Shown here: in pieces, positions 1-64,000 of the stretch | Layout of the letters: each line of letters starts with the position of its first letter | Position numbering within the stretch: the first letter of the stretch is position 1 | Virus record (IMG/VR): IMGVR_UViG_3300014205_005221 | Location: 122,051 to 186,050 of that record | Length of the DNA: 64,000 nucleotides | Origin: a virus | Taxonomy: Duplodnaviria; Caudoviricetes | Reading direction: 5' to 3' (one strand) | The notes under the pieces: model-generated | The model's database searches: none | Told to the model about the DNA's origin: nothing | The model's input: the letters and a program-made list of their open reading frames with translations, nothing else | Translations under genes and position numbers: made by a program

Positions 1-126
1 ACCGACGCCGATGATGGCGACGTTGACCCACTCCACAGAGTCCACAACGTTGTCACCCGCAAGCGCCGCCACCAGAGCAGCGGCGATCGTGACAACCACC
101 TGCATGACGAGCTTTGCGTACTTCAT
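1..126 (-). CDS. Membrane protein, holin-like (runs off the window edge)
   Basis: Manual translation MKYAKLVMQVVVTIAAALVAALAGDNVVDSVEWVNVAIIGVG; GAGGAGG RBS; CGAAGAC motif upstream at 174-180. Confidence 0.6.
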   Translation of the reverse strand, partial: MKYAKLVMQVVVTIAAALVAALAGDNVVDSVEWVNVAIIGVG

Positions 127-192
127 GACAACCCTCCTCAGGAAGCGCAGCAGGAAAGCCGTGCTTCTCCGAGGTCTTCGACCTGGTGTCGG

Positions 193-375
193 TTAAACTC
201 CTCGACCCCGTACAAGTCCCAGGATCGCCAGAATGAACAGGACCACGGCGGCGATGTAGCCGATGATCATGACAATGGAGCCGCCCGGGGCAGGGATGTA
301 GGGCGGAACGAAGATGGCGATGAGCAGGCAGATGACTGCGCCGATGAGGCAGCCGATCCAATTTGTACGCACCAT
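193..375 (-). CDS. Small two-TM membrane protein
   Basis: Two hydrophobic helices; CGAAGAC 6 nt before ATG. Confidence 0.7.
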   Translation of the reverse strand: MVRTNWIGCLIGAVICLLIAIFVPPYIPAPGGSIVMIIGYIAAVVLFILAILGLVRGRGV

Positions 376-399
376 GTAAGTGTCTTCGACCTAGAACGC

Positions 400-429
400 A
401 AAAAAGGGACCGGATTCGTCCGGTCCCTT
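400..429 (-). terminator. Intrinsic terminator
   Basis: AAGGGACCGGA-CGAA-TCCGGTCCCTT followed by a T run on the minus strand. Confidence 0.8.
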
Positions 430-430
430 C

Positions 431-673
431 TCAGCTGGCCTCCGCATCCGGGACCAACCCCGTCGCCTGCCAGTGCGCCAACTGACCCTCGGTCCAGCCG
501 AGCCACACGTGCAGCGGCTCACCGATGGTCTTCTTACAACGACGCCATTCTCGTTCTAGAAGTCTGACTTCCTCCGCGTTCAACTGACGAACCGGATAAT
601 TCTTCTCATGAACGGAATTGAGTCTACGTGCTACTTCCTGCGGAGTTTCCGGGGGAAGAAAACTCATCCGCAC
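431..673 (-). CDS. Hypothetical protein
   Basis: ORF ending at the terminator, same strand as neighbours. Confidence 0.5.
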   Translation of the reverse strand: MRMSFLPPETPQEVARRLNSVHEKNYPVRQLNAEEVRLLEREWRRCKKTIGEPLHVWLGWTEGQLAHWQATGLVPDAEAS

Positions 674-756
674 TTACAAAAAAGGTAAGGACGTCCACAC
701 TTTGTGCAGTTACCGCGCTGAGGCGGACGGTAGAAATACCAGAACATGACTCTCCT

Positions 757-1011
757 TTAGTAGGGAGGATAGTAGCCACAATTCATACCAATGTTAAACA
801 TGCACTTACAGCAAAGATACCGCGTCAGTTCGTGAAAATGCCGAGGGCCTGATTGATCACCAATCTTGTGTGTAGCCGGGCCTCCGCACACGCAGATTTC
901 TTCTACCGCCGAGATCGAGATGGAATGGGGAGCGTAGTCCACATTGACCCGATCCGGTTCCGCCCACGGCTGGCCCAACGAAGCCAACAAATCATCCATC
1001 TCACCCGGCAC
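757..1011 (-). CDS. Hypothetical protein, Cys-rich (possible Zn finger)
   Basis: CVCG...YLCCKC; AAGGAG RBS. Confidence 0.55.
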   Translation of the reverse strand: MPGEMDDLLASLGQPWAEPDRVNVDYAPHSISISAVEEICVCGGPATHKIGDQSGPRHFHELTRYLCCKCMFNIGMNCGYYPPY

Positions 1012-1207
1012 GATGCGCTCCTTTAGTCTGTCCGACCATCAAGAGGCTGATGCACTTCCTGCCACTCGATGGATCCGTCAGGACTGACTTCGCCTTCAGA
1101 AACCGGACCACACTGACAGTCATTCACAGGATCAACATCATGCTCTACAAGATCGTCCAACGGCACGATATGCACCCCGTGGATGGGATCATCTACTCGC
1201 GCCCACA

Positions 1208-1585
1208 TCAGGACGGTCCCAGCAGAAGCGAGATCGCATCTCGAAGCTCCGGGCACCCGGTCATCTCAGAAGACGCGCTCAACTTCTTGCCGTCCGTGAC
1301 CTCGATACCCCGACCATACTTGCAGTCGCAGGTACGGTTCCCGAACGACCGGTACGCGCACACCTCCCGACGTACCGCCTCCAGCGACGCCGCCAGTTCC
1401 ACGCGCCTATCGTATTCCGGCGCGAGCACATGCTGGGCCATCAACGGAGCCCATTCGGGATGTCCAGCACGCTGCATCTCGTAGAGAGCGACGTTCAGCG
1501 CCCGCTTCGCGTCATCGACCTCAACGTTGGTCTTCAGATAGACCCGCTGCAGGTTGGCCCGCGCTTCCTCAACCGACATCGACAT
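1208..1585 (-). CDS. Hypothetical protein
   Basis: Tightly packed minus-strand ORF with GGAGG RBS. Confidence 0.55.
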   Translation of the reverse strand: MSMSVEEARANLQRVYLKTNVEVDDAKRALNVALYEMQRAGHPEWAPLMAQHVLAPEYDRRVELAASLEAVRREVCAYRSFGNRTCDCKYGRGIEVTDGKKLSASSEMTGCPELRDAISLLLGPS

Positions 1586-1949
1586 TCGAATCCTCCCAAC
1601 CCGGAGACATGCACGTCGTCCACGACGCCTTGGTCAACGACCCGTCCTTAGAACGCCGGACCAGAGAATCCCGGCCGTTCCACGTCACGCACGGCTCGAC
1701 TACCACGCACCGATCACCAGAGCAGATGGTCACCACCTCGTTGCGCACCGGCATCCAGTACTCAGACTCGACGTCGCCCCGATGCAGCAACCACTGCAGG
1801 CGCCACCAGTACTCCAACAGCGGGAGAACGATGCCTCGGCGCCAGAACAGATACACCAGCATGAACGGAACGCGAACGGCCCAGAACCGCGTCGACACCG
1901 AGCCGTCCGTAGGCTTCTTGATGTACAAACGAATCGTCGAAAGTTCCAT
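1569..1949 (-). CDS. Hypothetical protein
   Basis: Start overlaps the stop of the upstream DUF397 gene. Confidence 0.5.
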   Translation of the reverse strand: MELSTIRLYIKKPTDGSVSTRFWAVRVPFMLVYLFWRRGIVLPLLEYWWRLQWLLHRGDVESEYWMPVRNEVVTICSGDRCVVVEPCVTWNGRDSLVRRSKDGSLTKASWTTCMSPGWEDSNVDVG

Positions 1950-2146
1950 CAGATGACCGGATCAAACTCTTCCGGATCGAACTCACCCAGCTTCACGCCA
2001 CGAATGAATGCGCTCCACTCGCTCCGGGTAAATCGCAACTTCGGGCCGTCCGACTCCTTGGTGTCGCTGATGAGGAACACAGCGTCCTCGCGCGAGAACT
2101 CGACGTCGACACAGTCACCGGACGGGTTCGAAAAGGACGACTTCAC
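1949..2146 (-). CDS. DUF397 family protein
   Basis: KSSFS...CVDV...ISDTK..GPKLRFTRSEWSAFIRGVKLGEFD signature; GTG start inferred from GTGA overlap with the upstream stop. Confidence 0.85.
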   Translation of the reverse strand: MKSSFSNPSGDCVDVEFSREDAVFLISDTKESDGPKLRFTRSEWSAFIRGVKLGEFDPEEFDPVI

Positions 2147-2355
2147 GGCTTGGTGCGCTCCTTCCATGCCTTCTTGAACAGATCCCAGTTCACCCGCTGC
2201 CGATCGATCCATGGCGCCGCGTCCCAGGCGTCCACGATCTGCTCGTACAACTCTTCACACGAGTTCAGATCTTCAGCTCGCTCTGCGGCGTCGTACTTCT
2301 CATTCAACTCCAGCCACTCCTGCAGAGACGGCGGGACTGCCAAATCAGCGCTCAT
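2143..2355 (-). CDS. Hypothetical protein
   Basis: GGGTAG-N9-ATG motif. Confidence 0.65.
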   Translation of the reverse strand: MSADLAVPPSLQEWLELNEKYDAAERAEDLNSCEELYEQIVDAWDAAPWIDRQRVNWDLFKKAWKERTKP

Positions 2356-2364
2356 GCAGGTGTT

Positions 2365-2571
2365 CTACCCGCTAGTGAGCTGCCAGAGCCCCCACAAAGA
2401 CAGGCCAAAGGCCACCACCGTGATCACCGGCAGCAAAACCCACGCCCACTGCCCCGCCTCATCCGAGATGCAGAACAGAATCACCCACAACATCCACACG
2501 AGGAACGCCGCAGCGACCGCACCAAAAAAGACTCCGAGCAACTCCAAAAACGGAGGAAGCGTGATCGTCAC
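2365..2571 (-). CDS. Small two-TM membrane protein
   Basis: Hydrophobic; stop TAG lies within the GGGTAG motif. Confidence 0.65.
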   Translation of the reverse strand: MTITLPPFLELLGVFFGAVAAAFLVWMLWVILFCISDEAGQWAWVLLPVITVVAFGLSLWGLWQLTSG

Positions 2572-3230
2572 GTCCGGATCACCACGGTATTGCGCACCTC
2601 AACACTGTTAGTGCGGCCACGTTGCGCGCGAGAATCCGCCTTGACCGACGACGACTGTGTCTGAGTCTCCGAAGGGAAACGACCGGACAGCAGATCCATC
2701 ATTTTCTCGACATTGTTCTCAACAATGTGAGTGTAATCCACACCATCCAAAACCAGCAGAATGGCAAGCTTGCCGTCACGAAGTGCGTAGATCAGCTCTA
2801 CAGAGTCGGTGAACAGACTCAGAGCCCAATAGCCGCGCTCGTGACCCACTTCAAGAGACTCGCCAAACCCGGCCGACAGATGCTCATACGCCTTCTGAAT
2901 GAGCTTGGGGGCATCTTCGATATTTGCGCCAGTCGGAAAGTCGCGAGGAAGACTTTGACGGTAAGTAGGGTCGCGCCACAACTTACCGAAATCGTCATCC
3001 AGCCACACAGTAGGACGCTGCTTACCATCAACAGACAGCTTCACGTTCTTGAGGAACGTGCGTCCGCTCGGACTGACCTTGAAAAACGCCTCGTTGCGGA
3101 CCCGGCCGTTATTGGCGATCAGCGTCCAGCCGCGCGTCACCTTAATGACCTCGGGGACCTCCCCCGTCTGTGCAACAACACGTTCGATGTATTCCTGCAC
3201 AGACGGGGGATAGATCGAAACATCAGCCAC
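2568..3230 (-). CDS. Hypothetical protein
   Basis: 220-aa ORF coupled to both neighbours. Confidence 0.7.
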   Translation of the reverse strand: MADVSIYPPSVQEYIERVVAQTGEVPEVIKVTRGWTLIANNGRVRNEAFFKVSPSGRTFLKNVKLSVDGKQRPTVWLDDDFGKLWRDPTYRQSLPRDFPTGANIEDAPKLIQKAYEHLSAGFGESLEVGHERGYWALSLFTDSVELIYALRDGKLAILLVLDGVDYTHIVENNVEKMMDLLSGRFPSETQTQSSSVKADSRAQRGRTNSVEVRNTVVIRT

Positions 3231-4043
3231 TCAGCACCAGCCCCAGTACTTCTTCAGCGTGTCGATGACCCACGCATCGATCTTCTGGTAGTCCGGCTTC
3301 TCCGGGAGCGGACCGGCACCGGACTTCATCAGATCAAAGATCTCCGCTTCCAGCGCTTCCGCGCGACCCAGAGCTTCCTGCTTGGTGTACTTACCCACAC
3401 GAAGGTCCCGGATCCAGGTGAGATCCGGTTCCGGGATCGGAAGCGTGATCGAACCGGTCTTGAGCAGCTCCACGCCCTGCACGCCGAGACGCACCATGTG
3501 CCCCGCGAACTTCGTATCGAAACCGTACTGCTCCCTGATATCCGCACGGCCCTGGTTGCGAGTACCGCCCGAGCGCAGGCCCAGCAGACCCTCACGCTGC
3601 GAACGCAGATATCCCGCGTACTTGAACCCGTTGCTCCGCGAAAGAAAAAGATGCCGGTTCTCTCGCAGCGAGCGGCCCCACTGATTTGCAAACAGCACAT
3701 GCTCCTGGGGGACAAACAGCGGAAGCTGCATTGTCGGATTCCCCTGTGCCACCAGATCGACATAATGCCGAAGATTGTAAGCAACAAAGTCCAGGTCACC
3801 CGGACCGGAGCACACACCCTCGGGCTTGGTGCGCCAGGTGTACGTCTTGGTGTTCACCGACCCCAGAACCTGACGAGGGTGCTCCAGCCACACACCCATC
3901 TCATCGCGGTCGTCGGTTCCCTCGATCGACGTGCCATGCACACCCGAGCCCGCCAGCACGCGCAGGATCATGCCCTCGCGTGCGACCTTCTGGCGCGGGC
4001 TGTCCGGAAGGATCGGAATAACTTCGTTGAATTTAGCGCTCAC
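3231..4043 (-). CDS. Predicted nucleotidyltransferase (Pol-beta superfamily, RlaP/Nuc-transf-like)
   Basis: GSxxHG...DxDxMGV motif, GNP, and YGFDTKFAGHMVRL...G.ELL.TG helical C-terminus. Confidence 0.85.
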   Translation of the reverse strand: MSAKFNEVIPILPDSPRQKVAREGMILRVLAGSGVHGTSIEGTDDRDEMGVWLEHPRQVLGSVNTKTYTWRTKPEGVCSGPGDLDFVAYNLRHYVDLVAQGNPTMQLPLFVPQEHVLFANQWGRSLRENRHLFLSRSNGFKYAGYLRSQREGLLGLRSGGTRNQGRADIREQYGFDTKFAGHMVRLGVQGVELLKTGSITLPIPEPDLTWIRDLRVGKYTKQEALGRAEALEAEIFDLMKSGAGPLPEKPDYQKIDAWVIDTLKKYWGWC

Positions 4044-4056
4044 GTAAATCTTCTAC

Positions 4057-4521
4057 TCATTCCTTAGGAGGATCGCAGAACTCCGGAGGCGGGTCCGTCA
4101 CCCACGCCGGAGTGATATCCCGGTCCTCGAACTGAGGATTGCGCGTCCACACGCCGCCGGGCTTACGCTCCCACGCCTGCTCGATGTAGCACCCGACCGA
4201 CGACATCGACTCGCCCGCACCACGACACTCATGCCACGGCGGATCACCGTAGCGGAAGTTCTCCGTCAGGTAATCGAGGTTCCACTCCGGCGGAAGCTCA
4301 TCGCCTTCACGGAAGCTCCGGTACCGGTCATAGCGTGTCCAGCCCTCACCGACCGACATGCGCAGAGCACACGCCTGACACTCGATGCGAGCCAGCACGG
4401 CCCACGTGTCGTAGACGCCCAGCATCCGAGGATGGAAAGCCGCGTAACGCGGAACCCCGTAGCCATCGTGCCACAACGGGGTTCCGGCAATCTCGCGAAT
4501 ATCCTGATAGTCAGGAAGCAT
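4057..4521 (-). CDS. Hypothetical protein
   Basis: GGGTAG-N9-ATG; CQAC motif. Confidence 0.7.
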   Translation of the reverse strand: MLPDYQDIREIAGTPLWHDGYGVPRYAAFHPRMLGVYDTWAVLARIECQACALRMSVGEGWTRYDRYRSFREGDELPPEWNLDYLTENFRYGDPPWHECRGAGESMSSVGCYIEQAWERKPGGVWTRNPQFEDRDITPAWVTDPPPEFCDPPKE

Positions 4522-4530
4522 GTCAGAGTC

Positions 4531-4971
4531 CTACCCCGGGAGAAGACGCCTTGAGAACAAGTCCTTCAGCTCAAGGCGCGCCTGCGCTTTCCACTGCTCC
4601 TCGGTGCACGGGGAATACTCACCCCACACCTTCTGACCGAGCAGCCGACAATCGTAGTCCGCCTCGGTGGGATCGTTGTCGATCGAATAGCCCTCCCGCT
4701 CCTGATAGCTCGGAGCGGGATCCCGGAACGGGCAGTCAGGACAGAACGAACCCGGACCGTAGTCCGGGGACATCGTCGAACCGTTGAGCAGCCACTGCAA
4801 AGCCGGATAGAAATGCTCGTCAGCAGAGTCCGCCATCTCAGCGAGAGTATCGCCGTAGAGAGACAGCGTGCACTCAGAGCACGACAGTCCCCAAAACACC
4901 TGACCGGTGTAACGGCGGTAGGAACGCAGCTTCGAGCGGTGCACCAACGGCATCGCCCCGCGCTCAGACAT
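4531..4971 (-). CDS. Hypothetical Cys-rich protein
   Basis: CSEC and CPDC motifs; stop inside GGGTAG. Confidence 0.6.
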   Translation of the reverse strand: MSERGAMPLVHRSKLRSYRRYTGQVFWGLSCSECTLSLYGDTLAEMADSADEHFYPALQWLLNGSTMSPDYGPGSFCPDCPFRDPAPSYQEREGYSIDNDPTEADYDCRLLGQKVWGEYSPCTEEQWKAQARLELKDLFSRRLLPG

Positions 4972-5166
4972 CAGAAAGTCCCGGAACCTTTACGCCCCAG
5001 CACCTAGCTACCTTGCGAAGCACCGTCGTCGCATAAATGACGGACTCCTGCGTGTTGTACCCCGCCTGCGAGTAAATACGAATCAGATGATGAACTGCCT
5101 CGTGGAGAGCGTCTTCATCCACCGAAACCGGCAGACACACCATGACATCCTCGACGTTCTCCACGA

Positions 5167-5370
5167 CTACACCTCCGGAGGGAACGCCACGTCCCAACAC
5201 GACGGGCAGATACCTGACATCAGCTGCTCACGACGGTCCACACTCAGATCACTCAGAGCTTCCTGAATATGTGCACCGTGCTTCCACCGGTTGTACCCGA
5301 TCTGATCGACCTCGAACTCGTCGACCTTGTGACACGTCGGGCACTCGGAACTTACCAACAATACGGACAT
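5167..5370 (-). CDS. Small Zn-finger protein
   Basis: CPTC...IQEALSDLS.DRREQLMSGICPSCW. Confidence 0.7.
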   Translation of the reverse strand: MSVLLVSSECPTCHKVDEFEVDQIGYNRWKHGAHIQEALSDLSVDRREQLMSGICPSCWDVAFPPEV

Positions 5371-5371
5371 G

Positions 5372-5701
5372 TCACTTACCCACCGGACGCTTGCCTCCGC
5401 AAAACTGATCCCACTCGGTCATCCGCAGCAGCGGCGTCGCGCCACCACCGCTGTCGCTACGGCCCGACGACGGCGTGGCGAAACCCAGGCCATCGACACA
5501 CACCTTGGCGATGTTCGGGTACAGGTCTGCGTTGCGATACACCTCGATGTAGTCCACGTCGCTAACCACATCGACCGGAGAGCCCTCGTGGCCGCCCCGG
5601 TCACCGAGCTGCTCCGCACACCCGGTCAGCAGCGCGAGCGACAGCCCAGCGCCGACCAGAACACCCACAACACGCTTAGTCCTCACGGGGATCCCTTTCA
5701 C
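5372..5701 (-). CDS. Lipoprotein
   Basis: Signal peptide with LTGC lipobox; CGGTAG-N9-GTG. Confidence 0.75.
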   Translation of the reverse strand: MKGIPVRTKRVVGVLVGAGLSLALLTGCAEQLGDRGGHEGSPVDVVSDVDYIEVYRNADLYPNIAKVCVDGLGFATPSSGRSDSGGGATPLLRMTEWDQFCGGKRPVGK

Positions 5702-5710
5702 AACGAAGTT

Positions 5711-5866
5711 CTACCGGGGACGACGCTTCTTGCGGTCGACCACAACAGGCTTAGCAATGCTCAAAATATGCTCAGAAAACTCGCACCCGGGACGGGCGCA
5801 GTACCGCATGCTGCGCTGGGTCAGAAACTTGCCGTGACCACACTCAGGGCATTTCCATGCGCTCAC
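5711..5866 (-). CDS. Small Zn-ribbon protein
   Basis: MSAWKCPECGHG...CARPGC; GAGGAG RBS. Confidence 0.55.
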   Translation of the reverse strand: MSAWKCPECGHGKFLTQRSMRYCARPGCEFSEHILSIAKPVVVDRKKRRPR

Positions 5867-5876
5867 GGCACACTCC

Positions 5877-6380
5877 TCAGCGGTCGCCTTCGAGCAGCCG
5901 CTCGAACGCCTCGACGTTGCCCTTCGCATCGTTGACCGGGTTATGGTCATGCGGGGTCCGACGGTACTTCTTCCATCCCTGCGTGTTCGGGAAGTTGTCC
6001 TTGAGCCCGGCGTAGTAGTCCGAGATCCGACGGCCCGAGTGCCCGAACGGGTTGTCCCGATCAGCACGGTCGAACATGCCCGCGATCCACATGAAGTCGT
6101 AGGCAGGGTTGTCCGACACCAGCACCGCACGCGAACCCTCGGGAAGCACGTTCAGCAGCCACAAGCCGAGATCGATCGACACCTCCTCGTCGGAGGCGAC
6201 GCGCTCACCCACCACGGGAATCGCCGGATTCTCCGGATCCGGGTACGACTCGAACAGCCGACCGTGGAAAGTCTCTCGCGAGGTGAAGTGCACACACCCG
6301 AACTCGGTCAGCGTGCCGTTCACCGGAGACCGGCCCCGCGCTTCGCAGTCTACGAAAATCAGCTTGTCCAGGTATGCCAT
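5877..6380 (-). CDS. DEDDh 3'-5' exo(ribo)nuclease
   Basis: FVDCE...AYDF...HNPVNDA motifs. Confidence 0.85.
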   Translation of the reverse strand: MAYLDKLIFVDCEARGRSPVNGTLTEFGCVHFTSRETFHGRLFESYPDPENPAIPVVGERVASDEEVSIDLGLWLLNVLPEGSRAVLVSDNPAYDFMWIAGMFDRADRDNPFGHSGRRISDYYAGLKDNFPNTQGWKKYRRTPHDHNPVNDAKGNVEAFERLLEGDR

Positions 6381-6396
6381 GTCAGTGTTCTACCCG

Positions 6397-6669
6397 TCAG
6401 AAAAGAACTTTGATGATCCGGGCCAGACACACACCCGGAGGCGGCGAGGGGTTCAGCACGACCACGCGGGCCTCAGACGGGTTGTGCCGGAACGAATTCG
6501 CGGGCACCAGCACCCAATTGCCCACTCGCGTCGACGTGGGCGCCAGGTAGGTGTAAACCCGGCCCAGCGGGTCGAACTGCACACCGACGGTGAAGTCTTC
6601 CTCCGCCGACGCCATGAACGACACGATCTCCGTATCAGAGATCGTCAGCTCTTCAACGTTGGTAACCAT
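6397..6669 (-). CDS. Hypothetical protein
   Basis: GGGTAG-N9-ATG; YTYLAP...VGNWVLVP. Confidence 0.65.
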   Translation of the reverse strand: MVTNVEELTISDTEIVSFMASAEEDFTVGVQFDPLGRVYTYLAPTSTRVGNWVLVPANSFRHNPSEARVVVLNPSPPPGVCLARIIKVLF

Positions 6670-6686
6670 GTAGGTGTCCTACCCGG

Positions 6687-6920
6687 TCAGTACGCAGTGC
6701 CCTGGATGTCCAGCCGATGGTCCTCCAGCAGCCGCACACGCTCGCGGAACGAATCGATCGCCGCCTCCACGGTCAGCTCCACCTCGTCAGCGACCAGGGC
6801 GTCCGCAATCTCCTGCAGCTCCCAGCACTCGACGATGATGTCCCACCCATCCTCGTGGTAGCGATGCTCGGCGTAGGCGTAGACAAACTTCGCCAGCTCC
6901 ATGGGGGTGTGCTCAGCCAC
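6687..6920 (-). CDS. Hypothetical protein
   Basis: Packed ORF with GAGG RBS. Confidence 0.6.
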   Translation of the reverse strand: MAEHTPMELAKFVYAYAEHRYHEDGWDIIVECWELQEIADALVADEVELTVEAAIDSFRERVRLLEDHRLDIQGTAY

Positions 6921-7167
6921 GATTCCTCTTCACCCTGTGCGAATCCAACATTTCGCGGTGCTGCTCAGTCCACCAAGCGCGGAACTCACGTGACACCCGC
7001 AGAGTCTCGCCGGTAAAGGCGAAATACCTAGCCTGCTCCCACGTCGGAAAAGCCCAGCCCCGAGACGAACCAACCGGCCGCACGTGCCAAGGCCACGCAG
7101 CCGCCTCCGGAGTGCCGTAACCCTTCTGACCCGGGCGAATCTTGAAAACCTCACACCGCCTAGTCAC
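6913..7167 (-). CDS. Hypothetical protein
   Basis: Packed, overlapping minus-strand ORF. Confidence 0.5.
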   Translation of the reverse strand: MTRRCEVFKIRPGQKGYGTPEAAAWPWHVRPVGSSRGWAFPTWEQARYFAFTGETLRVSREFRAWWTEQHREMLDSHRVKRNRG

Positions 7168-7636
7168 GACGATCCACCTTGTACGTGAAACGCTGCGTCG
7201 TACGGAAATACGCCACAGCCTTCATCATCTCCAGCGCCTGATCCAGATCAACGTGAGCACCCTCCCAGAACGGAGTGCCCATCTGCTCCAGGAGCATCTC
7301 GTCCTCCCCCTCGGGCAGCGGCCACACCCGGAACCGGCCCTCGCGGTCCACGAGCATCATTGCCGCCGCAGGAACAGGAAACGACTGCTCCGCCATCACG
7401 CACTCTCCCGAGAGGTGCGCACCAGATCCCGCGTCGCCAACTTGCCCACGCCCAGCGCCAGCAACAGCCCACCCAGAAACACCGAAACCACCCAGAACGT
7501 CAGCCCGAAGTCCAGCAACGCCCCCGATGAGCGCCACCGCGAACAGCCCCACCCGGATCACCAGACGCAGCACCAGCGTGACCAGCTCATCGAGCGAACG
7601 CAGCAGCGCCTCTTCGCCACTCACCTCAGGCATCAT
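7160..7636 (-). CDS. Hypothetical protein (start uncertain)
   Basis: ATGA overlap with the upstream ORF; N-terminal hydrophobic stretch. Confidence 0.45.
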   Translation of the reverse strand: MMPEVSGEEALLRSLDELVTLVLRLVIRVGLFAVALIGGVAGLRADVLGGFGVSGWAVAGAGRGQVGDAGSGAHLSGECVMAEQSFPVPAAAMMLVDREGRFRVWPLPEGEDEMLLEQMGTPFWEGAHVDLDQALEMMKAVAYFRTTQRFTYKVDRRD

Positions 7637-7839
7637 GCACTCCCGAACTGGAACGAAATGAAGCACTCGTCCTCACCGGGAATGAATCCCAGCTCATCGA
7701 GCCGAGCCAACTCCTCAGAAGAGAACAGGCCCGGATCCACGCACACGGTCAGCACGTCATGCTCGCAATGCGTAGGCGACGAAGGGTTAGCGCGCGTACG
7801 CATCAGCAGCAGGATCCCAAGAAGCGCAAGATCGATCAT
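7633..7839 (-). CDS. Hypothetical protein
   Basis: PTHCEHDVLTV...LDELGF. Confidence 0.6.
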   Translation of the reverse strand: MIDLALLGILLLMRTRANPSSPTHCEHDVLTVCVDPGLFSSEELARLDELGFIPGEDECFISFQFGSA

Positions 7840-7845
7840 CCATCA

Positions 7846-8061
7846 CTACACCCCAAAGATCATGGTCGTCGCCGGAACACCGGTCAGACCCGTCACGACC
7901 AGCGCAACCGCGACCGAGCCGATCAACAGCAGCCCGACCGCAGGAAGACACCCGATCTCGCCACCGGAGTCGCGGCGGGCCAGCAGGAAAATCACCGCCA
8001 CTTCGGCCAGCGCGAGCACTACACCGCAGATCAGCGCGGTCAACTGGATAGCAGGACTCAT
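7846..8061 (-). CDS. Small membrane protein
   Basis: Two hydrophobic helices; GGGTAG-N9-ATG. Confidence 0.65.
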   Translation of the reverse strand: MSPAIQLTALICGVVLALAEVAVIFLLARRDSGGEIGCLPAVGLLLIGSVAVALVVTGLTGVPATTMIFGV

Positions 8062-8070
8062 GTAGCACTC

Positions 8071-8229
8071 CTACCCGAGCAACTTGATCAGTCCCTGCTC
8101 AATCAACTCATCGAGCAGTGCATCCGCAGACTGCAGGCGCAGATCCGCAGTCAGGTAATCCGGCGGGAAGTAGCTCTCGATCAACGCCACCGCGCATTCA
8201 CGAACCGTAAAACCCGAGTAATCAGACAT
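8071..8229 (-). CDS. Hypothetical 52-aa protein (not in the ORF track)
   Basis: GGGTAG-N9-ATG; MSDYSGFTVREC...IKLLG, stop inside the next GGGTAG. Confidence 0.6.
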   Translation of the reverse strand: MSDYSGFTVRECAVALIESYFPPDYLTADLRLQSADALLDELIEQGLIKLLG

Positions 8230-8406
8230 GTCGGTGTCCTACCCGGTAAAGGTCGGGAACGGCCTGATGGAACCCGCGCCACTTCCGGCACCGCGCCGGG
8301 AGATGCTCCACCCAGATACCCGGACCAAAAAACTCCCAAAGAACTCCATCCAGCACGAACACCAGACGGGTGCAGTTCTCGCACGGATCGCAATCATCGA
8401 AGTTGC

Positions 8407-8607
8407 TCACTTGCCGAACACCTTTCGATACAACCGCGCCGCCATGTCAGAGACATTGACGTAAATCAACGCCTGGGCGTAGTCGGTATTCTGCGACGCC
8501 GGGCGGGTGAGCAGATCCTCCGGGATGGGCTGATCCGACAGCTCCTGCGCGTACACCTCGTGGATGTCAGACTCATCGACCAGCTGCAGCAGCCACTTGT
8601 ATCCCAT
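8407..8607 (-). CDS. Hypothetical protein
   Basis: GGGTAG-N9-ATG. Confidence 0.6.
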   Translation of the reverse strand: MGYKWLLQLVDESDIHEVYAQELSDQPIPEDLLTRPASQNTDYAQALIYVNVSDMAARLYRKVFGK

Positions 8608-8616
8608 GTCAGGGTT

Positions 8617-8799
8617 CTACCCCTCCGACGCCTCTTCCCACTCTGCGTAGGAATCGAACAGCGACGGACCCTCACCCGGGAAATCCAGGCCGATGACCGG
8701 ACCCTCCACCGAACCATCCGGGCGGATGATGCGCACAATCGTGTACCAGCGATGCACGTCGAACTCGACACGGTCAATCGGACCCTCAATAATCTTCAT
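8617..8799 (-). CDS. Hypothetical protein
   Basis: GGGTAG-N9-ATG; stop inside the next motif. Confidence 0.6.
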   Translation of the reverse strand: MKIIEGPIDRVEFDVHRWYTIVRIIRPDGSVEGPVIGLDFPGEGPSLFDSYAEWEEASEG

Positions 8800-8800
8800 G

Positions 8801-9136
8801 TCAGAGTTCTACCCTAGAGGTGTAGCGATACGCCTGACGCATACGAACTTCCACATTCAGTCGAATGTCAATACGCTGCTGCATAGACGGATAAGAATAC
8901 TTACCGCTCATGCCTCTAAAAGTAGTCATCGCAACAGACTGCACCGGAGAGGGGCCCGGAGTAGCGGCCTCCAAATAATTTCCCTTGCGGCTCACGACAG
9001 CGTCGAGCTTCTTACTCCTAGTGACGGCCCAGTCCAAGGCGTCCGCAGCCTCATCAACGCTGACCTGCCACAACACCGCAGCCGCGACCAGTAGGTCACA
9101 GGTGCGGGCAACACGCTCATCTCCCCAACGAGTCAT
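8801..9136 (-). CDS. Hypothetical protein
   Basis: GGGTAG-N9-ATG. Confidence 0.55.
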   Translation of the reverse strand: MTRWGDERVARTCDLLVAAAVLWQVSVDEAADALDWAVTRSKKLDAVVSRKGNYLEAATPGPSPVQSVAMTTFRGMSGKYSYPSMQQRIDIRLNVEVRMRQAYRYTSRVEL

Positions 9137-9145
9137 GTCAGGGTC

Positions 9146-9979
9146 CTACCCGTCCAGCGAGGACCGCGCGTGGCGGAGGATGTACTCGTCGAACGCCGCT
9201 CCGGAAATGTTCATAGTCTCCAACCGACCTAATGTGGTGTTACAGCTGAAACACAGCAGCTGACGAAGACACAAACCGCAGGACTGCCGACCCGGACAAC
9301 ACGCGTGGTCGTGATCCACAGCCAACCGACGATCACCCGGCGAAGCCCCACAAATGGCACAAACCCACCCCTGAGCATCCGCCATACGTTCATAATCTTC
9401 AACAGTAAGTTTATACAAAAACCAAATTCTACTTACCCAAACCTGATCTAAATAAAGCTCACGCTGATCGTCAGTCATAGAGTCATAACGAACTTTACGT
9501 TCAATTTTACGACAAACTCGGCATACGACCTGATATCCAGATTCGACCGTCTGGTCTTCATAAAAACTAAGCACAGGCTTGCTCTCACCACAGGTAAGAC
9601 ACACCCGGACGCCATCGACAACCGGGTTTTCCTGATCCTTGATCGAAGGAAGTACATAGTCCGGACCACGCCACTTCTCCGCCTGCTTGGCGTTGGCCTT
9701 GCGCTGCAGCGCGCGGGCACACGGGAGACAGCGTCCGGTAAGACGCCTACCCTCACCGCGATTCTTCTTCACCAGCTGCGCCAGCTCCATCGGAAGCTTC
9801 TCCCGGCACTGCGTGCAGGTGAACTCCGGATCCTCAGGCGTGAGGCCACGGTTGGGCTGACGCTCAGACGGCGTCTGCTTCATGCCAGGGCGGGGGATAC
9901 CCGGGCGCCCGGACCCGGGACGAGGAACTCCCTTCCCACCCTTAGACGGCGGACTGCCAACAAAAACTGCGTCTTCCAC
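9146..9979 (-). CDS. Endonuclease VII-like (His-Me finger) nuclease with N-terminal Zn fingers, possible homing endonuclease
   Basis: Q..VCAICG...LAVDHDH..C....CG.C.R.LLC..CN..LG. Confidence 0.85.
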   Translation of the reverse strand: MEDAVFVGSPPSKGGKGVPRPGSGRPGIPRPGMKQTPSERQPNRGLTPEDPEFTCTQCREKLPMELAQLVKKNRGEGRRLTGRCLPCARALQRKANAKQAEKWRGPDYVLPSIKDQENPVVDGVRVCLTCGESKPVLSFYEDQTVESGYQVVCRVCRKIERKVRYDSMTDDQRELYLDQVWVSRIWFLYKLTVEDYERMADAQGWVCAICGASPGDRRLAVDHDHACCPGRQSCGLCLRQLLCFSCNTTLGRLETMNISGAAFDEYILRHARSSLDG

Positions 9980-9998
9980 AAAACCTCCAGAAACGACT

Positions 9999-10037
9999 GA
10001 GAGGGCAGAACCCCTTTCACAGGAGTCCTACCCTCTC
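9999..10037 (-). terminator. 17-bp hairpin after the major capsid gene
   Basis: GAGAGGGTAGGACTCCT-GTGAA-AGGGGTTCTGCCCTCTC pairs fully with G-U on the minus strand; contains a GGGTAG motif. Confidence 0.65.
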
Positions 10038-10108
10038 AGAGGCTAGAAGATTTTGCCAGTGTTTTATTTTGGCCTTCTAGATGACCTTCAGATCAACGTT
10101 TCCGCAGG

Positions 10109-11131
10109 TCAGTTGGCGACGCGGGCGACGAGCACCTGCTCGGGGCGATAGATCACCGGGAGGAAGTGTTGTTCGATGAGATACTGGCGACTGGAAGGGT
10201 CTTTCTCCTTCCAGGTCTTAGCAAATCGACCTGTAAAGCCACGAGGGGCCTCATCGTCGGCAGTCGGGCCAAGCATGAACTCCATGGGACGGTTGTCCGA
10301 GAGGTTGGCAAAAATAATCTTGCCGTCACCCAGGAACATCGTCTCATTACCAGCCGCGTCCTCGTAGACCGACTCGGTGGTCGTCCAGTTGAGGCCCATG
10401 AAGCCCGGCATGGTGCCCGACGAGTAGTACTCGTCCTTCATGCGGTCCGACATCAGGCCAGCGGCGTTACCGTCGGTGGCGAAGGCGTCGAAGATCAGCG
10501 ACAGCGTCTGCTCGGTGCAGAACGCCTCGCGGACCGGGACCTGACCATCACGCTGGATCAGGCGCTTCCACGCCCGGATGTCAGCGATGATCTGCGAAGC
10601 CGATGCGCTGGCCCAGAGGGTCGACGCGGTGGGCTTGTGCGAAGCCGAGAACTTGTAGTCGATCGACGCCTGAACGTCGTCGTAGTCGAACACCAGCTGA
10701 CCCTGGAGAGCCTGCCACGCGCAGTACTCCATGAAGTTGTCAAAGCGGGTGTTCAGGTCGTTGATCTCACGGAGAACAGCGGCCTCGGCGTTCTTGGCGG
10801 CAAGCGACCCTGGCTCACGGATCCAGTGGATCGTGGTCGGCTCGAATACCTTCTTCTCGCGAAGGTAGACGAACGCGGCGCTTTCCTGGCTCCGACCGAG
10901 CCGAGGCACGATGTGCGCCTCGGAGTTCGGAACGTTGGGCTTCGCCACGCTCCGGGAACCCTTGATCACGTCCCACTTCGCCACCGGGTAAGGCCACGGC
11001 TGCTTGGAGAGACGGTTGACCAGGATCAGGTTCTCCGGAGCCTTCATCTTCTCGACCACGCCCATAAGCACGGTCGGCTCCAGCAAACTGATGTCCGGCA
11101 ACTCTGTCACCTTTCTCGCTGACGCAGTCAC
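10109..11131 (-). CDS. Major capsid protein (lambda gpE-like HK97 fold)
   Basis: 340 aa after the decoration protein; EYCAWQALQG, IDY and W.EKDPS...P motifs. Confidence 0.88.
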   Translation of the reverse strand: MTASARKVTELPDISLLEPTVLMGVVEKMKAPENLILVNRLSKQPWPYPVAKWDVIKGSRSVAKPNVPNSEAHIVPRLGRSQESAAFVYLREKKVFEPTTIHWIREPGSLAAKNAEAAVLREINDLNTRFDNFMEYCAWQALQGQLVFDYDDVQASIDYKFSASHKPTASTLWASASASQIIADIRAWKRLIQRDGQVPVREAFCTEQTLSLIFDAFATDGNAAGLMSDRMKDEYYSSGTMPGFMGLNWTTTESVYEDAAGNETMFLGDGKIIFANLSDNRPMEFMLGPTADDEAPRGFTGRFAKTWKEKDPSSRQYLIEQHFLPVIYRPEQVLVARVAN

Positions 11132-11253
11132 CGGAATTATGCTGGGACTGCTATGTACATCTGATTCGTCAGCGAGTCCGATATTTAAATCGAACCCCGG
11201 CCTGCGCCACGCTGGTTAAAGCGTCATCCGGCTGGCCTACGTGCTAATGCTTA

Positions 11254-11658
11254 TCAGAAGGTAAGCGTGTCGAAACTGTCATCGAGACGAGCGTTGAGGT
11301 CAGCGATGGCGGCGGAGTCGAGTCCGACGACCAGCTGGCTCTTCAAGATGCCCGAGATGACGATGTTGCCCTGGTAGGTGTGACCCTGGGCGTCCGTACC
11401 GGTGTCAACGCCACGACGCAGGACACCGCGAGCAACACCCGCGCCATCCGAGCCGCCGTTGTCGTACTTGACCCACTTCTTATCCGTGGTGCGCTGCGCA
11501 AGCACAGTGCCCAGCGGGAGAATGCCCTGGCCAGCCGCGAGGGTGACACCCTTCTGGGTGAACCGCGCGTAGCTGTAGAGCAGCTCGGGGTCGTAAGAGG
11601 TGTTGCCCTTCCAAAAGCCCGGGGAAGGGATGATGTTGCCGACGTACTCCACTGCCAT
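11254..11658 (-). CDS. Head decoration protein (gpD-like)
   Basis: VTLAAGQG.LPLGTVLA...DG...ARGVL; lies between scaffold and capsid genes. Confidence 0.8.
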   Translation of the reverse strand: MAVEYVGNIIPSPGFWKGNTSYDPELLYSYARFTQKGVTLAAGQGILPLGTVLAQRTTDKKWVKYDNGGSDGAGVARGVLRRGVDTGTDAQGHTYQGNIVISGILKSQLVVGLDSAAIADLNARLDDSFDTLTF

Positions 11659-11704
11659 GTCTAATGCTCCTCAGGAAAAGTCGCTGCCGCCGCGATCAGC
11701 CGAA

Positions 11705-12904
11705 TCAGGAAGTCAGGTACTGCGCGGCAGGACCGTCAGACGCGGTGAGACGAGCAAGCTCGGCCTCGACGTCGATCTCCTGCTTCTGGTGAGCCTCAGC
11801 GTCAGGAGCGACACCCTTCTCGACCGACAGAGCCACGATCGGCTCCTCGGGGAGCAGGGCGTCGAAGGTCTCCCGGTTCGACAGGGCCAGGTTCAGGTAC
11901 GTCTCACGCTTGGCCGGGACGATGAAGCCCCGGTCGATGAGACCGTCGATCTCGGTCTCGACGTTGCGCTTCTCCAGAGCGAGAATCCGCTCACCGGCAG
12001 CGTCGAAGTTGCTCGACAACTTGACGTTCTGCTGAGCAAGCTCAGACACAGCGTCAACGAGCGTGTCGGTGTCGATTTCGCCATCCTTGTTCGAGAGAGC
12101 GACCTCGGCGTCGGTACCGGTCAGAGCAGCCTTGACCTTGGCGGCCAGCTCCTCGACGTCCGGCTTCGCGGCCAGCTCCTCCTGGGCGGCAGACAGCGCA
12201 GTCTCGGCAGTCTCCGTCTTGGTCTTGAAGGTCGCCAGCTGCTCCTGCAGCGCGGTGACATCCAGCTCGTGCTCGGCCTTCAACTCGGCCAGAATCTCAT
12301 CCAGCGTGCGGGGCACCGCAGCCTCCCTCTGATCGCTTGTCGCACTCATCTCAAGGAGCGCGGGGCTGCCTTCGTATTCGGACGACGCCGCAACGATCTC
12401 CTCATAGGGATCCAGCTGGGTCACGTATGGACGGTTCGTGACAGCTACGTGTAAAAGCGTCGGACCAACCTTCTGGTTGGTAGTTGTGTCGGTGTAGTTC
12501 AAATGCATGAACGCCGACGCACCCAAAAGGGTCTTACCGAAATCATCGGCACTCTTACGCGCATCTACGTGTGCGTAGATCTTGCCGTTCTTATCATCGA
12601 CCTCGATGTCGAGAACTTCACCGAGATTTGCACCAGGATTCTCGACATGCTCATTCTGGTCATTGGCAAGAGGGACCTGAACAATGGGACAGACATTGGC
12701 GTCAAAGTTGCCCTTAAGAGCATCGCCAAATGCCTTGTCAATCTTAATCTTGGTCTTGGTGACCGGATGAATCAACTCTCCATAGGAGAGGATGTGCTTC
12801 CGGAACACCCGTCCCTGCTTCTGGCGGGACAGAGCGACAGAGTCGTTCATCTCTGTCCAGTCCGCATCCGGTGACGGCGCAATTACCGTATACAGATCGC
12901 CCAT
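11705..12904 (-). CDS. Prohead protease/scaffold (Mu gpI-like)
   Basis: GPTLLHVAVTNRPY motif followed by a coiled-coil C-terminus. Confidence 0.8.
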   Translation of the reverse strand: MGDLYTVIAPSPDADWTEMNDSVALSRQKQGRVFRKHILSYGELIHPVTKTKIKIDKAFGDALKGNFDANVCPIVQVPLANDQNEHVENPGANLGEVLDIEVDDKNGKIYAHVDARKSADDFGKTLLGASAFMHLNYTDTTTNQKVGPTLLHVAVTNRPYVTQLDPYEEIVAASSEYEGSPALLEMSATSDQREAAVPRTLDEILAELKAEHELDVTALQEQLATFKTKTETAETALSAAQEELAAKPDVEELAAKVKAALTGTDAEVALSNKDGEIDTDTLVDAVSELAQQNVKLSSNFDAAGERILALEKRNVETEIDGLIDRGFIVPAKRETYLNLALSNRETFDALLPEEPIVALSVEKGVAPDAEAHQKQEIDVEAELARLTASDGPAAQYLTS

Positions 12905-12941
12905 GTCCGAGGTCTTCGGCAGCTACCAGATTCCAAACATG

Positions 12942-12978
12942 AAAAAGCGCCCGGGATCGTCATGAACCCGGGCGCTTT
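12942..12978 (-). terminator. Intrinsic terminator
   Basis: AAAGCGCCCGGG...CCCGGGCGCTTTTT. Confidence 0.8.
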
Positions 12979-12990
12979 GACAACGCTGCA

Positions 12991-13299
12991 CTACTGAGGT
13001 GACCGCTTGCGGTTCTCCACCGCCTCCAGCGCTACCGCGCGGGCGAGAACGTGCCGTGGCTCTTCACCTGTCTTACGTGGGATGGCTCGCCACAACGCCA
13101 CCGTGGGAGTGCGCTGGGCAAGATGGCGCGCCCACTCGTCCCATGTCGGAGCTGAACCTCGGGACTCCATGATGGACGCCCCGAGTGTCCGAGCCTCGCC
13201 TCCGTCCTTGGTGCGAAGGTATGCCGACGATGTCGGGGACAGCCACACACCGAGAACCTTGTTCGAATCTGGGTGCACATGCACCAGCGCTAGAGGCAT
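12991..13299 (-). CDS. Hypothetical protein downstream of the giant MuF gene
   Basis: AAGGAG RBS, operonic. Confidence 0.65.
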   Translation of the reverse strand: MPLALVHVHPDSNKVLGVWLSPTSSAYLRTKDGGEARTLGASIMESRGSAPTWDEWARHLAQRTPTVALWRAIPRKTGEEPRHVLARAVALEAVENRKRSPQ

Positions 13300-13309
13300 C
13301 CCGAACTCC

Positions 13310-13879
13310 TTACGAAGACCGGGTCAAGGATACAACCTCGGGCACCGTTCCCGACGGCGCACTCAAGGCCACACCGCCCACATGCGGATTAACGTATGCC
13401 AGCTCCATCGACTCGGTATCGATGTCCGAAGAACTCTGCACGACCAGCTCACCAGCCGGGCCCGCAAACTGCGCCTGATCCATGAGAACCCGACGCAGCT
13501 TTTCCCTGTGCGGGGCCAGGAACTCCGCCAAACCCTCGGAGAACCACGAGTTCAGCTCCCACAACCCGGAGCGAGCACTGTCCAAGGGCAACAGCTGCGT
13601 GCGAACCACGTAGTGCCCGTCTCGGTCGATTTCCTCCCAGGAGTTGATGTACATCAGCACATCCTGGTCGCCATCGAACGACATCAGCACCGGCCACTCG
13701 CCGCGCATCTGCATCACGACCAGCACCGGGAAGTTGAACCGGCCATCCGGGTCGAGACGGCCGTCCGCCATCACCTGCGAGAACGTGGCCCCCTGAGGGA
13801 AGCTCTCATCGAGAAACACCTGCCACGCTGCCGCCGCTTCGACAGCAGAACTGAACTGCTGCTCCGTCGGGTTGTTCAC
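13310..13879 (-). CDS. Hypothetical acidic protein directly downstream of the giant MuF gene
   Basis: GAGGAGG RBS, 2 nt after the MuF stop. Confidence 0.7.
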   Translation of the reverse strand: MNNPTEQQFSSAVEAAAAWQVFLDESFPQGATFSQVMADGRLDPDGRFNFPVLVVMQMRGEWPVLMSFDGDQDVLMYINSWEEIDRDGHYVVRTQLLPLDSARSGLWELNSWFSEGLAEFLAPHREKLRRVLMDQAQFAGPAGELVVQSSSDIDTESMELAYVNPHVGGVALSAPSGTVPEVVSLTRSS

Positions 13880-13881
13880 GA

Positions 13882-16800
13882 TCAGTCATCCTCCTCATCA
13901 GGGTTCCACGCGAGCGCTGCCGCCTTGACCTTAGCCAAAGCTTCCGCCTTGCCCGCAGCTACCACGAACCTATCTTCAATCGTCAAACCACGGATGTTTG
14001 TTACACCCTTGCTCTTCAGGTAGTCGATGAACGCCTGACGTTCCGACTGACTGTTAAACACAGCAAGTTCGATGTCATCCAACACCGAGATTCCATGCTT
14101 AATCATGGTCTCGTTATGGTCTTGAATGCTGGTAGCTTTCTCTAAGCTAAAATCAGACTTAATTTTACGATTGTCAATTTTACCCCAACCATCGCCCTTA
14201 AAGGAATAGTTGGTAGTTTTTGCCAACACACGCGGGTTTACATAAATTTGAGAGTAATCAAAGTTATTGCCGGTCTGATTAGTGCGAACAAAGTTAAAAT
14301 GTCCAGCGCCGTTAGTAATGTCCGGCGGAGAAGACTGACCTTCAATAACCTTGCCCATCATACGAGGACGCGCTTCGTTCGACCACAGACCGCCCGTACG
14401 AAGAATCGTACGCATATCACCCATACCGATGGAGTGCGTAGCAAAAGGCTTGTTCTTGAGGTACTCCCAGTCCGCATCAAAACGATCCCAGTACGGGTTG
14501 CCGCCGACTACCTCAGGACGCGCCACGTTCGGATGCGAGAACTTCGGCATGTACTTCTGCTTATCTACAAACTCTTTAACTTGCTCTTTGCTGGTCAATC
14601 GAGACCACGCCTCGCGCCAACGCTCCAGCTCTTCTTTAGCCTGAAGCGCAGGAGTGCCCTCCGTGCCGCCCGGCAAATTGTCCCGGACGTAATCCACCAC
14701 GTCTTTGTGCTTACCCTGCCCCTGGTCCCTGCGATCCGTGAGCACGCCGTACAGGTGGCGCCAGTAGAACAGCTCCATGTCGGTATCCTCCGCAGCAGAC
14801 AGGTCCAATCCCATCTGCTGCAGCGCAGTCATAGCTGCCTCGGTTCCCGTATGCGTGCCGTCGTAGTTGCGCACCTTGATCTTCAGACCGCCCTGCTGAG
14901 ACCGCCGCACGCCATCTTCGTCGTGCCACGACCGGTACTCGATTTCTGTACCGTCAGGGAGTTCCACAACATACGTTGTACCCGACTGAAGAATTTGGCT
15001 ATTCCAGCCCGATGGCTTAGATCCATTCAGAACCATATTGCCGTCATCGTCGATCGAGCCCTGCTCGTAGTAGGACACAACCTTCTTGACCTTGAAACCG
15101 TCCGACGGAGCTGCAATCTCCGGCGTGATAGCTGGCCTCTTCGGAGGCTCGAACGGGAACGGGTCAAAATCACCGTGCTTAGACTGACCGCCAAAATCGA
15201 TTAAACGCTGTACGTCTTTGATTTTGCCATCGTAGTACGACAGCAAATTCTTGTACGTTTCCTTGGCTTCTGTCCAGTCAGCAAACTGTGATGGATAAAT
15301 ACCCGATTCGACCTCAGCAAGCTTCTTCTCAACATCCGCTTTCATGGTATTAAAATTAGCCATGTGCGACGAGTTGAAGTTTTGATCTCCTAACCCGTTG
15401 TGATGAGAAACAGTCTTAGCAGCAGCAAGCGAGAACTGCGAATAGCTAGTAGCTCCCGCGTTACTCAAAAACTCAGTCTTTTGATAACTGTCTGAAACAT
15501 CTCCTACTGTAACCGTATTGCCAGCGCGAGCCACAAGCCACTTGCGCAACTCCTTGTCCGCCTGCTTACGGACCAGCGCAGTCATATGCAGCTCGGTACC
15601 ACCCTGCGACGTCTTCACCTCTTGCGCCAGAACGTAGTTCTCCTCCAGCGCATTGCCGCCAAAGAAAGTAGAAGCTCCCGCATGTCCGGCTTCCTTCACC
15701 CGGGTGAGATGGTCCTCCGAAAACCCGGAGAACACATGCTTGCCGAGGCTCTGGCTCTTGGCTGGCTTCTCGCGACCCAGCTGCGAGTAAATACCGTCCC
15801 AGAACTTCTCAAAATCCTCGGACAATGCGTTCTTACGCGCCAGCGCCTGCGACACCAGGTCAGGCAGATCCTTGGCAGACGTCCATCCAAAGTTGGTGCG
15901 GTTCTGTAATCCCTCAGTGATTGTCGAACCCCAGGACGCATCCGATACCGACGACGTCTTCCGTGCCTGCGCCATAGATGCGAGGTACAACGAGTCCACA
16001 TCCGCGTCGGAATACTTTCCTGACAACGCAGCCTTGTAGACCTTGTCGTAGTAAGGGGTGGTCCAGTCGGACAACTGCCCGACCTTCAGCTGCATAGAGC
16101 CCGGCTTGCCGAAACGCACGAAGGAACGGGCGATGTCGATCGGCATCACGCGCTTGCCATCGGGCATCAACAGGAAGTTGTTGCCGTGAGCGTCATCGTT
16201 TGCTGTGGCCCAGTCCTGCACGTGCGCGGCCATCAGATCCTTGAGTGCCGAGATGGGCAGGTCAACAGGATCAGTGTTCATCAAGGTTCCCTGGCTGGGG
16301 ACCTTGGCCTGGAACTGGCCGAACTTGCCATTAAACGTTCCCAGCTCCGACGCGGCAACCCGGAATCCCGCAAGCTCCGCCAACTTGTGGCTGGCGTGCT
16401 CGATCTCAGCGCGGAACTTCTCAGGAGCGACCTTGAACAGGAACGGGTTGCCCTGCTCATCGGTCAGCTGCCAGATCTCCGAAGACGAGCCACCACCGAG
16501 CGGAGGCTGCTCCGCATTCATGGTGTAAGTCTTCTTCTCAAGCTTCAACGCATCATGCACAAAGCCCAGCAGTGCAGGAACGTTGTAGTGTGAATCCTCG
16601 TAAATCTTGCCCAGCAAATCCTGCATCTGCTGCTTGGCAAAAGCCGGGCTCTTGAACGTGGCAGAACCTTCAGGGGCCGCAGCTACCGCGTGCAGCGCGA
16701 CCAGCTGTGCCTTTACCTCGGGCGTCTGACTAGTCAAGAACTCAACAGACTTGTCACTGACACCAACATGGTTCAAATAAGTATCAAGCTGACTGTTGTT

Positions 16801-19800
16801 CCATCCCTGCACCGCAACCTTGGAATAATCCATTTCAGGAAAACCTTCGGGCAACGGGACTGCATAGCCGGGAGCGTACTTCTCCACTGACGGAAGAATA
16901 GGCGAAGAATGAATGTCGCCCTCGTTGACATTTTTCTGTCCAAGATACGAGAGAGAATCAGTTCCCAGCTTGTTCCCTGAAGCGTGTGCGATTGCCCAAG
17001 AACGCTTTTGGCTACTGCTTAACCCTGTAGGATGCTGCATGTTTGCGGCAAGCAAATACGCATCTACAGTCTCACTCTGCCAAAGATGCCAAGAGTCAGT
17101 GTTGGGCCACGATCCGTCAACTTTGATTCCAGCAGGAATCTCGCCTGAGACTAACGGCGGCATCTTCTTCTTGACGAAGCCGGACGCGTTCACCGGGTTT
17201 TCAGGAGAACCCGGGTGCACCTTGCGCTTACCGTGCTGCTGAACCTTCTTGGACTCGATCTCGTAAGCCTTGTCCCACTCACCGTTGGCCCACGCGTACA
17301 TCCACGCGACCAAGTCTTCCTTCTTGGTCGAGCTGTTCAGATGCTTGGCTGCAATGTTCTCGAACCCGGAATCCTTGGCCCACTTCTTCGCAGACGCCAA
17401 CAGCACCGGCTTCTCGACCCAGTCCGGCCTGATGTGCCCCGCCACCATGAACGGCTGCAACACCGGGGCGTCCGCATCGAACATGTGCGACGGCGTAGAC
17501 GCGACCGGAGAGTTCTGCGGTGGCACCCAGAACATGTCACCGGACTCCACGGCGTTCATGAACTCATCGATGTCCATGTTTGGGCCACTGGCGTCCAGCG
17601 TGACGTGCATTCCCTCGCCGTCGGTCCAGGTGCCCAGCTGCACCCCATTCCAATAACCGTCCGGCGAGACCTCATCGGGCGCGTCCGGGGTGTTGGGGAC
17701 CGGGTCGACCGCAGGAGCCACCGATGGGCCGTCGTAGACGCTGTCGAGCTTGGAGACCAGCTCTTCCGGGCTGTAGACCTTCAGCACCGAGCCATCGGCA
17801 TCGATCTTCTGGACGAGACCGTCAGGATCGAACTTGTAGTGCGCCACCTGCGGGGCAGCACCCGTAGACAGCAGGTTCCCCTGGCCCAGGCCAGTCAGAT
17901 ACACAAATTGGTTATTCTTCGCAGCAGTCTGGAAAGCCTGCGAGAACGGCGTGGTAGTCGGCGCCCACGCGTCCTGCATAGAAGCGTTGCCTGCTTTGGC
18001 TACCAGGTCGCCCAGGTACGGAGACTGCAACGCAGCGCCCGCCTGATCCTCCAAAGACGGGGGCCCGGAATCCTCCAGATCTCCCTGGAACACCGCCGTA
18101 TGCGTCTGGAATGACAGAGTGTCATCCATCAGGTTCATGGCAAAAAACGATGGTGAAATGCCCTCAGGCCCGTTCTCGCCTACCTTGAAAACGTTTCCGT
18201 TGTACTGATGCTTGTAATCGCCGATCAGGAACCCGTTAGGGTCCTTGAGCGCCTCGGTCATCCAAGAGTCCGGACTCACCTGCAACGCCGTGGGAGCAAT
18301 ACCCTCGCTGGTGAGATAGGGCTTCACCACATCAATATGCGCCATTGACTCACCGGATGGCGTCGCAATGAGCACCGAGCCGTCCGGGTACACGCTGTAA
18401 GTAGAAGTCCCTGAAGCGTAGTGACCGACCTGCACTCGATTCACGTAGACAGCATTAGGATCCGTCGGAAGATCCGACAGCTTATCCCAAGTACCTAACT
18501 CAAGCATACTCTTGACAAGATCAGAATCTGTCATATGAACAGTCTGACCAGAAGACGTGTTAATGCTGTGCGCTGTTCCGTCCGGGTAGACCTTGAGCGC
18601 CATACCACCCGGAGAGGTGTAGAACCCGACCTCAGGCAACTCCGAACCCGCAAGATCCGTGCCTAATCCGGAGGTCTGGAACTTGTCACCAATCTTGTCG
18701 GCGATCTGTGCAGAACTCAAATTCTTGAAATCTCCATCGTTGATTTCAACAACAGAGTTCTCTTCAGGATTGATCTCGAAGTAAGTTCCGCCCTCGAAAT
18801 AACCATCATCGGTGTCGATGTACCCGGAAGAACTCCAGAAATGGGTTTCACCAGTCTTGTGCGCCTGCTGGAACGCGTCCGCAAAAGAATTGTCAAAAAT
18901 GCCATCCGTGTCCTTGGCATTTTTGACCAATTCCTGCAGCGAAAGAGAACCGCCCGACACGTTGGTGGTCGGCGGACCACTGAAGAAATCTTCCACCGGG
19001 TCCGGCGCGCCCACATCTACAGGAGTGACATCCGGATCCGAATCAGGTCCAGTCACAGGCGTCGGGTTGGACGCCATGTTGTCGGCCTTGCCCTGCAGGA
19101 CAGCGATAACCGCTTCCTTGAGCTTGCCGTAGTGAACCTTGCCGTTACCGCCCTTAAACGGAGCAGACAGCGGGTCCGCCTCGATGAAGGTCTTGAGATC
19201 CGCCTTGGCGAGCGGAGAGTCAATCGCCTTGAGCGGCGCCTTCACGCTAGTAGAGCTGGAATTCTTCACCGCATCGATAGCGTCGAGAATTTCCTGCTTG
19301 GTAACGCTCTTCCCTGCAACGGACACCGTAGACGGAGCAGTCGGCGCTTCCGGCGGATTGTTGAGCTGCAGAACAGCATCGTCCATGTGCTTCTGCAGCG
19401 CATCCGACACGGCCTGCTTCCACGGCGCCGAGTCCAAATGCGAATCGACACCGAGGCTTGCTCCGAACCCGTTCTGGCCCATTCCCTTGAACGGATGTCC
19501 CGCAGGGAGATGGCCCATCAACGTGTAGAACTGACCATCCGGGTCCAATCCCAGCGGCGGGCCATCCCACAAGCTCTTGAGCAACTGCAGCTCGTTGACG
19601 CTGGCCTCGACAGTACCCAGCTGCACCTTGGGAGAATCATCCGGACCGGGCGTCTCGACAGGACCATTCTGACCTGGACGTGTCTTCACATTCAGATAGT
19701 CATTCAACCCATCGAACAGCACCTTGTTCATCTCATGAGCCGGAGTACGGCCCACGAACTCGCTCCAGTCCACGCCATACGCGAGCGGGTTATGCCCTAC

Positions 19801-22800
19801 TTGCGCCAGCTTGCCGGACATCGTTTCACCCTGATCAAAATCGATGTCGGCAAAAAAGTCCTGCATCTCCTTGATCTGCGCCTGCGACGCCAGCACACCC
19901 TGGATACCCGGGCTGGCGTGCGGAACCTCGGGCAGATCCGCAGCCGGGTTCGGAACAGGAGGGTGATCTGTCTGGTGCTTATCCAGAGCATCCTGCAGCA
20001 GCGCGATCACAGCAGGCTTGAGCTTGCCGTAATGAACCTTGCCGTTGCCTCCCTTGAAAGAATCAGTCAACGGAGACGTGTTGGCGTGTCCCTGCAGGTC
20101 GACACCCGACAGCGGGGAACCAATAGCCTTGAGCGGCTTCTTCACACCGGTCTCAGACTTAGGCGACTTCTGCAGCGCGTCAAGCGCTTCCGCCACCGCC
20201 TGCGGGGTGACCGGAACACCGCCGAACGAAATGAAACCCGGAGACGCAGGCGCGTGCGTGTGTCCAGAGCCCTGCGGATCCACCGCGTGCAGCGCAGCGT
20301 GGATCGCTTCATGATCAGAAAGCCCGAGCGAGGACTGATGCTCTTCGAGACCGTGCGACTCCTGCAGGTGCGCCACGGCGGGAGCGGCATCCAACGGCGT
20401 AGCACCGGTCTGCTGATGCGCCTTCTGCAACGCGGCAATCAGAGCAGGCTTGGTCTTGTTGTTGTAGTACGCCTTGTACGGCGCGGCTACCTCGTGGAAC
20501 TTGCCTGCCGCCAGCGGGGATCCCACGCGCTTGAGGTCCGCCGCGACGTTGCCCGACGGGTTCGCAGACAGAGCGTTGATCGCCTGCTCCAGCTGCGTCG
20601 ACGTCATCTCGAACCCACCGACCAACGCCTTCCCCGAACCCGGGAGAGGCTGGGTGTTCTGGATCGACACGCCCTCGTCAGTGACGTTGTTGAGGCCCGA
20701 AAGCAGCTGCGCGCGAGCAGCCGGATTGTCCGCGCCGCCGACCTTCTTCGCCTGCACACCCGCGCCCTGCGGGTTGTACTTGATCAGATCACCATCGGGC
20801 TGCAGGACGTAGAGCGTGTCCTTGGACTTGCCCGACTTGTAGACCTGCGAGCCCTCCTCCATCTGCACGGAGTGCGCGCCGACCGAAAACAACGACGGAC
20901 CGTTCTTGACCACACCGCCAGGACCGCCCTCGGGCGCTTCAGGCTGGCTGAACTTCGGACGCACCGGAGCGGACATATCCTCGACGACATCACCGGTCTC
21001 AGGGTCCGTCACCGGCTCGGCATCCGCCGGGACAGCAGGCGCGCGACCGTCGAGACCGAACTCCTTGATGTCTTTTAGAATTCGCTTGTCACGGTTGACA
21101 TTCAGGAGACTCTCGGCTTCCTCCACAGAGACCTTCTTGACCGAAGCAGTCTCCGAGCCTCCCGGCTCGTACGGAGAAGCGTCATCGGGCAGCGGCTGAC
21201 CGCCGGTCCGCTTTCCGACGTACATGCGGACCTTGCCGCCGCCGGAGCGCTTGAAGTCGCCAAGATATCCGGTGATGTCTCCTTCGAGACCGGTCTCTTC
21301 CCACAGCTCCTTATGTGCGTTCTGCTGCGGAGAAAGATTGGCTTCGATACCGCCCTTGGGAAACGTGTGCTCGTAACCTGCGTAGTGATCCTTGGGCTCG
21401 TAAATCCAGATGTAACCGTCAGGCTCGATCAGCGCGATGCCCGTAGCCATCCGGCCCTCGGTGTCCGGCAACGCAGGCTCACCCGGGATCGCGACATCCG
21501 GCTTGGCCGTGAAGTCCGGCATCTTCTGACCGTTGGCGTTCTTCTTGGACTGCGGACGATCGCCAGGCTCGGAAGTGTTCTGCGATCCCGAGGATCCCGA
21601 AGCGTTCTGCTGTCCAAGGACATTCTGCTGCTCTGGGGCCGGGATTCCCTTGGGGACAGCCTTGCCACGATCGCCGGGCTCGGCCTGATTTGGAATCGAC
21701 GGAGCTTCAGGAGCAGAGCCCCCGCCCGCCTTAGACGCGTTGAACTTGCGCTGCCAATCCTCATTGAAATCGTCGTCTTCAACTTCGTCGACATCACCGA
21801 GGCTGCCGTTTGCAATCTGCTTTACCGCCACCTGTTGCAGCGGAAAACTCTTCTTAAAGTCAGACTTGTAAATTTCACCAGTTCCGTCTGGATTAACCTT
21901 TACTCCACCCCAGTTGGAATTATCAGTGAAAACGTAAGAACCCTCTGGGAGCGTTCCATTCTTCTTCAGATCCTCATTCATTTCCATGAGCGGACCCGGA
22001 CCATCGGGATCCGGAACATCAGGATCGTCAGAAATTTTTGTTACTGTTCCGTACTGCTTGTGCAGAGAAAGGAACTGAGCTGTCTTAGCTTTATCGCTAT
22101 CGACAGTCTCACCCTTGTGAATAGAAGTAGAAGAACCATCCTGGTGAACAATAACCTGAGTATCTTCATCACCAGGCATGTCAACTTTATAAGTGCCTGG
22201 CTTCCAGTTCAGGTCGATAGAACCGCCCTTGGGCGTGGCCTTATCCGCCGCCTTCTGAGCCTTGTTGATGGCCTTAGCCTGCTTAGCAGAAACCTGCTTC
22301 ACATTTGGCGAAGGCAGTGCTCCACCAACATCCGGAATCTTCATTCCAGTCTTAGTGTCGTAGTAATAGCCCGACACGTGCTGAAGATGACCGTTGACCA
22401 TTCGCGTGTACGCCTTCACGTGCACGATCGTGGCCGCAATATAGTCGTCTCGATCTTCAGGAGACACAGTCATCGCCCACTTGGCGTACGCCTGCATTCC
22501 CTGCGCGGTCAGTCCGACCGTCGGCGCGCTAGCCGGGAAGTAGATCACCAGCGAGCAGCGACAGTTTGGGTGACGCGGAGGCGTACTCAACACCTTGGTG
22601 TAGGGAACCGGCTCAGAATCAGGAACCTCGAACGGCTCTCCGAGCGGCACGTGCTGACCGTGCAAACGAGTACACATGGGGCACGGAGGGTTCACCAAAT
22701 CGAAGCGAGCCACCCACAGCTTGTGTGCTGTCTCAGAAAGCAGCTCCGCCAACGCTTGCAGGAACTGCTCGGTAGCCGCACCACGACCCGCCTGCACCGC

Positions 22801-23247
22801 CGAGACAACCGCCAGCTCCGCGCGGCGCAGCATCTCCGCGAGCGCCTTAGCCTTGTCCTTGGCACCCTTGGCTACCGCAACCTGGCCAGCCAGGAAATCC
22901 GTGACCAGCTGCGTGCCCAGCTCCTCGCTGGAGAACACCACCGTGTCCATGAGCGCGGTCGGCAGATCCAACGCCTCCGCCTGCGCCCGGCCGAACCGAG
23001 CACCCTCATCGACACCCGCCGACAGCGCACGACGGATGAGCGCCACCGAACCCGCGAGCAACGCAGTGGTGACCAGCGGAGAGCCATCTTCCTCTGACTG
23101 CGCGTCGGTCAACCGCTGGCCGTAGAGCACCCGCATGTCCGCCACAAACTGCTGCTCCGCCGCAGCCGCGAACGTGCGCGAGGTATCCACCAGACCCAGC
23201 AGCTCTACGAGATCCTGCTCGATCGGCGTCAAAGCCGGGGTGGTCAC
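13882..23247 (-). CDS. Giant MuF-family head protein with Nudix, HipA/PI3-4-kinase-like and C-terminal ADP-ribosyltransferase-like domains
   Basis: CPMC..LHG...PPRHPNCRC (MuF); FPKGG...AHKELWEETG (Nudix); LGGG..FLFK..E..NDDAHGNNFL..IDIARSF (kinase); THSI..ILRTGGLWS..NETM (ART-like); follows the portal gene. Confidence 0.8.
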   Translation of the reverse strand: MTTPALTPIEQDLVELLGLVDTSRTFAAAAEQQFVADMRVLYGQRLTDAQSEEDGSPLVTTALLAGSVALIRRALSAGVDEGARFGRAQAEALDLPTALMDTVVFSSEELGTQLVTDFLAGQVAVAKGAKDKAKALAEMLRRAELAVVSAVQAGRGAATEQFLQALAELLSETAHKLWVARFDLVNPPCPMCTRLHGQHVPLGEPFEVPDSEPVPYTKVLSTPPRHPNCRCSLVIYFPASAPTVGLTAQGMQAYAKWAMTVSPEDRDDYIAATIVHVKAYTRMVNGHLQHVSGYYYDTKTGMKIPDVGGALPSPNVKQVSAKQAKAINKAQKAADKATPKGGSIDLNWKPGTYKVDMPGDEDTQVIVHQDGSSTSIHKGETVDSDKAKTAQFLSLHKQYGTVTKISDDPDVPDPDGPGPLMEMNEDLKKNGTLPEGSYVFTDNSNWGGVKVNPDGTGEIYKSDFKKSFPLQQVAVKQIANGSLGDVDEVEDDDFNEDWQRKFNASKAGGGSAPEAPSIPNQAEPGDRGKAVPKGIPAPEQQNVLGQQNASGSSGSQNTSEPGDRPQSKKNANGQKMPDFTAKPDVAIPGEPALPDTEGRMATGIALIEPDGYIWIYEPKDHYAGYEHTFPKGGIEANLSPQQNAHKELWEETGLEGDITGYLGDFKRSGGGKVRMYVGKRTGGQPLPDDASPYEPGGSETASVKKVSVEEAESLLNVNRDKRILKDIKEFGLDGRAPAVPADAEPVTDPETGDVVEDMSAPVRPKFSQPEAPEGGPGGVVKNGPSLFSVGAHSVQMEEGSQVYKSGKSKDTLYVLQPDGDLIKYNPQGAGVQAKKVGGADNPAARAQLLSGLNNVTDEGVSIQNTQPLPGSGKALVGGFEMTSTQLEQAINALSANPSGNVAADLKRVGSPLAAGKFHEVAAPYKAYYNNKTKPALIAALQKAHQQTGATPLDAAPAVAHLQESHGLEEHQSSLGLSDHEAIHAALHAVDPQGSGHTHAPASPGFISFGGVPVTPQAVAEALDALQKSPKSETGVKKPLKAIGSPLSGVDLQGHANTSPLTDSFKGGNGKVHYGKLKPAVIALLQDALDKHQTDHPPVPNPAADLPEVPHASPGIQGVLASQAQIKEMQDFFADIDFDQGETMSGKLAQVGHNPLAYGVDWSEFVGRTPAHEMNKVLFDGLNDYLNVKTRPGQNGPVETPGPDDSPKVQLGTVEASVNELQLLKSLWDGPPLGLDPDGQFYTLMGHLPAGHPFKGMGQNGFGASLGVDSHLDSAPWKQAVSDALQKHMDDAVLQLNNPPEAPTAPSTVSVAGKSVTKQEILDAIDAVKNSSSTSVKAPLKAIDSPLAKADLKTFIEADPLSAPFKGGNGKVHYGKLKEAVIAVLQGKADNMASNPTPVTGPDSDPDVTPVDVGAPDPVEDFFSGPPTTNVSGGSLSLQELVKNAKDTDGIFDNSFADAFQQAHKTGETHFWSSSGYIDTDDGYFEGGTYFEINPEENSVVEINDGDFKNLSSAQIADKIGDKFQTSGLGTDLAGSELPEVGFYTSPGGMALKVYPDGTAHSINTSSGQTVHMTDSDLVKSMLELGTWDKLSDLPTDPNAVYVNRVQVGHYASGTSTYSVYPDGSVLIATPSGESMAHIDVVKPYLTSEGIAPTALQVSPDSWMTEALKDPNGFLIGDYKHQYNGNVFKVGENGPEGISPSFFAMNLMDDTLSFQTHTAVFQGDLEDSGPPSLEDQAGAALQSPYLGDLVAKAGNASMQDAWAPTTTPFSQAFQTAAKNNQFVYLTGLGQGNLLSTGAAPQVAHYKFDPDGLVQKIDADGSVLKVYSPEELVSKLDSVYDGPSVAPAVDPVPNTPDAPDEVSPDGYWNGVQLGTWTDGEGMHVTLDASGPNMDIDEFMNAVESGDMFWVPPQNSPVASTPSHMFDADAPVLQPFMVAGHIRPDWVEKPVLLASAKKWAKDSGFENIAAKHLNSSTKKEDLVAWMYAWANGEWDKAYEIESKKVQQHGKRKVHPGSPENPVNASGFVKKKMPPLVSGEIPAGIKVDGSWPNTDSWHLWQSETVDAYLLAANMQHPTGLSSSQKRSWAIAHASGNKLGTDSLSYLGQKNVNEGDIHSSPILPSVEKYAPGYAVPLPEGFPEMDYSKVAVQGWNNSQLDTYLNHVGVSDKSVEFLTSQTPEVKAQLVALHAVAAAPEGSATFKSPAFAKQQMQDLLGKIYEDSHYNVPALLGFVHDALKLEKKTYTMNAEQPPLGGGSSSEIWQLTDEQGNPFLFKVAPEKFRAEIEHASHKLAELAGFRVAASELGTFNGKFGQFQAKVPSQGTLMNTDPVDLPISALKDLMAAHVQDWATANDDAHGNNFLLMPDGKRVMPIDIARSFVRFGKPGSMQLKVGQLSDWTTPYYDKVYKAALSGKYSDADVDSLYLASMAQARKTSSVSDASWGSTITEGLQNRTNFGWTSAKDLPDLVSQALARKNALSEDFEKFWDGIYSQLGREKPAKSQSLGKHVFSGFSEDHLTRVKEAGHAGASTFFGGNALEENYVLAQEVKTSQGGTELHMTALVRKQADKELRKWLVARAGNTVTVGDVSDSYQKTEFLSNAGATSYSQFSLAAAKTVSHHNGLGDQNFNSSHMANFNTMKADVEKKLAEVESGIYPSQFADWTEAKETYKNLLSYYDGKIKDVQRLIDFGGQSKHGDFDPFPFEPPKRPAITPEIAAPSDGFKVKKVVSYYEQGSIDDDGNMVLNGSKPSGWNSQILQSGTTYVVELPDGTEIEYRSWHDEDGVRRSQQGGLKIKVRNYDGTHTGTEAAMTALQQMGLDLSAAEDTDMELFYWRHLYGVLTDRRDQGQGKHKDVVDYVRDNLPGGTEGTPALQAKEELERWREAWSRLTSKEQVKEFVDKQKYMPKFSHPNVARPEVVGGNPYWDRFDADWEYLKNKPFATHSIGMGDMRTILRTGGLWSNEARPRMMGKVIEGQSSPPDITNGAGHFNFVRTNQTGNNFDYSQIYVNPRVLAKTTNYSFKGDGWGKIDNRKIKSDFSLEKATSIQDHNETMIKHGISVLDDIELAVFNSQSERQAFIDYLKSKGVTNIRGLTIEDRFVVAAGKAEALAKVKAAALAWNPDEEDD

Positions 23248-24872
23248 TACGCACCTGCCATCGCGCTCAAGGCGCTGTCGATCGCGTCACGGTCAGTGTT
23301 GTCGAGAGCGACGAACTCGGGAGCGAGATACGTCGAAGCCGACGGAAGGCCCTCAGAAGACAGCTGAGAGGGCAATGCGGGCAGCTGAGGCGTAGGCGCG
23401 GGAGCACCCCCCGGAAGCGCAGCCTGACCCGGCATTCCCATGGGCTGGTTACCCGGGATGAACTGCTGCTGCGGGGCCACACCCGGCTGCTGATCTGCAG
23501 GCACCGTAGGGATGGGCTGGAACGGCGGCTCCATCGGAGGGGCTCCGACACCGGCCATGAAGTGCTTCACGGTCTCATCGGTCTGCTTCTTCAGCAGCTC
23601 ATCGAGCTTCTCGTACTCGATGTCAAGGCCCATCTCACCCGCCATGTACTTCTCCAGCTCCAGCATGAACCGGCGAGTCACGTTGGCGCCCTGGCCAGCA
23701 GAAGAAAGCTTGTCAAACGTGTTCTTGATGGCCTCTTTTTGCTCTTCAGAAAACGGGCCAAACTTCAGCTTTGGATACTTGTCGTTCTTAAAGTTCCAGT
23801 CAATGAATCGCGGAGTGAGCCAATCGTTAAAAATAGTTTCTAACTCGTTAATAATGACATTGACCAGCACCAAATACATCGAGTCGTTAGGGCCGCCGAA
23901 CGACACCAACGGAGAACCGCCACCCTGCTGATCGTCCAGGAACGGCGCCAACACCGACTTACTCATCTGGCTGTTGTGGTGATTGATGAAATCCATGAAC
24001 GGGAACTCACCCGGGGAACGGCCGAGATCCTCCACCGACCAGCCAATATCCGGAACCGTCACCGACTGCGCAAGGCCGAAGTCCTGCAACGCCATGCGGA
24101 ACTGGCTGATCTCCTTGGGAGAGGCCGACGTCGGGTACTTGCCCAGACGCGACCCCACCGCACGGTGCTGCGCCGCGAGGTGCGCCAAGTAGTACAGCTT
24201 GATCTTCTTATCGTAGTGATAAAAAGCAGCGTTAAAGTAAGAAACTCCGTAGAACGGATTCTCTTCCTCGGAGCACGCGTAATAGATCGAGTTCTTGGCT
24301 TCGATCTTCTCGTCGATGACTCGGCCATTCGGAGTCACGGTGCGCTGACGGAACCCGTCGTACTCACCCTGCTCATCGACCGCGAACGACACAGTATCCG
24401 AAGGACGATACGCGATCTTGTCGAGCGTGTACTTACCCTCCAGCGGACCCTTGCGCGGGCGCGTGTAGACCAGCTCGAAAGGCGCAAACCCGTCCACCGT
24501 CGCCAGCAGCATCTGCGAGACAACTCGATTGAACGGCGTACGCATACCGCCATTCACCGCAGGCAAGGTGTAGAGATTCGTGATGAACTCCGCCTCCTTG
24601 TCCCCGCCATCCGCCGGAACCCAGGACGCACGCTTCGCCGCCGCGCGGGCGGGCATGGTGAGCAGCCGGTACAGCGCACGCGCCTGGCCATCTTGGCGAC
24701 GCATCTCTGTCAGCTGCTTCACCGTGGGAACGTCGTTGCGCCCCAGCAGGTACGAACCCTTGGAGTCGAAGCCCTCGGCGAACGGCATACCCGCCAGCCG
24801 AATACCCATCTCCTCATTAAGCTCAGAGTTTTTGGGCTTGACCATTTCGGTGACATTGTCGGGCTTTGCCAC
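23247..24872 (-). CDS. Portal protein (DUF935/Mu gp29-like)
   Basis: Between terminase and MuF; NPFYGVSYF..A..HY..K, HHNSQMSKSVL, IDWNF..YP. Confidence 0.85.
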   Translation of the reverse strand: MAKPDNVTEMVKPKNSELNEEMGIRLAGMPFAEGFDSKGSYLLGRNDVPTVKQLTEMRRQDGQARALYRLLTMPARAAAKRASWVPADGGDKEAEFITNLYTLPAVNGGMRTPFNRVVSQMLLATVDGFAPFELVYTRPRKGPLEGKYTLDKIAYRPSDTVSFAVDEQGEYDGFRQRTVTPNGRVIDEKIEAKNSIYYACSEEENPFYGVSYFNAAFYHYDKKIKLYYLAHLAAQHRAVGSRLGKYPTSASPKEISQFRMALQDFGLAQSVTVPDIGWSVEDLGRSPGEFPFMDFINHHNSQMSKSVLAPFLDDQQGGGSPLVSFGGPNDSMYLVLVNVIINELETIFNDWLTPRFIDWNFKNDKYPKLKFGPFSEEQKEAIKNTFDKLSSAGQGANVTRRFMLELEKYMAGEMGLDIEYEKLDELLKKQTDETVKHFMAGVGAPPMEPPFQPIPTVPADQQPGVAPQQQFIPGNQPMGMPGQAALPGGAPAPTPQLPALPSQLSSEGLPSASTYLAPEFVALDNTDRDAIDSALSAMAGA

Positions 24873-24888
24873 CGACTACCTCCAAAGA

Positions 24889-26784
24889 TTACAGTCCGGG
24901 CAACTTAAAGCTGTTGCCTGTCTGCATGCCGCGCCACACATCCTCCGCTCCAACAGGAGCATCACCGGCCGCGCTCGACACCCAAAACAGGTCTTGGGGG
25001 TCTTCGTCTGGATCCGTCGTCTCCTCGGCCCCGCCCGTCGTCACGGCGGTGATGACCGCGCCGCAGACAGCATCGGATAAATCCTTAGACCCGCCCGGAG
25101 GATGATCGATCTTGCGCTTCTTGGGATCCTGCTGAAGATGCAGCAGCTCATTGCGCAGCAGACGGCTGTAGGGAATCTCAACCCGACCCTCTTCGACCAG
25201 GCTGCGGAACTGCCGGTACGGCTCATCGGTGCGGTCCATCGACAACAGCGGAGCCTCAATGCCGCCGACCTGAAGGATCTGTCGGTTGTCGACGCTCTGC
25301 CATCCGTCCATCGACGCCGCGCGGATCGGGAAGCCTCGCTGCTGCAGCTCGAACACCAACTGTCGATAGAAGCGAAGCTGGATCTCGCGGGGAGGATCCG
25401 ATTCCAGGTCCGCCTCCAGAGCAATTGCGGTGTCCACCTTCACCACCGGGCGCTCATCCCAGACGAGCTGACCGTTGTACTCCGGATCCTTGCGTGCGAA
25501 CTTGTCCCAGCTCACGACGTGCGCCATGGCGAACCCGGCACGATCACCGTTAAGCGCAAGGTCGCAGTGAGTGGCATACGTAGCGCCGGGGATAGGCTTC
25601 AGCGACTGCGGAATGACAAAGCGAGGGTGCCATCCACCCTGCGCGAACTCCCAGTGGACCTCGATCTCGGGAGTGTCGACCATCGCCGAGTCGACCGAAT
25701 TCTCGGAACGGAAATACGGCGGGAGCATGGTGCGCTCGGGCATGCACAGATACGCCGCGCGAGCCCATTCCGGTTCCGCCTCGAAGTCCGCCACCAGCTC
25801 TTCAGGAACCGGGACCGGAGAGATCTCCTTCTCCAGCTCCACGAATGTCGTGCGCGCCAGCAGCGGATTGAACTCCCACGACGGCATAGGGCCGACGATG
25901 AAGTGCTTAGAATCCGCACCCTTGCGCTCGATGTCTTGCTTAGACTCAGCATGCAGCTGCAGAATCGGCGATCCGTGATACCGGGGATACGAAATGCGAA
26001 CGTTCTTGAATGTTCGTGGAAAACGAGTCACCGCCGAGGAACGCAGCATCTTGATGATGCCCTCCGCAGAACGCATCGGGGTGCGGGTACCGCCGCTTCC
26101 CGTGCGGGCGATGTCATCAGCAGTGCGGAACGCATCGATCTCGTCCGCCACACCGAGAATCAGGTTCAGACCCTCCTGGGTCTCTGCATCCGAGGATCCA
26201 GACACCGACTCCAGGCCACGCGCCCACTCGATCGTATTCTTCTTAGGATCACACTTGTCCGCAAACCACCCCTTGCGGACAATTCGAGTCATAGGCTCGA
26301 AATACGCACGGCGTGCCTGATCCTTGGTAGAAGCCACGTTGAGCATGTGGATCGACTCCGAGGACGGCATGCCGAAGTAATCACGCGGGTCCTTGAGACA
26401 CAGCAGCAGATACGAGATGCGCAACGCCATCAGGCGAGCAATCAAGTCCTTGCCGCCACCCTTGCCGACCAGCAACGTCAGGAAGTTCGCCATCGGAATC
26501 GGCGCCCAGTAATCACCGAACTCCGCCTGCATGTGCGGGTACAGCTCCGGGTAATAGACCCGTTCCGCAGCCCGGAGCGCCGTAGCCTGCGGGACAGACA
26601 ACGGAGACATGCCGATGTAATGCTTGTCCGAGATGAAGACGTCCAGCGGGACAGGCTCTTCCGCGAACAAATCATCGCAGACGCCCCGCGCCGTCGACAG
26701 ACGCTCTTCCGAACCGAGCTGGCGCAGCCATTGAGCCGGAGTCAGAGCGTCATTCTGCTCAACGGCACGTAGACGAGGGGGCAT
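24889..26784 (-). CDS. terL: Terminase large subunit
   Basis: Walker A GKGGGKD, Walker B VADEID, RuvC acidic motifs HCDLA, DGWQS, KDLSDA. Confidence 0.92.
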   Translation of the reverse strand: MPPRLRAVEQNDALTPAQWLRQLGSEERLSTARGVCDDLFAEEPVPLDVFISDKHYIGMSPLSVPQATALRAAERVYYPELYPHMQAEFGDYWAPIPMANFLTLLVGKGGGKDLIARLMALRISYLLLCLKDPRDYFGMPSSESIHMLNVASTKDQARRAYFEPMTRIVRKGWFADKCDPKKNTIEWARGLESVSGSSDAETQEGLNLILGVADEIDAFRTADDIARTGSGGTRTPMRSAEGIIKMLRSSAVTRFPRTFKNVRISYPRYHGSPILQLHAESKQDIERKGADSKHFIVGPMPSWEFNPLLARTTFVELEKEISPVPVPEELVADFEAEPEWARAAYLCMPERTMLPPYFRSENSVDSAMVDTPEIEVHWEFAQGGWHPRFVIPQSLKPIPGATYATHCDLALNGDRAGFAMAHVVSWDKFARKDPEYNGQLVWDERPVVKVDTAIALEADLESDPPREIQLRFYRQLVFELQQRGFPIRAASMDGWQSVDNRQILQVGGIEAPLLSMDRTDEPYRQFRSLVEEGRVEIPYSRLLRNELLHLQQDPKKRKIDHPPGGSKDLSDAVCGAVITAVTTGGAEETTDPDEDPQDLFWVSSAAGDAPVGAEDVWRGMQTGNSFKLPGL

Positions 26785-26808
26785 ATCCCAGTCTTCGTGC
26801 AGTCCGTG

Positions 26809-27468
26809 CTAAGCGGTCATCGCGTAGTAGTCCAGAGGACCCGGAATCCACAGCTCCGATGCCAGCCGGTACAACTCACGGCTGAACGAATCCGACGCAG
26901 CTCCGTACTTCTCGCAAAACACAAACCCCTCGGCCAACAGCTCCGGGATGCTCATCGAAGCACGCTGCGAGTACTTCCGAGCAGCCGCAGCGCCCGAGAT
27001 CCCCGACGCCTTCTCCAAGCGTCGCAACACCGCCTGATACCCCGCCTCCAGCGAACTCGGGTACCGACGATGGATGGGCACCTGGAACAGCAGGTGCCCC
27101 CACTCGTGCGTAAGAATGTCTTCCCAACAATCTCCTACGAGAGCGTTGGTTTCACGCAGTCCTAGAAGCTCGACCTCAGACAACGGGTTCAGCAGTTTGC
27201 GCTTGTTGATCTGCAAAACTCCCTCAACGGTAGTCATGCAGAAGGTAGAAGCATGCGCGTAGTCGTCGCCTAGATCTTTAGCGTGAACCTTCTTAATGCC
27301 TGCGGCCAAGTACGGCCACGCTTCACTCAAGTCGTACAGGTGCTGACGAAGCTGAGGAAGACGCGAGTACTTCCGCAACTGCCAGCTAAACGGGATGAGC
27401 AACTCATGCCCGGGAGGACGCGCCGCGCTCGCAATCGGCTTCACCGACGGAAGCAACGACATAGACAT
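26809..27468 (-). CDS. Zincin-like metallopeptidase
   Basis: THEWGH plus downstream E(LLAE); CGGTAT-N9-ATG. Confidence 0.7.
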   Translation of the reverse strand: MSMSLLPSVKPIASAARPPGHELLIPFSWQLRKYSRLPQLRQHLYDLSEAWPYLAAGIKKVHAKDLGDDYAHASTFCMTTVEGVLQINKRKLLNPLSEVELLGLRETNALVGDCWEDILTHEWGHLLFQVPIHRRYPSSLEAGYQAVLRRLEKASGISGAAAARKYSQRASMSIPELLAEGFVFCEKYGAASDSFSRELYRLASELWIPGPLDYYAMTA

Positions 27469-27491
27469 GCGCCCGTTATACCGTACCTACC

Positions 27492-28085
27492 TCATTGTTG
27501 TGCAAGTTTCGCCCATACAATTACGTTCGAGAGGTAACGATGGGCTGCGCGATCCAGCGTTCCGCCGCACGTGATCAAGCGCAGCTCGGCACCAGAAGTG
27601 TTCTGGTACACATCAGCTGTGGGAAATTCATTCTTGTCAATAGTTGACGTTCGGTACACCTCGAACGCCGCGACAGTCCCATCCTCGCGCTGAACCTCAA
27701 TGCGATCACCCTCGACCACGCTCTTGAGGTTGGCGAAGATTCCCTGCTCACCGCCACCGTTGACGTGCCCCAAGATGACGGCCGGTCCCTTAGCGCCCGG
27801 ACGAGGGCCAAGGTTGTACCAGGACGCCAGCATGGGCTGCTCGACCGGAGGCTCCAAATGTCCGCCCCGAGCATCGAGTCCCAGCCCGTCAACCATGACA
27901 GGACCATCGATGTTGCGCGCGAACACCGATACATTCACCGGACGCGGCTGCACACCAGGCAGAACATCAGCAGGCGCAGACTGCGCGGGCGTGCTCGGCG
28001 CGTCCGGAGCCGCTGCAGTCCCACACCCAGCCAGGACTGCAGCGAACACCAGAACAGAGGCCAAAAGCCCCGCTACACGACTCAC
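27492..28085 (-). CDS. Class F sortase, lipoprotein
   Basis: LAGC lipobox; GPRPG..GPAVILGHV; LRLITCGG...Y..NVIV. Confidence 0.92.
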   Translation of the reverse strand: MSRVAGLLASVLVFAAVLAGCGTAAAPDAPSTPAQSAPADVLPGVQPRPVNVSVFARNIDGPVMVDGLGLDARGGHLEPPVEQPMLASWYNLGPRPGAKGPAVILGHVNGGGEQGIFANLKSVVEGDRIEVQREDGTVAAFEVYRTSTIDKNEFPTADVYQNTSGAELRLITCGGTLDRAAHRYLSNVIVWAKLAQQ

Positions 28086-28687
28086 TCCGTCGAACCGTCC
28101 CCGGTCTCAGGCGCATCGTTGGGAACCACGACAACATCCGAGCCGCCTGGAACCACCGTGACCGTAGTCAGAGGCGGAGCTGTGGTGGTCGGGGTGACAG
28201 TCACAGTGGTCGGCGGAGCCGGAGCGCACGCCTTCAACTTGTCATCGATCAGTAGATTGAGCTTGGCCTGCGCGTCTGCCAGAACCTTCTTCAGCTCCGT
28301 CAAAGGCGTGGTGCTTGCAGCATTGATAAACGCCGTCACCGCAGCAACGAAATCACCCTGAGCCTTGGTCAGCTTGGTCTGCAGGTCCAACAGAACCGCA
28401 ACCGACGCCTTCGCTGCAACCGCCGAAGCGTACGCATCTCCAGCCTTCGCAAGCACATCCTGCTTCAAAAGAACCTGCGTCTGCAAACCCGCGAGCGCGG
28501 TATCCGCGTCAGCCAACTTGTCGGAAGCGTCGACTACCACCTGAGCCTGAGCCACCACACGAACTGTCGCGGTCACACACCCAGCAGAGTCCGGGCCAAC
28601 GGCAGGTGCTGCTGCCGCCAGCGGAGCAAACACTGACAGCGAAGCGGCTACCAAGCCGCTCACCACCAGCAAACGGAACTGCTTCAT
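28082..28687 (-). CDS. Secreted helical protein, putative sortase F substrate
   Basis: Signal peptide, Ala-rich coiled coil, P/T linker, C-terminal VPNDAPETGDGS. Confidence 0.7.
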   Translation of the reverse strand: MKQFRLLVVSGLVAASLSVFAPLAAAAPAVGPDSAGCVTATVRVVAQAQVVVDASDKLADADTALAGLQTQVLLKQDVLAKAGDAYASAVAAKASVAVLLDLQTKLTKAQGDFVAAVTAFINAASTTPLTELKKVLADAQAKLNLLIDDKLKACAPAPPTTVTVTPTTTAPPLTTVTVVPGGSDVVVVPNDAPETGDGSTE

Positions 28688-28735
28688 CTCACGGTCTCCT
28701 TGATCGGGGATGAGACCTTACGGGTAGCTATTCGG

Positions 28736-29419
28736 CTATGCAGTCTCACTTACACAAGTGTAAGTAGGAAAGCTGTCGTCCGCGTTTGATCGTGTGCAGC
28801 GGATGTTTTCCAACGGGCTAGAACTAGGAAAAATGAACTCCGCTGGCGGCTGACCCGGAGCACCCGCAGGTCCCTGCGCCCCAGGCGGACCCGTGTCGCC
28901 CTGCGCCCCCTGCACGCCCTGAGGACCCTGCACGCCCTGGATACCCTGCGCGCCAGCGGTGCCCGGCTCACCCGGAGTACCGGCCGTACCTGGCTCACCA
29001 GGCGTACCCGCGATACCCGGCTCACCAGGAACACCCTGCGGGCCCGTAGCACCGGGGATGCCCGGAATGGGGGCGATCTTGACCCGCTCAGCCTGCGAAC
29101 ACAGACCGGACGGCAGAGAACTCTTGGCATCGGAGTCCGCGCACGCTTCAGAGATTTGGCTCGCCAGCGTCTTAGCCTGCCCAGCGGTGGCATCGCGCTG
29201 CTGCACCACCAAATCCTTCTGGGTGGTGACATTTTCGACCTGGCGGTTGCTGGTCTTCACGGACAACACCAACGCCGTAGCCGCAACGATGAGAGCAACC
29301 CCGACCAGCACCGGCCACAGACGCTTGAGCAGCGAAAGAAAATCCGGACGGTTATGTCGAGAACGATTTTTGGGACGGTTCGCGGGTACGCCCGCAGGCA
29401 TCGGGAACGCTCGGGTCAT
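28736..29419 (-). CDS. Membrane-anchored collagen-like protein
   Basis: One TM helix, coiled coil and a long G-X-Y run. Confidence 0.8.
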
Positions 29420-29865
29420 GTCAAGTCACCACAGTTCGGAGGCGGTGGCAGAGGTGCGGCTGCCCGAACCCTCTCCAATTCACGGATTGCAGAAATATAC
29501 TTCTGAGTCTCACGAGCAGCCGCTTCACGATCACCAGCCAGCGTGGCGGTCAACAGCTCCACCTGAGCCTGCGTCTCCACGCGCTGAGCTTCACTGCGAT
29601 CAGTCAGCGCCTGAGAAACAGCTTTATTGTATGTAATCTGGCAGGAAGTAGTTCGATAGTAACTAATTCCGGAAAGAACAACTAAGATGAGGATGGCTAA
29701 TCCAACAAACGAACGGAAAAGCTCAAACTTGGTAGCCCTCACCCTCTTACCTCCGGTCGTTGTTGCATCAGCCTGGGCAGACCGAATGGCCAGCCAACAT
29801 GTAGCCCAACCCAGCACAAAGCCGCCACCAGACCACAGCAGTGCGGAGTACAGGGAAGGAGCCAT
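29416..29865 (-). CDS. Two-TM membrane protein
   Basis: Hydrophobic helices, operonic. Confidence 0.7.
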
Positions 29866-30101
29866 TAGTCGACCTTTGCCGGTTCCGGATCTTCCTCTTC
29901 TTTATCCTCTTCAGGATTGCCGTTCTTGTCCTTGTTGGACCTACGCGACAGGGCTAACGCTCCACCAACAATAGCCATAAAAATACCATTGATAGCAACG
30001 TCCGGACTGTAGTCCTCAACAATGAACTGCGCCGCAAAATTAATGGCCCAGACCACAGTGACGACAACAATGATCGCCGTCGCCAGTGGCTTAGGGATCA
30101 C
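29865..30101 (-). CDS. Two-TM membrane protein (holin-like)
   Basis: Two TM helices and a charged tail. Confidence 0.65.
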   Translation of the reverse strand: MIPKPLATAIIVVVTVVWAINFAAQFIVEDYSPDVAINGIFMAIVGGALALSRRSNKDKNGNPEEDKEEEDPEPAKVD

Positions 30102-30475
30102 TCTTTCGTCCTATGCTCAGGCCGATTAACCGGCGGAACCTCATACCGAAGTCGCCACGCTCCCCACAGCATCAGACTGACGCCGATCAAGCTGAGAGCA
30201 AGGCGATAATGAGCATGATCGCCAATGTGGTCAACTTCAGTACCGATCACGATCATGGCAAACAAACACTGAGCAGTCAGTCGAGCCTGCTGTCCTGAAG
30301 CTCGGGCATTCAGCACTAACCGTGGTGTCCACACGATTAACGCAAGTCCCAACAACATCGTGATTACTCGTACAATGTCGACCCAAAAAACAAGAGGCCA
30401 GGCAAACGGGGTGCCAGGTCCATCAGGAGCACAGAGTGCGTAGCAATCCCTTGCGTATAAGATTGTCGGTAACAC
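30098..30475 (-). CDS. Three-TM membrane protein
   Basis: Hydrophobic helices. Confidence 0.65.
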   Translation of the reverse strand: MLPTILYARDCYALCAPDGPGTPFAWPLVFWVDIVRVITMLLGLALIVWTPRLVLNARASGQQARLTAQCLFAMIVIGTEVDHIGDHAHYRLALSLIGVSLMLWGAWRLRYEVPPVNRPEHRTKE

Positions 30476-30507
30476 AGCTTGAACCCCCGCTCAAGCGGAA
30501 GCTCAAA

Positions 30508-30771
30508 TTAGGATTTATTGAGCTTCTTGGACATGCCAAACTGCTTTAAAGCTGCCTGAGGCGAATCAAACTTCTGCTTGTAATTGTCCCAGGATCCAGA
30601 CCACTTGTCGCCAATACGCTTCACCACGGCCACCTTCGCGCCCTTGGCATCCACGATCTGGCGCTGGCCCGGAGGAAGCGTCGGGTTGGACGCAAACCGA
30701 TAGCCACTCGACGTTGTGGAATCCGCCGAGCTGTCCTTCTTCTTGTTCACCCACGGAGGTGCGGCGCCCAT
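30508..30771 (-). CDS. Hypothetical basic protein
   Basis: Coupled to the upstream gene. Confidence 0.6.
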   Translation of the reverse strand: MGAAPPWVNKKKDSSADSTTSSGYRFASNPTLPPGQRQIVDAKGAKVAVVKRIGDKWSGSWDNYKQKFDSPQAALKQFGMSKKLNKS

Positions 30772-31649
30772 CAGCCGTTGCCCTTCGATTTGGGCGCCTT
30801 GGCCGGGTTCTTGATCGGCCCCTGCGCGATGTACTGCCGATAGAGACGCTTCACAGAGGCGGGAACCATCGCCGTAAGCCCGAGAGCCTGCGCCGCCTTC
30901 ACCACCTCAGCTGCAGCAGCCCCACGCTTGCCATCCGGCAACCGCTCAATCTGTCCGAGAGCGCTTTTCAGCTTTCCCTCATTGCCGATGTCCCCAAAAA
31001 CCTTGCCGCCCTTGTACGTCTTCTCTCGGGCAACGTCTTTGAGCGAGGAACGAAGCTTGTCCGCAGTGGCCTTAGCCCCTGCCGAACTACCTGTCTTCGC
31101 TACGGTCTTCAGAGCATCGCCACCAGGGGCACCCTGACCCAGCTGCGTGCCGATCGGCTTCCGATACCGACGAGCACCCGCCATCGTGCGAACCCGAGCC
31201 AGCGCGATCTCTTCGCTGTCACCGGTAGACGCCTTGCGCAATTCGAGAACGCCCGACAACGCGCCCGCACGGCGTGACGCTGACGCGGCCACGAACTCCA
31301 TACGAACCTTCTGCGGCGCGCCGAACTTCACATCGTCAACCGACGTGCCCGGAGCAGCCACGGTGTAGGGAATCCGCAAGAATCCCTCAGATTCGGAGTC
31401 ATCACACGAAACAATGACGTGATCAGTCCACAACTCTTTAATGTACGCATGCATCAAAGGGTCGCGAACAACTCGCTCTGGCTCAATCTCATCTGAGACA
31501 GCATGCAAGGTGGACTTATACGCTTCCCTGCGACGCTGCCTCAGTGCATACCACGCAGACCGCACCAACTCAGTGTTAAACCGAGAAACTGGTGCGGCCT
31601 GCGCCGCAGCAACTTTCTGCAGCGCCGTTAAATCCGACGCCTCAGACAT
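30771..31649 (-). CDS. Hypothetical protein, probably virion-associated
   Basis: Late region; RVRT..GARRY..PIG motif. Confidence 0.65.
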   Translation of the reverse strand: MSEASDLTALQKVAAAQAAPVSRFNTELVRSAWYALRQRRREAYKSTLHAVSDEIEPERVVRDPLMHAYIKELWTDHVIVSCDDSESEGFLRIPYTVAAPGTSVDDVKFGAPQKVRMEFVAASASRRAGALSGVLELRKASTGDSEEIALARVRTMAGARRYRKPIGTQLGQGAPGGDALKTVAKTGSSAGAKATADKLRSSLKDVAREKTYKGGKVFGDIGNEGKLKSALGQIERLPDGKRGAAAAEVVKAAQALGLTAMVPASVKRLYRQYIAQGPIKNPAKAPKSKGNG

Positions 31650-31652
31650 GTG

Positions 31653-31982
31653 TCAGCTCTTGCCCGGGAGGCGAGTAGCGCCAGCCTTGGTAGTGGACTC
31701 ACTGGAGTGGGTCAACTCACCGGTGTCACGATCCAGCGTGTGCTGCTGAACGCGGTCGCCGGGGCGCGGGTTGTCGGTCATGACGGTCACCCAGTCATCG
31801 CCAACCTTGCGCTCCACGAGAACCGAGCCCTCATAGCGAGTGTGGCCCGCGAACTCGCCATCCTCAGAGACGTTGTCGCCCTCCTGCGGGAAATCCCCGG
31901 AGACGACCTTGTCGCCGCTGTGAACAGCCTTAGTGGCGGAGCCAGCCTTCTGAGCTGGGGTCCTCTTGTCATCGTCGGCCAT
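31653..31982 (-). CDS. Hypothetical protein
   Basis: AGGAG RBS; CGAAGAC upstream at 32045. Confidence 0.65.
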   Translation of the reverse strand: MADDDKRTPAQKAGSATKAVHSGDKVVSGDFPQEGDNVSEDGEFAGHTRYEGSVLVERKVGDDWVTVMTDNPRPGDRVQQHTLDRDTGELTHSSESTTKAGATRLPGKS

Positions 31983-32094
31983 CAGGCACTCCTAGTCGAT
32001 CTAGAAAACTCGACACCCGAGCAGGCGGATGCCGTGGCACTGAAGTCTTCGACGCGAAGGACAGATCCATGACAAAGTCAGCAATGACTGACTA

Positions 32095-32769
32095 TCAGAA
32101 GCCCATCAGGAAAAAGTCACCGGTGATTTCTGTAGCAGCGACGGGAGTGGGATCGAGCGCGAACCGCATGTTGGCCCACACCGCACCAGAAGCAGATGTC
32201 ATGTTTGTAGTTCCGGTAGATCCTGCAGAACCGATTACCTTACACGCAGCTCCGTGACTCGCATCGTTACCAACGATAGAGTCGTAGTTAGAGCCACCGT
32301 ACATAATGGTTGCAGAGTTTGTAACTGTGCTGTTTACACCATTGTCAAACTGACTCCACAACCACACGGCCATTGAGCCCGGGTCAGTAATAGTCATTGC
32401 GGCACCGGTCATCGTGACGCCCGAACCGTTTGTTGCGCTAGGCGCCACTTCAAACGGATTTGCACGGACGGGGACACCCGAGAACGCCGACAAAATGCCC
32501 CAGCCTCCCGCAGTGTTCGTGGTTACCGCAGGAGAAGTCTGCCCAGACGCGGCAAACTTCCAAAACATTGCAGTTCTATATGTATTAGCAGTGTTAGCAA
32601 TAGTTACGCCAGCATTCCAACCTGAAGGCGTAGCAATTGTCGCAGATGAGCTATGTGTAATATGCGCGCACAGAAAATCATTGATCTGCCACCCGGAAGG
32701 CATAGCCGGAGTAGTGGTTCCCGACGTGCCCTCAAATCGAGCACTCGCAGAACGAAACGCGATAGCCAT
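32095..32769 (-). CDS. Putative minor structural/fibre protein
   Basis: S/T/G/A-rich beta protein; P.GW motifs. Confidence 0.6.
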   Translation of the reverse strand: MAIAFRSASARFEGTSGTTTPAMPSGWQINDFLCAHITHSSSATIATPSGWNAGVTIANTANTYRTAMFWKFAASGQTSPAVTTNTAGGWGILSAFSGVPVRANPFEVAPSATNGSGVTMTGAAMTITDPGSMAVWLWSQFDNGVNSTVTNSATIMYGGSNYDSIVGNDASHGAACKVIGSAGSTGTTNMTSASGAVWANMRFALDPTPVAATEITGDFFLMGF

Positions 32770-32772
32770 CTG

Positions 32773-34941
32773 TCAGCTCTGAATCTGAGCGGCCAGCACG
32801 AACCATCCGGTACCCGATCGGTTCCGTAGTCCGAGGAACAGTCGCTTGTTGATGGGGACGGCAATCGGAGTAGCGATGCCAGACGTCAGCAGCAACGAAC
32901 CATTCAAAGTCAACGTGAGCGCGGCGTTGGCGGTGATTTCGTAGTTAATCTGATCACCATCAATTCCCTGAGTGGGAACTGCCAATGTAGCAGTGGCACC
33001 AGTGGTAGTTACTCGATACACAGTGGCAATAGTGGAATCTACGTTAATAGTTCCACCGTTAGCAACGTTAGAAAGAGTGGTAATTACCGGCTCTACACGA
33101 CCGCCAACAATATGCCAGTTTGCACCGTCTGAAATAACCTCACGGAACCCACCAGACATTGAAATTACTTCAGTAAGCTGTCCGTCAATAGTTTCGGTGC
33201 CGTTAGGGTCGATAGTCAACGCATTCGCGACACTACCGGCCAACTTCTTGATGATGAACCGACGACCCGTACGGCCAGCCGCCGTAGGAAGGGTCGCAGT
33301 CATTGCGGCAGATGCTGTGTTGAAAACAACTACGCCATCAGTATCTACAAGAGTATAGCTAGCAGTCTTAACCGAGTACGGGCCTAAAATCAGCTGATAG
33401 TTTGTGTGATCGTTAGCAGCTGGATTAACGTGATCATCAAAAGTGACTTTAGGCGTGTAATACGAAACCAACGAGTCCGGCTGACCCGGGGAATGCGAAA
33501 ACGCGTGTGTCGTAGGAACACGTGCGTTGGTCATACGAGAGTCATCACCGGCAGCCACGGTGCTCGCCGCCGTGCCCACCGGAAGGTTTCCGTAGGGAAC
33601 CTTGGACGACCCATCCAACGGCGCGTACCCCGACGCCGCACCACGAGCCGACAAATCCTGCTTCAGGTTCAAAGCGGTCTGTTCCGCTGTAGAAATTGGC
33701 TTGTTAGCATCAGAAGTATTGTCGACGTTACCCAGTCCCACATCGCCCTTGGCAAGGGCAAGAGTGGCTTTCAGCTGCGCAGGAGTACGCGACGACCATG
33801 CACCCGCAACGGACTGAACAACATTATCTGTTGTGGCAGTAAGCGCTGCAATCGCCGTAAGATCAGCATCAAGAGGCTGCTTACCATCCAAAGCAGTCTG
33901 CTGTGCAGACGATACCGGCTTATTGGCATCTGAGGTGTTGTCAACGTTTCCAAGACCAACATGAGTCTTGGTAATTCCCGTAGGCGTACCGGTAAACGCA
34001 GGTGACGCCAGCGGAGCCTTCAAGTCCAAAGCGCTCTGCGTAGCCGAAGAAACAGGCTTGGACGAATCCGAAGTGTTGTCGACGTTTCCAAGGCCGACGT
34101 CCGCCTTGACCAGACCAAGAGCAGTCTTGAACTGCGCGTAAGTCTTCTTAATCCACCCGGCGCCGTCCGATGCAATTGCGCCAGCCGTAGACGCGTCGAG
34201 AGCAGCAATGGTTGTCAGATCAGAGTCTGACGCCTGCTTACCGTCCAGCGCGGTCTGCGTAGCAGAGCTGATCGGCTTATTTGCGTCAGACGTATTATCT
34301 ACGTTACCCAGACCAACGTGTGTCTTGGTGATTCCCGTCGGAGTACCCGTGAATGCGGGAGAGGCAAGAGGCGCCTTCAAATCCAGCGCACTCTGCTGTG
34401 CGGACGACACCGGCTTCGAAGCGTCAGCCGTGTTGTCAACGTTTGCGAGTCCCACATCAGACTTGGACAACGCCAGCGACGTCTTCAGCTGAGCCGGAGT
34501 CCGAGACGCCCACGCAGAACCGACTGACTGAATTACGTTATCAGTAGTGGCTGTGAGTCCAGCAATAGTGGTCAAGTCAGAATCTAACGGCTGCTTGCCG
34601 TCTAAAGCGGTCTGCTGCGCAGAAGATACAGGCTTAGCAGAGTCCGCCGTATTATCCACATTGCCAAGGCCAACATCGCTCTTGACCAAACCCAGCGTCG
34701 CTTTGAGCTGAGCAGGCGTACGTGACGCCCACGAAGAACCGACTGACTGCAGCACATTGTTCGTGGTCGCAGTCAGTCCGGCGATAGTCGTCAGGTCAGA
34801 ATCGAGAGCCTGCTTACCGTCAAGAGCGGTCTGTGTAGCAGAAGATACGGGCTTGTTGGCGTCAGAAGTATTATCTACGTTCCCTAACCCAACATCAGAC
34901 TTATTCGGCAGCTCGTACTGAGCCTTCTTCAGCTTAGTCAT
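32773..34941 (-). CDS. Tail-fibre-like repeat protein
   Basis: Seven KxxVGL(G/A)NVDNT(S/A)DxxKP(V/I)S repeats; C-terminal TLP.A...G.ETIDG...SDG.NW fibre motif. Confidence 0.8.
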   Translation of the reverse strand: MTKLKKAQYELPNKSDVGLGNVDNTSDANKPVSSATQTALDGKQALDSDLTTIAGLTATTNNVLQSVGSSWASRTPAQLKATLGLVKSDVGLGNVDNTADSAKPVSSAQQTALDGKQPLDSDLTTIAGLTATTDNVIQSVGSAWASRTPAQLKTSLALSKSDVGLANVDNTADASKPVSSAQQSALDLKAPLASPAFTGTPTGITKTHVGLGNVDNTSDANKPISSATQTALDGKQASDSDLTTIAALDASTAGAIASDGAGWIKKTYAQFKTALGLVKADVGLGNVDNTSDSSKPVSSATQSALDLKAPLASPAFTGTPTGITKTHVGLGNVDNTSDANKPVSSAQQTALDGKQPLDADLTAIAALTATTDNVVQSVAGAWSSRTPAQLKATLALAKGDVGLGNVDNTSDANKPISTAEQTALNLKQDLSARGAASGYAPLDGSSKVPYGNLPVGTAASTVAAGDDSRMTNARVPTTHAFSHSPGQPDSLVSYYTPKVTFDDHVNPAANDHTNYQLILGPYSVKTASYTLVDTDGVVVFNTASAAMTATLPTAAGRTGRRFIIKKLAGSVANALTIDPNGTETIDGQLTEVISMSGGFREVISDGANWHIVGGRVEPVITTLSNVANGGTINVDSTIATVYRVTTTGATATLAVPTQGIDGDQINYEITANAALTLTLNGSLLLTSGIATPIAVPINKRLFLGLRNRSGTGWFVLAAQIQS

Positions 34942-34949
34942 GCCGCTCC

Positions 34950-35552
34950 TTACAGCGCGTACATATTCAGAACGGCATCAGTCAGCGTTGGGCGCTCATT
35001 TCCGCTCAAGGCTGTGACGAGCGCACCCACCAGTCCGCTCAACAGGCCCTGTCCACTCATTCGGTACGCAGTAGACTTGATCTGCAACTGCGCGCCGTAC
35101 TGGCGAACTGGTGCCGAGGAATACACCGGGTACTCGAAATGCACCGCTCCGTTGGGAGACACCACCTGATCCGGCATGTCCACCCGGCCCAAGGAATCCG
35201 GCAGCGGAAAATAGATAGGGGAGCCCGGGACAGGGCACATGAAACGAACCGACAGCTTCACGTACGTATTCTGAGTATTCAGAGCCATGGCAAGATCTAG
35301 GGAAATGCTATAGCTCTGTTCAGCAGTCATACTCTGATTCGGCCAAATAAGCTGATTTGTGTAATCATATCTAGAGACCGGAAACGTGTTCATGTCACGC
35401 GTAGACGCACCCGATGCAAACGGGATGACCTGCCAATCGCCAGTAAGCGTCAGCGGCGAAGCACGGTTCATCGAGACACGCTGTCGAGGTGTAGCCGGGA
35501 GCATGTCTTTCGCACGGTCCTGACTTGACACATATAAACGCATGTCAGCCAT
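34950..35552 (-). CDS. Putative minor structural protein
   Basis: Position within the fibre operon. Confidence 0.55.
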   Translation of the reverse strand: MADMRLYVSSQDRAKDMLPATPRQRVSMNRASPLTLTGDWQVIPFASGASTRDMNTFPVSRYDYTNQLIWPNQSMTAEQSYSISLDLAMALNTQNTYVKLSVRFMCPVPGSPIYFPLPDSLGRVDMPDQVVSPNGAVHFEYPVYSSAPVRQYGAQLQIKSTAYRMSGQGLLSGLVGALVTALSGNERPTLTDAVLNMYAL

Positions 35553-36475
35553 TACGCTGTCTCCGTTCCGAGCACACCGCCCGACATGAACAAGCGGTAA
35601 TTCACTCCGCTAACGCGGTCCTTGAGGACCACACCTTTAGTTGCGTCCGTTACAGCAATGTCCTCGCTAAAAGACCCGGCAAACACAGCAGCCTTGGAAT
35701 AGACGATCACGACCTTGTCGCCCGACACGAACGCACCCTCAGCGGGAGTGACCTCTACCGTGGTCGATGTAGGCAATGTGTATTCCGACGTTTGCAACTG
35801 CTGACCATTCAGAAATACAAGCTGAACGCCGTAATTTGTCTGCGCAAGAGTAAAAGTTTTTGGAGTACCCGCAGTTGGTGAAAACGTCTCTACAGCATAC
35901 GGCTGAAACGTATTGACCGTGTATGCACCAGCAGTTGCTGAAATAACAATTTTATCAGTAGCATCGTTAGGCGCAATAGTGACGTTGGCTCCCGCCTCCA
36001 ACGCCGCTCCCAGCGCATCTCGGGCACGCTCATCCGCGTCCGAGATGTTCAGCTTCAAATCAAAAGCAGTCTGCTGCGCAGTGCTTACCGGCTTATTGGC
36101 ATCAGAAGTATTATCAACATTGCCGAGACCAACATCGCCCTTGGCAAGCGCCAGCGTGGCCTTAAGTTGCGCTGGCGTTCGACTAGCCCACGCCGACCCC
36201 ACCGATTGAATAACATTACTTGTTGTAGCAGTGAGGCCAGCAATGGTTGTTAAATCAGAATCAACAGGCTGAGCACCAATATCGGCAGGACTCAACGCAT
36301 CAGGACCGCCAATGGCGTGCGTTGATTTGTGAGCTTTGGGATCACGCGTATCCGAAAGACGGGGATCATTGCCCTCTGCTGCCGTCCCGGCGGTAGATCC
36401 AAACGTCACCGATGCATCTGAACCATCCTCACCCGGAGGACCCTTCAGATTCCCGCGTGCAGTCCACGTAGCCAC
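35552..36475 (-). CDS. Fibre-like protein
   Basis: GNDPRLSD, H..GG.D, one GLGNVDNTSD repeat, VFLNG. Confidence 0.7.
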   Translation of the reverse strand: MATWTARGNLKGPPGEDGSDASVTFGSTAGTAAEGNDPRLSDTRDPKAHKSTHAIGGPDALSPADIGAQPVDSDLTTIAGLTATTSNVIQSVGSAWASRTPAQLKATLALAKGDVGLGNVDNTSDANKPVSTAQQTAFDLKLNISDADERARDALGAALEAGANVTIAPNDATDKIVISATAGAYTVNTFQPYAVETFSPTAGTPKTFTLAQTNYGVQLVFLNGQQLQTSEYTLPTSTTVEVTPAEGAFVSGDKVVIVYSKAAVFAGSFSEDIAVTDATKGVVLKDRVSGVNYRLFMSGGVLGTETA

Positions 36476-36504
36476 GTACTACTCCAGGTATCAGTAACTA
36501 CGAA

Positions 36505-37071
36505 TCAGGGAGTGCGCTCGTAGTATGTTCCGGTAACAGAATCCAGATACCAGTCGCCTACAGCCTGACCAGAGATGGTGCCCGGAACGCCAGCATCGGA
36601 ATACCACTGAGACCCACGAACACCCGCAGATCCCGTATCACCGGTGTCACCCTTCACACCCTGAATACCCTGGATTCCCTGATCACCCTGATCGCCCTTG
36701 GGGCCTGTAGCGCCGGTGTTACCTGGCACGCCCTGGATACCCTGCGCACCCGTGGCACCCGTGGAGCCCTGCACACCCTGAGGACCCTGTGGGCCTCGAA
36801 AGGCCACACCAGAACCGTCAGCCGGGAAGCTGGTGCCGCCCCAGACGTAGAGCTTGCCGTCCGCCTCTACCAGGTAGCCCTTACCGCGATCAGCAAGAGT
36901 GTCTTCCAGGTCATCCGGAAGATCCGCATACGTGGGAACCGTTCCGGCAATGGCGACACCCGCGCCATCCTCACCCGGAACACCCTGGATACCTTGAATA
37001 CCCTGGGCTCCCTGAGGACCCTGATCTCCTTGCGGTCCCTTGATGTTACCGCGCTGAGTCCACGTGGCCAT
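36505..37071 (-). CDS. Collagen-like minor structural protein
   Basis: G-X-Y repeats; GDWYLD..TG..Y. Confidence 0.8.
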   Translation of the reverse strand: MATWTQRGNIKGPQGDQGPQGAQGIQGIQGVPGEDGAGVAIAGTVPTYADLPDDLEDTLADRGKGYLVEADGKLYVWGGTSFPADGSGVAFRGPQGPQGVQGSTGATGAQGIQGVPGNTGATGPKGDQGDQGIQGIQGVKGDTGDTGSAGVRGSQWYSDAGVPGTISGQAVGDWYLDSVTGTYYERTP

Positions 37072-37074
37072 GAA

Positions 37075-37311
37075 CTACACTCCCTCATTCAATTCAAACA
37101 CGTCGCCAGTAATTGTGTCCCAGTAGAAATCGCCTACCTGGGCACCAATAATCAAATCCGGAGGCGGGCCCTCACCCTGCCACCAACGCTCTCCATATCG
37201 AGTACCGGTGCCGCTGTTGACAGGAACTACAGCGACAGAGTCGTGACTATTAATTCGGACAACGGTCGTAGGTGACCGCTCTCCTACGCGGATGATCTGA
37301 ATATGGCTCAT
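37075..37311 (-). CDS. Minor structural protein
   Basis: W..G.GPP...GA..GDFY.DT.TGDV. Confidence 0.65.
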   Translation of the reverse strand: MSHIQIIRVGERSPTTVVRINSHDSVAVVPVNSGTGTRYGERWWQGEGPPPDLIIGAQVGDFYWDTITGDVFELNEGV

Positions 37312-37715
37312 GCGCGGGTGACGTCCCGCGTGCCCGTGATCCGGCCCGAGACCAAAGTGTGCCGTTCCACGTTTGTGCCGGAGCCGCGCTCGATTTCAAT
37401 ATCGAAATCCGCCGAAAACGGATCCCAGCTTTGCGACGCGGACGCTGTATGGACAAGCTGCACGGTCGACGTTTCACCAGTAGATCCGTCATTGCCGTAC
37501 ACAACCTGAGCGCGCCCGAGAATTACGCGCTGATTCCCGGTACTCCATTCCTGGACCGGAGAGCTATCCGTGGGAAGCCGCTTGGCCTGGCAACGGACGA
37601 CCCACCCGCCAACACCGAGATCGACAGGAAGATCGTCAATAAGCACCGCCCACACGGGAGAACTCCACGTGTCACCCAACCGGAAACTAAGTTTAATGTT
37701 TTCCAAAGTTGACAC
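37308..37715 (-). CDS. Putative structural protein
   Basis: GDTW...VDL...G.I....DVT pattern; GGGAG RBS before GTG; CGAAGAC upstream. Confidence 0.55.
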   Translation of the reverse strand: MSTLENIKLSFRLGDTWSSPVWAVLIDDLPVDLGVGGWVVRCQAKRLPTDSSPVQEWSTGNQRVILGRAQVVYGNDGSTGETSTVQLVHTASASQSWDPFSADFDIEIERGSGTNVERHTLVSGRITGTRDVTRA

Positions 37716-37749
37716 TAGATACTCCCTGATCGCTCGCCAAAGTCTTCGA

Positions 37750-37983
37750 CTATGCGAGCTTTTTAGCAGGGCTGCTAGGAGGGGCAAACGCCCGCCGACG
37801 CATCTCCGCGCGCTCCCTACTCATCCAGCGGTCGGGATCGAAACCCCACTTTTCCGCGTCCCACTCAGTAGCTCGATGCTGAATGTCCCACCATTGATCC
37901 AGCAAACTATCTATAACGTCGGGACGAGTTGCGTCTTTGATCTGATCAGCAAGATGCGCGAACGCACCCGGATGGGCCCCCAC
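37750..37983 (-). CDS. Hypothetical protein
   Basis: GGAGG RBS after the endolysin. Confidence 0.5.
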   Translation of the reverse strand: MGAHPGAFAHLADQIKDATRPDVIDSLLDQWWDIQHRATEWDAEKWGFDPDRWMSRERAEMRRRAFAPPSSPAKKLA

Positions 37984-37998
37984 GGTGACCTCCGACAG

Positions 37999-38847
37999 CT
38001 ACAGGCCCAACGCCTTCCGGACAGCTGGGCCAGCCTCACCGTCCACCGTGAGCTTGGCGCGCTGCTGCAGGTACTTCACAGCCACAACGCTGGCAGGTCC
38101 GTACCGACCATCCACAGTCAGCGGCCACCACACAGGGCGGGCGGTCTTATACCAGGCGTTGAGCACGCGCTGGAGATCCTCGACGTCCTTGCCTGTCATG
38201 ATTGGCTTTGACGGGTCGTAATAAAGAACGCGCGTACCTGTCGAAGGGGAAGTTGTGGATGATCCCTTGCGAAGCTTGTTCAGCACCCGCTGACACTCCG
38301 CCTCGGACTTGATGATCTCAAAGTGCATCTCATCCTTGCGGCCCGAGTAGTCACCGCCCCAGCGAATGCAGCCCTCGCACTCGACGTTCACAATGGTGTG
38401 AATTGTCTTCACCTGCGCCGCAGTAAACGTTCCGATCTTGCCGAGAGGGTGCTTAGGAGCCGCCCAATCGAATGCCGTACCGCTGCTGTGGTTGGACAAA
38501 CTCGACGCCGCCAAAAGCGTGTCTTCATTGTCGAAACAACACGGACGGTTGGCGCTGTGGATCGGTGTCAGATCATCGAGACCCGGCTGGATGGCCGCTG
38601 CCATGAGCTTGCGGTCAGCGGGAGAGAGCAGGAACCCGCGAATGTCGCGGTACGCATAGCCCCACATGCCGTAGCCGGTGCCACCGTTCTCCACCCGTGA
38701 ATGGAGCTGGGCGGCGCAGTGCAACAGCAGCTCACCGGTCGGACCCTTCCGGAGCCCTCCGGGGAACACGATCGACGTGCCAGGCAGAGTGGGATTGTAG
38801 ATGACCGACTTATCGCCAGCCACGTAACCATTCTGAGAAACAACCAT
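37999..38847 (-). CDS. Endolysin: M15 peptidase plus peptidoglycan-binding domain
   Basis: SNHSSGTAFD, WGGDY..RKDEMHFEI; DG.YGP...AV..LQ....L.VDG..GP. Confidence 0.9.
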   Translation of the reverse strand: MVVSQNGYVAGDKSVIYNPTLPGTSIVFPGGLRKGPTGELLLHCAAQLHSRVENGGTGYGMWGYAYRDIRGFLLSPADRKLMAAAIQPGLDDLTPIHSANRPCCFDNEDTLLAASSLSNHSSGTAFDWAAPKHPLGKIGTFTAAQVKTIHTIVNVECEGCIRWGGDYSGRKDEMHFEIIKSEAECQRVLNKLRKGSSTTSPSTGTRVLYYDPSKPIMTGKDVEDLQRVLNAWYKTARPVWWPLTVDGRYGPASVVAVKYLQQRAKLTVDGEAGPAVRKALGL

Positions 38848-38859
38848 GATGTCCTACTC

Positions 38860-39357
38860 TCAGGAATCGCTCTCATCGAGAGCAGCAGCGAACATCCGGT
38901 AAAGAGGCGCAGCTTCTTCGCGAGGCATGTGCTGCAAAACGTTGGCGACAATTTTCGCAGTGTGCGAAGCGACGATCTGGTGCAGCGCTTCCGGAGAAAT
39001 CTTGGCGCTCTGATGCCCGGCGGCCAGATCGAGAGCAGCTTCGCGATGCATCTTGTACAAGTGCACGCGGTATTTCTCGTTCGGCCAGCTAGCTGTCAAC
39101 TCGTGATGACGGATGCGAATGTAGTAATACGCCAGCCGCTCAGCGTGAATAGCGCCAACCACGCCCGTAGCAATATGCCTAGTGTCACGACGAAGGCTAT
39201 CCACCAAAGCCGCGTGCAGCTGACCCAGCTCTTCCGAAACACCCTGCGGAGCCCGCCACATCGCAGAAGGAAGATCTGCGTACGCGAGATCCGGTTCCAC
39301 GACCTCAATGTCTTGGCCGGGTTCTGGTACAGCTTGAAGATAGTCTGGCTGAGGCAT
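38860..39357 (-). CDS. Hypothetical protein (possible terminase small subunit)
   Basis: Helical 165 aa with a late-type motif upstream; function is a guess. Confidence 0.45.
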   Translation of the reverse strand: MPQPDYLQAVPEPGQDIEVVEPDLAYADLPSAMWRAPQGVSEELGQLHAALVDSLRRDTRHIATGVVGAIHAERLAYYYIRIRHHELTASWPNEKYRVHLYKMHREAALDLAAGHQSAKISPEALHQIVASHTAKIVANVLQHMPREEAAPLYRMFAAALDESDS

Positions 39358-39418
39358 GTGAGGTCTCCAGGACTGAATGAAAGGTCTGTCGTGACCAAGT
39401 ATTCGACCTCAGAACGCC

Positions 39419-39449
39419 AAACGGCCCTCTACCCGGAGGTAGAGGGCCG
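39419..39449 (-). terminator. Hairpin terminator
   Basis: CGGCCCTCTACC-TCCG-GGTAGAGGGCCG then TTT. Confidence 0.7.
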
Positions 39450-39470
39450 CCTGCTGGAGGAAACTAAGTC

Positions 39471-39677
39471 TTACGACTTGTCCTTCTCGTCTTCTTCATC
39501 AGATCCGCCGCGCTTGGAGAAATCCAAGTCGGTCGGAACCTCTTCATTGGGATCGGCAGGAGGTCCAGGCTGCGACGTTCCGCCCTGGTTACCGACTCCA
39601 CCCTGGGTGGCCGGGGTGTCCTCGGGCTCACGAACAGCCTGAGTAGGCGGTGCCGAATCCTTCTTCTTGTCGGTCAC
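39471..39677 (-). CDS. Small disordered protein
   Basis: GTGA overlap with the upstream gene. Confidence 0.55.
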   Translation of the reverse strand: MTDKKKDSAPPTQAVREPEDTPATQGGVGNQGGTSQPGPPADPNEEVPTDLDFSKRGGSDEEDEKDKS

Positions 39678-40249
39678 GAGTTGTCCCGACGCTCCTCGAC
39701 AGGAACATCATCGCTGACCGGAACCTCATCGGGGCCGGGAGCGGTGTCGCCGCCTGCATCAGGAGCCTCCTCGGCCGGAACAACAGTCCCGCCGTCAGCG
39801 GGAGCTGGCTCCTCGACCGGCTCCGCCGGAGGAACGTTCTCGCCGGTCTCGCCGTCGCCAGCGTTCTCTACCGGAGGAACATCCGGACCCGGCTCAACCG
39901 GAACCTGCTCCGGCTCTGGCTCAGGGACGGGGTTGGTCGCGTCGGCACCCAAAGCCTCAAGCTGCTCCAGAACGGGGCGAAGCTGAGCGCTGGACTCCAG
40001 AACGGCGTCGAGCTGCGCCTGCGCGCGGACCTCGTCGTCGTTGCCGGTGCCGAGAACATCGATCTGATCCAGAAGCGAATTCACGCGTGCCGCAATGCGC
40101 GACGTTGCCGCGTTCAGGCGCTCCAGGTCTGCGGAACTAACAGCCACTTGGCCCTCCAGGTCACGTACTTGACGCTGGATCGCAGCGATTCCCAGCCAAC
40201 GGCGAATCAGCTTGCGGACTTTTTCGATCAACTCCGCCATCCGAACCAC
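39674..40249 (-). CDS. Coiled-coil protein with Pro/Glu-rich tail
   Basis: Composition; GAGG RBS. Confidence 0.65.
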   Translation of the reverse strand: MVRMAELIEKVRKLIRRWLGIAAIQRQVRDLEGQVAVSSADLERLNAATSRIAARVNSLLDQIDVLGTGNDDEVRAQAQLDAVLESSAQLRPVLEQLEALGADATNPVPEPEPEQVPVEPGPDVPPVENAGDGETGENVPPAEPVEEPAPADGGTVVPAEEAPDAGGDTAPGPDEVPVSDDVPVEERRDNS

Positions 40250-40272
40250 CTCTCAGCTGGCCCTCGAAAAGG

Positions 40273-41502
40273 TCAGCCGTACCTAGCTAAAAGATCATCT
40301 GCAGTCGCAGCAGGGGAGCTGGGCCCCGCAGGAGTATTCGGACCAACACGGCTGTCTTTGGATGTCACAGGTACAGATGTGACTGACGGCACACTCTTCG
40401 AAGCCGCAGGCTGACCGCCCGAAAGCGCCGCTCCAAGCATCACAATGAGCAGATCCATCGCGGCATAGGCATCAGCAGCCGGAGCGATTGACGCGTAGTA
40501 CTCCCACACCGCTCGCATTCCCGCGACCAAACGCGGACCAACGAAACGCGGCGCCAAAGCGATCTCAGCCGACGTGGGAGGCGGAGACAGCGGAACAGGC
40601 CCGGTGCCGCCCTGCAGCGACGTGAGGACCAGCAAACGACGCATAGAGGTGACCAGACGCGCCACCAGATCCGAGGGCGAGGGCAGAGCCTCCATTCCCG
40701 CGCGACACGCCTCGAACGCAGCAGGCAGGTCACCGTCAGCCAGCGCGGTCAGAATCTTCAACTCGGTATCAGTGTCACCGAGCAGCACAGACAGATCATC
40801 AGGAGTCGCAATGCCAACCAGCGAACATTGATCCAGCAGCATCACCGCATCGCGCAGCGCTCCCTGCGAACGATCCGCGATAGCCGACGCCAGCTCGGTC
40901 GAGACGTCGAAGCCCTCGCGCTCGCCGATCCACGACACCCGAGCGGCGATATCGGAAGTCTTGATGCGCTGGAAACGCACCGAGAAACACCTCGATGCAA
41001 TGGTCGGCAGAACCCTGTCCACGTTGGTGGTCGCCAGCATGAACACCACGCGGGGAGGCGGCTCCTCCAACACCTTCAACAGCGTCTGCTGACCCTTAGC
41101 AGTCAATTCGTGACACTCATCGAGCAGCACCACGATGTAGCGACGCATCGGATGCCTCCGCACCTGCTGCCTAAGATCGCGCATTTCCTCCGCGCCTCCG
41201 GAAGAAGCCGCGTCGATCTCAATGACATCCGAAGACTTGCCATCCACCACGGCATCACAAGTCGGACACTTGCCGCACGGACGCTGCGCCGAATCCTCTT
41301 CCTCACAATTCAACGCCGCAGCAACGATGCGCGCTGACGTGGTCTTGCCCGATCCCCAGGAACCGTGCAACAGCAACGCAGGCGGAATACGATCTGTCAT
41401 AATCATGCGCTGCAGCGTCACACGCGCAGCCAGCTGACCGACCATGTCCTCAAAACGACGTGGTCGATACCGCAAGGTCAGGGGCAGCAGATCCTCAGGC
41501 AC
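40273..41502 (-). CDS. dnaX: DNA polymerase III gamma/tau-like clamp loader ATPase
   Basis: YRP..F.D.VGQ, G.GKTT, PCGKC.TC, EIDAAS, DECH, LLK.LEEPP, TI.SRC. Confidence 0.92.
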   Translation of the reverse strand: MPEDLLPLTLRYRPRRFEDMVGQLAARVTLQRMIMTDRIPPALLLHGSWGSGKTTSARIVAAALNCEEEDSAQRPCGKCPTCDAVVDGKSSDVIEIDAASSGGAEEMRDLRQQVRRHPMRRYIVVLLDECHELTAKGQQTLLKVLEEPPPRVVFMLATTNVDRVLPTIASRCFSVRFQRIKTSDIAARVSWIGEREGFDVSTELASAIADRSQGALRDAVMLLDQCSLVGIATPDDLSVLLGDTDTELKILTALADGDLPAAFEACRAGMEALPSPSDLVARLVTSMRRLLVLTSLQGGTGPVPLSPPPTSAEIALAPRFVGPRLVAGMRAVWEYYASIAPAADAYAAMDLLIVMLGAALSGGQPAASKSVPSVTSVPVTSKDSRVGPNTPAGPSSPAATADDLLARYG

Positions 41503-41536
41503 AGCACACTCCTACCCAGGGCCACAAACGCCCCGG

Positions 41537-42094
41537 CTAGAAATTCAAGTGATAGCGCGAGGTCGTAGGGCCACTTTGATTCTGATACTTAGACCCAATG
41601 CCAGACGATCCATACGGAACGTCCACCGCTGAGTTGAGTCGGAAAAAACACAGCTGCCCAATCTTCATGCCCGGGATCAGCACCATTGGCAAGCCTGTCA
41701 CATTGTGCAGCTCCAACGTGACCCAACCGCTAAAGCCTGGATCGATGAACCCAGCAGCCACATGCGGAAGCAGCCCGAGCCGTCCCAGCGACGATTTGCC
41801 CTCGAAGCGACACGCGACCGCGTCATTGAGCGAGAGGTGCTCCAGCGTCACACCCAGCGCGAATCCGTGCGCAGGAAGGATGAACTCTCCGCCCCACGGC
41901 ACGCGCTTAGAACGCATCTGATCTGCCTGCGGCTTGCGCGGATCAATCAGCGTCGCGTCTTCGCTGTAGAACTTAAAGTCTTTACCGAGACGGACATCCA
42001 AGCTTGACGGCTGCAGAAAACTCAGATCAAGCGGCTCGACCTGAATACACCCATGCTCGATCAGACCGCGAATCTGGTGGTCAGCGCACAGCAT
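41537..42094 (-). CDS. dcd: dCTP deaminase
   Basis: QPSSLDVRL, EGKSSLGRLGL, AGFIDPGFSG.VTLEL, KYQ.Q.GPT.S. Confidence 0.95.
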   Translation of the reverse strand: MLCADHQIRGLIEHGCIQVEPLDLSFLQPSSLDVRLGKDFKFYSEDATLIDPRKPQADQMRSKRVPWGGEFILPAHGFALGVTLEHLSLNDAVACRFEGKSSLGRLGLLPHVAAGFIDPGFSGWVTLELHNVTGLPMVLIPGMKIGQLCFFRLNSAVDVPYGSSGIGSKYQNQSGPTTSRYHLNF

Positions 42095-42305
42095 CGGCGC
42101 CCCGCTTGGGCTGGTAACCGATGATCTTTTTGCAAGTCTCGCAAGGCTCTACCGTCCACGGCTCGAACAACGCGTCCGGGACGGGAACCCACTTCTTGTC
42201 ATCGCAAGCATTGACATAGTGAGCACCAAGCAAATCGCGCTGCGCCTTCGTCAGATCTTGAAAGCGCTCTGGAATCTTGGCCGCGTGCACCACAAACTTC
42301 CTCAC
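42081..42305 (-). CDS. Hypothetical protein
   Basis: Packed ORF with a CETC motif. Confidence 0.5.
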   Translation of the reverse strand: MRKFVVHAAKIPERFQDLTKAQRDLLGAHYVNACDDKKWVPVPDALFEPWTVEPCETCKKIIGYQPKRGADAVR

Positions 42306-42697
42306 GACCCCGACTCCTTGAGGGCATCCAAATCCCGGAGAGCGGGCTCAGCGACAACGAACTGAGTCACGAACACCAGGGTGGAACGGTAAAACTCACC
42401 GAACGTTCCTACCAGCTCCGGATGCCGCGATAAAAACACCCGGAGATATGAGACCAGATCTCCGGCCTCATCCAGAATGTCTTTAATGTAATCGCGACCA
42501 TTGTCAGAGTGTAAAACAGTGCCGTACTTTTCAAGACCGTACTGCTTGCGAGAAAGAATGAACTCCGCCGCCAGCTCTGCCGCTGTGTCACGAGGAAACT
42601 CACGCTGTAGATCCTCGATCACCAGATCGTGTGCAGAGATCGCATCTTCGGCCACGCGCGGGCGCGGCTGCACGTCGTAATCCGGAACATCAGACAT
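42302..42697 (-). CDS. Conserved phage protein
   Basis: R..YGLEKYGT.L...NGRD...D..DE..D...Y. Confidence 0.7.
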   Translation of the reverse strand: MSDVPDYDVQPRPRVAEDAISAHDLVIEDLQREFPRDTAAELAAEFILSRKQYGLEKYGTVLHSDNGRDYIKDILDEAGDLVSYLRVFLSRHPELVGTFGEFYRSTLVFVTQFVVAEPALRDLDALKESGS

Positions 42698-42715
42698 GCA
42701 TGACGCTTCGACAAG

Positions 42716-42937
42716 CTACGACGCAGCCGGAAGCTCCTGCGCCTTACGTGTCCCCGCTGCAGTCAGCTCCAACGGCTTGCCCAAACGAAAAGGCTTCAAC
42801 AGCTTCTCCTTGCGCAACACACGCAGAACATTCTGGTTGAAAATTCCCCACTCCAAATCCGTCGGCAACAGCGCCGCAGCGGGGTAAGACGGACGTTCAG
42901 CAATCACGCGCAGCGCCTCTGCGCTCTTGGGGCCCAT
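42716..42937 (-). CDS. Small winged-helix-like protein
   Basis: L.KEKLL....ELT.AG pattern. Confidence 0.45.
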   Translation of the reverse strand: MGPKSAEALRVIAERPSYPAAALLPTDLEWGIFNQNVLRVLRKEKLLKPFRLGKPLELTAAGTRKAQELPAAS

Positions 42938-43626
42938 TACGAAAGCCTCGACACGCGGGTGACACCCGACGGATCCAGCGACAGTCGATGCACCACATCA
43001 GCTGCGTCTGTCAGAGGTTCCTGGTGAGTTACCATAATTACCTGTAATCCTGCAGAATCCACTAACGTCCGCAGAAACGCCGACGCCGCCTCCAGCCGGT
43101 CCGAGGACAGCATGGCCAGCGTCTCGTCCAGCACCAGCGTAGAAGACACCTGCTGGCCCGTCTGACGCGTCAGCAGAATGAGCACCACCCGGAGCAACAT
43201 GCCGATCACCGCCGCCACACCGCCGCCACGCGCCGACATCACATCGGTCTCGATGACCTCACCGTCAGGCTTGGTAGTGCGAACCATGAAATCGATGTTC
43301 GTGGTGTTGCGAAGCGTCGACTCCGTAAGGTGAAATGACAGACGCTCACCGCCATCCCCAAAGATGGCGGTGAGTCCAGCTGTCACAAGAGACTCCACCA
43401 TTTGACGCGCAGCAGCATCCCGCTCAGCAGCCAGCTTTCCGAGAACACCCGCAACTCGCTCAGCGGTCTCCCGGGACGCGAGCAACTCGCTCAGCGCCAA
43501 CTCCAACTCTTCCTTTCGCAGCAAAAGAGCGCGGAACTCCCCCTTCTCCGCATTCAACTCCGCCAAGCGAAACTTCAGACGATTACGAAGGTCGGCCAAC
43601 TCCTGCGACCGCTGCGGATACGTCAC
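42937..43626 (-). CDS. SbcC/Rad50/gp46-like ATPase, C-terminal half
   Basis: Coiled coil, SARGGG signature, LVLDE Walker B, MVTH; no Walker A. Confidence 0.85.
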   Translation of the reverse strand: MTYPQRSQELADLRNRLKFRLAELNAEKGEFRALLLRKEELELALSELLASRETAERVAGVLGKLAAERDAAARQMVESLVTAGLTAIFGDGGERLSFHLTESTLRNTTNIDFMVRTTKPDGEVIETDVMSARGGGVAAVIGMLLRVVLILLTRQTGQQVSSTLVLDETLAMLSSDRLEAASAFLRTLVDSAGLQVIMVTHQEPLTDAADVVHRLSLDPSGVTRVSRLS

Positions 43627-44069
43627 AGAGCACCAGCCTTGAGGTAGTCGTAAGCCTTAAGATACTTCTTGATCAGCCTGTTCCTAGTCTCTTCATCCAA
43701 ATACGAAAGCCGATCCGGACGCGAGTTATCCGCAACATCTGCAAGCTTCACCGCAACCGCCTGAGCACCCGACTGCAAGATCCGATCGTAGTAATCGGTT
43801 CGAGGCTCTCGATCCCGATGCGTCAGCGCGTCCACCTGCAGAACCATGGACTCCGGAAACCCCGCCCACGCCAGGTCATCCAAGGTCACCGAAGTGTCCT
43901 CCACGACGTCGTGCACCCACGCCAGGGACTGCAGCACGACGTCGTGAGGAAACTGAGCGGCCACCCGCGCAGGATGGGTGATGTAAAGCTGACCAGCCTT
44001 GTCGCGCTGACCCGCATGAGCACCGATGGCGATACCCCGAGCCACGTGAGCCAACGCGATGTTAGTCAT
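43623..44069 (-). CDS. HD-domain hydrolase (RelA/SpoT hydrolase / Mesh1-like)
   Basis: AH.GQ.DK.G..YITHP, HDVVED, VKLAD..DN; start set by GGGTAT-N9-ATG. Confidence 0.88.
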   Translation of the reverse strand: MTNIALAHVARGIAIGAHAGQRDKAGQLYITHPARVAAQFPHDVVLQSLAWVHDVVEDTSVTLDDLAWAGFPESMVLQVDALTHRDREPRTDYYDRILQSGAQAVAVKLADVADNSRPDRLSYLDEETRNRLIKKYLKAYDYLKAGAL

Positions 44070-44086
44070 GACTCTCTCATACCCAG

Positions 44087-45334
44087 TCAGCTGATGAGCG
44101 AGATCTGGCTCATCGACAGCGAGCCCTTGGGCGGAAGCTGCATCTTCGACGCCTGAGCGCCCTTGCGCCACAGAGTCCACGCCCGGCACACCAGGTAGAC
44201 CTGCTGCGCCTGATTAGGCCGCCGATCACGGCCGCCCACGCGACGCGTCATGGTGTCACGCAGCGCCAGAATCGGCGAACGCAGCGGCATGTTTGCCCCG
44301 TGATCGAGGTAGTCAAAGAACTCCGAAGCCGCCTTCGAGTCCACCAGCGACATCCGGTAGTGACATCCCGCGACCACCGACGGAGCGATGAACTGCCGGG
44401 CCTGAGAACCCGCTGCGACATGCGCAGAATCCTCGATCGAGTGATCACCGTTCGAGAGCGTCAAGATGTAATCCAGCACCTCGATGTTGGACGGCGTCGG
44501 GAGATTCGAGATCAGCGCCCCATGCTCCCAGAGCCACAGCATACGAGCCGACGACGCGATGATCATCGCGTTCTTGTAGCCGTTGATCTTGAGCTGATCC
44601 GCCACCGAGCGGTGCTGCCCGGAATCCATGACGTCCTGCGACGAATCCGGAAGACCGGTGATCACGTTGAACCGGATTGCGCGGCCGGACTTCTCCACAG
44701 CCATGAGCCGCTTCTGGCCGTCCAACAACCGACCGGTGTTCGAGAACCGAATCGGGTCGCCGATGTCCTCGACCCAGCCGTTCTCACGCATGGTACGCGC
44801 CCACGATTCGACCAGACGCATCTGCGGCGGACGATTCTCGTGGTTGTACTCCAACATGTGGCTTGCCATATCCGGATCGATCGGACGATCCGGCTCCTCC
44901 CACACGCCGTCACCAGCCTTCGGGAAGATGCGCACGCCCGGAGCAGGCAGAGCGGGATGTCCCTCGGGGAGAACAGGACCGACGGCGGACGGAGCAACCT
45001 CGGGGATCGGAGTCTCCTCAGGAACGATTCTTTCGACAGCAGGCTCCGCTACACGATTACGCGAGGGCATCATCGACGGATTCGGAGCAGGGACAACCGG
45101 CTCTTCCGTCGCCTCTTCGATCTTCTTGACATCCTCCGGTCGCGGAAGACCGTTTCGCTGTGCCCACCGACGAAGGTTCTTCACCGTGGTCGGCAACGTT
45201 GCATTCTTGGAAACGAACCGCAGCTCACCGTTCGGAGCCACCAGTCTGATAGTGCTGCCAGATCCATGCGGAAAAATCTTGAAATCCGCGTCTGAAAGCT
45301 CTTCGAAAAGCTGATCCATGTCTTTCTGACTCAC
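44087..45334 (-). CDS. ParB/Srx-like domain protein
   Basis: NRP...GW...I.F...G.LLDGQKRL.A...D.G..RS; GGAGG RBS before GTG. Confidence 0.75.
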   Translation of the reverse strand: MSQKDMDQLFEELSDADFKIFPHGSGSTIRLVAPNGELRFVSKNATLPTTVKNLRRWAQRNGLPRPEDVKKIEEATEEPVVPAPNPSMMPSRNRVAEPAVERIVPEETPIPEVAPSAVGPVLPEGHPALPAPGVRIFPKAGDGVWEEPDRPIDPDMASHMLEYNHENRPPQMRLVESWARTMRENGWVEDIGDPIRFSNTGRLLDGQKRLMAVEKSGRAIRFNVITGLPDSSQDVMDSGQHRSVADQLKINGYKNAMIIASSARMLWLWEHGALISNLPTPSNIEVLDYILTLSNGDHSIEDSAHVAAGSQARQFIAPSVVAGCHYRMSLVDSKAASEFFDYLDHGANMPLRSPILALRDTMTRRVGGRDRRPNQAQQVYLVCRAWTLWRKGAQASKMQLPPKGSLSMSQISLIS

Positions 45335-45746
45335 AGATCCTCCAGCTCGTTGGTAGATTGCCCACGTCCTACCCAGCCGAGCCGCAAAACACACTGACCA
45401 GCGATTACCAGTATCAAGACAGGTCAGCGTCTCGCACAGCGGCCGTTCGTCAAGGGGGGCTATGCGAGCCGATTATGGCACAACTAGCGCGACAGATCCT
45501 CGCGCAACGCGCCGCACATTTGCAACGCGGCCATCTTCTGCATACGGAGCATTTTGCACGCTTCCGGCGTGTGCTCACCGAACACACCGCGCGAGGTGCC
45601 GTCCTCGACTACACGATGAAAAAGCAGGTGCGCGCGAACGCGGCCATCCCCGGTCACCAAAAACCGACAAGGCGTGCCACACGCCTCACAGACAGCCGCG
45701 CTCGCCATACACCTGCAGCCGAGCTGACCCATGAGTCAGTACTCGA

Positions 45747-46490
45747 CTAGCGAAGCCCCGGAAGCACCAGCAGCTCAGTGCCACGGGACCACGGTGAACC
45801 GTTACAGTCCAAAGAAGTCACTTCACACACGCCAGCGTCGTGTACAAACGGGTACTTCTCGTACTGATGATAATGACCGTGAAACCACACCTGCGGCTTG
45901 AGCACCCGGGCGATATCCGTCATCACCTGACGGTGCGCCGTGGAGTCTGCATCCGGCTGCAGGCGAAACGGTACCGACGTGGGCGCATCGTGGGTCAGCA
46001 ACACCTCGGTACGACCCAGAGCACGCGCAGCAGCCGCCTCAGCGGGTGTGAGCGCCTCCTGAGGCCACCAGGACTCCCCCGGCACCCGCCAGTGCTTGTC
46101 GATCGACGTAGCACCGCCCACAGCCGCGAAACGATGACCCGCCCACGTCCACGCACTCACCTTGCCGGTGTAGAAGATGCGCGGCCGAAACGGGATGTGG
46201 CCCTCCGGAGACACCGTGTTCGACTTTCGCGCTGTCAACAGCTCAAGCTTATCAAAATCCTCGTGATTGCCCGGAAGAAAGTGAAGATCGATGTTAGCTC
46301 GATCGAGCAGACGGTTCATCTTGTCCAGTGTGCGCCCGTAGTTCGGACGCGGCCAGACAAAACCGAAGTCACCCAGCTGCACGATCTTGGTGGCGTTCGC
46401 GTCGATGGCACGACGCAGCACGACGTCATGGAACCATTCCATGTCGCCGTGAGCGTCTCCTTCCAGAAGAACGTACATTGATTCCGTCAC
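45747..46490 (-). CDS. Metallophosphoesterase
   Basis: GDAHG, QLGDFG, GNHE, THDAP, HGHYH. Confidence 0.92.
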   Translation of the reverse strand: MTESMYVLLEGDAHGDMEWFHDVVLRRAIDANATKIVQLGDFGFVWPRPNYGRTLDKMNRLLDRANIDLHFLPGNHEDFDKLELLTARKSNTVSPEGHIPFRPRIFYTGKVSAWTWAGHRFAAVGGATSIDKHWRVPGESWWPQEALTPAEAAAARALGRTEVLLTHDAPTSVPFRLQPDADSTAHRQVMTDIARVLKPQVWFHGHYHQYEKYPFVHDAGVCEVTSLDCNGSPWSRGTELLVLPGLR

Positions 46491-46532
46491 GAACGGGTTA
46501 TACCCTCACGGACGATAACTAAAATCATATGT

Positions 46533-47189
46533 CTAACCTTCAAGGTCAGTAATGAGCCAGTAATGGTTCTTAGCGCCAAAATCTGTCGCCTTGTAATACG
46601 GGTGCCAGACCTCGCGGAGTGTCGAGTACACCGAGTCCAAATACCCACGAATCTCCGCACCGAGCTGCGCGTTGTGCACCTCGATGTAGAGCGCAGGCTT
46701 GGCACGAGCCAGCACAGACAGCCCGCCCGCGATCACCCTGCCCTCGTGTCCCTCCACGTCGACCTTCACGAAGTCGGGATCACCGAACTCCAGCGCCAGC
46801 GCGTCCAGCGTCGTCGCGGGCACGATACGCGAGTCCAGAATCTCGCCCCAACCACCACCGCCAAGCGAACGATCCAACACCCACTCCTCGCCACCGCCGG
46901 TGGGAGAGGTCAGCTGGCCGGACTTGATGTGATCAGCCTGCACCGCCAGCTCCACGGTGCCCTCGTGATCTGAAACCGCGACGTTGCGCGGGACGATCCC
47001 GGGGACACGCTCCAAACGGGCGTAGGACTCCTCTGCAGGCTCGCAGGAGACGACCTGCGTGAAACGACGGGCCAGCATACCGGCCACACGCCCATTATTA
47101 CCGCCGATGTCAAAAGCCAACTCACCAGAAACAGTGTTCAGGTGCTTCTCGACCTCAGGCGGGTCGAACTCGGCATCACGAATGCTCAT
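46533..47189 (-). CDS. FkbM-family methyltransferase
   Basis: DIGGNNG, EP, TLD..., KVDVEGHE..V..G, IEVH. Confidence 0.9.
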   Translation of the reverse strand: MSIRDAEFDPPEVEKHLNTVSGELAFDIGGNNGRVAGMLARRFTQVVSCEPAEESYARLERVPGIVPRNVAVSDHEGTVELAVQADHIKSGQLTSPTGGGEEWVLDRSLGGGGWGEILDSRIVPATTLDALALEFGDPDFVKVDVEGHEGRVIAGGLSVLARAKPALYIEVHNAQLGAEIRGYLDSVYSTLREVWHPYYKATDFGAKNHYWLITDLEG

Positions 47190-47209
47190 AACCTGGACTA
47201 CGACACAAC

Positions 47210-47243
47210 AAAGCCCCAGAGGCTTGCGCAAGCCTCTGGGGCC
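47210..47243 (-). terminator. Intrinsic terminator
   Basis: GCCCCAGAGGCTT-GCGC-AAGCCTCTGGGGC-TTT. Confidence 0.8.
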
Positions 47244-47391
47244 TTCTCTGAGTACTCATGGTATGCGCCCTCACTGACTGGATGCCAGCGAAGCAAAGTC
47301 ATGTTCCCGATTACCATCACGGTGTCTCAGGAAAAGCCGAGATCAATCCAGATACCCGGGTCAGGCGTGAATCCACAGCACCTGACGTGTG

Positions 47392-48000
47392 TCAGGTTAC
47401 CACCGCTGCTCGTTTACGTCCACGCCATGTCGGAGTCAATGCATGGCAATTACAGCAAAGGAGGCGCAAGTTCTCGAAGCGGTGATCTGTAGACACACCA
47501 TTGATGTGGTCAAGCTCCACCGGAAGGAGCTCGCCCTCCCACTCAGTACGAGAACAGCGCTCACAACGCCGCTCCTTCAATCCTGCAGCAAGCAGACGAT
47601 CGCGGAGGTGAGCAGTTGGATAGGTGGAGTACTCCACCATGATCTCGTTGAGAGGCTTAGGAGCCTTCCCAAAGTTAGCGCCGTTCCATCCCTGACCCAT
47701 CCAGTGAGAAGTGTCCAGTTCCAAGAATGCAATATAGCGCTTCACGGTCTGACGACTACCGGCATGCCGAGGGTCAAAACCCAAGCTCCTGAGCACGTCC
47801 GACATCGAAGCCGCACTGGCTACAGCCTCAGTCAGCTGAGCATCTGTCCAGCTACGCCGATCCCCCGACAGCTTCGTTGACAAGTCATGCTTGTCGAGCC
47901 AATAACGAACAGGACCGGTACTGGCAAAGCCAAAGTGAGTGGCCAACTGAGAAAGAGAAAGCCCCTGGATGACCAGGGGCTCAATCTCGGACTTCAACAC
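47392..48000 (-). CDS. HNH endonuclease with N-terminal HTH, tRNA-array associated
   Basis: CERC...ELDHING...DHRFENLRLLC.NCH. Confidence 0.9.
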   Translation of the reverse strand: MLKSEIEPLVIQGLSLSQLATHFGFASTGPVRYWLDKHDLSTKLSGDRRSWTDAQLTEAVASAASMSDVLRSLGFDPRHAGSRQTVKRYIAFLELDTSHWMGQGWNGANFGKAPKPLNEIMVEYSTYPTAHLRDRLLAAGLKERRCERCSRTEWEGELLPVELDHINGVSTDHRFENLRLLCCNCHALTPTWRGRKRAAVVT

Positions 48001-48001
48001 G

Positions 48002-48074
48002 TGGATGCGGCAGGGGTCGAACCTGCGGCCTTCCCGGCTTCAACGGGACGCTCAACCAACTGAGCTTCACATCC
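48002..48074 (-). tRNA. tRNA-Phe(GAA)
   Basis: Manual cloverleaf, loop TTGAAGC. Confidence 0.9.
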
Positions 48075-48075
48075 G

Positions 48076-48151
48076 TAGCAGTGGTCGGATTTGAACCGAC
48101 GATCTCGGCGTTATGAGCGCCGCGAGGACGACCGAACTCCTCTACACTGCG
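48076..48151 (-). tRNA. tRNA-Met(CAT), 1:72 mismatch
   Basis: Loop CTCATAA. Confidence 0.85.
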
Positions 48152-48241
48152 ATGCAGGTACCGCCACCGTCCAGGCCCACAAGGTGGTCCATGGTCGAGG
48201 CTGAGCGGTACCGCGTTGCAAGACCAAGTCTCTGGTCTCCG

Positions 48242-48315
48242 TGGCGGTGGCAGGATTCGAACCTGCGTCCTCAGGATTATGAGCCCTGCGAGCTACCGAG
48301 CTGCTCCACACCGCT
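48242..48315 (-). tRNA. tRNA-fMet-like (CAT)
   Basis: A1:C72 mismatch, GGG in the anticodon stem. Confidence 0.85.
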
Positions 48316-48317
48316 AG

Positions 48318-48392
48318 CGATCCTGAAGGGATTTGAACCCTCGACCTTCTCCGTGACAGGGAGACGAGCACTCCAAGCTGCTCCACAGGACC
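48318..48392 (-). tRNA. tRNA-Asp(GTC)
   Basis: Loop CTGTCAC. Confidence 0.9.
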
Positions 48393-48482
48393 AAGATTTT
48401 TAAGTTGTAGGGTTAACGGAATCGAACCGCGTACACAGCTGCCTCGTGTGAGGGCCGTGCAATATCTCACCAGAGACCCACG

Positions 48483-48557
48483 TACCCCCAGTCGGGCTCG
48501 AACCGACGATCTCCGGACTGAAAAACCGGCGAGCTTTGCCGACAGCTCCATAGGGGC
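48483..48557 (-). tRNA. tRNA-Glu(TTC)
   Basis: Loop TTTTCAG; U-U at the stem base. Confidence 0.75.
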
Positions 48558-48606
48558 TTGCTGAGTTAGTTATACCCAGTCACTAAACGTTCCGCAACCG
48601 AATTTG

Positions 48607-48689
48607 AGACATCGGAGGGATTCGAACCCTAGCGGTAGCCCGCTGTCAGTTTTGCAGACTGACCCCACCTGCCCGGTAGAACCGATGCC
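48607..48689 (-). tRNA. tRNA-Cys(GCA), non-canonical (8/4 fold, long variable arm)
   Basis: Loop CTGCAAA, U73, variable arm AGCGG-GCTA-CCGCT. Confidence 0.75.
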
Positions 48690-48792
48690 ATAGGCCAGTA
48701 CGTCACCCACGCTTCCCCGCAGGGGATGGTTTTCGGCAGCAAACAGACCTGGCCACAGCCTGTCCCGAGACCCCATCTAGAAGACGTACTCG

Positions 48793-48876
48793 CGGAAAGC
48801 TACGGAATTGAACCGTCAGGCTTTCACCTGTATACCACGCTTCCAACGTGGTTGCCTCACCGTCGGCAAGCCTTCC
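48793..48876 (-). tRNA. tRNA-Ser(GGA)
   Basis: Loop TTGGAAG, variable arm. Confidence 0.85.
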
Positions 48877-48896
48877 ATAAGTATTTAATTGTTAAG

Positions 48897-48979
48897 CGGA
48901 GGGAGGTGGAGTCGAACCACCAGGCTGTAACCTGTGTAATGGGTTTCAAAGCCATATGCTGCCCGGCAGCACACCCTCC
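48897..48979 (-). tRNA. tRNA-Ser(TGA)
   Basis: Loop TTTGAAA, variable arm, atypical D arm. Confidence 0.75.
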
Positions 48980-49036
48980 AAAAGTGTTCCCGTCTGACCT
49001 TCCCAGACTGCATCCCGTACGCAGATGGAGGAACCG

Positions 49037-49120
49037 CGGAAAGCTACAGAGTCGAACTGTCAGGCTTTCACCTGTATATCGCATTTCGAATGCGATTGCC
49101 TCACCGTCGGCAAGCCTTCC
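49037..49120 (-). tRNA. tRNA-Ser(CGA)
   Basis: Loop TTCGAAA, near copy of Ser(GGA). Confidence 0.85.
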
Positions 49121-49129
49121 ATGTACTAT

Positions 49130-49468
49130 TTAATTAGTGTTGCATCCTTGCTTCAAACTGTCAAGTCGACCCTGAGCGGCACGTGCAGCATCCGCACGAA
49201 CGATAGCCGCCTCGTACTCACGATACCGCTGCTGGACCACGATCTCCGCTGACGCATCCGCAAACCGCGCCCGGACTAACTCCCGGAGGGCAGAACGCTC
49301 TTCCTCATTCGCCGTAGAACGAGAAATAATGGTCTGCAGCAAAGCGGATTGGCAACGCGTAGCTTCTGCTGTTTGACGAGACTGTACAAAAAAAGCTACA
49401 GCGGTAAGAATTGTCAGAACAACAATTGCAATGCCCAGAATACGCCCACTTACAACAGACCAGGACAC
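49130..49468 (-). CDS. Single-TM membrane protein inside the tRNA cluster
   Basis: TM helix plus CQ motif resembling 29416..29865; CGAAGAC upstream at 49499. Confidence 0.7.
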   Translation of the reverse strand: MSWSVVSGRILGIAIVVLTILTAVAFFVQSRQTAEATRCQSALLQTIISRSTANEEERSALRELVRARFADASAEIVVQQRYREYEAAIVRADAARAAQGRLDSLKQGCNTN

Positions 49469-49532
49469 AACCGACGCCTCTCTTTAGACCTCGGTGCGGT
49501 CTTCGGACAGGCGTTGTATTTAGTTGTCAGAG

Positions 49533-49621
49533 CAGAAGCGGTGGGATTCGAACCCACGGAACATCCAACGATGCCCACTTCCTTAGCAGGGAAGCCCCTT
49601 AAACCGCTCAGGCACGCTTCT
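49533..49621 (-). tRNA. tRNA-Ser(GCT)
   Basis: Loop CTGCTAA, long variable arm. Confidence 0.9.
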
Positions 49622-49721
49622 AGGTGACGCAGGGATACAGGAGAAGCGACTCTCCCAAACGCTCAGATCGGCGAGCCTAGGAGACCTCACCAAACGCCCG
49701 GAGCCACCCGGCCCTGCATCG

Positions 49722-49805
49722 TGGGAGATGAGGGATTCGAACCCCCGAAGTGCAAGGACTCCTGATTTACAGTCAGGTGCAGATTACCGCATCTACAAAT
49801 CTCCC
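49722..49805 (-). tRNA. tRNA-Tyr(GTA)
   Basis: Loop CTGTAAA. Confidence 0.85.
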
Positions 49806-49940
49806 ATGTGGTGATGGGGATGTTCTACCCACCGGCAGCAAAACATCCCCACCAACCGAAGCCCTGGAACAACGTGCGCGACATCAGAACGCGACGCGGT
49901 CCTCTCGACTCCACCTGGACGCACTCTCGTGTGTCACAAG

Positions 49941-50231
49941 TTAGCGTGGAGTATGGGAAGACTCAAGCACGAGGAACAGTCTTCGGCTCAGACCCGGAGC
50001 CCGGCGAATTTCCACCTCGGTGAGGTGACCGGTCAACCACGCCCAGAACAGCATGAACAGCACCGGAGCAACCCGACCGTGCCGTGCCTTCGGGTTGATG
50101 CCCAGATACAGCTGTAGAGCCCGTGTAAGCGTAGGAAACCGGCCTGTACGAAACGCGTAGACCTCCAGCGTTACGAACGAACCGAGCGTGACCGCCAGCC
50201 ACGCATCCCACACACGTGTGGAACTCTTCAT
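49941..50231 (-). CDS. Small membrane protein
   Basis: W.AW...F..LE..A....PTLT..L..YLG...WLTGHL; CGAAGTT-N6-ATG. Confidence 0.65.
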   Translation of the reverse strand: MKSSTRVWDAWLAVTLGSFVTLEVYAFRTGRFPTLTRALQLYLGINPKARHGRVAPVLFMLFWAWLTGHLTEVEIRRAPGLSRRLFLVLESSHTPR

Positions 50232-50250
50232 GTCCAGAACTTCGGACCTG

Positions 50251-50323
50251 TAGTGAAGGGTGGAGTCGAACCACCACCTTCTGCTTTATGAGAGCAGTGC
50301 TCTAACCATTGAGCTACTCCACC
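50251..50323 (-). tRNA. tRNA(CAT), elongator Met or Ile2
   Basis: Loop CTCATAA. Confidence 0.85.
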
Positions 50324-50409
50324 AGACGCCCCGTTGGTGTGATCCCGGACGGGACAAGCCGGGCCGCGCAGACAAACAGGTCGTCGTGGCCTATCTGTCT
50401 GCAACCACG

Positions 50410-50483
50410 TAGCGAAGGGGTGAATTGAACACCCGACCTCGGGTTTATGAGACCCGCACTCTCGCCATCTGAGCTACTCCGCT
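50410..50483 (-). tRNA. tRNA(CAT), elongator Met or Ile2
   Basis: Loop CTCATAA. Confidence 0.85.
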
Positions 50484-50574
50484 ATACGCCCCGTTTGTAA
50501 GCCCGGTGGGACATTCCCGGTCGCAGCTAGTCCTCGTCCGGGTTGCGTCGGCTGATAGAGAACCATCACTTACG

Positions 50575-50658
50575 TAACTCAGGTGGGGTTCGAACCCACA
50601 AGCCCCTGCGGGCACCGGATTTTAAGTCCAGCGCGTATGCCAGTTCCGCCACTGAGTC
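50575..50658 (-). tRNA. tRNA-Leu(TAA), bldA-equivalent
   Basis: Loop CTTAAAA, variable arm. Confidence 0.9.
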
Positions 50659-50667
50659 ATATGAAGT

Positions 50668-50744
50668 TGGGGTGACCGACGGGACTCGAACCCGCTTAAC
50701 CGTGGATCACAACCACGGGCCTCGACCACTTCGGCCTCAGTCAC
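50668..50744 (-). tRNA. tRNA-His(GTG)
   Basis: Loop TTGTGAT, C73, encoded CCA. Confidence 0.9.
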
Positions 50745-50746
50745 AG

Positions 50747-50817
50747 CTCCTCCACCTGGGGTCGAACCAAGATACACCGGTTAACAGCCGGGTGCTCTGC
50801 CATTGAGCTATGGAGGA
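50747..50817 (-). tRNA. tRNA-Asn(GTT)
   Basis: Loop CTGTTAA. Confidence 0.9.
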
Positions 50818-50841
50818 ATGTATGTATTTAGTTGTACCGCG

Positions 50842-50915
50842 CTCCCCCGGGAGGAATCGAACCTCCGCACACTGGAACCAAAATCCAGCTGCCATCGCCA
50901 ACGCAGCACAGGGGA
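50842..50915 (-). tRNA. tRNA-Gln(TTG)
   Basis: Loop TTTTGGT. Confidence 0.85.
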
Positions 50916-50930
50916 CCACTCTAACAAACG

Positions 50931-51005
50931 CTGCTCGCCTTGGATTCGAACCAAGAAAAACCCTGAGTCAGAGTCAGGTGGGTCTGCCAATTCCCCCAAC
51001 GAGCA
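50931..51005 (-). tRNA. tRNA-Gln(CTG)
   Basis: Loop CTCTGAC. Confidence 0.9.
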
Positions 51006-51126
51006 TTGATGTCGGACGCCTACCCCGACGATTGTAGATCGTAGTCTACGGCGAGAGTTTATGTCAAAGCCAGTTGAGCGGTTTCGTGCACCAATCGGCA
51101 GCTCTGCACGGCTTTGACTAACTCAG

Positions 51127-51198
51127 CAGGGATGGAGGGATTCGAACCCGTCACGTAGGAGTTTTGGAGACTCCCCGACCCAACCAACGCTCATCCCT
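51127..51198 (-). tRNA. tRNA-Trp(CCA), weak D arm
   Basis: Loop CTCCAAA. Confidence 0.75.
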
Positions 51199-51373
51199 AA
51201 AACCTGACTTCAGCAACCGGGATTTGAACCCGGACCTCCCGCGATGGGCGACTTAACCGCTGTCCTCTGCATCCCGTCAGGCGTGACTATCATACCCACT
51301 AGGTACCTTAGCAGGACTCGCCAGAAGCTGATCAAGTCTTCTGACCGCACCTGTCACCGGTGCGTAGTCACAG

Positions 51374-51445
51374 AGCCTCTTGAGAGAATCGAACTCTCGA
51401 CATCCATCTTACCAAGATGGCATTCTACCACTGAACTAAAGAGGC
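51374..51445 (-). tRNA. tRNA-Thr(GGT)
   Basis: Loop TTGGTAA. Confidence 0.9.
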
Positions 51446-51647
51446 AAACGTCAGGTGCTAGATGGTCGGTCACCTAGCTTTGACAGCGTTTCGGAACCGA
51501 CCCGCACGCTGCTTACACGGCCTGACACCGCAACATGGTGGACACGTTATACCCGCAGTTCCCGCTACGGATAGTCGCTTGGGGCAAGCCCGGGAAAACC
51601 GCCCAACCTACCGCGCTCCTTTAGGAAAGCGGAACGCGCGTGTCCAG

Positions 51648-51718
51648 AGCCTCAGACGGGAATTGAACCCGCGTCGTCAGCATGGCAAGCTGACATGTTA
51701 CCACTACACCACTGAGAC
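51648..51718 (-). tRNA. tRNA-Gly(GCC)
   Basis: Loop TTGCCAT. Confidence 0.9.
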
Positions 51719-51848
51719 AGTGTCTGGGTTAACGGACCAGACGTATCAACCCGTCGGCACAGGCTACCGGATGCATTTGCCGAAAGGGAGCATCAGCCCT
51801 ATAAAAGCCTGACCAGTCCCGGAGGACGATCAGGAGCAATGCCTTGCG

Positions 51849-51921
51849 AGCCCCGAGGGAGGATCGAACTCCCACCGTCTGATTGGAAGTCAGAAATGCA
51901 CAGCCAGTACACCACCGAGGC
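51849..51921 (-). tRNA. tRNA-Gly(TCC)
   Basis: Loop CTTCCAA. Confidence 0.85.
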
Positions 51922-52135
51922 ACATATCCCGGGGAGAACGCTTCATCAGCTTCTCTGAGGCCGAAACCTCTCCACCTCCACGTTCTACCCCGGGCTCGAT
52001 GCGGAAGACCCACATCTGCGTGCTTTCCAAGAGGAACAGCAGATCCCCTACACGCTACGAGCAAATGCCCCTCAAGGCGGACCGCTCAGCGCCCTCTTCC
52101 CACCACGGAAACTTTGCTGAGCTACTGCTGTTTCG

Positions 52136-52207
52136 AGCCACCACGAGGAATCGAACCTCGGACCAGTATATTACAAGTATACCGTTCTACCACTGAACTA
52201 TGATGGC
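52136..52207 (-). tRNA. tRNA-Thr(TGT)
   Basis: Loop CTTGTAA. Confidence 0.9.
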
Positions 52208-52300
52208 GTATGAAGTTGGATTGTCGGGCGGACATGGCTAGAAAACGAACTGATTCGACAAGTCACTTGGCTATCCGGAAGACCCGGAGTCGATACAACG

Positions 52301-52374
52301 TGTCCCTGGAGGGATTCGAACCCCCAACCCCCAGCTCCGGAAGCTGGCGCTCTATCCGATTGAGCTACAAAGAC
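52301..52374 (-). tRNA. tRNA-Arg(CCG)
   Basis: Loop TTCCGGA. Confidence 0.9.
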
Positions 52375-52503
52375 AAAATGCCGGGCACTAACCCTCGTGC
52401 CAGCTTCTCCCTGGGAACGAAACGACCTGCGGTTCGCGACGCGCCTACACAGTCATACCCAATCAGAGATGCCGCCGGAGATGGGGTTCTCCAGTACCGG
52501 CCG

Positions 52504-52576
52504 TGGAAGCTGCGGGTCTCGAACCCGCCACCTCTGCCCTGCCAGAGCAGCGCTCTACCTACTGAGCTAAGCCCCC
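52504..52576 (-). tRNA. tRNA-Ala(GGC)
   Basis: Loop CTGGCAG, G3:U70. Confidence 0.9.
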
Positions 52577-52662
52577 AGATTGGCGGAAGTGAACGCTTTT
52601 CAGCCAGACCCACGGGGATGTTAGAGGTCTGACTCTCATACCCGCGTCGTTCATCTTCCTAG

Positions 52663-52734
52663 TGGACCCTGTCGGATTCGAACCGACATCTAACTGCTTG
52701 CAAAGCAGTCGCTCTCCCATTAAGCTAAGAGCCC
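52663..52734 (-). tRNA. tRNA-Ala(TGC)
   Basis: Loop TTTGCAA, G3:U70. Confidence 0.9.
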
Positions 52735-52787
52735 ATGTGATTGAGTTGTCAAGTCTACCTGTCACCTAGACCTTTGCCTTGCAGACG

Positions 52788-52860
52788 TAGAAGCGGTGGG
52801 ACTCGAACCCACGATTACCTGGGTGTAGGCCAGGCGCCTTAGCCGCTAGACGACGCTTCT
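52788..52860 (-). tRNA. tRNA-Val(TAC)
   Basis: Loop CCTACAC (C33). Confidence 0.8.
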
Positions 52861-52991
52861 ATTCGCCCGGCTACCGGGCCCTCCACGAGTGGTTAGTCCG
52901 AGGTCAGGCCCAGCTCCGGGCAGGTGACCCGCTTCGACCAATCTGCGCACCCCACCATAGGGCCGCCTCGATCAGCCTGCGCTGCTACCAG

Positions 52992-53067
52992 TATCGCGTA
53001 CGGGATTCGAACCCGTGACCTACAGATTGAGAATCTGTCATCCTAGACCAGACTAGACCAACGCGAC
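52992..53067 (-). tRNA. tRNA-Glu(CTC)
   Basis: Loop TTCTCAA. Confidence 0.9.
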
Positions 53068-53084
53068 TTGTTCCAACACAGAGA

Positions 53085-53113
53085 ACCTTACACCAGCAAG
53101 TCCAGCTTGTCAA
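53085..53113 (-). promoter_or_regulatory. Sigma70/HrdB-type promoter of the tRNA cluster
   Basis: TTGACA-N17-TAAGGT. Confidence 0.8.
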
Positions 53114-53154
53114 GCAACTTACCGGATTCAGTTTTTCCCTGTGCTGAGACTGTT

Positions 53155-53505
53155 CTACCCGACCAAGCCCAACTCCGCCAGCGACTTACCCGGCTTGCCC
53201 CACGAAAGATTACTCAGCCGCACGTTCGTGTAGTCACCGTCAGCATACTGAGGAACCTGTCCGTTGCCCACGAACGCCGTCAGAACAGCGCTGGGGATCG
53301 AGACGTACCTGTTTGCGCTACCGCCCCGCGTCAGAGACCGCACCGACCAACCAAGATGGTGCCCGATATACGGGAGGTTGCGCTCCGACGGCTTGACGAA
53401 CTTCTTCTTCAGCGTGTCGTAGAGACGGCCGCGAGTCGAGATGAGATACGAGGGATCGGTAGGAAGCTCGATCCACTCTTCATCCTTGGGGAACAGCTTG
53501 CTCAT
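53155..53505 (-). CDS. NUMOD4/HNH-like protein with degenerate active site
   Basis: EW..LP...YLISTRGR (NUMOD4); AFVG...DGD.TN..LSNL.W lacks the catalytic His. Confidence 0.65.
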   Translation of the reverse strand: MSKLFPKDEEWIELPTDPSYLISTRGRLYDTLKKKFVKPSERNLPYIGHHLGWSVRSLTRGGSANRYVSIPSAVLTAFVGNGQVPQYADGDYTNVRLSNLSWGKPGKSLAELGLVG

Positions 53506-54442
53506 GCCACACTCCTACCCGCAGAACTCTTCTTACGGTGGGGCGGGGGTGTCGAACCCCGATCCGACACCCCCGCCGGGGAAACCACCGGCACTACAGC
53601 ACCCAGCTACCGGAGGCGAGTTCTGATCAACTAACGACAGCCGATCAGAACAAGCAACGGACAAGCTGGCGTGACCCGCGCCACAGAAACTAAGAGACCC
53701 GTAACAGATCACGAATCGTAGGCTCGTCTGCTGCCTGGACAGACGGGACAGCAACTCGCATCGGCGCGAGCACGGTCTTGCGCTTGGCGTCTTCGAGGAT
53801 CAGCATCTCGCGCTGCTCACTCCACGTGCGCCACGTCTTGAGCGGGTACATCACCTGGAACCGGACAAAATCGCACTGTTCGCAGATTCCGTCGCCCAGC
53901 AGTCCGTCCCCCACCGTCCGCAACAAGCGGGTGGTCCCGCACATCGCACACGGACCGGGAACCAAAGATCTATCCATACAAATCGCCTCGTTCGGCGCAG
54001 TCATCGTGCACGACTTCGCCTCTCTCGTCGGGATGTGTCTTGATACGGCAGACCATCTCACCGGGGGAGATCGAGCTTTCACACACATCACAACGACCTT
54101 TGAACTCCGCAGGAAACGGGGACGAGACAACTACGTCCTCAACCAACGGATCCCGGCCGGTCACCTGCCCCAGGCACAGGGCGCACCACGCCGGGTTCAT
54201 TTCGTGACGGCAGTACTCCACGATGGGGAGCTTCGTCTGTAACCGGATACGGGGCCGGTGAAACCGTTACCGAAACACGAAAACGTAAAGACCGATCTGC
54301 TTCGCGCAGCACCTCAACATCGAGAAACCCGTCCTCGACAGAGCCGTTCACAATCACGACCCGAGCCTGATGGCCATCATCGTCGGGATCGGTGTACCCG
54401 GGCAGCCACACTTCCAGCACGTTCAGCGCATGCTCGGCTACC

Positions 54443-54763
54443 TCATGTTGCGGTGCGATCGTCACGCACAGGTCGTACCCGAGCACTCGGTGCAGCGAAG
54501 TCAATAACCATCCGCTGAGCGCGTACAGCTCGCCGATCAGCGACGGAAGCCCTCCACGATGCCAAAGCAAAGCCGAAGGCCACCGCAAACGGCACCGACG
54601 TCAGCAACGCAAAGATGACCCACTCCGACTCTCGGATGGGCGATGTCGCCATCACAGCGACCATGAACAACGCAAACGCAAGCCCGCCGAACGACATCAT
54701 CACCCGGAACCACACATCGATAACATCCAGACGTGTTGCGCGCGGTCGGGCAGGCTTGATCAC
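54443..54763 (-). CDS. Two-TM membrane protein
   Basis: Hydrophobic helices. Confidence 0.55.
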   Translation of the reverse strand: MIKPARPRATRLDVIDVWFRVMMSFGGLAFALFMVAVMATSPIRESEWVIFALLTSVPFAVAFGFALASWRASVADRRAVRAQRMVIDFAAPSARVRPVRDDRTAT

Positions 54764-54764
54764 G

Positions 54765-55235
54765 TCACGATCCCCCTAACACGCGACAGAACAGCGTCCT
54801 GCACGGAGGCTCTGTCGGCGGAAGCTGCGTGGGAGCACTCGCAGCAGGAGCGGACGTTTCCACAGCTGCCGGAGGCGGCGCAAGGGGGGTCTGAGCAGGG
54901 GGAACAGGCGGTAACGTCACCGTGACCGTACGAGGTGGACGCACCTTGATCAGGGTCTTCACCGAACGCTTTGACGGCATCGCAGACTGCGACGAACCAT
55001 CTTCGGTCGGCGCTTCCACTTCGACCACCGGAGGCGTCTGAGTCACCTCCACAGGCGCCAAGCGCGGAAAACTGCCCTCACCGGACGACTGGGAAGTTGC
55101 TGCTGACGAATTTCGAGGCTGAGTCTTAGTTACCAAAGCAAAAACTGACAAAATAATTAGAATTGCACCCAAAATAACCAAAAAACGCATGTTGTTGCGA
55201 GGCTTAGGCAACTCGCTCAACACATGCCTGCCCAT
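54765..55235 (-). CDS. Membrane-anchored Pro/Thr-rich protein
   Basis: TM helix and P/T-rich tail. Confidence 0.6.
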   Translation of the reverse strand: MGRHVLSELPKPRNNMRFLVILGAILIILSVFALVTKTQPRNSSAATSQSSGEGSFPRLAPVEVTQTPPVVEVEAPTEDGSSQSAMPSKRSVKTLIKVRPPRTVTVTLPPVPPAQTPLAPPPAAVETSAPAASAPTQLPPTEPPCRTLFCRVLGGS

Positions 55236-55249
55236 CGGGGCCTACTTTC

Positions 55250-55483
55250 TCAGGTGGAATCCAACCCACAACCTCGACACACTAAAATAGTGTCTTCGAA
55301 CAGCCACTGCGTGCCGAACTCGTCAGCACCCGGGCATTCCTCGGGAGTGCGCGGCCAGGTGACACCCTGCATAACGAGCACACGGCGCCCGGGATACACG
55401 AACTGGCGCCATGGCGAGTGATACGCCGGAGCATCGCCCCAGGAAGCATCGTTGAACGATGTCAAATCAGTCGGAGTATACAT
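55250..55483 (-). CDS. Hypothetical protein
   Basis: GGGTAG-N9-ATG; LVCRGCGLD. Confidence 0.65.
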   Translation of the reverse strand: MYTPTDLTSFNDASWGDAPAYHSPWRQFVYPGRRVLVMQGVTWPRTPEECPGADEFGTQWLFEDTILVCRGCGLDST

Positions 55484-55560
55484 CGACCTGTCCTACCCGG
55501 ACAGGTCGCAGCCGCGAAGCGGCGGGGAACTAAGTCGTACGGTCCAATTGGGTAAGGCGC

Positions 55561-55809
55561 CTACGCGTCTACTTCCCAATCCTGCTCGATGCAGTCAGGG
55601 CACAACGAGTCCACAAACTTGATGCTGGTCATGTACAGGTGCGCAGAGCAAAACCATTTGCCGCACCCGATCTCCGTAGCAACGGGACTGTCGCCACACA
55701 GATATGCCAGACCGCGATCGATCTTCACGCCGCAGCCCTGATACGGACAACGATCCTCGACGCCGTAGCCACCAGGACCGTGCGGAGTGTCGTAATACGC
55801 GTAGCCCAC
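55561..55809 (-). CDS. Cys-rich Zn-binding protein
   Basis: GYGV...C...GC...IDRGLAYLCG...GCG.WFC..H. Confidence 0.75.
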   Translation of the reverse strand: MGYAYYDTPHGPGGYGVEDRCPYQGCGVKIDRGLAYLCGDSPVATEIGCGKWFCSAHLYMTSIKFVDSLCPDCIEQDWEVDA

Positions 55810-56228
55810 TACTTTCCCTCCTCTTCACCGATCTCCGAACGGATCCACGCGCCGTACTCTTCAGCGGCCTCAATCGCCGCAGGAACGCGCACATCGACGG
55901 GCGGAGGGATTGGACGTCCCGCAAGCGCATCGGCCGCCAGATCGGCAATGAGCCGCATGTGTTCGGGCTCGAAAGCCCCTCCCACGTAGTGCAGCCCCGC
56001 CAGACGGCTGATGTGACTCAGTGCCCGGTAGAACCCGGCCTGCTGGTCGGCGGAAATGACGCTTCCCGCAGGAAGGTTTTCAAAACGAGACCGCACGACG
56101 TAGGCGCGCTCTTCAAGGTAGCGCGCGATGTAGGTAGCCAAGTCACCCGGATCACCGCCACCGATGCGCGTGTGCCGCGCAGCGTCAATGGCTTCGGAGA
56201 ACAGCCGGGACGGCAGCTCGTCAGGCAC
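55809..56228 (-). CDS. Hypothetical protein
   Basis: Coupled ORF. Confidence 0.55.
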   Translation of the reverse strand: MPDELPSRLFSEAIDAARHTRIGGGDPGDLATYIARYLEERAYVVRSRFENLPAGSVISADQQAGFYRALSHISRLAGLHYVGGAFEPEHMRLIADLAADALAGRPIPPPVDVRVPAAIEAAEEYGAWIRSEIGEEEGK

Positions 56229-56786
56229 CGGACATCAGCTCCCGAATCTTGGCAAGCACCTCGGCGTCGTTGCACGGGCGGATGCCGAGCGTCTCCCACA
56301 GATTCTGGCGCAGCAGGCGCGCTCCCGACGCAGTCTGAATATCAGCAGCGGTAGCCTCGCCAGCCAGAATCTGATCAAACGCCTTGTAATAGTTAAACGA
56401 TCCCGAACCTTCGTAGCGCTCCATCTTGATGCCGCGCCGCGCGATCCACATGCAAATCGAGTTCAGATCGTCAATAACATCATCGAGTCGACTATCGATC
56501 TCGGCGCACGAATCGCTGTCGTGCGGCTCAGTCACGGTCCCAGACACCGCCGATCCCATCGACATGCGGGTGGCCCGGATGCAAGACACACTCGCCTCCC
56601 ACTCCGTTGGGGCCGGACACGTCGCCGCACACCCGACGAAAAGGGTCGGGAGGCGTGTTGGCGTCAGCCACGTTGACGTAGTTCTGCCAGGCAGCGCGCA
56701 GCTTGTCGGCATCCGCACCACCCTCGACAAACAGGAAGTCCTCGACGGTGTCCGCGAGCCGCTCCGCAGCGTGCCGAAATGCCGCC

Positions 56787-57021
56787 TCACTCAAAGCGCT
56801 CAGCCCTCGCCACCGCCGACTTCGAAATGCGCACCACGATCTCCCCGCCATCAGAGTCCCGAGAGAACAGCCGGATCATGTCGTCGTAAGGCTCCTGGTC
56901 CTCCTTGATGCGTCCCTGCTCGCGCAACTCGCTGGTAGCCCACGCGATGGCCTTCATCAGATCGGTCCAGCACGCGCCGTAAGGCTCCCGCGCCTCGATG
57001 ACCCACTCGATCTCGGTGGTC
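56787..57021 (-). CDS. Hypothetical protein (start GTG inferred)
   Basis: MTTEIEWVI...; packed ORF. Confidence 0.5.
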
Positions 57022-57052
57022 ACCCGCTCCCGACGCTCATAAGATGTCACAC

Positions 57053-57343
57053 CTAGTCGTACCCGCGACCGCGCGCATCTTCGATCTCCGACAGCTCCGC
57101 GACCAACCCGCCGAGCGGGCCGGTGTAACCGACCGCGTCGCACACGTCCGAAACAAGCTGCTGAAACTCCCGCAACTCCGTCAGCATCGACGCCATCTCC
57201 TGCGTAAGACCGCGCACCGTCTTACGCATATCATCAAGATAGCGAAGGACGTCATCGACATCCTCGACCAGATTGGGCGGAGCATCCGCCTCGCCGCCCA
57301 GCAAGCGCAGCCGGTAATACCAACCCGGCATGGGGTTAGTCAT
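57053..57343 (-). CDS. Hypothetical protein
   Basis: GGAGG RBS. Confidence 0.55.
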   Translation of the reverse strand: MTNPMPGWYYRLRLLGGEADAPPNLVEDVDDVLRYLDDMRKTVRGLTQEMASMLTELREFQQLVSDVCDAVGYTGPLGGLVAELSEIEDARGRGYD

Positions 57344-57599
57344 CGGAAACCTCCAGCTGCTGACCGTGCACGAACGCCTCCGGACCGGTGGGCTGGAAAG
57401 TCAACGACAGCCCACCCCGCCATTCGAGCTGTACGCCACCCTCCGGGGTCGGGAACACGCCCGGAGGGGATTCCAGCGAAGCCAGCACGTCTCGCGCTGC
57501 AGCCACGCACACAGGATTGAGCGCAGCACCCTTGCCGTCGAGCCACCCGGTCGGCAGCTTCTCCAGCTCCGCGAGCCTGTCCTGCCACCACTCGGTCAC
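57336..57599 (-). CDS. Conserved phage protein
   Basis: RL.EL..L..GWLDG.G...VFPT.EGGVQLEW. Confidence 0.7.
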   Translation of the reverse strand: MTEWWQDRLAELEKLPTGWLDGKGAALNPVCVAAARDVLASLESPPGVFPTPEGGVQLEWRGGLSLTFQPTGPEAFVHGQQLEVSDD

Positions 57600-57805
57600 G
57601 ACCGCCTCCTTCTGAACTTAGGAGCCGTCCACACCAGAATTCCGACGGGCCACAGCATCAGAATCGACGACCCGATCCACGTCAGACTCAACGTCCACGA
57701 CGCGATCACCGCCGCGAAAGACAGCAGAGAGGCAACCAAAAGCTCCATAGAGTGGCGAAGCCGTGCCAGCGCCTCCGCCACAGCCTTGTTATCAGGCTCG
57801 TTCAC
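57596..57805 (-). CDS. Small membrane protein
   Basis: Hydrophobic segment. Confidence 0.55.
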   Translation of the reverse strand: MNEPDNKAVAEALARLRHSMELLVASLLSFAAVIASWTLSLTWIGSSILMLWPVGILVWTAPKFRRRRS

Positions 57806-58365
57806 GACGCCTCCCGCTCATCACGCCAGTTCGGATAGTTGAGAAACTCCGAAGCGCCCGCCTTCTCGCGAGCATCAACCCGAGCCTCATGATCGAAATC
57901 AGACTTAGGGCACTCGCCGCGCGCACCCATACGCATCCGGTCCCGCGAATTCGCCAGCTCCGCAAGCCGCACCGCAGAACGCTGATTGTTACGCAGCTTC
58001 ATCGACTCGTCCACGCGCACCGCCTCGCACGCCAGCAGCGTCCGCAGCATGTAGATCTCGTCAAGAGCGCGCGTCATATCCTTCATCGGAACCGTGTCCC
58101 GGGGAGCGACCAGACGCTCGATGACCCGGGGCTCAGCAGGCACAGAACCGCCAGGCTGCAGCCGCTCCTCCAGCCGGTCGAGGGCGGGCACCTCGAACGC
58201 GTGCGCAAGAGCCTGCGCCACCGCAGCAACCTGACGCTCGGGATGCGGCGCCAGCGGAATCACATGATTGATGCGAAGCTGCCCCACCAAGCGCCGAACG
58301 ATCTTGTCCACCAGCCAGGATCCGCCGGTATGCGAGGGCGGACGAAGGTCCGGGGTTCGAGGCAT
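57802..58365 (-). CDS. Hypothetical protein
   Basis: Packed ORF; ALDEIY.LR..LA.EA. Confidence 0.55.
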   Translation of the reverse strand: MPRTPDLRPPSHTGGSWLVDKIVRRLVGQLRINHVIPLAPHPERQVAAVAQALAHAFEVPALDRLEERLQPGGSVPAEPRVIERLVAPRDTVPMKDMTRALDEIYMLRTLLACEAVRVDESMKLRNNQRSAVRLAELANSRDRMRMGARGECPKSDFDHEARVDAREKAGASEFLNYPNWRDEREAS

Positions 58366-58368
58366 GAG

Positions 58369-58611
58369 TTAGTTGTCCTTCTTCACATCAGGGATCGGAG
58401 TGCCCGGAGGGAAATACTCCCAATCCGGGTACTCCTCGATATCCATCTCCGCGAGCGCGTCCATCCGGGATTCGCCCAGCAGCGAAACACGAGCCTCAGA
58501 CACCACCGCGCGGGCAAGCGGACCCACCGCATCGGACGCCAAGTCTCGACACCGCGCAGCGCCCGCCATCATTTCAATGATCTTTGTACGAAACTCGTCG
58601 AGTTCGCTCAC
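58369..58611 (-). CDS. Hypothetical protein
   Basis: GTGA overlap with the upstream gene. Confidence 0.55.
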   Translation of the reverse strand: MSELDEFRTKIIEMMAGAARCRDLASDAVGPLARAVVSEARVSLLGESRMDALAEMDIEEYPDWEYFPPGTPIPDVKKDN

Positions 58612-59117
58612 CGCCGGTGCTCCTCGATGATTTCGGTAAGCCGCGCGACCTCTTCGAGCAGAAACTCGATGTCCGAGCGCGAATGCGCGATGAACTCCGC
58701 ATCAGGATGACGAACACCCACGATATCAGCCCGGTAGACCCGGGGATCGCTGCGGTCGGTCGCTTCCGGTGCAACCTCGAACTTCACCATCGTGCGCGCG
58801 TCGACGATGATTCCGTCCTTGCCGAACGCCAGATGCCTATCGGTCCTGCGCTGACCCCACGAATCGAACAGATACTCGTGAACGATCTCACGACGGGTCT
58901 CGCGGTCATCAATGTGATCAGCCAGATGATCCACGTTCAGCTGCGGATCCGTCACCCGGCGGGGCACCGGCACGTGGTCGATCACCGACGTCCAGCCCAG
59001 CACAGCGCTGCGACCCACCAGCCGAGGATCAGAGTTGTCGACGTTGCCACTCCACCGCCACGGACCCGGCGTAGCCGCGCTGGCCCGCTCCCGAATCTCC
59101 GCCACCCGATCAGTCAT
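58608..59117 (-). CDS. Ead/Ea22-like protein
   Basis: AATPGPW...DAEFIAHSR.DI..LL.EV.RL. Confidence 0.75.
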   Translation of the reverse strand: MTDRVAEIRERASAATPGPWRWSGNVDNSDPRLVGRSAVLGWTSVIDHVPVPRRVTDPQLNVDHLADHIDDRETRREIVHEYLFDSWGQRRTDRHLAFGKDGIIVDARTMVKFEVAPEATDRSDPRVYRADIVGVRHPDAEFIAHSRSDIEFLLEEVARLTEIIEEHRR

Positions 59118-59467
59118 CGGAAAGACCCTTCATCGCGTAGAAGAATCCGAAAGGACCCAGGTCAACGCCCCACGCGGCCATGTTGCGGCAATACCACACA
59201 CCGAACGTCCAGTTCGTCCACGACCAGGTCAGCGCGATGTTTTCCCGCTTCACGACTCCACCTCTCGATAATCGAGATGACGAACCCCGGCCAGCACCAT
59301 CTCGCCGCAATACGGGCAGTGGTACTGACCCATAGGCACGCCGACCAGCTGCTGCGGCTCCCACGGCCACGGACAGGGCTTGCCCTCGCTATCCAACGGA
59401 GGACTCAGGTCGGGGCGCTCCGAGCAGTCAATATCCCGAGCATCAGCGGGATCGATGTCATACCAAT

Positions 59468-59854
59468 TCACGACTCCGCCTTCCACGGCCACAGCACGCT
59501 CTCCCCCGACACCCTGCGCACCACCGACAGCGGCAGCAGCGCGGGATCGCGGATGCCCCGCACCTTGACCATCACGTGCTCGGCCATAGACGACGACACC
59601 GTCTCCCCCGCTCGCCACGCATCCTGCAAAAGGTCATAGACCTCCACGCGCTCACCGGAATCGAACGTCGCCATCTCCGTCGGCGGCTCCCGATCCCAGA
59701 AACCCGGACGGGACACCGCGAACGCCTCATCGACCACCAGCGGCAGCGTTTGCATCAGCGCCGAGAGCGCGTCGACCTGGATCGAACGGCGAAACCCCGC
59801 GACCTCACGCAGCACCGCAGCGATCACCCGCTCGCGATCAAACTTCTCCACCAC
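59468..59854 (-). CDS. Hypothetical protein
   Basis: GGAGG RBS. Confidence 0.55.
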   Translation of the reverse strand: MVEKFDRERVIAAVLREVAGFRRSIQVDALSALMQTLPLVVDEAFAVSRPGFWDREPPTEMATFDSGERVEVYDLLQDAWRAGETVSSSMAEHVMVKVRGIRDPALLPLSVVRRVSGESVLWPWKAES

Positions 59855-59935
59855 GCCGCCTCCGCTCCGCCATCAGCTCCAACCGGCGCGCCCTGAACTC
59901 TTCCGCGCGAATCCGATGACGCTCATGTCGATGTT

Positions 59936-60088
59936 CTACCCGTGCAAATAAGGGAACGGATCGAACTCACCCTCCCGAACCCCCGCCAAAAACGCCAACC
60001 ACTCCGCCACCGTGAACTCCAGCACCACACCCGGATCGCCCCGCCGATACACCCGCACACGCCCGTCGGAAGTAAACGCAATTTCCAT
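59936..60088 (-). CDS. Second DUF397-like protein, N-terminally short (not in the ORF track)
   Basis: MEIAFTSDGRVRVYRRGDPGVVLEFTVAEWLAFLAGVREGEFDPFPYLHG. Confidence 0.7.
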   Translation of the reverse strand: MEIAFTSDGRVRVYRRGDPGVVLEFTVAEWLAFLAGVREGEFDPFPYLHG

Positions 60089-60273
60089 ACCACCAACTAC
60101 GACCAGGCCGCAGGCCCGTCATAACGGCGACACGGACACGGCTTCAACTTTTTATGACCATAATTGTCGTACTTGGTCAGCACCTCAGCTCGACACGGCC
60201 CCATATCCTCGTGTGCAACCCGAAAAAGCCGACAAGACCACCCGCGACAGCGGCGCCCGCAAACGCCAGATAA

Positions 60274-60597
60274 TCAAACATCGAACTTCTCAATCTCTCG
60301 AATGATCCTGGTGAACGCGCCTCTCCACTCCGTCTCTTCATTCTCCTGAGACTGCATCCGGGACTGCGCAATCTCCTCCCGGCACACAAGCTTGAGGTGT
60401 TCGCCGAGACGAGTCGACCCCTCCGCCTCCTCGTAGGCCGACAAGAGCGAAGCGAGAACCCGGTCGAACAGGTTGGGGACGACGGACTCGAACGCGGCGA
60501 ACACCTGATCCAGCGAACCATCGGGGTGCCGCGAGATCACCGCAACGTAGGCACGAGCCAGAGCGACGGCGTGCTCGGTCGACAACGGAGGCAACAT
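60274..60597 (-). CDS. Hypothetical protein
   Basis: GGGTAG-N9-ATG. Confidence 0.65.
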   Translation of the reverse strand: MLPPLSTEHAVALARAYVAVISRHPDGSLDQVFAAFESVVPNLFDRVLASLLSAYEEAEGSTRLGEHLKLVCREEIAQSRMQSQENEETEWRGAFTRIIREIEKFDV

Positions 60598-60892
60598 GCG
60601 GGTCTCCTACCCAAGATGAGAGACAGCGTTTTTGCCAGAAAATCCCAAAAAATTTGTGAACTGGAATATGGAGATTGAGGAAATTAGGAATGGGGGAGGG
60701 GGGTGCAGCAGGGGGCGCGGGGAATTGGGAGTGGGGATGTCAGAGATGAAGATGTGAGATAGAGAGAATCGGGAAAAATGGGGGACGCCTGTCCCTGCGG
60801 GCGGGCAGTTCAGATGGTGAAATGCACTAGTCGGTTTTCGAGATACGGGAAAACCCCCCGACCGGGAGGCCAGGGGGCGTAGAGCAGGACGA

Positions 60893-61183
60893 TCAGGCAG
60901 GCACCACACCGCCCAGCATCAGCATCCCATTCGCCATCGAGTAGTAGCGGGGGTAGGCGATGGCGGAGCGCAGTCGGGCCAGCACAGCGGCGGCGTCGGG
61001 GGCGTCAGCGGTGACGACGACCACGCGCATCGTCTCGGACGGGGCGGGCGCCACGGGGGCGACAGACACGCTCCCGGCGACGATCAGGGGCAGAACCTCA
61101 TCGCGCAGGACATTGGTCATCGTGGTCGACTCGGCGGCGATGGTGAGGGAGAGGGCGGCGGGGGCGTTCGTGGTGTTCGTCAT
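60893..61183 (-). CDS. MTNT cassette gene 1
   Basis: TTGACT-N17-TAAGGT-N6-ATGACGAACACC. Confidence 0.75.
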   Translation of the reverse strand: MTNTTNAPAALSLTIAAESTTMTNVLRDEVLPLIVAGSVSVAPVAPAPSETMRVVVVTADAPDAAAVLARLRSAIAYPRYYSMANGMLMLGGVVPA

Positions 61184-61236
61184 AAGACAACCTTAGCTAG
61201 CAGGGGCAAGCAAGTCAAGTATTTCAGCAAGATTTT

Positions 61237-61443
61237 TTAGCGCACGGCCCGGACGACCAGGCGTCCCGCACCGATCCACATGGGGCACACAACGCACAGG
61301 GCCAACAGGAACAGGGCGAGTTGGAACGCGGGCAGGGACAGGGCCATCAGGGCGCCACGCGTCCACACGGCCACGATCAGGCCCACCAGGAACAGGGCAA
61401 GGGCACCAACAAGGGCGAGGATTCGTGCTGCGGTGTTCGTCAT
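61237..61443 (-). CDS. MTNT cassette gene 2 (membrane protein)
   Basis: TTGACA-N17-TATTGT-N7-ATGACGAACACC. Confidence 0.75.
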   Translation of the reverse strand: MTNTAARILALVGALALFLVGLIVAVWTRGALMALSLPAFQLALFLLALCVVCPMWIGAGRLVVRAVR

Positions 61444-61449
61444 GAGTAA

Positions 61450-61710
61450 GACAATACACACAACACACCAACATGTCAAGTAATACACACATACAAACAT
61501 GTGTGACACAACACACACATAGGGCACAACACACGTACGTACACACAAGGGGGCACACGTACGCCCCCACCCACGTACAAGGGCAGGGGGTACGCACGGC
61601 ACAGGGCCCCACAGGGGGGCAGGAACAGGGGCCCTGTGTGAGGGGGCCTGTGTGAGGGGGGGGTGTAGGAAGGGCCCCCTGTGTGAGGGCCCCTCCAGGG
61701 AAGGGGGGGG
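61450..61710. repeat. CA-rich and G-run low-complexity region with CCTGTGTGAGGG x3
   Basis: Direct inspection. Confidence 0.7.
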
Positions 61711-61711
61711 G

Positions 61712-61897
61712 TTACGCCACCTGGCCCGTACGGGGGCCCGTCAGCCACAGCGTCTGGCCCTTGACCAGGGGGATGGAACGGGGCACGGGCACCATGCGCA
61801 GGGCGGCCTGCTGGGCGGCCAGGGATGCCACCGTGTACCGGCGAGGGTGCACGTAGGACACGGGGGTGGCGGAGGGGGCGTTCGTGGTGTTCGTCAT
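61712..61897 (-). CDS. MTNT cassette gene 3
   Basis: TTGCTA-N17-TAATGT-N7-ATGACGAACACC. Confidence 0.7.
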   Translation of the reverse strand: MTNTTNAPSATPVSYVHPRRYTVASLAAQQAALRMVPVPRSIPLVKGQTLWLTGPRTGQVA

Positions 61898-62008
61898 GAG
61901 TAAGACATTACAGCAAGGCAAGCAAACTAGCAAGGGGCAATTTTTCGGCCCGGAAACAGGGCACGCCAAAAAGGGCCCCCCGTGAGAGGGGCCCCGTTTG
62001 GAGGGGGG

Positions 62009-62272
62009 TCAGAAAGGGGGAGGCCCGAAAGGGGGAGGCCCGAAAACGGCCTCCGGGGAGCCGACCTCCACCAACGAGTCCAGGGGCAGGACCAACCACC
62101 CGTTGGAGAACAGAAGCCCGATCTGCGGAACCCAATATCCGGCGACCTCCCGGGAGGGGACTGGTTGGGTCTGCAGGAACATGCCGAGGTGCTCACGGCC
62201 GACCAGGACAGAGCCGAACGGGAGGGCGGAGGGGGAGGACCAGAGCTTGGCGGGGATCGCGGTGTTCGTCAT
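62009..62272 (-). CDS. MTNT cassette gene 4
   Basis: TTGCTA-N17-TAATGT-N7-ATGACGAACACC. Confidence 0.7.
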   Translation of the reverse strand: MTNTAIPAKLWSSPSALPFGSVLVGREHLGMFLQTQPVPSREVAGYWVPQIGLLFSNGWLVLPLDSLVEVGSPEAVFGPPPFGPPPF

Positions 62273-62317
62273 AGGAAGAACATTACAGCAAGGCGAGCAA
62301 ACTAGCAAGGGGCAATT

Positions 62318-62638
62318 TCAGCCGACCAAAGACTCGTCATAGGCGAAAAGCTCGTCACGAACCATCAGGCGAGCCGCCGCAACCGGCATATGGTTCGCCA
62401 CCGCGACAAAGCGGGCCCGGAACACCGCCTGTCGCGCATCCTCGTCACCAGCCGCGTAGGAGAACCCATCGGGGCCGATAGCGGCGAGCACAGCAAGCCG
62501 ATCCGAGCACGCGATCGACCGGTGCGCGTACCGAGAGTGCAGCTCCGACGACCAGCTTGCGTGCATCCGCTCGGTACAACGCTCGCGCTCGGCGATCAGA
62601 GCCTCGGAAGTGGTGGGCAGGTACACGGTGTTCGTCAT
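62318..62638 (-). CDS. MTNT cassette gene 5
   Basis: TTGACA-N17-TAATGT-N7-ATGACGAACACC. Confidence 0.75.
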   Translation of the reverse strand: MTNTVYLPTTSEALIAERERCTERMHASWSSELHSRYAHRSIACSDRLAVLAAIGPDGFSYAAGDEDARQAVFRARFVAVANHMPVAAARLMVRDELFAYDESLVG

Positions 62639-62691
62639 AGGAAGAACATTACAGCAAGGCAAGCAAGCTGTCAACCCCCGGAGGCCACCCG

Positions 62692-62958
62692 TCAGAAAGG
62701 CACGTCCGACACCGCGACCGGCTCAGAGCAAGACGCGGAACCGAACTGCTCGCACGCCACGGATCCGACGAACGAAAGCAGATCCGCGCCGCCCACCCCG
62801 GGAGCAAACAGTCGCAGCGCGAACAGGCCGTCAGCGGCCATGTCGGCGTCCAGGCCGATGACCAGGCCCTCGATGAAATACCGGGACAGGAAGGCCGACG
62901 CGGGGGCGATATCGGCGAGGGACAGGACCAGGGAGGCAACGGAGCCGGTGTTCGTCAT
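62692..62958 (-). CDS. MTNT cassette gene 6
   Basis: TTGCCT-N17-TAGTCT-N6-ATGACGAACACC. Confidence 0.7.
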   Translation of the reverse strand: MTNTGSVASLVLSLADIAPASAFLSRYFIEGLVIGLDADMAADGLFALRLFAPGVGGADLLSFVGSVACEQFGSASCSEPVAVSDVPF

Positions 62959-63144
62959 AAGCAAAGACTAGCACAGCAAGGCGAGCAAGGCAAGCATTTC
63001 AGCCAAACAAAATCCCGACCAGCACCGGCACCGCGAACAGCAGAAGCAAGAGCAGGACCCCGACCCGTTCATACCACACGTCAAACACGGGGGAACCCGC
63101 CCGGCGAGCCGCCAGACGGGCCTCCCACGATCCCGGCTCGTCCA

Positions 63145-63420
63145 TCAGAGCCAGTCGGCAAGCTCGTTGGCAGCGGCGTCGAACATCAGGTCCCGAACAC
63201 GGGCACCCGCGACGGTCGGCATGACGTGGACGGAACCGCCCCGCAGCGAACCGACGTCGACCAGCCCCTGCTTGGCGAGCTGGTCGATCGCGCGCCGGTC
63301 AACAACATCGAACCGGGACAGCAGCTTCGGGCCCGAAAGCGAGAGCAGGACCCGCATCATCGCGCGGGTGCGGGGGTCGGTGGCGAGGTCATCGGCGACA
63401 GGAGCTTCGGTGTTCGTCAT
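63145..63420 (-). CDS. MTNT cassette gene 7 (winged-helix-like)
   Basis: TTGACA-N17-TAATGT-N7-ATGACGAACACC; L..QGLV......T.AG. Confidence 0.75.
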   Translation of the reverse strand: MTNTEAPVADDLATDPRTRAMMRVLLSLSGPKLLSRFDVVDRRAIDQLAKQGLVDVGSLRGGSVHVMPTVAGARVRDLMFDAAANELADWL

Positions 63421-63459
63421 GAGCACTACATTACAGCAAGGCGAGCAAGCTGTCAAGTC

Positions 63460-63819
63460 CTAACCCTCGACCGACCGGCGGAGAAGCGCCACCGCATCGG
63501 CGAGCGTGTCGTCGAGCCAATCGAGCATGTCCGCAGCAAGCGCGTCATCGGTCCCGGCCACCGGAAACAGCATGTCGGCGGTTCGACGCTCGACCAGGTC
63601 GGGCTCGCCACGGAAGCCGAGAGCCTTGACCTCCAGCTCCGCGCCGAGCACAGCCGACGCCGACACGGACACGGTCAGGAACCGCTCGTTGCCGTCGTAG
63701 CGAGTCCAAATCCCCGATAACGATCCCGAGGGGGTCGAGAGCCCGTGCGCGGTGCACGCGTCGCCGACCGCGATCACGAAGTCGGACATGAACTCGGGGA
63801 ACGCCGTGGTGTTCGTCAT
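63460..63819 (-). CDS. MTNT cassette gene 8
   Basis: TTGCTT-N17-TAATGT-N7-ATGACGAACACC. Confidence 0.75.
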   Translation of the reverse strand: MTNTTAFPEFMSDFVIAVGDACTAHGLSTPSGSLSGIWTRYDGNERFLTVSVSASAVLGAELEVKALGFRGEPDLVERRTADMLFPVAGTDDALAADMLDWLDDTLADAVALLRRSVEG

Positions 63820-63855
63820 GAGCACAACATTACAGCAAGTCCGACAAACAAGCAA

Positions 63856-63886
63856 GCCCCGGGCCGAGACCCTTTCGGCCCGGGGC
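63856..63886 (-). terminator. GC hairpin directly upstream of the cassette 8 promoter
   Basis: GCCCCGGGCCGA-AAGGGTC-TCGGCCCGGGGC. Confidence 0.7.
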
Positions 63887-64000
63887 AGGGGACATCACCA
63901 GGACAGCGTGTACAAACCCGGGGCCTCGCGGTCGATGCAGGCATCCCGAGCCGACGGCGGAACGGGAACACGAGCATCCTTGGCGAGCGCCATCACGTCG

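Follow-up and report, generated by a model that had tools for sequence, protein, structure and literature searches.

The locus considered here raises the question of why an actinobacterial phage should carry a sortase gene overlapping the gene of a secreted protein with a sortase-type C-terminal motif, and whether the two products act together. It was found on a 186-kb contig of an uncultured actinobacterial phage, in the 64-kb stretch of DNA that was analyzed (below, the window). Sortases are rare in phages, as was already remarked in the earlier note on this DNA: the protein has no match in PHROG, and a tblastn search for it in 50,697 deposited phage genomes also gave none. The hosts are presumably actinobacteria, the binning of the phage contig with a MAG being weak evidence for the host. 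No integrase or resolvase was found on the 186-kb contig, and the phage is apparently lytic. The segment 27300-28900 was also assembled independently from the reads of its likely source, a landfill metagenome DNA run and the one run listed as containing this stretch, with no RNA run among the matches listed; the result shows zero differences, which speaks against an assembly error at the junction.

The pair is part of a six-gene island encoding membrane and secreted proteins. Upstream of it there are genes of a membrane-anchored collagen-like protein (28736..29419(-); transmembrane (TM) segment 36-54, G-X-Y repeats, Pfam Collagen 9.7e-16) and of three small membrane proteins of 149, 78 and 125 aa (29416..30475(-)). 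Downstream, a single 219-aa HExxH ORF precedes the terminase; the placement between collagen/membrane genes and the terminase, as described earlier, is thus seen, with this one ORF intervening. The module is flanked by tail-fibre/membrane genes on one side, and by the HExxH ORF, TerL and portal on the other. The CGAATAG sequence, previously considered to be a late-type motif, does not stand out from the background: it occurs four times in 64 kb where 4.46 occurrences are expected, a number that 60 of 100 shuffles reach as well. The promoter and terminator scan of 26500-31000 yielded results at chance level.

The ORF at 27492..28085(-) (197 aa, GTG start) is a class F lipoprotein sortase according to HMMs, tree and fold, and its transpeptidase activity is predicted. 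It matches Pfam Sortase (PF04203) with 4.9e-20, and the NCBIfam model class_F_sortase (NF033748/IPR042001) with 162.3 bits (E 6.4e-48), missing the curated cut-off of 166 by 3.7 bits; HMMs of every other sortase class give E>=1e-6. The phage relatives score 149-170 bits against the class F HMM, two of them reaching the cut-off of 166. With the AF2 model (pLDDT 86.8) as query, Foldseek matched 126 solved sortase chains at E<=1e-3, led by A. oris SrtA (1.9e-8), and placed the fold nearest to pilus-type class C as well as class A sortases. In the PDB sequence search, the single sequence gave no match and the profile gave one weak match.

The catalytic and lipobox motifs reported earlier are all present. 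The n-region MSR and a hydrophobic region of 15 residues are followed by the lipobox L-A-G-C (residues 18-21; 28023..28034(-)), which satisfies the pattern [LVI][ASTVI][GAS]C, kept in 88 of the 110 full-length homologues, and Cys21 would be the lipidated N-terminus. A Pro/Ala-rich tether (residues 22-50; 27936..28022(-)), modelled at low pLDDT and without secondary structure, links the predicted lipid anchor to the catalytic domain. The catalytic His107 in LGHV (27762..27773(-)), the catalytic Cys173 in RLITCGG (27561..27581(-); Arg169 here is also invariant), and Asn187 in YLSNVIV of strand beta-8 (27516..27536(-)) are invariant across the 20 aligned homologues (alignment A2), and L[IV]TC is found in 115 of 120 homologues. 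Asn187 occupies the site of the catalytic Arg in other classes. In actinobacterial class F sortases Asn is reported to replace the catalytic Arg (PMC6998099), and the His107/Cys173/Asn187 pattern agrees with this class F signature.

In the tree, constructed from class F-like sequences with no other sortase class as an outgroup, the window sortase has its place within a set of 79 class F-like sequences from actinobacteria (Pseudonocardiaceae, Streptosporangiaceae, Streptomycetaceae and others). It belongs to a clade (99% SH-aLRT) of nine metagenomic and three viral sequences with no reference bacterium; other viral-only clades are present as well. Among sortases of reference bacteria, identity to the window sortase does not exceed 58%, and the metagenome scan yielded only distant relatives (37-50% identity) on short contigs. 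The binned putative host genome (binning being weak host evidence) encodes a class E sortase only, and no class F sortase was found in five near-complete genomes of the putative host's family.

The second gene of the pair (28082..28687(-); 201 aa, ATG start, AAGGAG 8 nt upstream) encodes the putative substrate. As the earlier note had claimed, it shares the tetranucleotide GTGA (28082..28085(-)) with the sortase gene, combining the sortase GTG start with the substrate TGA stop, and by this overlap the sortase is predicted to be translationally coupled to the substrate. The protein has no Pfam, NCBIfam or PHROG match; about 44 relatives were identified among 1.84 billion representatives. Its signal peptide (residues 1-26; 28610..28687(-)) consists of a basic n-region, a hydrophobic segment (6-24) and an A-x-A site at 24-26, with A24 and A26 invariant in alignment A3. 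Next comes a helical hairpin passenger (residues 35-154; 28226..28585(-)) bounded by Cys37 and Cys154, with helices 35-91, 96-126 and 129-153 in the AF2 model (pLDDT >90). The invariant columns of the alignment of 44 sequences (A4) are C37, A109, C154, T195 and G196. Fold searches in PDB, BFVD and ESM Atlas yielded nothing beyond coiled-coil hairpins of a generic kind, all at E>0.006 (among them colicin receptor domains, EmrA and the RipA/RipC coiled coil), from which no functional analogy is drawn. A Pro/Thr-rich disordered stalk (residues 155-187; 28127..28225(-)) separates the hairpin from the C-terminus, which reads VPNDAPETGDGSTE.

Here the putative sorting motif V-P-N-D-A-P-E-T-G is located (residues 188-196; 28100..28126(-)), including A-P-E-T-G (192-196), a pentapeptide of the LPXTG type, and the earlier description of a secreted protein with a PxTG-type end holds. 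P189 is at least 90% conserved in the 44 relatives, and T-G is invariant. From sortase chemistry, the cut is predicted to occur between Thr195 and Gly196, leaving the acidic five-residue peptide D-G-S-T-E (28085..28099(-)), with no TM segment and no basic tail. Among the criteria of a canonical LPXTG sorting signal, the signal peptide and the pentapeptide are present, and the hydrophobic segment and positive tail are absent; as only D-G-S-T-E follows the motif, the window substrate is not assigned to canonical sorting signals. In four of the 44 relatives (P0002, P0125, P0127, P0138), the motif is followed by a TM segment and a basic tail of the classical kind, and this links it to the sorting signals of sortases. 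In particular, P0002 has the same ending as the window substrate, followed by a TM segment and RR, and the ending of P0152 is identical to that of the window substrate. A -1 frameshift that would fuse the substrate to the N-terminal helix of the sortase was rejected: no slippery heptamer was seen, a second stop occurs two codons on in the substrate frame (TGA GTC GTG TAG), and short tails are common in the relatives. The complex prediction for sortase residues 45-197 and substrate residues 160-201 gave a score of 0.25 (mark 0.32), which counts neither for nor against the pairing.

The pairing recurs far beyond the window. With the extended signal defined operationally in the present analysis as P-x-G-x-x-x-T-G, 60-63 of 80 actinobacterial loci have, immediately before the sortase gene, a gene for a secreted protein with this ending. 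Twenty-two IMG/VR contigs have a class F sortase relative, and in 16-17 of them a motif-ending ORF lies directly upstream; the survey of phage sortase neighbourhoods suggested in the earlier note thus supports the pairing and, at the same time, shows that the module is not unique to this phage. Gly in position -4, not demanded by the search pattern, is present in 59 of 60 bacterial, 17 of 17 viral, and 25 of 31 hairpin-family sequences. The window substrate matches the signal at Pro189 (-6) and T195-G196 and has Asp in position -4, as do five of the 31 hairpin-family members. The consensus signal is [V/T]-P-x-G-[G/A]-[P/V/A]-[E/Q/D]-T-G. Only 1-12 residues follow TG in about 40% of bacterial and in most viral putative substrates. 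The earlier note had treated the missing TM segment and basic tail as a departure from the usual; these elements are indeed absent, but, since short post-TG tails are common in bacterial and viral loci, this is a normal variant of class F-associated substrates.

With T195 and G196 invariant, P189 conserved, and the motif present again before the sortase gene in the majority of the loci analyzed, the sortase-substrate pairing is, by these sequence comparisons, far above chance. Among the 13,605 ORFs of the whole bin searched for the terminal motif, only the window substrate and one spurious frame were found. The genes of the pair overlap by 1-4 nt in phage loci L088, L090, L094 and L100, and are separated by 0-5 nt in L093, L098 and L002. 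To trace the passenger, a hairpin-only HMM was used, an iterated HMM on upstream ORFs having drifted to signal peptides and low-complexity linkers. The hairpin was found solely in viral or metagenomic DNA, and neither in the 80 bacterial loci nor in 400 genomes of the host class; substrate alignment A1 gave no match in viral contigs.

The island is accessory cargo next to the terminase. In the sister phage L086 (TerL 80%, portal 78%) it is present with the same gene order, the three small membrane proteins being 43-85% identical and a homologue of the collagen-like protein occupying the same place; despite this synteny, the sortases of the two phages are just 53% identical. Unlike the window protein, the putative substrate of L086 ends in a TM segment plus basic tail. 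In the more distant L106 (TerL 65%) the island is absent, and p87 is followed straight by the HExxH ORF and TerL. The two genes are found together in many phage contigs that are not related to one another, the lengths of the viral contigs being between 6 and 186 kb. Terminase, portal, tail or endolysin genes are neighbours in at least nine of the viral loci, and the module-bearing actinophages come from landfill and other environmental samples.

On balance, we consider it rather probable that the two genes form a working module, by which the phage covalently fixes its own protein to the envelope of the infected cell; judging from the sequences, the most likely anchoring place of the hairpin protein would be the cell wall. 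Both genes would be translated from one message, the sortase start being coupled to the substrate stop. The substrate would be exported by Sec, its signal peptide being removed after Ala26, to yield a helical hairpin of about 120 residues on a Pro/Thr stalk, probably closed by a Cys37-Cys154 disulfide. The sortase, also exported, would be lipid-anchored via Cys21 and held on a flexible tether at the outer membrane face. There it would recognise the extended signal V-P-x-[G/D]-x-x-x-T-G, and Cys173 would attack the Thr195-Gly196 bond, releasing DGSTE. A wall-precursor amine (of the lipid II stem peptide or cross-bridge) would then resolve the acyl-enzyme, leaving the hairpin on peptidoglycan. 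Having no tail to keep it in the membrane, the substrate is presumably captured because its synthesis is coupled to that of the enzyme and the enzyme is tethered to the membrane.

As for the benefit, a changed cell surface during infection seems most likely: further phages could be kept from adsorbing to infected cells and debris, or wall properties could be modified before lysis. Decoration of the phage's own particles, also suggested in the earlier note, is unlikely on topological grounds, because the enzyme and the substrate would be outside the membrane, and heads and tails are assembled inside. Points counting against the module as described are Asp in position -4, the score 3.7 bits under the NCBIfam cut-off, the lack of a retention tail, the weak host assignment by binning, and a quadruple class F knockout in Actinoplanes missouriensis that had no phenotype. 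A wider proposal is made tentatively, with our confidence in it clearly below even: class F sortases may represent a distinct, undescribed route, with a P-x-G-x-x-x-T-G signal, often tail-free, and a lipid-anchored Asn-type enzyme, which several actinophage lineages may have domesticated with a phage-restricted, disulfide-closed hairpin cargo to re-surface their hosts, including hosts without their own class F sortase.

The hairpin might be joined to a protein rather than to peptidoglycan. After cutting at T-G, the sortase could transfer it to a lysine of a second copy, producing a pilus-like polymer, or to the collagen-like neighbour, and a protein layer or fibre would result. This agrees with the short-tailed substrates, which would not be kept in the membrane beside lipid II, with the fold similarity to pilus-type class C as well as class A enzymes, and with the collagen-like membrane protein staying beside the pair in L086 and partly in L092. 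At the same time, the majority of the remaining pairs, in phages as in bacteria, lack this neighbour, neither a pilin motif nor a conserved lysine is evident (see the invariant columns of A4 above), and the relatives with the TM segment and basic tail resemble ordinary wall-anchor signals; hence we regard transfer to protein as rather unlikely. A role in lysis seems slightly less likely still. Here, large amounts of protein, attached at a late stage to stem-peptide amines or lipid II, would reduce cross-linking or condition the wall for timely holin and endolysin action. The same module is common in bacteria, where a lysis role is impossible, the window endolysin is about 10 kb away from the pair, behind tail-fibre genes, and the pairs of L094, L100 and L088 are located at packaging genes with no visible lysis genes. 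On the other hand, lysis cassettes sit just before the terminase in many phages (as in lambda), which is the position of the pair; the 78-aa island protein is holin-like, with two TM segments and a charged tail (85% identity in L086, and 62% in L092, near the endolysin); and in L092 the pair directly precedes the endolysin gene (phrog_3084). The holin-like island genes, together with the endolysin in L092, also fit a lysis-related role in general.

The upstream protein may not be a substrate at all, the sortase releasing or re-anchoring host surface proteins, and the C-terminal T-G being coincidental or otherwise used. The sortase-substrate contact is indeed a prediction, and the motif is unlike every experimentally proven sortase signal. 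However, T-G is invariant and P-x-G is conserved both in the relatives and in about 75% of independent sortase-adjacent loci, no other ORF of the bin, except for the spurious frame, ends with the motif, and the coupling is maintained across phages, making this explanation improbable. Finally, as the module is widespread in bacteria too, the pair could be an inert, recently captured host operon heading for decay, the outcome that the earlier note had set against its own proposal. Both ORFs are intact with the catalytic residues retained, no reference-bacterial sortase is closer than the 58% given above, the window sortase groups with viral and metagenomic sequences, several other clades of the tree being viral-only, the island is syntenic in L086 though the sortases have diverged, and the hairpin was not found in the 400 host-class genomes; such a capture is therefore very improbable, and the working module that anchors a phage protein to the host wall remains the preferred explanation.

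Class F is the only sortase class without a known physiological role or an agreed recognition motif. The phage pair and the survey provide a concrete enzyme-substrate candidate and a consensus signal for this class, and the consensus would account for searches with LPXTG/LAXTG motifs missing srtF neighbours. If the approximately 40% of putative substrates lacking the membrane anchor and basic tail are truly processed, the retention rule is not general. Moreover, small self-contained sortase-tag pairs with a new specificity would be useful for protein ligation.

Several known systems share features with the pair. Bor of lambda and Llp of T5 are phage lipoprotein/surface morons encoded near lysis and packaging genes, and Llp blocks the receptor. 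Like the island proteins, these are accessory envelope proteins encoded at the late/lysis/packaging junction, changing the surface of the infected cell; but they act non-covalently as lipoproteins in Gram-negative hosts, whereas the phage studied here would have a dedicated transpeptidase to link its cargo covalently to the wall of a Gram-positive host.

Chromosomal actinobacterial class F loci are closer, with the same family, gene order and C-terminal motif, and a lipobox in most close homologues. They include five loci in S. coelicolor, SrtF1-4 of Actinoplanes missouriensis with the adjacent AMIS_11010 and AMIS_36440, and P. acnes SrtF. The authors of the A. missouriensis study pointed out, as possible substrates, secreted proteins encoded next to the sortases and lacking a canonical pentapeptide, and the quadruple class F knockout in this species had no phenotype. 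P. acnes SrtF, the sole class F enzyme studied, is a housekeeping sortase using LPXTG. The window module differs from the chromosomal loci in being phage-carried and tightly coupled, and in its passenger, seen in neither the bacterial loci nor the host-class genomes searched.

The closest known parallel is provided by modules of sortase B and an upstream substrate in gut huge phages (Yuan & Chen, bioRxiv 10.64898/2026.10.24.761521), a preprint of October 2026 in which phage sortases are termed previously undocumented. There, as here, a phage sortase gene is directly preceded by a gene for a secreted protein with a PXTG-type end; the passenger domains differ from phage to phage, and display on the host surface is the proposed role. 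The huge phages, with genomes above 200 kb, infect Bacillota; their enzymes belong to class B with His-Cys-Arg, and their substrates combine the motif with a hydrophobic segment and a basic tail. In contrast, the window system features a lipoprotein sortase of class F in which Asn takes the place of Arg, actinobacterial hosts, contigs of 6 to 186 kb, the extended and mostly tail-free P-x-G-x-x-x-T-G signal, and a helical hairpin passenger. The window pair would thus work like a phage sortase B module but is not a member of that group. That a different sortase class occurs in actinophages, with hallmark phage genes beside at least nine of the loci, suggests that phages may resort more widely to re-surfacing their hosts covalently.

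The genes of the pair are both on the minus strand: ORF reading gives a substrate of 201 aa (28082-28687; ATG start with AAGGAG ahead of it) and a sortase of 197 aa (27492-28085; GTG start), and the GTGA overlap of the substrate stop with the sortase start, described in the earlier note, is present at 28082-28085. A frameshift artefact at this junction is unlikely, since positions 27300-28900 are identical in an independent assembly (depth 32; the only public run containing the stretch, a landfill metagenome that is probably the source). The CGAATAG sequence, previously taken for a late motif, is no feature, occurring 4 times in the window where 4.46 copies are expected, and a site scan of 26500-31000 yielded promoter- and terminator-like sites at chance level only.

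The sortase matches Pfam PF04203 (4.9e-20) and scores 162.3 bits with the NCBIfam class_F_sortase model, the curated cut-off being 166 and the next best class having an E-value of 1e-6. The His and LITC motifs and the LAGC lipobox ascribed to it are all there: M-S-R and 15 hydrophobic residues precede L-A-G-C21, and His107 (LGH), Cys173 (RLITC), Arg169 and Asn187 are invariant in the alignment with 19 homologues. In actinobacterial class F sortases the catalytic Arg of other classes is replaced by Asn (PMC6998099), and Asn187 of the window sortase occupies the position of this Arg, where the last strand begins. AF2 predicts the fold with confidence (pLDDT 86.8, and above 90 in the catalytic domain), and the model matches 126 solved sortase chains (E<=1e-3, identity at most 20%), with no class F-labelled structure among the matches listed. 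The lipobox is found in 88 of 110 full-length homologues, which suggests that the lipoprotein form is a trait of the family, not a peculiarity of the phage. In the public record the called sortase gene starts at Val45; the longer form is favoured here, as the N-terminal lipobox is conserved among homologues.

The substrate begins with a signal peptide (hydrophobic residues 6-24; A-x-A at 24-26) and matches nothing in Pfam, NCBIfam or PHROG. In its AF2 model (pLDDT 81) helices 35-91, 96-126 and 129-153, each with pLDDT above 90, are followed by a Pro/Thr stretch disordered up to the C-terminus. The protein ends with VPNDAPETG and then DGSTE, and hence, as was claimed, carries neither a hydrophobic segment nor basic residues after the motif. 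About 44 true relatives, identified by profile search among 1.84 billion representatives, have a common plan: a signal peptide, T-G-P-D-x-x-A-C, a helical region, a second Cys, a Pro/Thr linker and P-x-G-x-x-x-T-G, sometimes with an Excalibur-like D-x-D-x-D-G-x-x-C-E insert before the motif. C37, C154, T195 and G196 are invariant in this family. Most relatives stop 1-6 residues past T-G, and one of them, P0152, has the same G-D-G-S-T-E end as the window substrate. Four others (P0002, P0125, P0127, P0138) have a hydrophobic segment and basic residues after the motif, which ties it to classical sorting signals. P0002 is probably adjacent to the sortase P0013 (60% identical to the window sortase), as each is listed from a JGI contig of 2451 bp.

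To place the pair among other class F loci, 80 actinobacterial and 22 IMG/VR loci were fetched by sortase similarity, and the ORF ending just before each sortase was read. The motif was found in this ORF at 60-63 of the bacterial and 16-17 of the viral loci (two counts each), the consensus being [V/T]-P-x-G-[G/A]-[P/V/A]-[E/Q/D]-T-G. Gly at -4, which was not demanded by the search pattern, is present in 59 of 60 bacterial and 17 of 17 viral motif-bearing loci; the window substrate has Asp here, shared with 5 of 31 members of the hairpin family. A transmembrane segment and a basic tail follow the motif at 34 bacterial loci by hydropathy (more than 12 residues past T-G in 35) and at 2-3 viral ones. 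At most 12 residues follow T-G at 25 bacterial and 14 viral loci, and the missing tail, regarded earlier as a departure from the usual, is thus common. The passengers are diverse, with Ig-like domains, Excalibur-like domains and the helical hairpin among them. Pairing of sortase and substrate is therefore the rule at the class F loci surveyed. In an Actinoplanes study secreted proteins adjoining srtF1 and srtF4 were noticed and called possible substrates, but they were left aside because they contain no canonical pentapeptide. At one locus (L002, 827-3910) the pair is preceded by a 1027-aa ORF, ATPase-like by eye, with an intein-like insert (C...HN-S junctions).

That sortases are unusual phage cargo is borne out by the lack of matches to the window sortase in 50,697 deposited phage genomes (tblastn) and in PHROG. 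Phage sortase neighbourhoods, which the earlier note proposed to survey, do contain hallmark genes flanking the pair in IMG/VR loci. It is followed by TerL (phrog_9) and portal in L100, by one ORF and TerL (phrog_38) in L088, and by an endolysin in L092; tail proteins are in the vicinity in L089, L091, L093, L098 and L101, and a helicase in L090. In L094 (3952-8122) the pair is interposed between the genes for TerL (phrog_2) and portal (phrog_533), which are usually neighbours. As the terminase families differ, several phage lineages carry the module. The pair of L087 (IMGVR_UViG_2918313847_000001) is identical to a chromosomal locus of Pseudonocardia parietis (L071); L087 may be a piece of host DNA inside what was predicted as a prophage, and so may some other "viral" loci of the survey. 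A tree of the sortases places the window enzyme in a clade with 99% support that comprises nine metagenomic and three viral members and no reference bacterium; several clades are purely viral, one of them with 6 sequences and 96% support. A hairpin-only HMM matches the upstream ORF at 6 of 22 viral and 0 of 80 bacterial loci, and the full substrate-family profile has no real match across the 400 genomes searched from the host class; the sequences being related, both counts are descriptive only.

The contig, of which the window forms the final 64 kb, has 186,050 bp and greatly exceeds in length the 397 others in its metagenomic bin (next longest 49 kb). The window contains 27 tRNA genes and genes for the large terminase, a portal (phrog_113), a 3121-aa head protein, tail fibres (32773-37071) and an endolysin (37999-38847). 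No tyrosine or serine recombinase was found on the whole contig, and the source is probably a large lytic phage. The order of minus-strand transcription is tail fibres, p224, p109, p292, p87, membrane proteins of 125, 78 and 149 aa, a collagen-like membrane-anchored protein of 227 aa, substrate, sortase, a 219-aa HExxH protein, TerL and portal; the reported site between collagen/membrane genes and terminase is thus confirmed, with the HExxH ORF between sortase and TerL. The sister phage L086 (IMG/VR, 89.8 kb; TerL 80%, portal 78% identical) shares this gene order between p109 and portal and has all six island genes. In the more distant L106 (153 kb; TerL 65%, portal 62%) p109, p292, p87, HExxH and TerL are contiguous, with no island genes between p87 and HExxH. 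Hence 27492-30475 is an accessory block of six genes for exported or membrane proteins, present in some members of the group.

The sortase-substrate part of the island diverges faster than the surrounding genes, the L086 sortase being only 53% identical to that of the window. The L086 substrate (5318-5932) has another passenger, Cys-rich and Excalibur-like, and a full tail (RPKGAPETG, hydrophobic segment, basic residues). Sister phages thus have unrelated passengers and different tail types before the same sortase slot (28082-28687 in the window), a case of cargo swapping inside a conserved island. The collagen-like protein (28736-29419, minus strand; 4496-5290 in L086), kept beside the pair in L086, is a type II membrane-anchored protein with a basic N-terminus, TM 36-54, a coiled coil, G-X-Y at about 120-190 and a small C-terminal domain; a membrane-tethered rather than tail-borne collagen repeat is unusual. 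The HExxH protein (about 220 aa, conserved H-E-x-G-H; 26809-27468, minus strand, in the window, 6516-7175 in L086, 9224-9892 in L106) has no match in Pfam, NCBIfam or PHROG. It directly precedes the large terminase gene in all three phages, the usual place of TerS; it may act as a small terminase of an unusual kind or, alternatively, as a zinc peptidase.

The bin housekeeping proteins cluster at no less than 90% identity with MAGs labelled Candidatus Nanopelagicales. Apart from the phage enzyme the bin encodes a single sortase, of class E (230.6 bits; G000 C305; L003 514-1224, minus strand), adjoining an ORF that by eye resembles a pabA/trpG-type amidotransferase. Of 401 genomes of the host class, 170 have a class F sortase above the cut-off, as against none of the five near-complete ones from the family of the bin; the tally of 401 includes ten unpublished genomes (G042, G029, G006, G035, G023, G303, G014, G262, G372, G031), which support counts only. 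A search of all 13,605 ORFs in the bin for the terminal motif gave two, the substrate and a spurious frame. Should this bin represent the host, the enzyme and its only possible target protein would both come from the phage.

General sortase chemistry and the anatomy of genes and proteins suggest the following mechanism. The two genes would be translated together and both products exported, the sortase with a lipid anchor and a flexible tether some 29 residues long. Cys173 would cut the Thr195-Gly196 bond with release of five residues, and the hairpin on its Pro/Thr stalk would be passed to an amine of the wall precursor.

As a first guess, in a lytic phage this could mask the surface against further adsorption. 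The main alternative is a role linked to lysis, consistent with the conserved neighbouring holin-like protein (78 aa, two TM segments, charged tail; 29865-30101, minus strand), whose counterparts in L086 and L092 are 85% and 62% identical, and with the endolysin adjoining the pair in L092. The holin-like gene is about 2.6 kb before an endolysin in L092 and about 8 kb from the phage's own endolysin in the window. Decoration of virions, also suggested earlier, is unlikely, because both sortase and substrate would be outside the membrane.

The role of class F sortases is stated as unknown in the literature (PMC6998099 among the sources), and for specialists in these enzymes the consensus signal with its tail-less form may be of greater interest than the phage aspect. 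The combination of a phage sortase and a substrate encoded upstream has already been described, in a preprint of October 2026 on gut huge phages, whose sortases are of class B; the authors of the preprint considered sortases previously undocumented in viruses, and the substrates there have full sorting signals (bioRxiv 10.64898/2026.10.24.761521). Unlike these modules, the window enzyme is an Asn-type class F lipoprotein, the phylum of the host, the signal and the cargo are different, and the retention tail is commonly absent in class F-associated substrates.

Follow-up and report, generated by a model that had tools for sequence, protein, structure and literature searches.

Long spacers within the tRNA array of an uncultured phage hold real, evolutionarily maintained structured RNAs that are not tRNAs and that standard annotation misses. 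Comparison with related phages supports this conclusion and points to at least seven maintained modules, designated E1a/b, E2, E3, E4, E5, E6a and E6b. With a probability of roughly one half, they are independent noncoding RNA modules, partly derived from tRNAs, that are expressed through the tRNA operon and most likely act in trans. The elements occupy the tRNA strand, 3' of one conserved promoter-like site, and directly adjoin tRNA ends. A terminal helix of its own closes each element, and the helices have been kept by compensatory changes across four diverged lineages. Moreover, the elements appear, vanish or switch spacer from one lineage to another in a gene-like manner.

The window analyzed here, a stretch of 64,000 nucleotides, is part of a 186-kb phage-like contig from a high-GC phage with 40 tRNAs. 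Its array (48001-53067, minus strand) comprises 28 tRNA genes in one orientation, established with ARAGORN, Rfam and synteny. ARAGORN reports 27 tRNAs in the window at default settings, and relaxed settings add tRNA-Trp(cca) (51126-51198, minus strand), which also falls below the Rfam gathering score and whose orthologs are called Trp at the same position in all three relatives used for comparison, with 73–84% identity. The tRNA cluster reported in a preliminary description of this DNA is real, and the remark that almost all of its tRNAs lack an encoded CCA holds for 27 of 28, with tRNA-His as the sole exception. Many tRNA pairs within the array are spaced by 0–14 nt, so tRNA maturation proceeds there without need for structured spacers.

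This phage (W) was compared with relatives A (L111 and L103), B (L118) and F (L123), which share its tRNA gene order; tRNA identity between W and relatives A and B is 54–88%. Pairs with double changes were counted on the same alignments from which the structures were predicted, with slid-partner pairings as controls; because the comparison covers no more than three to four lineages, all within a single clade of uncultured phages, these counts are suggestive statistics that rank below an R-scape-grade test. Pairwise and local alignments of the spacer elements reach z values of up to 25 between W and the relatives. On the minus strand, folding of the 21 spacers that measure 30 nt or more has a mean z of -1.87 against dinucleotide shuffles (48% below -2), whereas 44 coding controls from the same window average -0.14 (Mann–Whitney p = 3e-6). 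Folding is better on the minus (tRNA) strand than on the plus strand (Wilcoxon p = 0.04), and the mean z is -2.41 for conserved spacers versus -1.26 for non-conserved ones. The relatives' spacers are also structured (mean z -1.7 to -2.6), and structured spacers are a feature of each of the four lineages' arrays, including stretches whose sequence cannot be aligned.

The preliminary description had pictured the cluster as interleaved with an array, or library, of structured RNAs, and this picture stands in part. Folding exceeds that of shuffles, covariation is strong in E1, E2, E3, E4 and E6a, terminal complementarity is as described in all 11 quoted elements, and maintained structured elements without an Rfam family have indeed escaped standard annotation. 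The terms array and library are overstated: roughly half of the elements listed are specific to this lineage, and others amount to the missed tRNA, small ORFs, a promoter or a terminator-like hairpin. Five of the 11 (48698-48790, 49623-49720, 51063-51119, 52003-52100 and 52380-52501) have no detectable counterpart in any relative. Three NCCA ends are present rather than the four claimed (49809-49857, 51536-51645 and 52581-52659), together with the single ACC end (49623-49720), and among them only the ACCA of 51536-51645 is kept in relatives. That several elements start 1–3 nt past a tRNA is correct, but the same holds for every spacer and the point is uninformative.

Among the elements, E1 (51199-51372, minus strand) has 45 pairs, 28 of them with double changes (3–10 in slid controls), and is 94% paired versus about 40% in the controls. 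One U-G pair is invariant; read on the opposite strand, it and 17 G-U cells would be mismatches. Boundaries previously proposed at 51206-51338 cut across this conserved fold, which consists of 51282-51372 plus 51199-51281. The 5' domain, E1a (51282-51372), has a closing helix P1 and three hairpins; P3 carries an invariant UGAUCA loop and the apex of P4 reads GGUACC or GGGCCC. Helices 1–5 are 88–100% paired, each with double changes. The 3' domain, E1b (51199-51281), was delineated by alignment and covariation and combines a canonical T-arm (GGUUCAAAUCC) with a D-like arm, while a short stem with a 3–5-nt loop replaces the anticodon arm. Its acceptor-like stem of 4–6 bp is prolonged by an outer 5–8-bp stem pairing leader with trailer, and CCA is not encoded. 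The ortholog in B (L118:4001-4073) passes the Rfam tRNA threshold with 31.7 bits and is called a tRNA by ARAGORN; in W, the call is obtained only at -ps80. The covariance model of E1 (R1) finds one copy per genome, and a search with it outside the clade gave no match.

A second tRNA-like element, E7 (48393-48481, minus strand), contains, at 48406-48481, either the remains of a tRNA or a mimic of one; this part has a GGUUCGAUUCC T-arm but lacks a normal anticodon arm, and it is again called by ARAGORN only at -ps80. It is kept in L118:6351-6430 (z = 10.2) and L017:148-226, and no counterpart was found in A, C or F. Structural support beyond the T-arm is weak, and E7 is a weaker module than the seven others. 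Both E1b and E7 plainly derive from tRNA genes. Judged by their sequences, they are tRNA mimics that keep the T-arm and elbow, have lost the 7-nt anticodon loop and would not decode.

E6a (51536-51646, minus strand) forms a four-way junction of about 110 nt whose 6–7-bp closing stem is followed by an invariant (C)ACCA. The stem sequence differs by lineage (GGACACG/CGTGTCC in W, GGGCATA/TGTGCCC in B and CAGAGG/CCTTTG in F) while CACCA is invariant. Double changes affect 13 of its 30 pairs (1–7 in controls), and pairing reaches 88% versus 34–51% in slid controls. The adjacent three-way junction E6b (51446-51535, minus strand), compared between W and F, has 26 pairs, seven with double changes and none broken. 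Its two hairpin loops are mutually complementary (GUCGGU and ACCGAC), and this complementarity is kept in F (AUCGAC). No E6a counterpart was found in A and no E6b counterpart in A or B; the corresponding spacer in A measures only 49 nt.

E5 (52577-52661, minus strand) is rod-like, with a core at 52595-52657 that aligns to L123:6049-6111 in F with 83% identity over 64 nt (z = 24.9); 20 pairs are kept, two with double changes, and the GCCA end is not retained in relatives. It lies in the Ala>Ala spacer in W and in the Arg>Thr spacer in F. The presence of E5 in another spacer in one relative, together with the absence of E6 from another, indicates that the elements behave as separate modules and not as fixed tRNA leaders.

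E2 (52861-52990, minus strand), a two-domain element of about 130 nt between tRNA-Glu(ctc) and tRNA-Val, occurs in all four lineages with pairwise z values of 4.8–20.5. Thirteen of its 38 pairs show double changes (1–4 in controls), pairing reaches 88% versus 32–47% in slid controls, and the fold z is -2.67 on the minus strand versus +0.18 on the plus strand. E4 (49806-49945, minus strand), upstream of tRNA-Tyr, has two hairpins, the first with an invariant CGCG stem and UUCUGAUGU loop, the second of 19 bp (49809-49857) with a conserved GCUGCCGGUGGGU loop. Its alignment z is 22–23 versus A and F, its fold z is -4.2, and its 38 pairs (95.5% paired) include seven with double changes, versus 0–1 in slid controls; its ACCA end in W is not kept in relatives. 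E3 (51006-51125, minus strand), directly after tRNA-Trp, is cloverleaf-like, measures 67 nt in A and B and 86 nt in F, and ends in ACCAA in A and ACCAU in B. Its third hairpin keeps a GUAGGC loop, and its first has grown to 57 nt in a W-only expansion (51063-51119), within which a TTGACA-18-TACGAT match occurs. Six of 14 pairs have double changes (0–4 in controls), with 93% pairing versus 29–48% in slid controls.

Phage T4 provides a close parallel to such elements, and its RNAC and RNAD are matured by the tRNA-processing machinery. They are likewise non-tRNA small RNAs, encoded in the T4 tRNA region and transcribed with the tRNAs, and their biological role is unknown (PMC3014915; northern blot in PMC9697503). 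The numbers differ, with two RNAs in T4 and at least seven putative ones here, and the two sets have no sequence or Rfam link. YrlA/Y RNAs (RF02553), partners of Ro60/TROVE proteins, also carry a non-decoding tRNA-like domain with a T-arm and D-arm and occur in actinophages beside tRNA clusters. In L116, from a relative of this phage, a YrlA-like match lies next to a TROVE gene, and in Gordonia phage Sixama a Ro-like gene adjoins the tRNA array. However, no TROVE gene was found in this genome and no Rfam YrlA match in E1b or E7, whose normal tRNA arm order, with ends exiting from the acceptor stem, differs from the YrlA order of T arm, acceptor-like loop and D arm with ends at the anticodon position (PMC4201824).

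An acceptor-like stem and T-arm lacking a working anticodon arm are also found in tmRNA, viral 3' tRNA-like structures and mascRNA, which tRNA enzymes read. E1b and E7 share this layout, but in E1b a second helix lengthens the acceptor-like stem, and CCA is not encoded. ARAGORN found no tmRNA. The sole Rfam tmRNA match in the window, at 49812-49850, was rejected (12.8 bits versus a gathering score of 47); it lies within E4, not E1b or E7. Compared with the tRNA pseudogenes of phage arrays, E1b and E7 are similarly tRNA-derived, and decaying copies may account for some lineage-specific spacers, but the conserved elements retain compensated helices and non-tRNA loops, which pseudogenes would not.

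In the reading we favor, spacer elements would be co-transcribed with the tRNAs and released by the enzymes that mature their neighbors. RNase P would cut where the following tRNA begins, and perhaps also at acceptor-like stems, while RNase Z, RNase E or exonucleases would act on the 3' end of the preceding tRNA. The elements would then persist as compact small RNAs comparable to RNAC and RNAD, and several cloverleaf-shaped ones would descend from tRNA genes. The release of discrete RNAs of about 50–130 nt, as suggested earlier, is likewise putative. Their likeliest activity would be in trans, as tRNA mimics or as protein- or RNA-binding small RNAs, for example by occupying host factors or nucleases that recognize tRNA. 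The decoy role suggested earlier has only circumstantial backing: two elements mimic tRNAs, and a gene for an RtcB ligase lies elsewhere on the contig.

The same conservation would be predicted if the spacers acted in cis, in folding or processing of the polycistronic precursor, and were degraded once the tRNAs had been freed. Although we consider this unlikely, it is the most probable of the alternatives. Such spacers might insulate neighboring tRNAs against mispairing, direct cleavage by RNase P, E or III, or stop 3' exonucleases. In keeping with this, they abut tRNA ends, the stem plus ACCA of E6a is a shape recognized by RNase P, E1b and E7 retain the tRNA elbow read by processing enzymes, and spacer structure is general to all four lineages, alignable or not. 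Nevertheless, closely spaced tRNAs in the same arrays evidently mature without elements, the same tRNA junction may hold an element in one lineage and 5–49 nt in another, and E5 sits at a different junction in F. Insulation also has no need of invariant loops such as UGAUCA, GUAGGC or the complementary pair in E6b.

Independent RNA modules must also be distinguished from functionless debris, that is, tRNA pseudogenes, duplication remnants and scars of mobile endonucleases, which would look structured because they descend from tRNAs. This explanation fits the lineage-specific spacers, which may lack function. Eleven spacers, about half of the long ones, have no counterpart in A, B or F; a representative is 48690-48791 (minus strand), with a terminal 8-bp stem and z below 3 against all three, and others are 48152-48240, 49622-49720, 50324-50408, 50484-50573, 52003-52134, 52208-52299 and 52375-52502. 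The 50324-50573 segment is a tandem duplication of tRNA-Met plus leader, E1b and E7 are clearly tRNA-derived, and B has real tRNAs at spacer sites of W, such as Ala(cgc) between two Ala genes. HNH and PDDEXK ORFs also come and go within arrays: W has an HNH endonuclease ORF at the 3' end (47392-48000, minus strand), an HNH-like ORF at 53155-53505 and two ORFs of no family (49941-50231 and 49130-49468), for which no homologs were found in the relatives, whose arrays hold different ORFs at other sites. For the conserved spacers, debris is disfavored, and as a general account it is improbable. Neutral decay would not retain helices through double substitutions in four lineages or leave a hairpin and loops more conserved than tRNAs, and the Ala>Ala spacer of W is homologous to E5 of F, not to tRNA-Ala(cgc).

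DNA-level signals, whether promoters, operators, terminators or target sites for recombination or endonucleases, are a very unlikely explanation of the conserved blocks as a whole, although individual candidate signals do occur. A promoter-like site, TTGACA-17-TAAGGT (53094-53133, minus strand), precedes the first tRNA gene, Glu(ctc), by about 20 nt; it is 82–85% identical in A and F, the latter having two copies, and a 93% identical copy (C1:10426-10454) precedes a second tRNA cluster elsewhere on the contig. Upstream of this site, E0 (53537-53665, minus strand) comprises conserved hairpins ending in a 17-bp G+C-rich stem (local alignment z 6–17 versus A, B and F; 27 alifold pairs, nine with double changes) and is probably the terminator of the upstream operon. 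A near-invariant 11-bp hairpin with a UCCG loop and a bulged U (51803-51839, minus strand) is 90–92% identical in A and B (z 15–18), more conserved than the tRNAs, and is followed by a T-run in W and A; its sequence suggests a terminator- or attenuator-like element or a stability hairpin. Palindromic hexamers in E1a (TGATCA, GGTACC/GGGCCC) and the TTGACA-18-TACGAT match in the E3 expansion could be read similarly. However, folds of several helices whose G-U pairs work on just one strand would be unexpected for protein-binding DNA sites, the strand asymmetry of fold z points to RNA, and promoter and terminator scans showed no enrichment over shuffles.

Finally, self-cleaving ribozymes that trim tRNA trailers, with products perhaps handled by RtcB, which joins 2',3'-cyclic phosphate and 5'-OH ends, would suit the placement directly 3' of tRNAs and have a precedent in the theta (HDV-like) ribozymes located directly after phage tRNA genes and proposed to mature tRNA 3' ends (PMC10879173), but they are scarcely credible here, as the covariation-supported folds are plain multi-helix junctions and not nested double pseudoknots, reports of theta ribozymes are confined to gut phages of Bacteroidota and Bacillota (PMC10879173), another host range and phage group, and Rfam returned no known family or ribozyme for the spacer elements in the window or relatives. 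Hammerhead, twister, pistol, hatchet and HDV-like families gave nothing at E up to 10 in the window and up to 0.5 in the relatives; the ribozyme and antitoxin identities once proposed have no matching Rfam family in either. The sole ribozyme-family match, to the CPEB3 ribozyme, was discarded as chance-level and on the wrong strand.

The 186-kb contig that contains the window (C1, window at 122051-186050) lies in a 2.9-Mb MAG whose second-largest contig measures 49 kb. C1 encodes 40 tRNAs together with phage genes, including a clamp loader and HNH endonucleases, and is read as a large uncultured phage binned together with a bacterium; the closest cultured phage shows 35% amino-acid identity in the clamp loader. 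On the minus strand, the array at 53067-48001 holds 27 tRNAs according to ARAGORN with default settings. One more, tRNA-Trp(cca) at 51126-51198 (-), is seen with relaxed ARAGORN only and scores 25.6 bits with the Sec model only, under the Rfam tRNA threshold; synteny confirms it, and its addition brings the contig to 41 tRNAs covering all 20 amino acids. Small ORFs also lie within or alongside the array, among them HNH endonuclease-type ORFs at 47392-48000 and 53155-53505 (both minus strand) in the lineage of the window itself (W) and a PDDEXK_5 endonuclease-type ORF at L103:691-1083 in a relative (lineage A). Since the junctions occupied by endonuclease-type and other small ORFs differ from lineage to lineage, a traffic of mobile genes through the array is suggested.

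Relatives were reached via homologs of the FkbM methyltransferase encoded just 3' of the array, followed by walking along assembled contigs. Three diverged lineages with identical tRNA order, A (L111 and L103), B (L118) and F (L123), were recovered, besides three partial 3' ends of the array; L120 and L122, which carry distant methyltransferase homologs, were discarded because their contexts are unrelated. Protein-anchored and DNA-pattern scans of IMG/VR returned no close relative, and JGI metagenome contigs gave one 1-kb fragment only. GTDB genomes yielded nothing in the DNA-pattern scan and host tRNAs only in a family-wide DNA search, INPHARED phages matched at single tRNAs only, and the ORF at 53690-54130, used as a search anchor, had no homologs. 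Orthologous tRNAs of the recovered lineages share only 54-88% identity, so that spacers free of constraint should not align.

The preliminary description had proposed that the gaps between the tRNAs hold structured RNAs of their own, and folding supports this: measured against dinucleotide shuffles on the tRNA strand, spacers of 30 nt or more (21 in all) average a fold z of -1.87, compared with -0.14 for 44 coding segments of the window (p=3e-6). The tRNA strand also outperforms the opposite strand (p=0.04), and spacers are structured on average in all lineages. Global and local alignment against shuffles, together with blastn, divides the W spacers into conserved and lineage-specific ones. 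The latter, with no counterpart in any relative, lie at 48152-48240, 48690-48791, 49622-49720, 50324-50573, 52003-52134, 52208-52299 and 52375-52502, and may be debris. The individual spacer elements first singled out are accordingly of both kinds, some being conserved (e.g., 49809-49857) and others without counterpart in the relatives. A direct-repeat search revealed no repeat family among the spacers, just tRNA-tRNA similarity and one tandem duplication. At 50250-50573 (-), two tRNA(cat) genes form a tandem duplication with about 15 nt of leader in common; the spacers upstream of them are conserved in no relative.

Covariation over homologous phage spacers is seen, among others, in E1 (51199-51372), an element that each of the four lineages carries between Thr(ggt) and Trp. 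RNAalifold places 45 pairs in it. Compensatory double changes affect 28 of these, against 3-10 when partner positions are slid, and the paired share of cells is 93.9%, against 37-44% in the same controls; here as in the other elements, structures were predicted from the alignments in which the pairs were then counted, and the covariation rests on three to four lineages of a single uncultured clade. The 5' domain, E1a, consists of a closing helix and three hairpins, with UGAUCA invariant in the P3 loop. E1b, the 3' domain, resembles a tRNA: its T-arm is canonical, it has a D-like arm, and an outer helix extends the acceptor-like stem. Across the four lineages the T-arm reads GGTTCAAATCC, GGTTCGAGTCC, GGTTCGAATCC and GGTTCAATTCC, with a loop of the GTTCRANYC type. 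At the anticodon-arm position there is a stub whose loop measures 3-5 nt in three lineages (W, A and F) and reads CGUGAAG with G33 in B, which places E1b outside the tRNA definition of a 7-nt loop with U33. The B ortholog of E1b scores 31.7 bits, above the Rfam RF00005 gathering score of 29, whereas all spacers of the window stay under that score. Searching with a covariance model built on E1 gave a single copy per lineage and no further copy in the contig, the MAG, other regions of the relatives or Gordonia phage Sixama.

A second pseudo-tRNA with a T-arm, E7 (48406-48481), is common to B and one partial lineage; its T-arm, GGTTCGATTCC, likewise carries the GTTCRANYC loop, and it is without a regular anticodon arm. 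T-arms of this type were found in none of E1a, E2, E3, E4, E5 and E6. Within this group, E2 (52861-52990) shows double changes in 13 of 38 pairs, with 88% paired, and E3 (51006-51125) contains a cloverleaf-like 67-nt unit with a conserved GUAGGC loop. The stretch at 51063-51119, previously noted as an element closed by its own stem, does belong to E3 but represents the W expansion of one E3 helix. E4 (49806-49945) takes in the hairpin at 49809-49857. In E6a (51536-51646), (C)ACCA is invariant after each of three different 6-7-bp closing stems, while E6b (51446-51535) forms a three-way junction in which complementarity between its two loops is maintained. E5 (52577-52661) shares 83% identity with a block placed in a different spacer in F. 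A decayed tRNA-Ala(cgc) was considered as the origin of the W Ala>Ala spacer and rejected, since alignment to B gave a z of 0.7-1.0 and the spacer has its homolog in E5 of F. UGAU-containing motifs recur in conserved spots of the minus strand, namely the E4 loop (UUCUGAUGU, 49865-49873), the E1a P3 loop (CUUGAUCAG, 51328-51337) and the stem of E0, a block upstream of the array (UUCUGAUC, 53635-53642); they may be a common binding motif or chance.

Three features of the conserved spacers argue for selection acting on RNA folds: compensatory change, G-U pairs possible on one strand but not the other, and loops whose conservation exceeds that of the tRNAs. Several observations speak against a role tied to the neighboring tRNA. 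In the same arrays, tRNAs stand 0-14 nt apart; a given junction carries an element in some lineages and lacks it in others; and E5 occupies a changed junction in F. The elements look like separate modules that would draw on the transcription and processing of the tRNA operon. Spacer length varies widely, with 92, 5, 85 and 145 nt for Arg>Thr across the four lineages and 99, 12 and 10 nt for Tyr>Ser(gct). Annotation treats phage tRNA arrays as tRNAs and empty gaps; in this array, the gaps are occupied by several folds that selection seems to maintain and that match no Rfam family.

Among known RNA systems, the closest precedent is provided by RNAC and RNAD, small RNAs from the tRNA region of T4 that still have no assigned role (PMC3014915, PMC9697503). 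As in T4, the predicted RNA elements described here are non-tRNA, lie inside a phage tRNA cluster and are on the tRNA strand. In mimicking tRNAs, E1b and E7 also recall Y RNAs. In YrlA, however, the T arm, an acceptor-like loop and the D arm follow one another and the two ends of the RNA lie at the anticodon position (PMC4201824), whereas the arm order of E1b is tRNA-like. A TROVE (Ro60) gene was sought with the Pfam profile and, using a relative's protein, by tblastn, and neither search found one in the genome (MAG 80% complete; phage contig of 186 kb); YrlA (RF02553) did not match E1 or E7, its weak matches falling on real tRNA junctions. On these three grounds, the identification of E1b as a Y RNA was rejected. 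The close relative L116 (7737-7849, 8831-10480) has a TROVE gene with a YrlA-like RNA (36 bits) and tRNA-like elements ahead of it, and a Ro-like gene heads the tRNA array of Gordonia phage Sixama (L124:6743-8374). For tmRNA, ARAGORN gave no call, and the window has no Rfam match above 12.8 bits (RF00023, at 49812-49850), where the gathering score is 47. With gathering and E-value thresholds, Rfam matches in the spacers of window and relatives are confined to the tRNA clan. The proposal that some spacers are ribozymes found no support, as covariance models of hammerhead, twister, pistol, hatchet and HDV-like/theta families match neither the window (at E up to 10) nor the relatives (at E up to 0.5); theta ribozymes (PMC10879173) have another fold and belong to another phage group.

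For the function of the elements, which we infer from sequence, one of the bolder readings, with a low probability of about 15%, is that the tRNA operon would act as a platform on which tRNA-derived mimic RNAs are expressed and processed. Such mimics would titrate or misdirect host tRNA-targeting immunity (anticodon nucleases and toxins that attack the acceptor end) or tRNA-recognizing repair and quality-control factors, beside the near-complete set of tRNAs and the RtcB ligase that the phage encodes. As decoys, E6a, with its stem and ACCA, would imitate the acceptor end, and E1b and E7 the elbow. The presence of RtcB on the contig fits a phage exposed to tRNA cleavage, and the backing it lends to a decoy role is only circumstantial. 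If the elements accumulate as RNAs, the half-century-old puzzle of T4 RNAC and RNAD would reach a distant phage group, further cases of tRNA genes turned into non-decoding mimics would be at hand, and concrete candidates would exist for RNA-based counter-defense against tRNA-targeting immunity.

Three other conserved pieces have more ordinary readings. A promoter-like TTGACA-17-TAAGGT lies at 53094-53133, with a copy preceding another tRNA cluster of the contig, and upstream of it E0 is a terminator-like block with a 17-bp stem and no clear T-run. An almost invariant hairpin at 51803-51839 is followed by CTTTTAT in W, ATTTTT in A and GCATTC in B. A consensus promoter and terminator scan showed no enrichment against shuffles and lists neither this hairpin nor E0 as a terminator.

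Several tRNAs and genes of the region are themselves unusual. The tRNA-Cys(gca) at 48606-48689 (-) has a long variable arm and tRNA-Sec as its best model (43 bits); its counterparts at L118:5942-6026 and L123:8733-8817 score 58 and 52 bits with tRNA-Sec (gathering score 47), and it possibly belongs with the 8/4-type 'allo' tRNAs (PMC5389517). In F, a 133-nt stretch (L123:7696-7828) scores 46 bits as a tRNA with no ARAGORN call and may be a tRNA carrying an insertion or intron. The RtcB RNA ligase gene, located outside the window (C1:57684-59738, -), is a single open frame of 747 aa in which profile matches to positions 1-50 and 48-426 lie about 900 nt apart, giving it an intein-like look. Directly 3' of the array, 45747-47231 (-) encodes a calcineurin-like metallophosphoesterase and the FkbM-type methyltransferase, the latter at the same position in every recovered relative and the former seen in several (L017, L118, L119 and L123); speculatively, they may constitute an RNA-end healing or modification pair.

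Follow-up and report, generated by a model that had tools for sequence, protein, structure and literature searches.

A run of eight small genes, all on the minus strand, lies near one end of a 64-kb stretch of DNA (hereafter, the window) that stops where the 186,050-bp contig (C1) of an uncultured actinobacterial phage of ~186 kb stops. A preliminary description of this region had noted that eight small ORFs begin with one identical 12-mer, and all eight minus-strand starts indeed carry ATGACGAACACC (hereafter, the tag), which occurs in exactly eight copies in the window, each on the minus strand. If one mismatch is tolerated, chance alone would give ~0.3 copies of this word in the window, and none of 100 shuffled sequences reached 10. 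Upstream of each of the eight tags stand, in this order, TTG(A/C)(C/T)N, 17 nt of spacer, TANNNT, and 6 or 7 nt to the ATG. The units, the elements between them, and the boundary of the array are collected in Table 1.

Table 1. Features at positions 60598-63886 of the window, in the order of transcription. The higher coordinate of each tag is the A of the ATG.
Feature	Position	Strand	-35	-10	-10 to ATG	Tag	ORF and remarks
Intrinsic terminator hairpin	63856..63886	minus					12 pairs (11 G-C); T-rich tail enters -35 of unit 8
Unit 8	63460..63855	minus	TTGCTT 63850-63855	TAATGT 63827-63832	7 nt	63808-63819	119 aa, end 63460
Unit 7	62999..63456	minus	TTGACA 63451-63456	TAATGT 63428-63433		63409-63420	91 aa, end 63145; ORFan
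Second ORF of unit 7	63145-62999	minus					48 aa, untagged, hydrophobic; TGATG overlap with the 91-aa ORF
Weak terminator-like hairpin and T run	63015..63028	minus					Between units 7 and 6
Unit 6	62692..62993	minus	TTGCCT 62988-62993	TAGTCT 62965-62970	6 nt	62947-62958	88 aa
Unit 5	62318..62674	minus	TTGACA 62669-62674	TAATGT 62646-62651	7 nt	62627-62638	106 aa
Unit 4	62009..62308	minus	TTGCTA 62303-62308	TAATGT 62280-62285	7 nt	62261-62272	87 aa
Terminator-like hairpin and T run	61976..61990	minus					Downstream of unit 4
Unit 3	61712..61933	minus	TTGCTA 61928-61933	TAATGT 61905-61910	7 nt	61886-61897	61 aa
Non-coding stretch, 232 nt	61480..61711	minus					Between units 3 and 2; C-rich on the minus strand
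Unit 2	61237..61479	minus	TTGACA 61474-61479	TATTGT 61451-61456	7 nt	61432-61443	68 aa, hydrophobic
Unit 1, last of array	60893..61218	minus	TTGACT 61213-61218	TAAGGT 61190-61195	6 nt	61172-61183	96 aa
Array boundary, non-coding spacer, 295 nt	60598..60892	minus					Pyrimidine-rich on the minus strand; terminator-like site 60782-60795
Second-class promoter at array boundary	60605-60612	minus					GGGTAGGA, then 7 nt and ATG; precedes gene 60274-60597

The proteins diverge directly after MTNT, as first described: the eight window ORFs (61-119 aa) have no mutual similarity beyond residue 4. None of the window cargo proteins, including that of unit 8, matches Pfam or PHROGs, and the unit 8 protein finds only itself among 5.8 billion proteins. 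Similarly, a search of 1.84 billion cluster representatives found no real relative of the unit 5 protein, three window cargo proteins run through word-indexed and full HMMER searches returned only the queries themselves plus two low-complexity matches, and two cargo proteins have no close relatives in IMG/VR. At the nucleotide level, a megablast search of 50,697 phage records with the array gave no match. The cargo ORFs have a GC3 of 0.77-0.92 and a GC2 of ~0.5, which matches the codon-position GC of the capsid and portal genes. Outside the window, one tagged gene encodes an ADP-ribosylglycohydrolase; within it, the product of unit 2 is likely a membrane protein, and the C-terminus of the unit 4 protein is a repeat that stems from a 15-nt tandem repeat in the DNA. 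A single paralogous pair exists among the tagged cargo, suggesting that recent duplication is rare. The tagged cargo consists of unrelated small genes that are nearly always ORFans, for which an early role in host takeover or anti-defence is plausible. The non-coding stretch between units 3 and 2 holds a 14-nt tandem repeat and terminator-like hairpins; positions 58000-64000 of the window gave no match in Rfam.

The array was expected to run past the window, and it does: 21 further tagged units lie at the opposite end of the contig (contig positions 261-10960). In total, C1 carries 37 tagged units (34 exact 11-mers and three one-base variants), all with the tag on the coding strand and each preceded by the promoter pattern. 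Genome-wide, ~29 of the 37 belong to a bank of adjacent, putatively early units, of which the window region is one end. The contig termini share no overlap of at least 20 nt, and the truncated ORF at position 1 is not in frame with its truncated counterpart at the opposite end, which would fit a gap and true ends equally well. The original observation is thus confirmed and is larger than first described.

The promoter pattern, too, is biased to one strand. A search of C1 for TTGNNN-N16-18-TANNNT-N5-8-ATG/GTG found 43 sites on the minus strand and two on the plus strand, with 37 of the 43 tagged, and a weight matrix derived from the promoters found 35 sites, all on the minus strand and 32 of them tagged. 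Information content reaches 2.0 bits at +1..+9 and 1.4-2.0 bits at +10..+12, whereas it is 0.1-0.5 bits over most of the 6-7 nt before the ATG (the C at -1 reaches 1.2) and mostly 0.0-1.1 bits in the promoter spacer, with a single position at 1.5. The tag is therefore conserved more strongly than the promoter, and the only invariant parts of the module are TTG, TA...T, and +1..+12, with the spacer and the nucleotides before the ATG varying freely. These figures divide the preliminary view of self-promoted, leaderless modules. Its sequence geometry holds at all eight starts (TTGNNN-N17-TANNNT, then 6-7 nt and the ATG, without a Shine-Dalgarno sequence), in keeping with putative sigma-A-type promoters and a predicted +1 at the A of the ATG; its fixed block of ~50 bp does not, since mean column identity across modules is 63% and only +1..+12 is invariant as a block. 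Pyrimidines are enriched in the 6-7 nt that separate the -10 from the ATG, and no run there resembles GGAGG. With the -10 ending 6-7 nt upstream and C favored at -1, the geometry fits transcription starting on the A of the ATG, and we infer that it does so.

C1 has a second promoter class, GGGTANRA, with 97 sites on the minus strand versus five on the plus strand, and encodes a FliA/WhiG-like sigma factor, which together make the tagged units, with their host-type promoters, the likely early class. Terminator-like hairpins precede about half of the tagged promoters, i.e., 10 versus 5.2 expected in the window region and 19 versus 7.2 expected at the other contig end; the remaining promoters have none.

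The tag is kept at the level of nucleotides. Its threonine codon is ACG in all 37 C1 tags, although ACG makes up 36% of threonine codons genome-wide, and its asparagine codon is AAC in 36 of 37. A related phage (G391; 146 kb, 49.5% GC, capsid 72% identical) has the tag on 20 genes and uses AAC in all 20, compared with 19% of its asparagine codons overall. The promoter consensus before the G391 tag differs from that of C1 (TTGCGT ... TGCTATGCT), and no tagged protein of either phage matches a tagged protein of the other; nothing in G391 matches C1 cargo, and one G391 cargo has a match in C1 at a place that bears no tag. By comparison of the two sequences, the tag is retained in a divergent phage despite a different promoter consensus and different cargo, and codon choice indicates that it is kept by selection on the nucleic acid and not on the MTNT peptide. 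Since conservation acts on the bases as nucleic acid (RNA or DNA) and not on the encoded peptide, the tag is probably a shared control signal on leaderless messages.

Beyond these two phages, the tag is found at leaderless starts on further metagenomic phage contigs of 50-69% GC. On one of them (G400), some genes with the identical 12 bases sit behind a Shine-Dalgarno leader, far from a promoter, so the tag is not strictly bound to leaderless messages. It is absent from ten more distant relatives (capsid identity 50-66%) and from an 86%-identical fragment (G390). Scans of IMG/VR, JGI metagenomes, and GTDB genomes for tag-plus-promoter patterns gave mostly single chance matches; short fragments and contig G400 were the only additions among the matches listed.

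Both C1 and G391 also hold, within the array, one GC-stemmed hairpin that contains the anti-tag GGTGTTCGTCATAAA. The outer stems of the two hairpins differ, whereas the 7-nt apical loop, CGUCAUA, is identical, and the loop with its flanking bases is the exact complement of the tag over 12-15 nt. A 12-bp duplex of tag and anti-tag is predicted at ~-19.5 kcal/mol, with the apical loop predicted open; a weak inner stem takes up part of the anti-tag (GGUGUU). The G391 hairpin belongs to the 3' UTR of a tagged unit, and that of C1 to a tRNA cluster inside the array, which read-through could also reach; given these positions, a simple timing in which a late RNA shuts off the early genes is not supported. 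The 15-mer of the anti-tag loop has 64 matches in IMG/VR, none convincing besides G391, and the hairpin is known from these two related phages only. The guide-RNA arrays of the phage contain no match to the anti-tag.

The explanation that we judge on balance to be the probable one, if not by far, is that these are early units of the host RNA polymerase whose leaderless mRNAs share a 5' address tag, probably read by an anti-tag RNA. In general terms, a strong intrinsic terminator would insulate about half of the units from the unit upstream, and a strong promoter of host primary-sigma type (TTGNNN-17-TANNNT) would drive each of them. Transcription would start on the A of the ATG, yielding an mRNA with neither leader nor Shine-Dalgarno sequence, and a 70S ribosome would load on its 5'-terminal AUG. 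The first 11-12 transcribed bases, AUGACGAACAC(C), would serve as a sequence-specific address, and its most likely reader is the phage hairpin encoded within the array, with its loop CGUCAUA. Pairing with the hairpin would cover the 5' AUG of the entire gene class and may control translation, stability, or both. The early timing follows our reading of the promoter classes; that the hairpin is made as RNA, that it pairs with the tag, and the direction in which it would act we infer from complementarity and position.

A cis-acting RNA element with no antisense partner, i.e., a 5' end optimal for 70S loading or for mRNA stability in the host, would account for an A/C-rich tag at the extreme 5' end of predicted leaderless mRNAs and for its conservation across phages with different promoters, yet we consider it unlikely. 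In predicted 5' accessibility, the real tag ranks 26th of 32 synonymous versions, i.e., among the less accessible ones; 5' openness alone does not explain the tag, and accessibility was rejected as the cause of its exact codons. Across 389 genomes of the host order, the tag occurs at chance level, and it has no complementarity of at least 6 nt to the 5' half of the 16S rRNA, the part assembled in the bin. Such an element also leaves the conserved anti-tag hairpin unexplained.

Recombination offers a rather improbable account, in which promoter and tag are mainly patches of homology for the excision, duplication, and exchange of cargo, and conservation is a by-product of descent or gene conversion. 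The units do resemble in build the PeSL cassettes of T4-type phages, which combine a terminator stem-loop, a strong host-type early promoter, and an ORFan in a plastic region (PMC2839356). The wholly different cargo sets of two phages that share the tag are compatible with exchange, though not proof of it, and a few neighboring modules share 32-37 identical nt (e.g., units 5 and 4 have an identical stretch of 35 nt in common). However, when modules are compared pairwise, their longest run of identity has a median length of 13 nt, which is the tag itself, and a maximum of 37; only three of 666 module pairs reach 30 nt, whereas PeSLs are conserved over ~100 bp, and the lone paralogous pair speaks against frequent copying of cargo. 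The flanks of the tag have diverged while the tag has not, and the G391 tag withstands a strong genome-wide drift to AAT and ACT codons; both observations call for purifying selection on the tag itself. Excision and exchange among the modules, as proposed at first, would thus stand on a weak footing in these sequences.

A site in DNA seems equally improbable to us. Cluster A mycobacteriophages have asymmetric 13-bp stoperators, and by analogy +1..+12 could be the operator of a phage repressor or a promoter-proximal element, as would suit an asymmetric 12-mer in ~37 copies, directly at promoters and in one orientation relative to transcription. Against it, no candidate binding protein was identified, and the Shine-Dalgarno-led tags of G400 lie away from promoters. 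The single reverse copy occupies a hairpin loop, and the stems of that hairpin are not the same in the two phages, which favors RNA over DNA. Least of all do we credit a peptide signal, i.e., MTNT selected as protein for, e.g., processing, stability, or targeting: all 37 C1 products begin M-T-N/S, with T at residue 4 in 35, but in both C1 and G391 the synonymous sites do not vary, contrary to genome codon usage, and residue 4 in G391 is T, I, A, or S while the nucleotides of codons 1-3 are constant.

The address-tag reading has a broader form that we regard as possible but somewhat doubtful, in which the first four codons of the leaderless early mRNAs of an actinobacterial phage lineage carry an 11-12-nt RNA address, one hairpin RNA switches ~37 unrelated genes jointly, and the address outlasts promoters, base composition, and cargo. 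If true, a word at the start of the coding sequence and a matching antisense hairpin would constitute a control of leaderless translation of an undescribed kind, and a simple system for studying the regulation of 70S initiation on 5'-terminal AUGs; promoter and tag would likewise be a compact expression part for actinobacterial hosts. Phages keep host-takeover and counter-defence genes in arrays of self-promoted early ORFans, so a class-wide mark eases finding such genes in uncultured phages.

The nearest isolate is the Microbacterium phage Magritte (OR553905), a large related phage with a capsid 58% identical. Magritte also has a run of small genes, each behind a promoter-like word that recurs along the run and a conserved, private word that precedes the ATG. 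It has no MTNT tag, and its word, CCCCACGAAGGGAATCAC, is a leader with an SD-like GAAGGG, whereas the tagged C1 genes are predicted to be leaderless.

Among known cassettes, the closest in build are the promoter-early stem-loop (PeSL) cassettes of the T4-type phages RB49 and phi1 (Arbiol et al. 2010, PMC2839356). In both, ORFans are densely packed in a plastic, non-structural region, every one behind a strong early promoter of host-sigma type (a predicted one in C1), and transcription would be insulated at the edge facing other gene classes. A stem-loop terminator adjoins the PeSL promoter, and terminator-like hairpins precede about half of the promoters in C1. PeSLs end in a Shine-Dalgarno sequence, while C1 has no predicted leader and only 6-7 pyrimidine-rich nt between the -10 and the ATG. 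The ~100 bp conserved in PeSLs lie outside the gene, whereas the invariant part in C1 falls within the coding sequence and the modules share only short homology. Mini-circles and module-bounded indels have been shown for PeSLs (PMC2839356), which belong to a different phage lineage and host phylum.

In Cluster K mycobacteriophages, the start-associated sequences (SAS/ESAS) are built on a 13-bp word, GGGATAGGAGCCC, which includes an SD-like AGGAG and is placed 3-7 bp before the start codon (Pope et al. 2011, PMC3203893). Like the tag, it is a phage-private asymmetric word, absent from the host, at the starts of unrelated non-structural genes, in one orientation, and conserved among related phages (across subclusters, for SAS); four SAS genomes have a single copy in the opposite orientation, as does C1. 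The two words are unrelated in sequence, and that of C1 has no SD; it opens with the start codon of a predicted leaderless message and specifies the first four residues.

The leaderless mRNAs of Actinobacteria were reportedly described by Shell et al. in 2015. C1 resembles actinobacterial leaderless genes in its TANNNT 6-7 nt before an A/GTG start and in the lack of a Shine-Dalgarno sequence. We know of no common downstream sequence in leaderless genes of the host, in contrast to the 12 nt common to 37 C1 genes. As for the hairpin, c4 of P1/P7 is a phage antisense RNA that masks an initiation region, acting on one operon with an SD-containing site. The RNA predicted in C1 would likewise be a small structured phage RNA with a loop complementary to a translation-initiation region, but its target would be the 5' ends of ~37 leaderless mRNAs.

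The eight small open reading frames (ORFs; units 1–8) that the preliminary description had listed as sharing one start do open with an identical 12-mer, ATGACGAACACC, which encodes MTNT (the tag) and was found at exactly the listed positions. Only 0.3 copies are expected by chance when up to one mismatch is allowed, and the observed count was reached in none of 100 shuffles. Every copy opens an ORF of 61–119 aa, and the eight products are unrelated beyond the fourth residue, as had been noted. In codon-position GC (GC3 0.77–0.92) they match the capsid and portal genes, so the ORFs are real coding sequences. The promoter reported just before each start was recovered at all eight: TTG(A/C)(C/T)N, a 17-nt spacer, TANNNT, and then 6 or 7 pyrimidine-rich bases, a stretch that lacks a Shine–Dalgarno run in every case. 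Unit 7, the sole two-gene unit in the window, is coupled through a TGATG overlap to a hydrophobic ORF. One gap within the array, whose minus strand is rich in C, holds a 14-nt tandem repeat, AGGGGGCCTGTGTG, in 2.4 copies and several hairpins; it has no match in Rfam and may represent an RNA element or stacked terminators.

The observation of a shared start tag is thus confirmed, and it extends to the whole 186,050-bp contig, of which the window forms the final 64 kb. The contig, placed in one bin with an actinobacterial assembly of 2.9 Mb, is that of a phage, encoding a major capsid protein, a portal, a 3121-aa head protein, tail fibres, and a clamp loader, with nearly all phage genes on the minus strand and 27 tRNAs within the window. 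The nearest isolate is the Microbacterium phage Magritte (58% capsid identity). Within the assembly, the tag is confined to this contig, whose minus strand carries 34 exact 11-mers and three one-base variants: eight at the window end, 21 in a second cluster, and eight scattered, some of these preceding larger genes of 211, 225, and 731 aa. The second cluster bears out the expectation that the array continues beyond the window. If the map is circular or permuted, the two clusters would join into a single bank of ~29 units spanning roughly 14 kb; no terminal overlap proving circularity was found in the contig. The public collection's version of the source contig is 148 bp longer (186,198 bp), and this additional sequence could reveal overlapping ends and hence a circular genome.

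Coordinates of the features discussed, in the window or on the whole contig
Feature	Position	Strand	Remark
Tag ATGACGAACACC, eight copies	window 61172–63819	−	units 1–8
ORF coupled to unit 7	window 62999–63145	−	48 aa
Gap inside array	window 61480–61711		232 nt, non-coding
Boundary spacer below unit 1			295 nt, non-coding, with terminator-like site
GGGTAGGA + 7 nt + ATG	window 60605–60612	−	other promoter class (-10-only), before gene 60274–60597
First gene past array	window 60274–60597		leaderless by its geometry
ORF with reverse tag copy	window 58608–59117	−
Second exact reverse tag copy	window 58707–58718	+	encodes GVRH
Untagged matrix site	window about 53085–53114	−	score 29; ~10 nt before first tRNA of 27-tRNA array
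Second tag cluster	contig 261–10960	−	21 tagged units
Tagged ADP-ribosylglycohydrolase gene	contig 5208–6281		PF03747, E = 2e-34
Anti-tag hairpin	contig 9440–9495	−	RNA predicted
FliA/WhiG-like sigma factor, divergent	contig 88154–88957		TIGR02479, E = 6e-17, below curated cut-off

The variable proteins downstream of the tag (cargo) belong, in the window, to no Pfam or PHROG family, and the three searched against large protein collections had no relatives there. A Pfam scan of 28 tagged proteins placed only the ADP-ribosylglycohydrolase above the curated cut-off, and the contig holds a single paralogous cargo pair (34% identity). None of its 37 tagged proteins matches anywhere in the related phage G391 (IMG/VR 3300049324_000002); the sole tagged G391 protein with a match on the contig finds it at an untagged place. 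For such a bank of early ORFans, functions in takeover or counter-defence are plausible.

Scanning the contig for TTGNNN-N16–18-TANNNT-N5–8-ATG/GTG returned 43 matches on the minus strand versus two on the plus; 37 of the 43 are tagged, and most others precede ORFs of 3–8 codons. A promoter weight matrix identified 35 sites, 32 of them tagged and none on the plus strand; one of the three without a tag heads the large tRNA array, which is therefore probably transcribed with the early class. Across 389 host-order genomes, the promoter-plus-tag pattern occurred at chance level, with single matches in 10 genomes. About half of the promoters are directly preceded by a strong GC-rich hairpin and a T run. 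Terminator-like sites, with stems of up to 16 pairs, number 10 in window 59800–64000 (5.2 expected) and 19 at the array's other end (7.2 expected). Past the boundary spacer, the first gene uses a second promoter class, with 97 copies on the minus strand versus five on the plus. Together with the sigma factor encoded by the contig, this class makes it likely that the host-type tagged units are the early class.

The interpretation first offered, a fixed module of promoter, start, and first codons, is partly supported. The tag is conserved (2.0 bits at +1 to +9, 1.4–2.0 bits at +10 to +12), but most of the 6–7 nt before the ATG hold only 0.1–0.5 bits (C at -1 reaches 1.2), and the promoter spacer mostly 0.0–1.1, with a single position at 1.5. 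Such better conservation of the tag than of its own promoter argues against recent whole-module copying. Modules may recombine in the manner of PeSLs, the promoter/stem-loop cassettes of T4-type phages, and this could act alongside the tag's function. The array shares their architecture, but homology between modules is short: the longest identical stretch has a median of 13 nt and a maximum of 37 nt, and reaches 30 nt in only 3 of 666 pairs (units 4 and 5 have 35 nt identical). Nor can recombination account for the tag's resistance to codon drift. Synonymous sites are frozen across the contig's 37 tags, with codon 2 being ACG in all 37 (genome-wide, 36% of Thr codons), codon 3 AAC in 36, and codon 4 ACC in 31. 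Together with the codon use of G391 (below), this shows that selection acts on the nucleotides AUGACGAACA(C) and not on the peptide. Accessibility alone does not explain the choice of codons: among 32 synonymous versions, the real tag comes 26th in predicted 5'-end openness.

The tag recurs in other phages. G391 (146 kb, 49.5% GC, capsid 72% identical) carries 20 tagged units with leaderless geometry under a different promoter consensus, TTGCGT ... TGCTATGCT. All 20 of its tags keep AAC, a codon that accounts for just 19% of Asn codons in that genome, and codon 4 varies synonymously and non-synonymously, which again argues for selection on these nucleotides. Among the matches listed, further metagenomic contigs (50–69% GC) have the tag at leaderless starts. 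In G400, a 112-kb phage contig (IMG/VR 3300043411_000114-series, 63% GC) not among the capsid relatives found, the tag also stands behind Shine–Dalgarno leaders: at least five genes begin with the same 12 bases, two in leaderless geometry and at least two behind a Shine–Dalgarno-like leader.

On balance, we lean towards a bank of early genes, each leaderless and with a promoter of its own, whose common 5' address tag, acting at the nucleotide level, would probably be read by an antisense hairpin RNA. The candidate hairpin directly follows a tRNA-Pro gene that belongs to a small tRNA cluster within the array; a GGGTATAA motif heads this cluster. Its 9-bp GC outer stem would enclose GGTGTTCGTCATAAA, which is exactly complementary to the tag (anti-tag). 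In G391, the same 15 bases sit in a hairpin in the 3' UTR of a tagged unit, where the stem is a different one of 11 bp. The element has thus outlived the turnover of all neighbouring cargo. Both hairpins are predicted to have an open 7-nt apical loop, CGUCAUA, and the predicted 12-bp duplex with the tag has about -19.5 kcal/mol. The G391 hairpin would be produced together with an early unit, and that of the contig possibly by read-through from the upstream unit. The second reverse copy, in the window, lies in a coding region and not in a clean hairpin; its ORF is without a counterpart in G391. By chance, ~0.01 such copies would be expected on each strand of 186 kb.

Magritte offers a leadered analogue: at about 87–98 kb (OR553905), modules preceding small genes contain a small hairpin besides a repeated promoter-like word, GTTAGCGCGTA..., and the conserved leader word CCCCACGAAGGGAATCAC, present in eight copies 2–4 nt before ATG. 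Two described systems come closest. One is the PeSLs, for which phages RB49 and phi1 show recombination and mini-circle formation (PMC2839356); the likeness to them lies in the array architecture of stem-loop, early promoter, and ORFan. The other is the start-associated sequences of Cluster K mycobacteriophages: a private word of 13 bp stands next to many start codons, and four of the described genomes have one reverse copy (PMC3203893). Unlike in both systems, the messages here are leaderless by geometry, and the word begins at the start codon, is translated, and has a matching hairpin.
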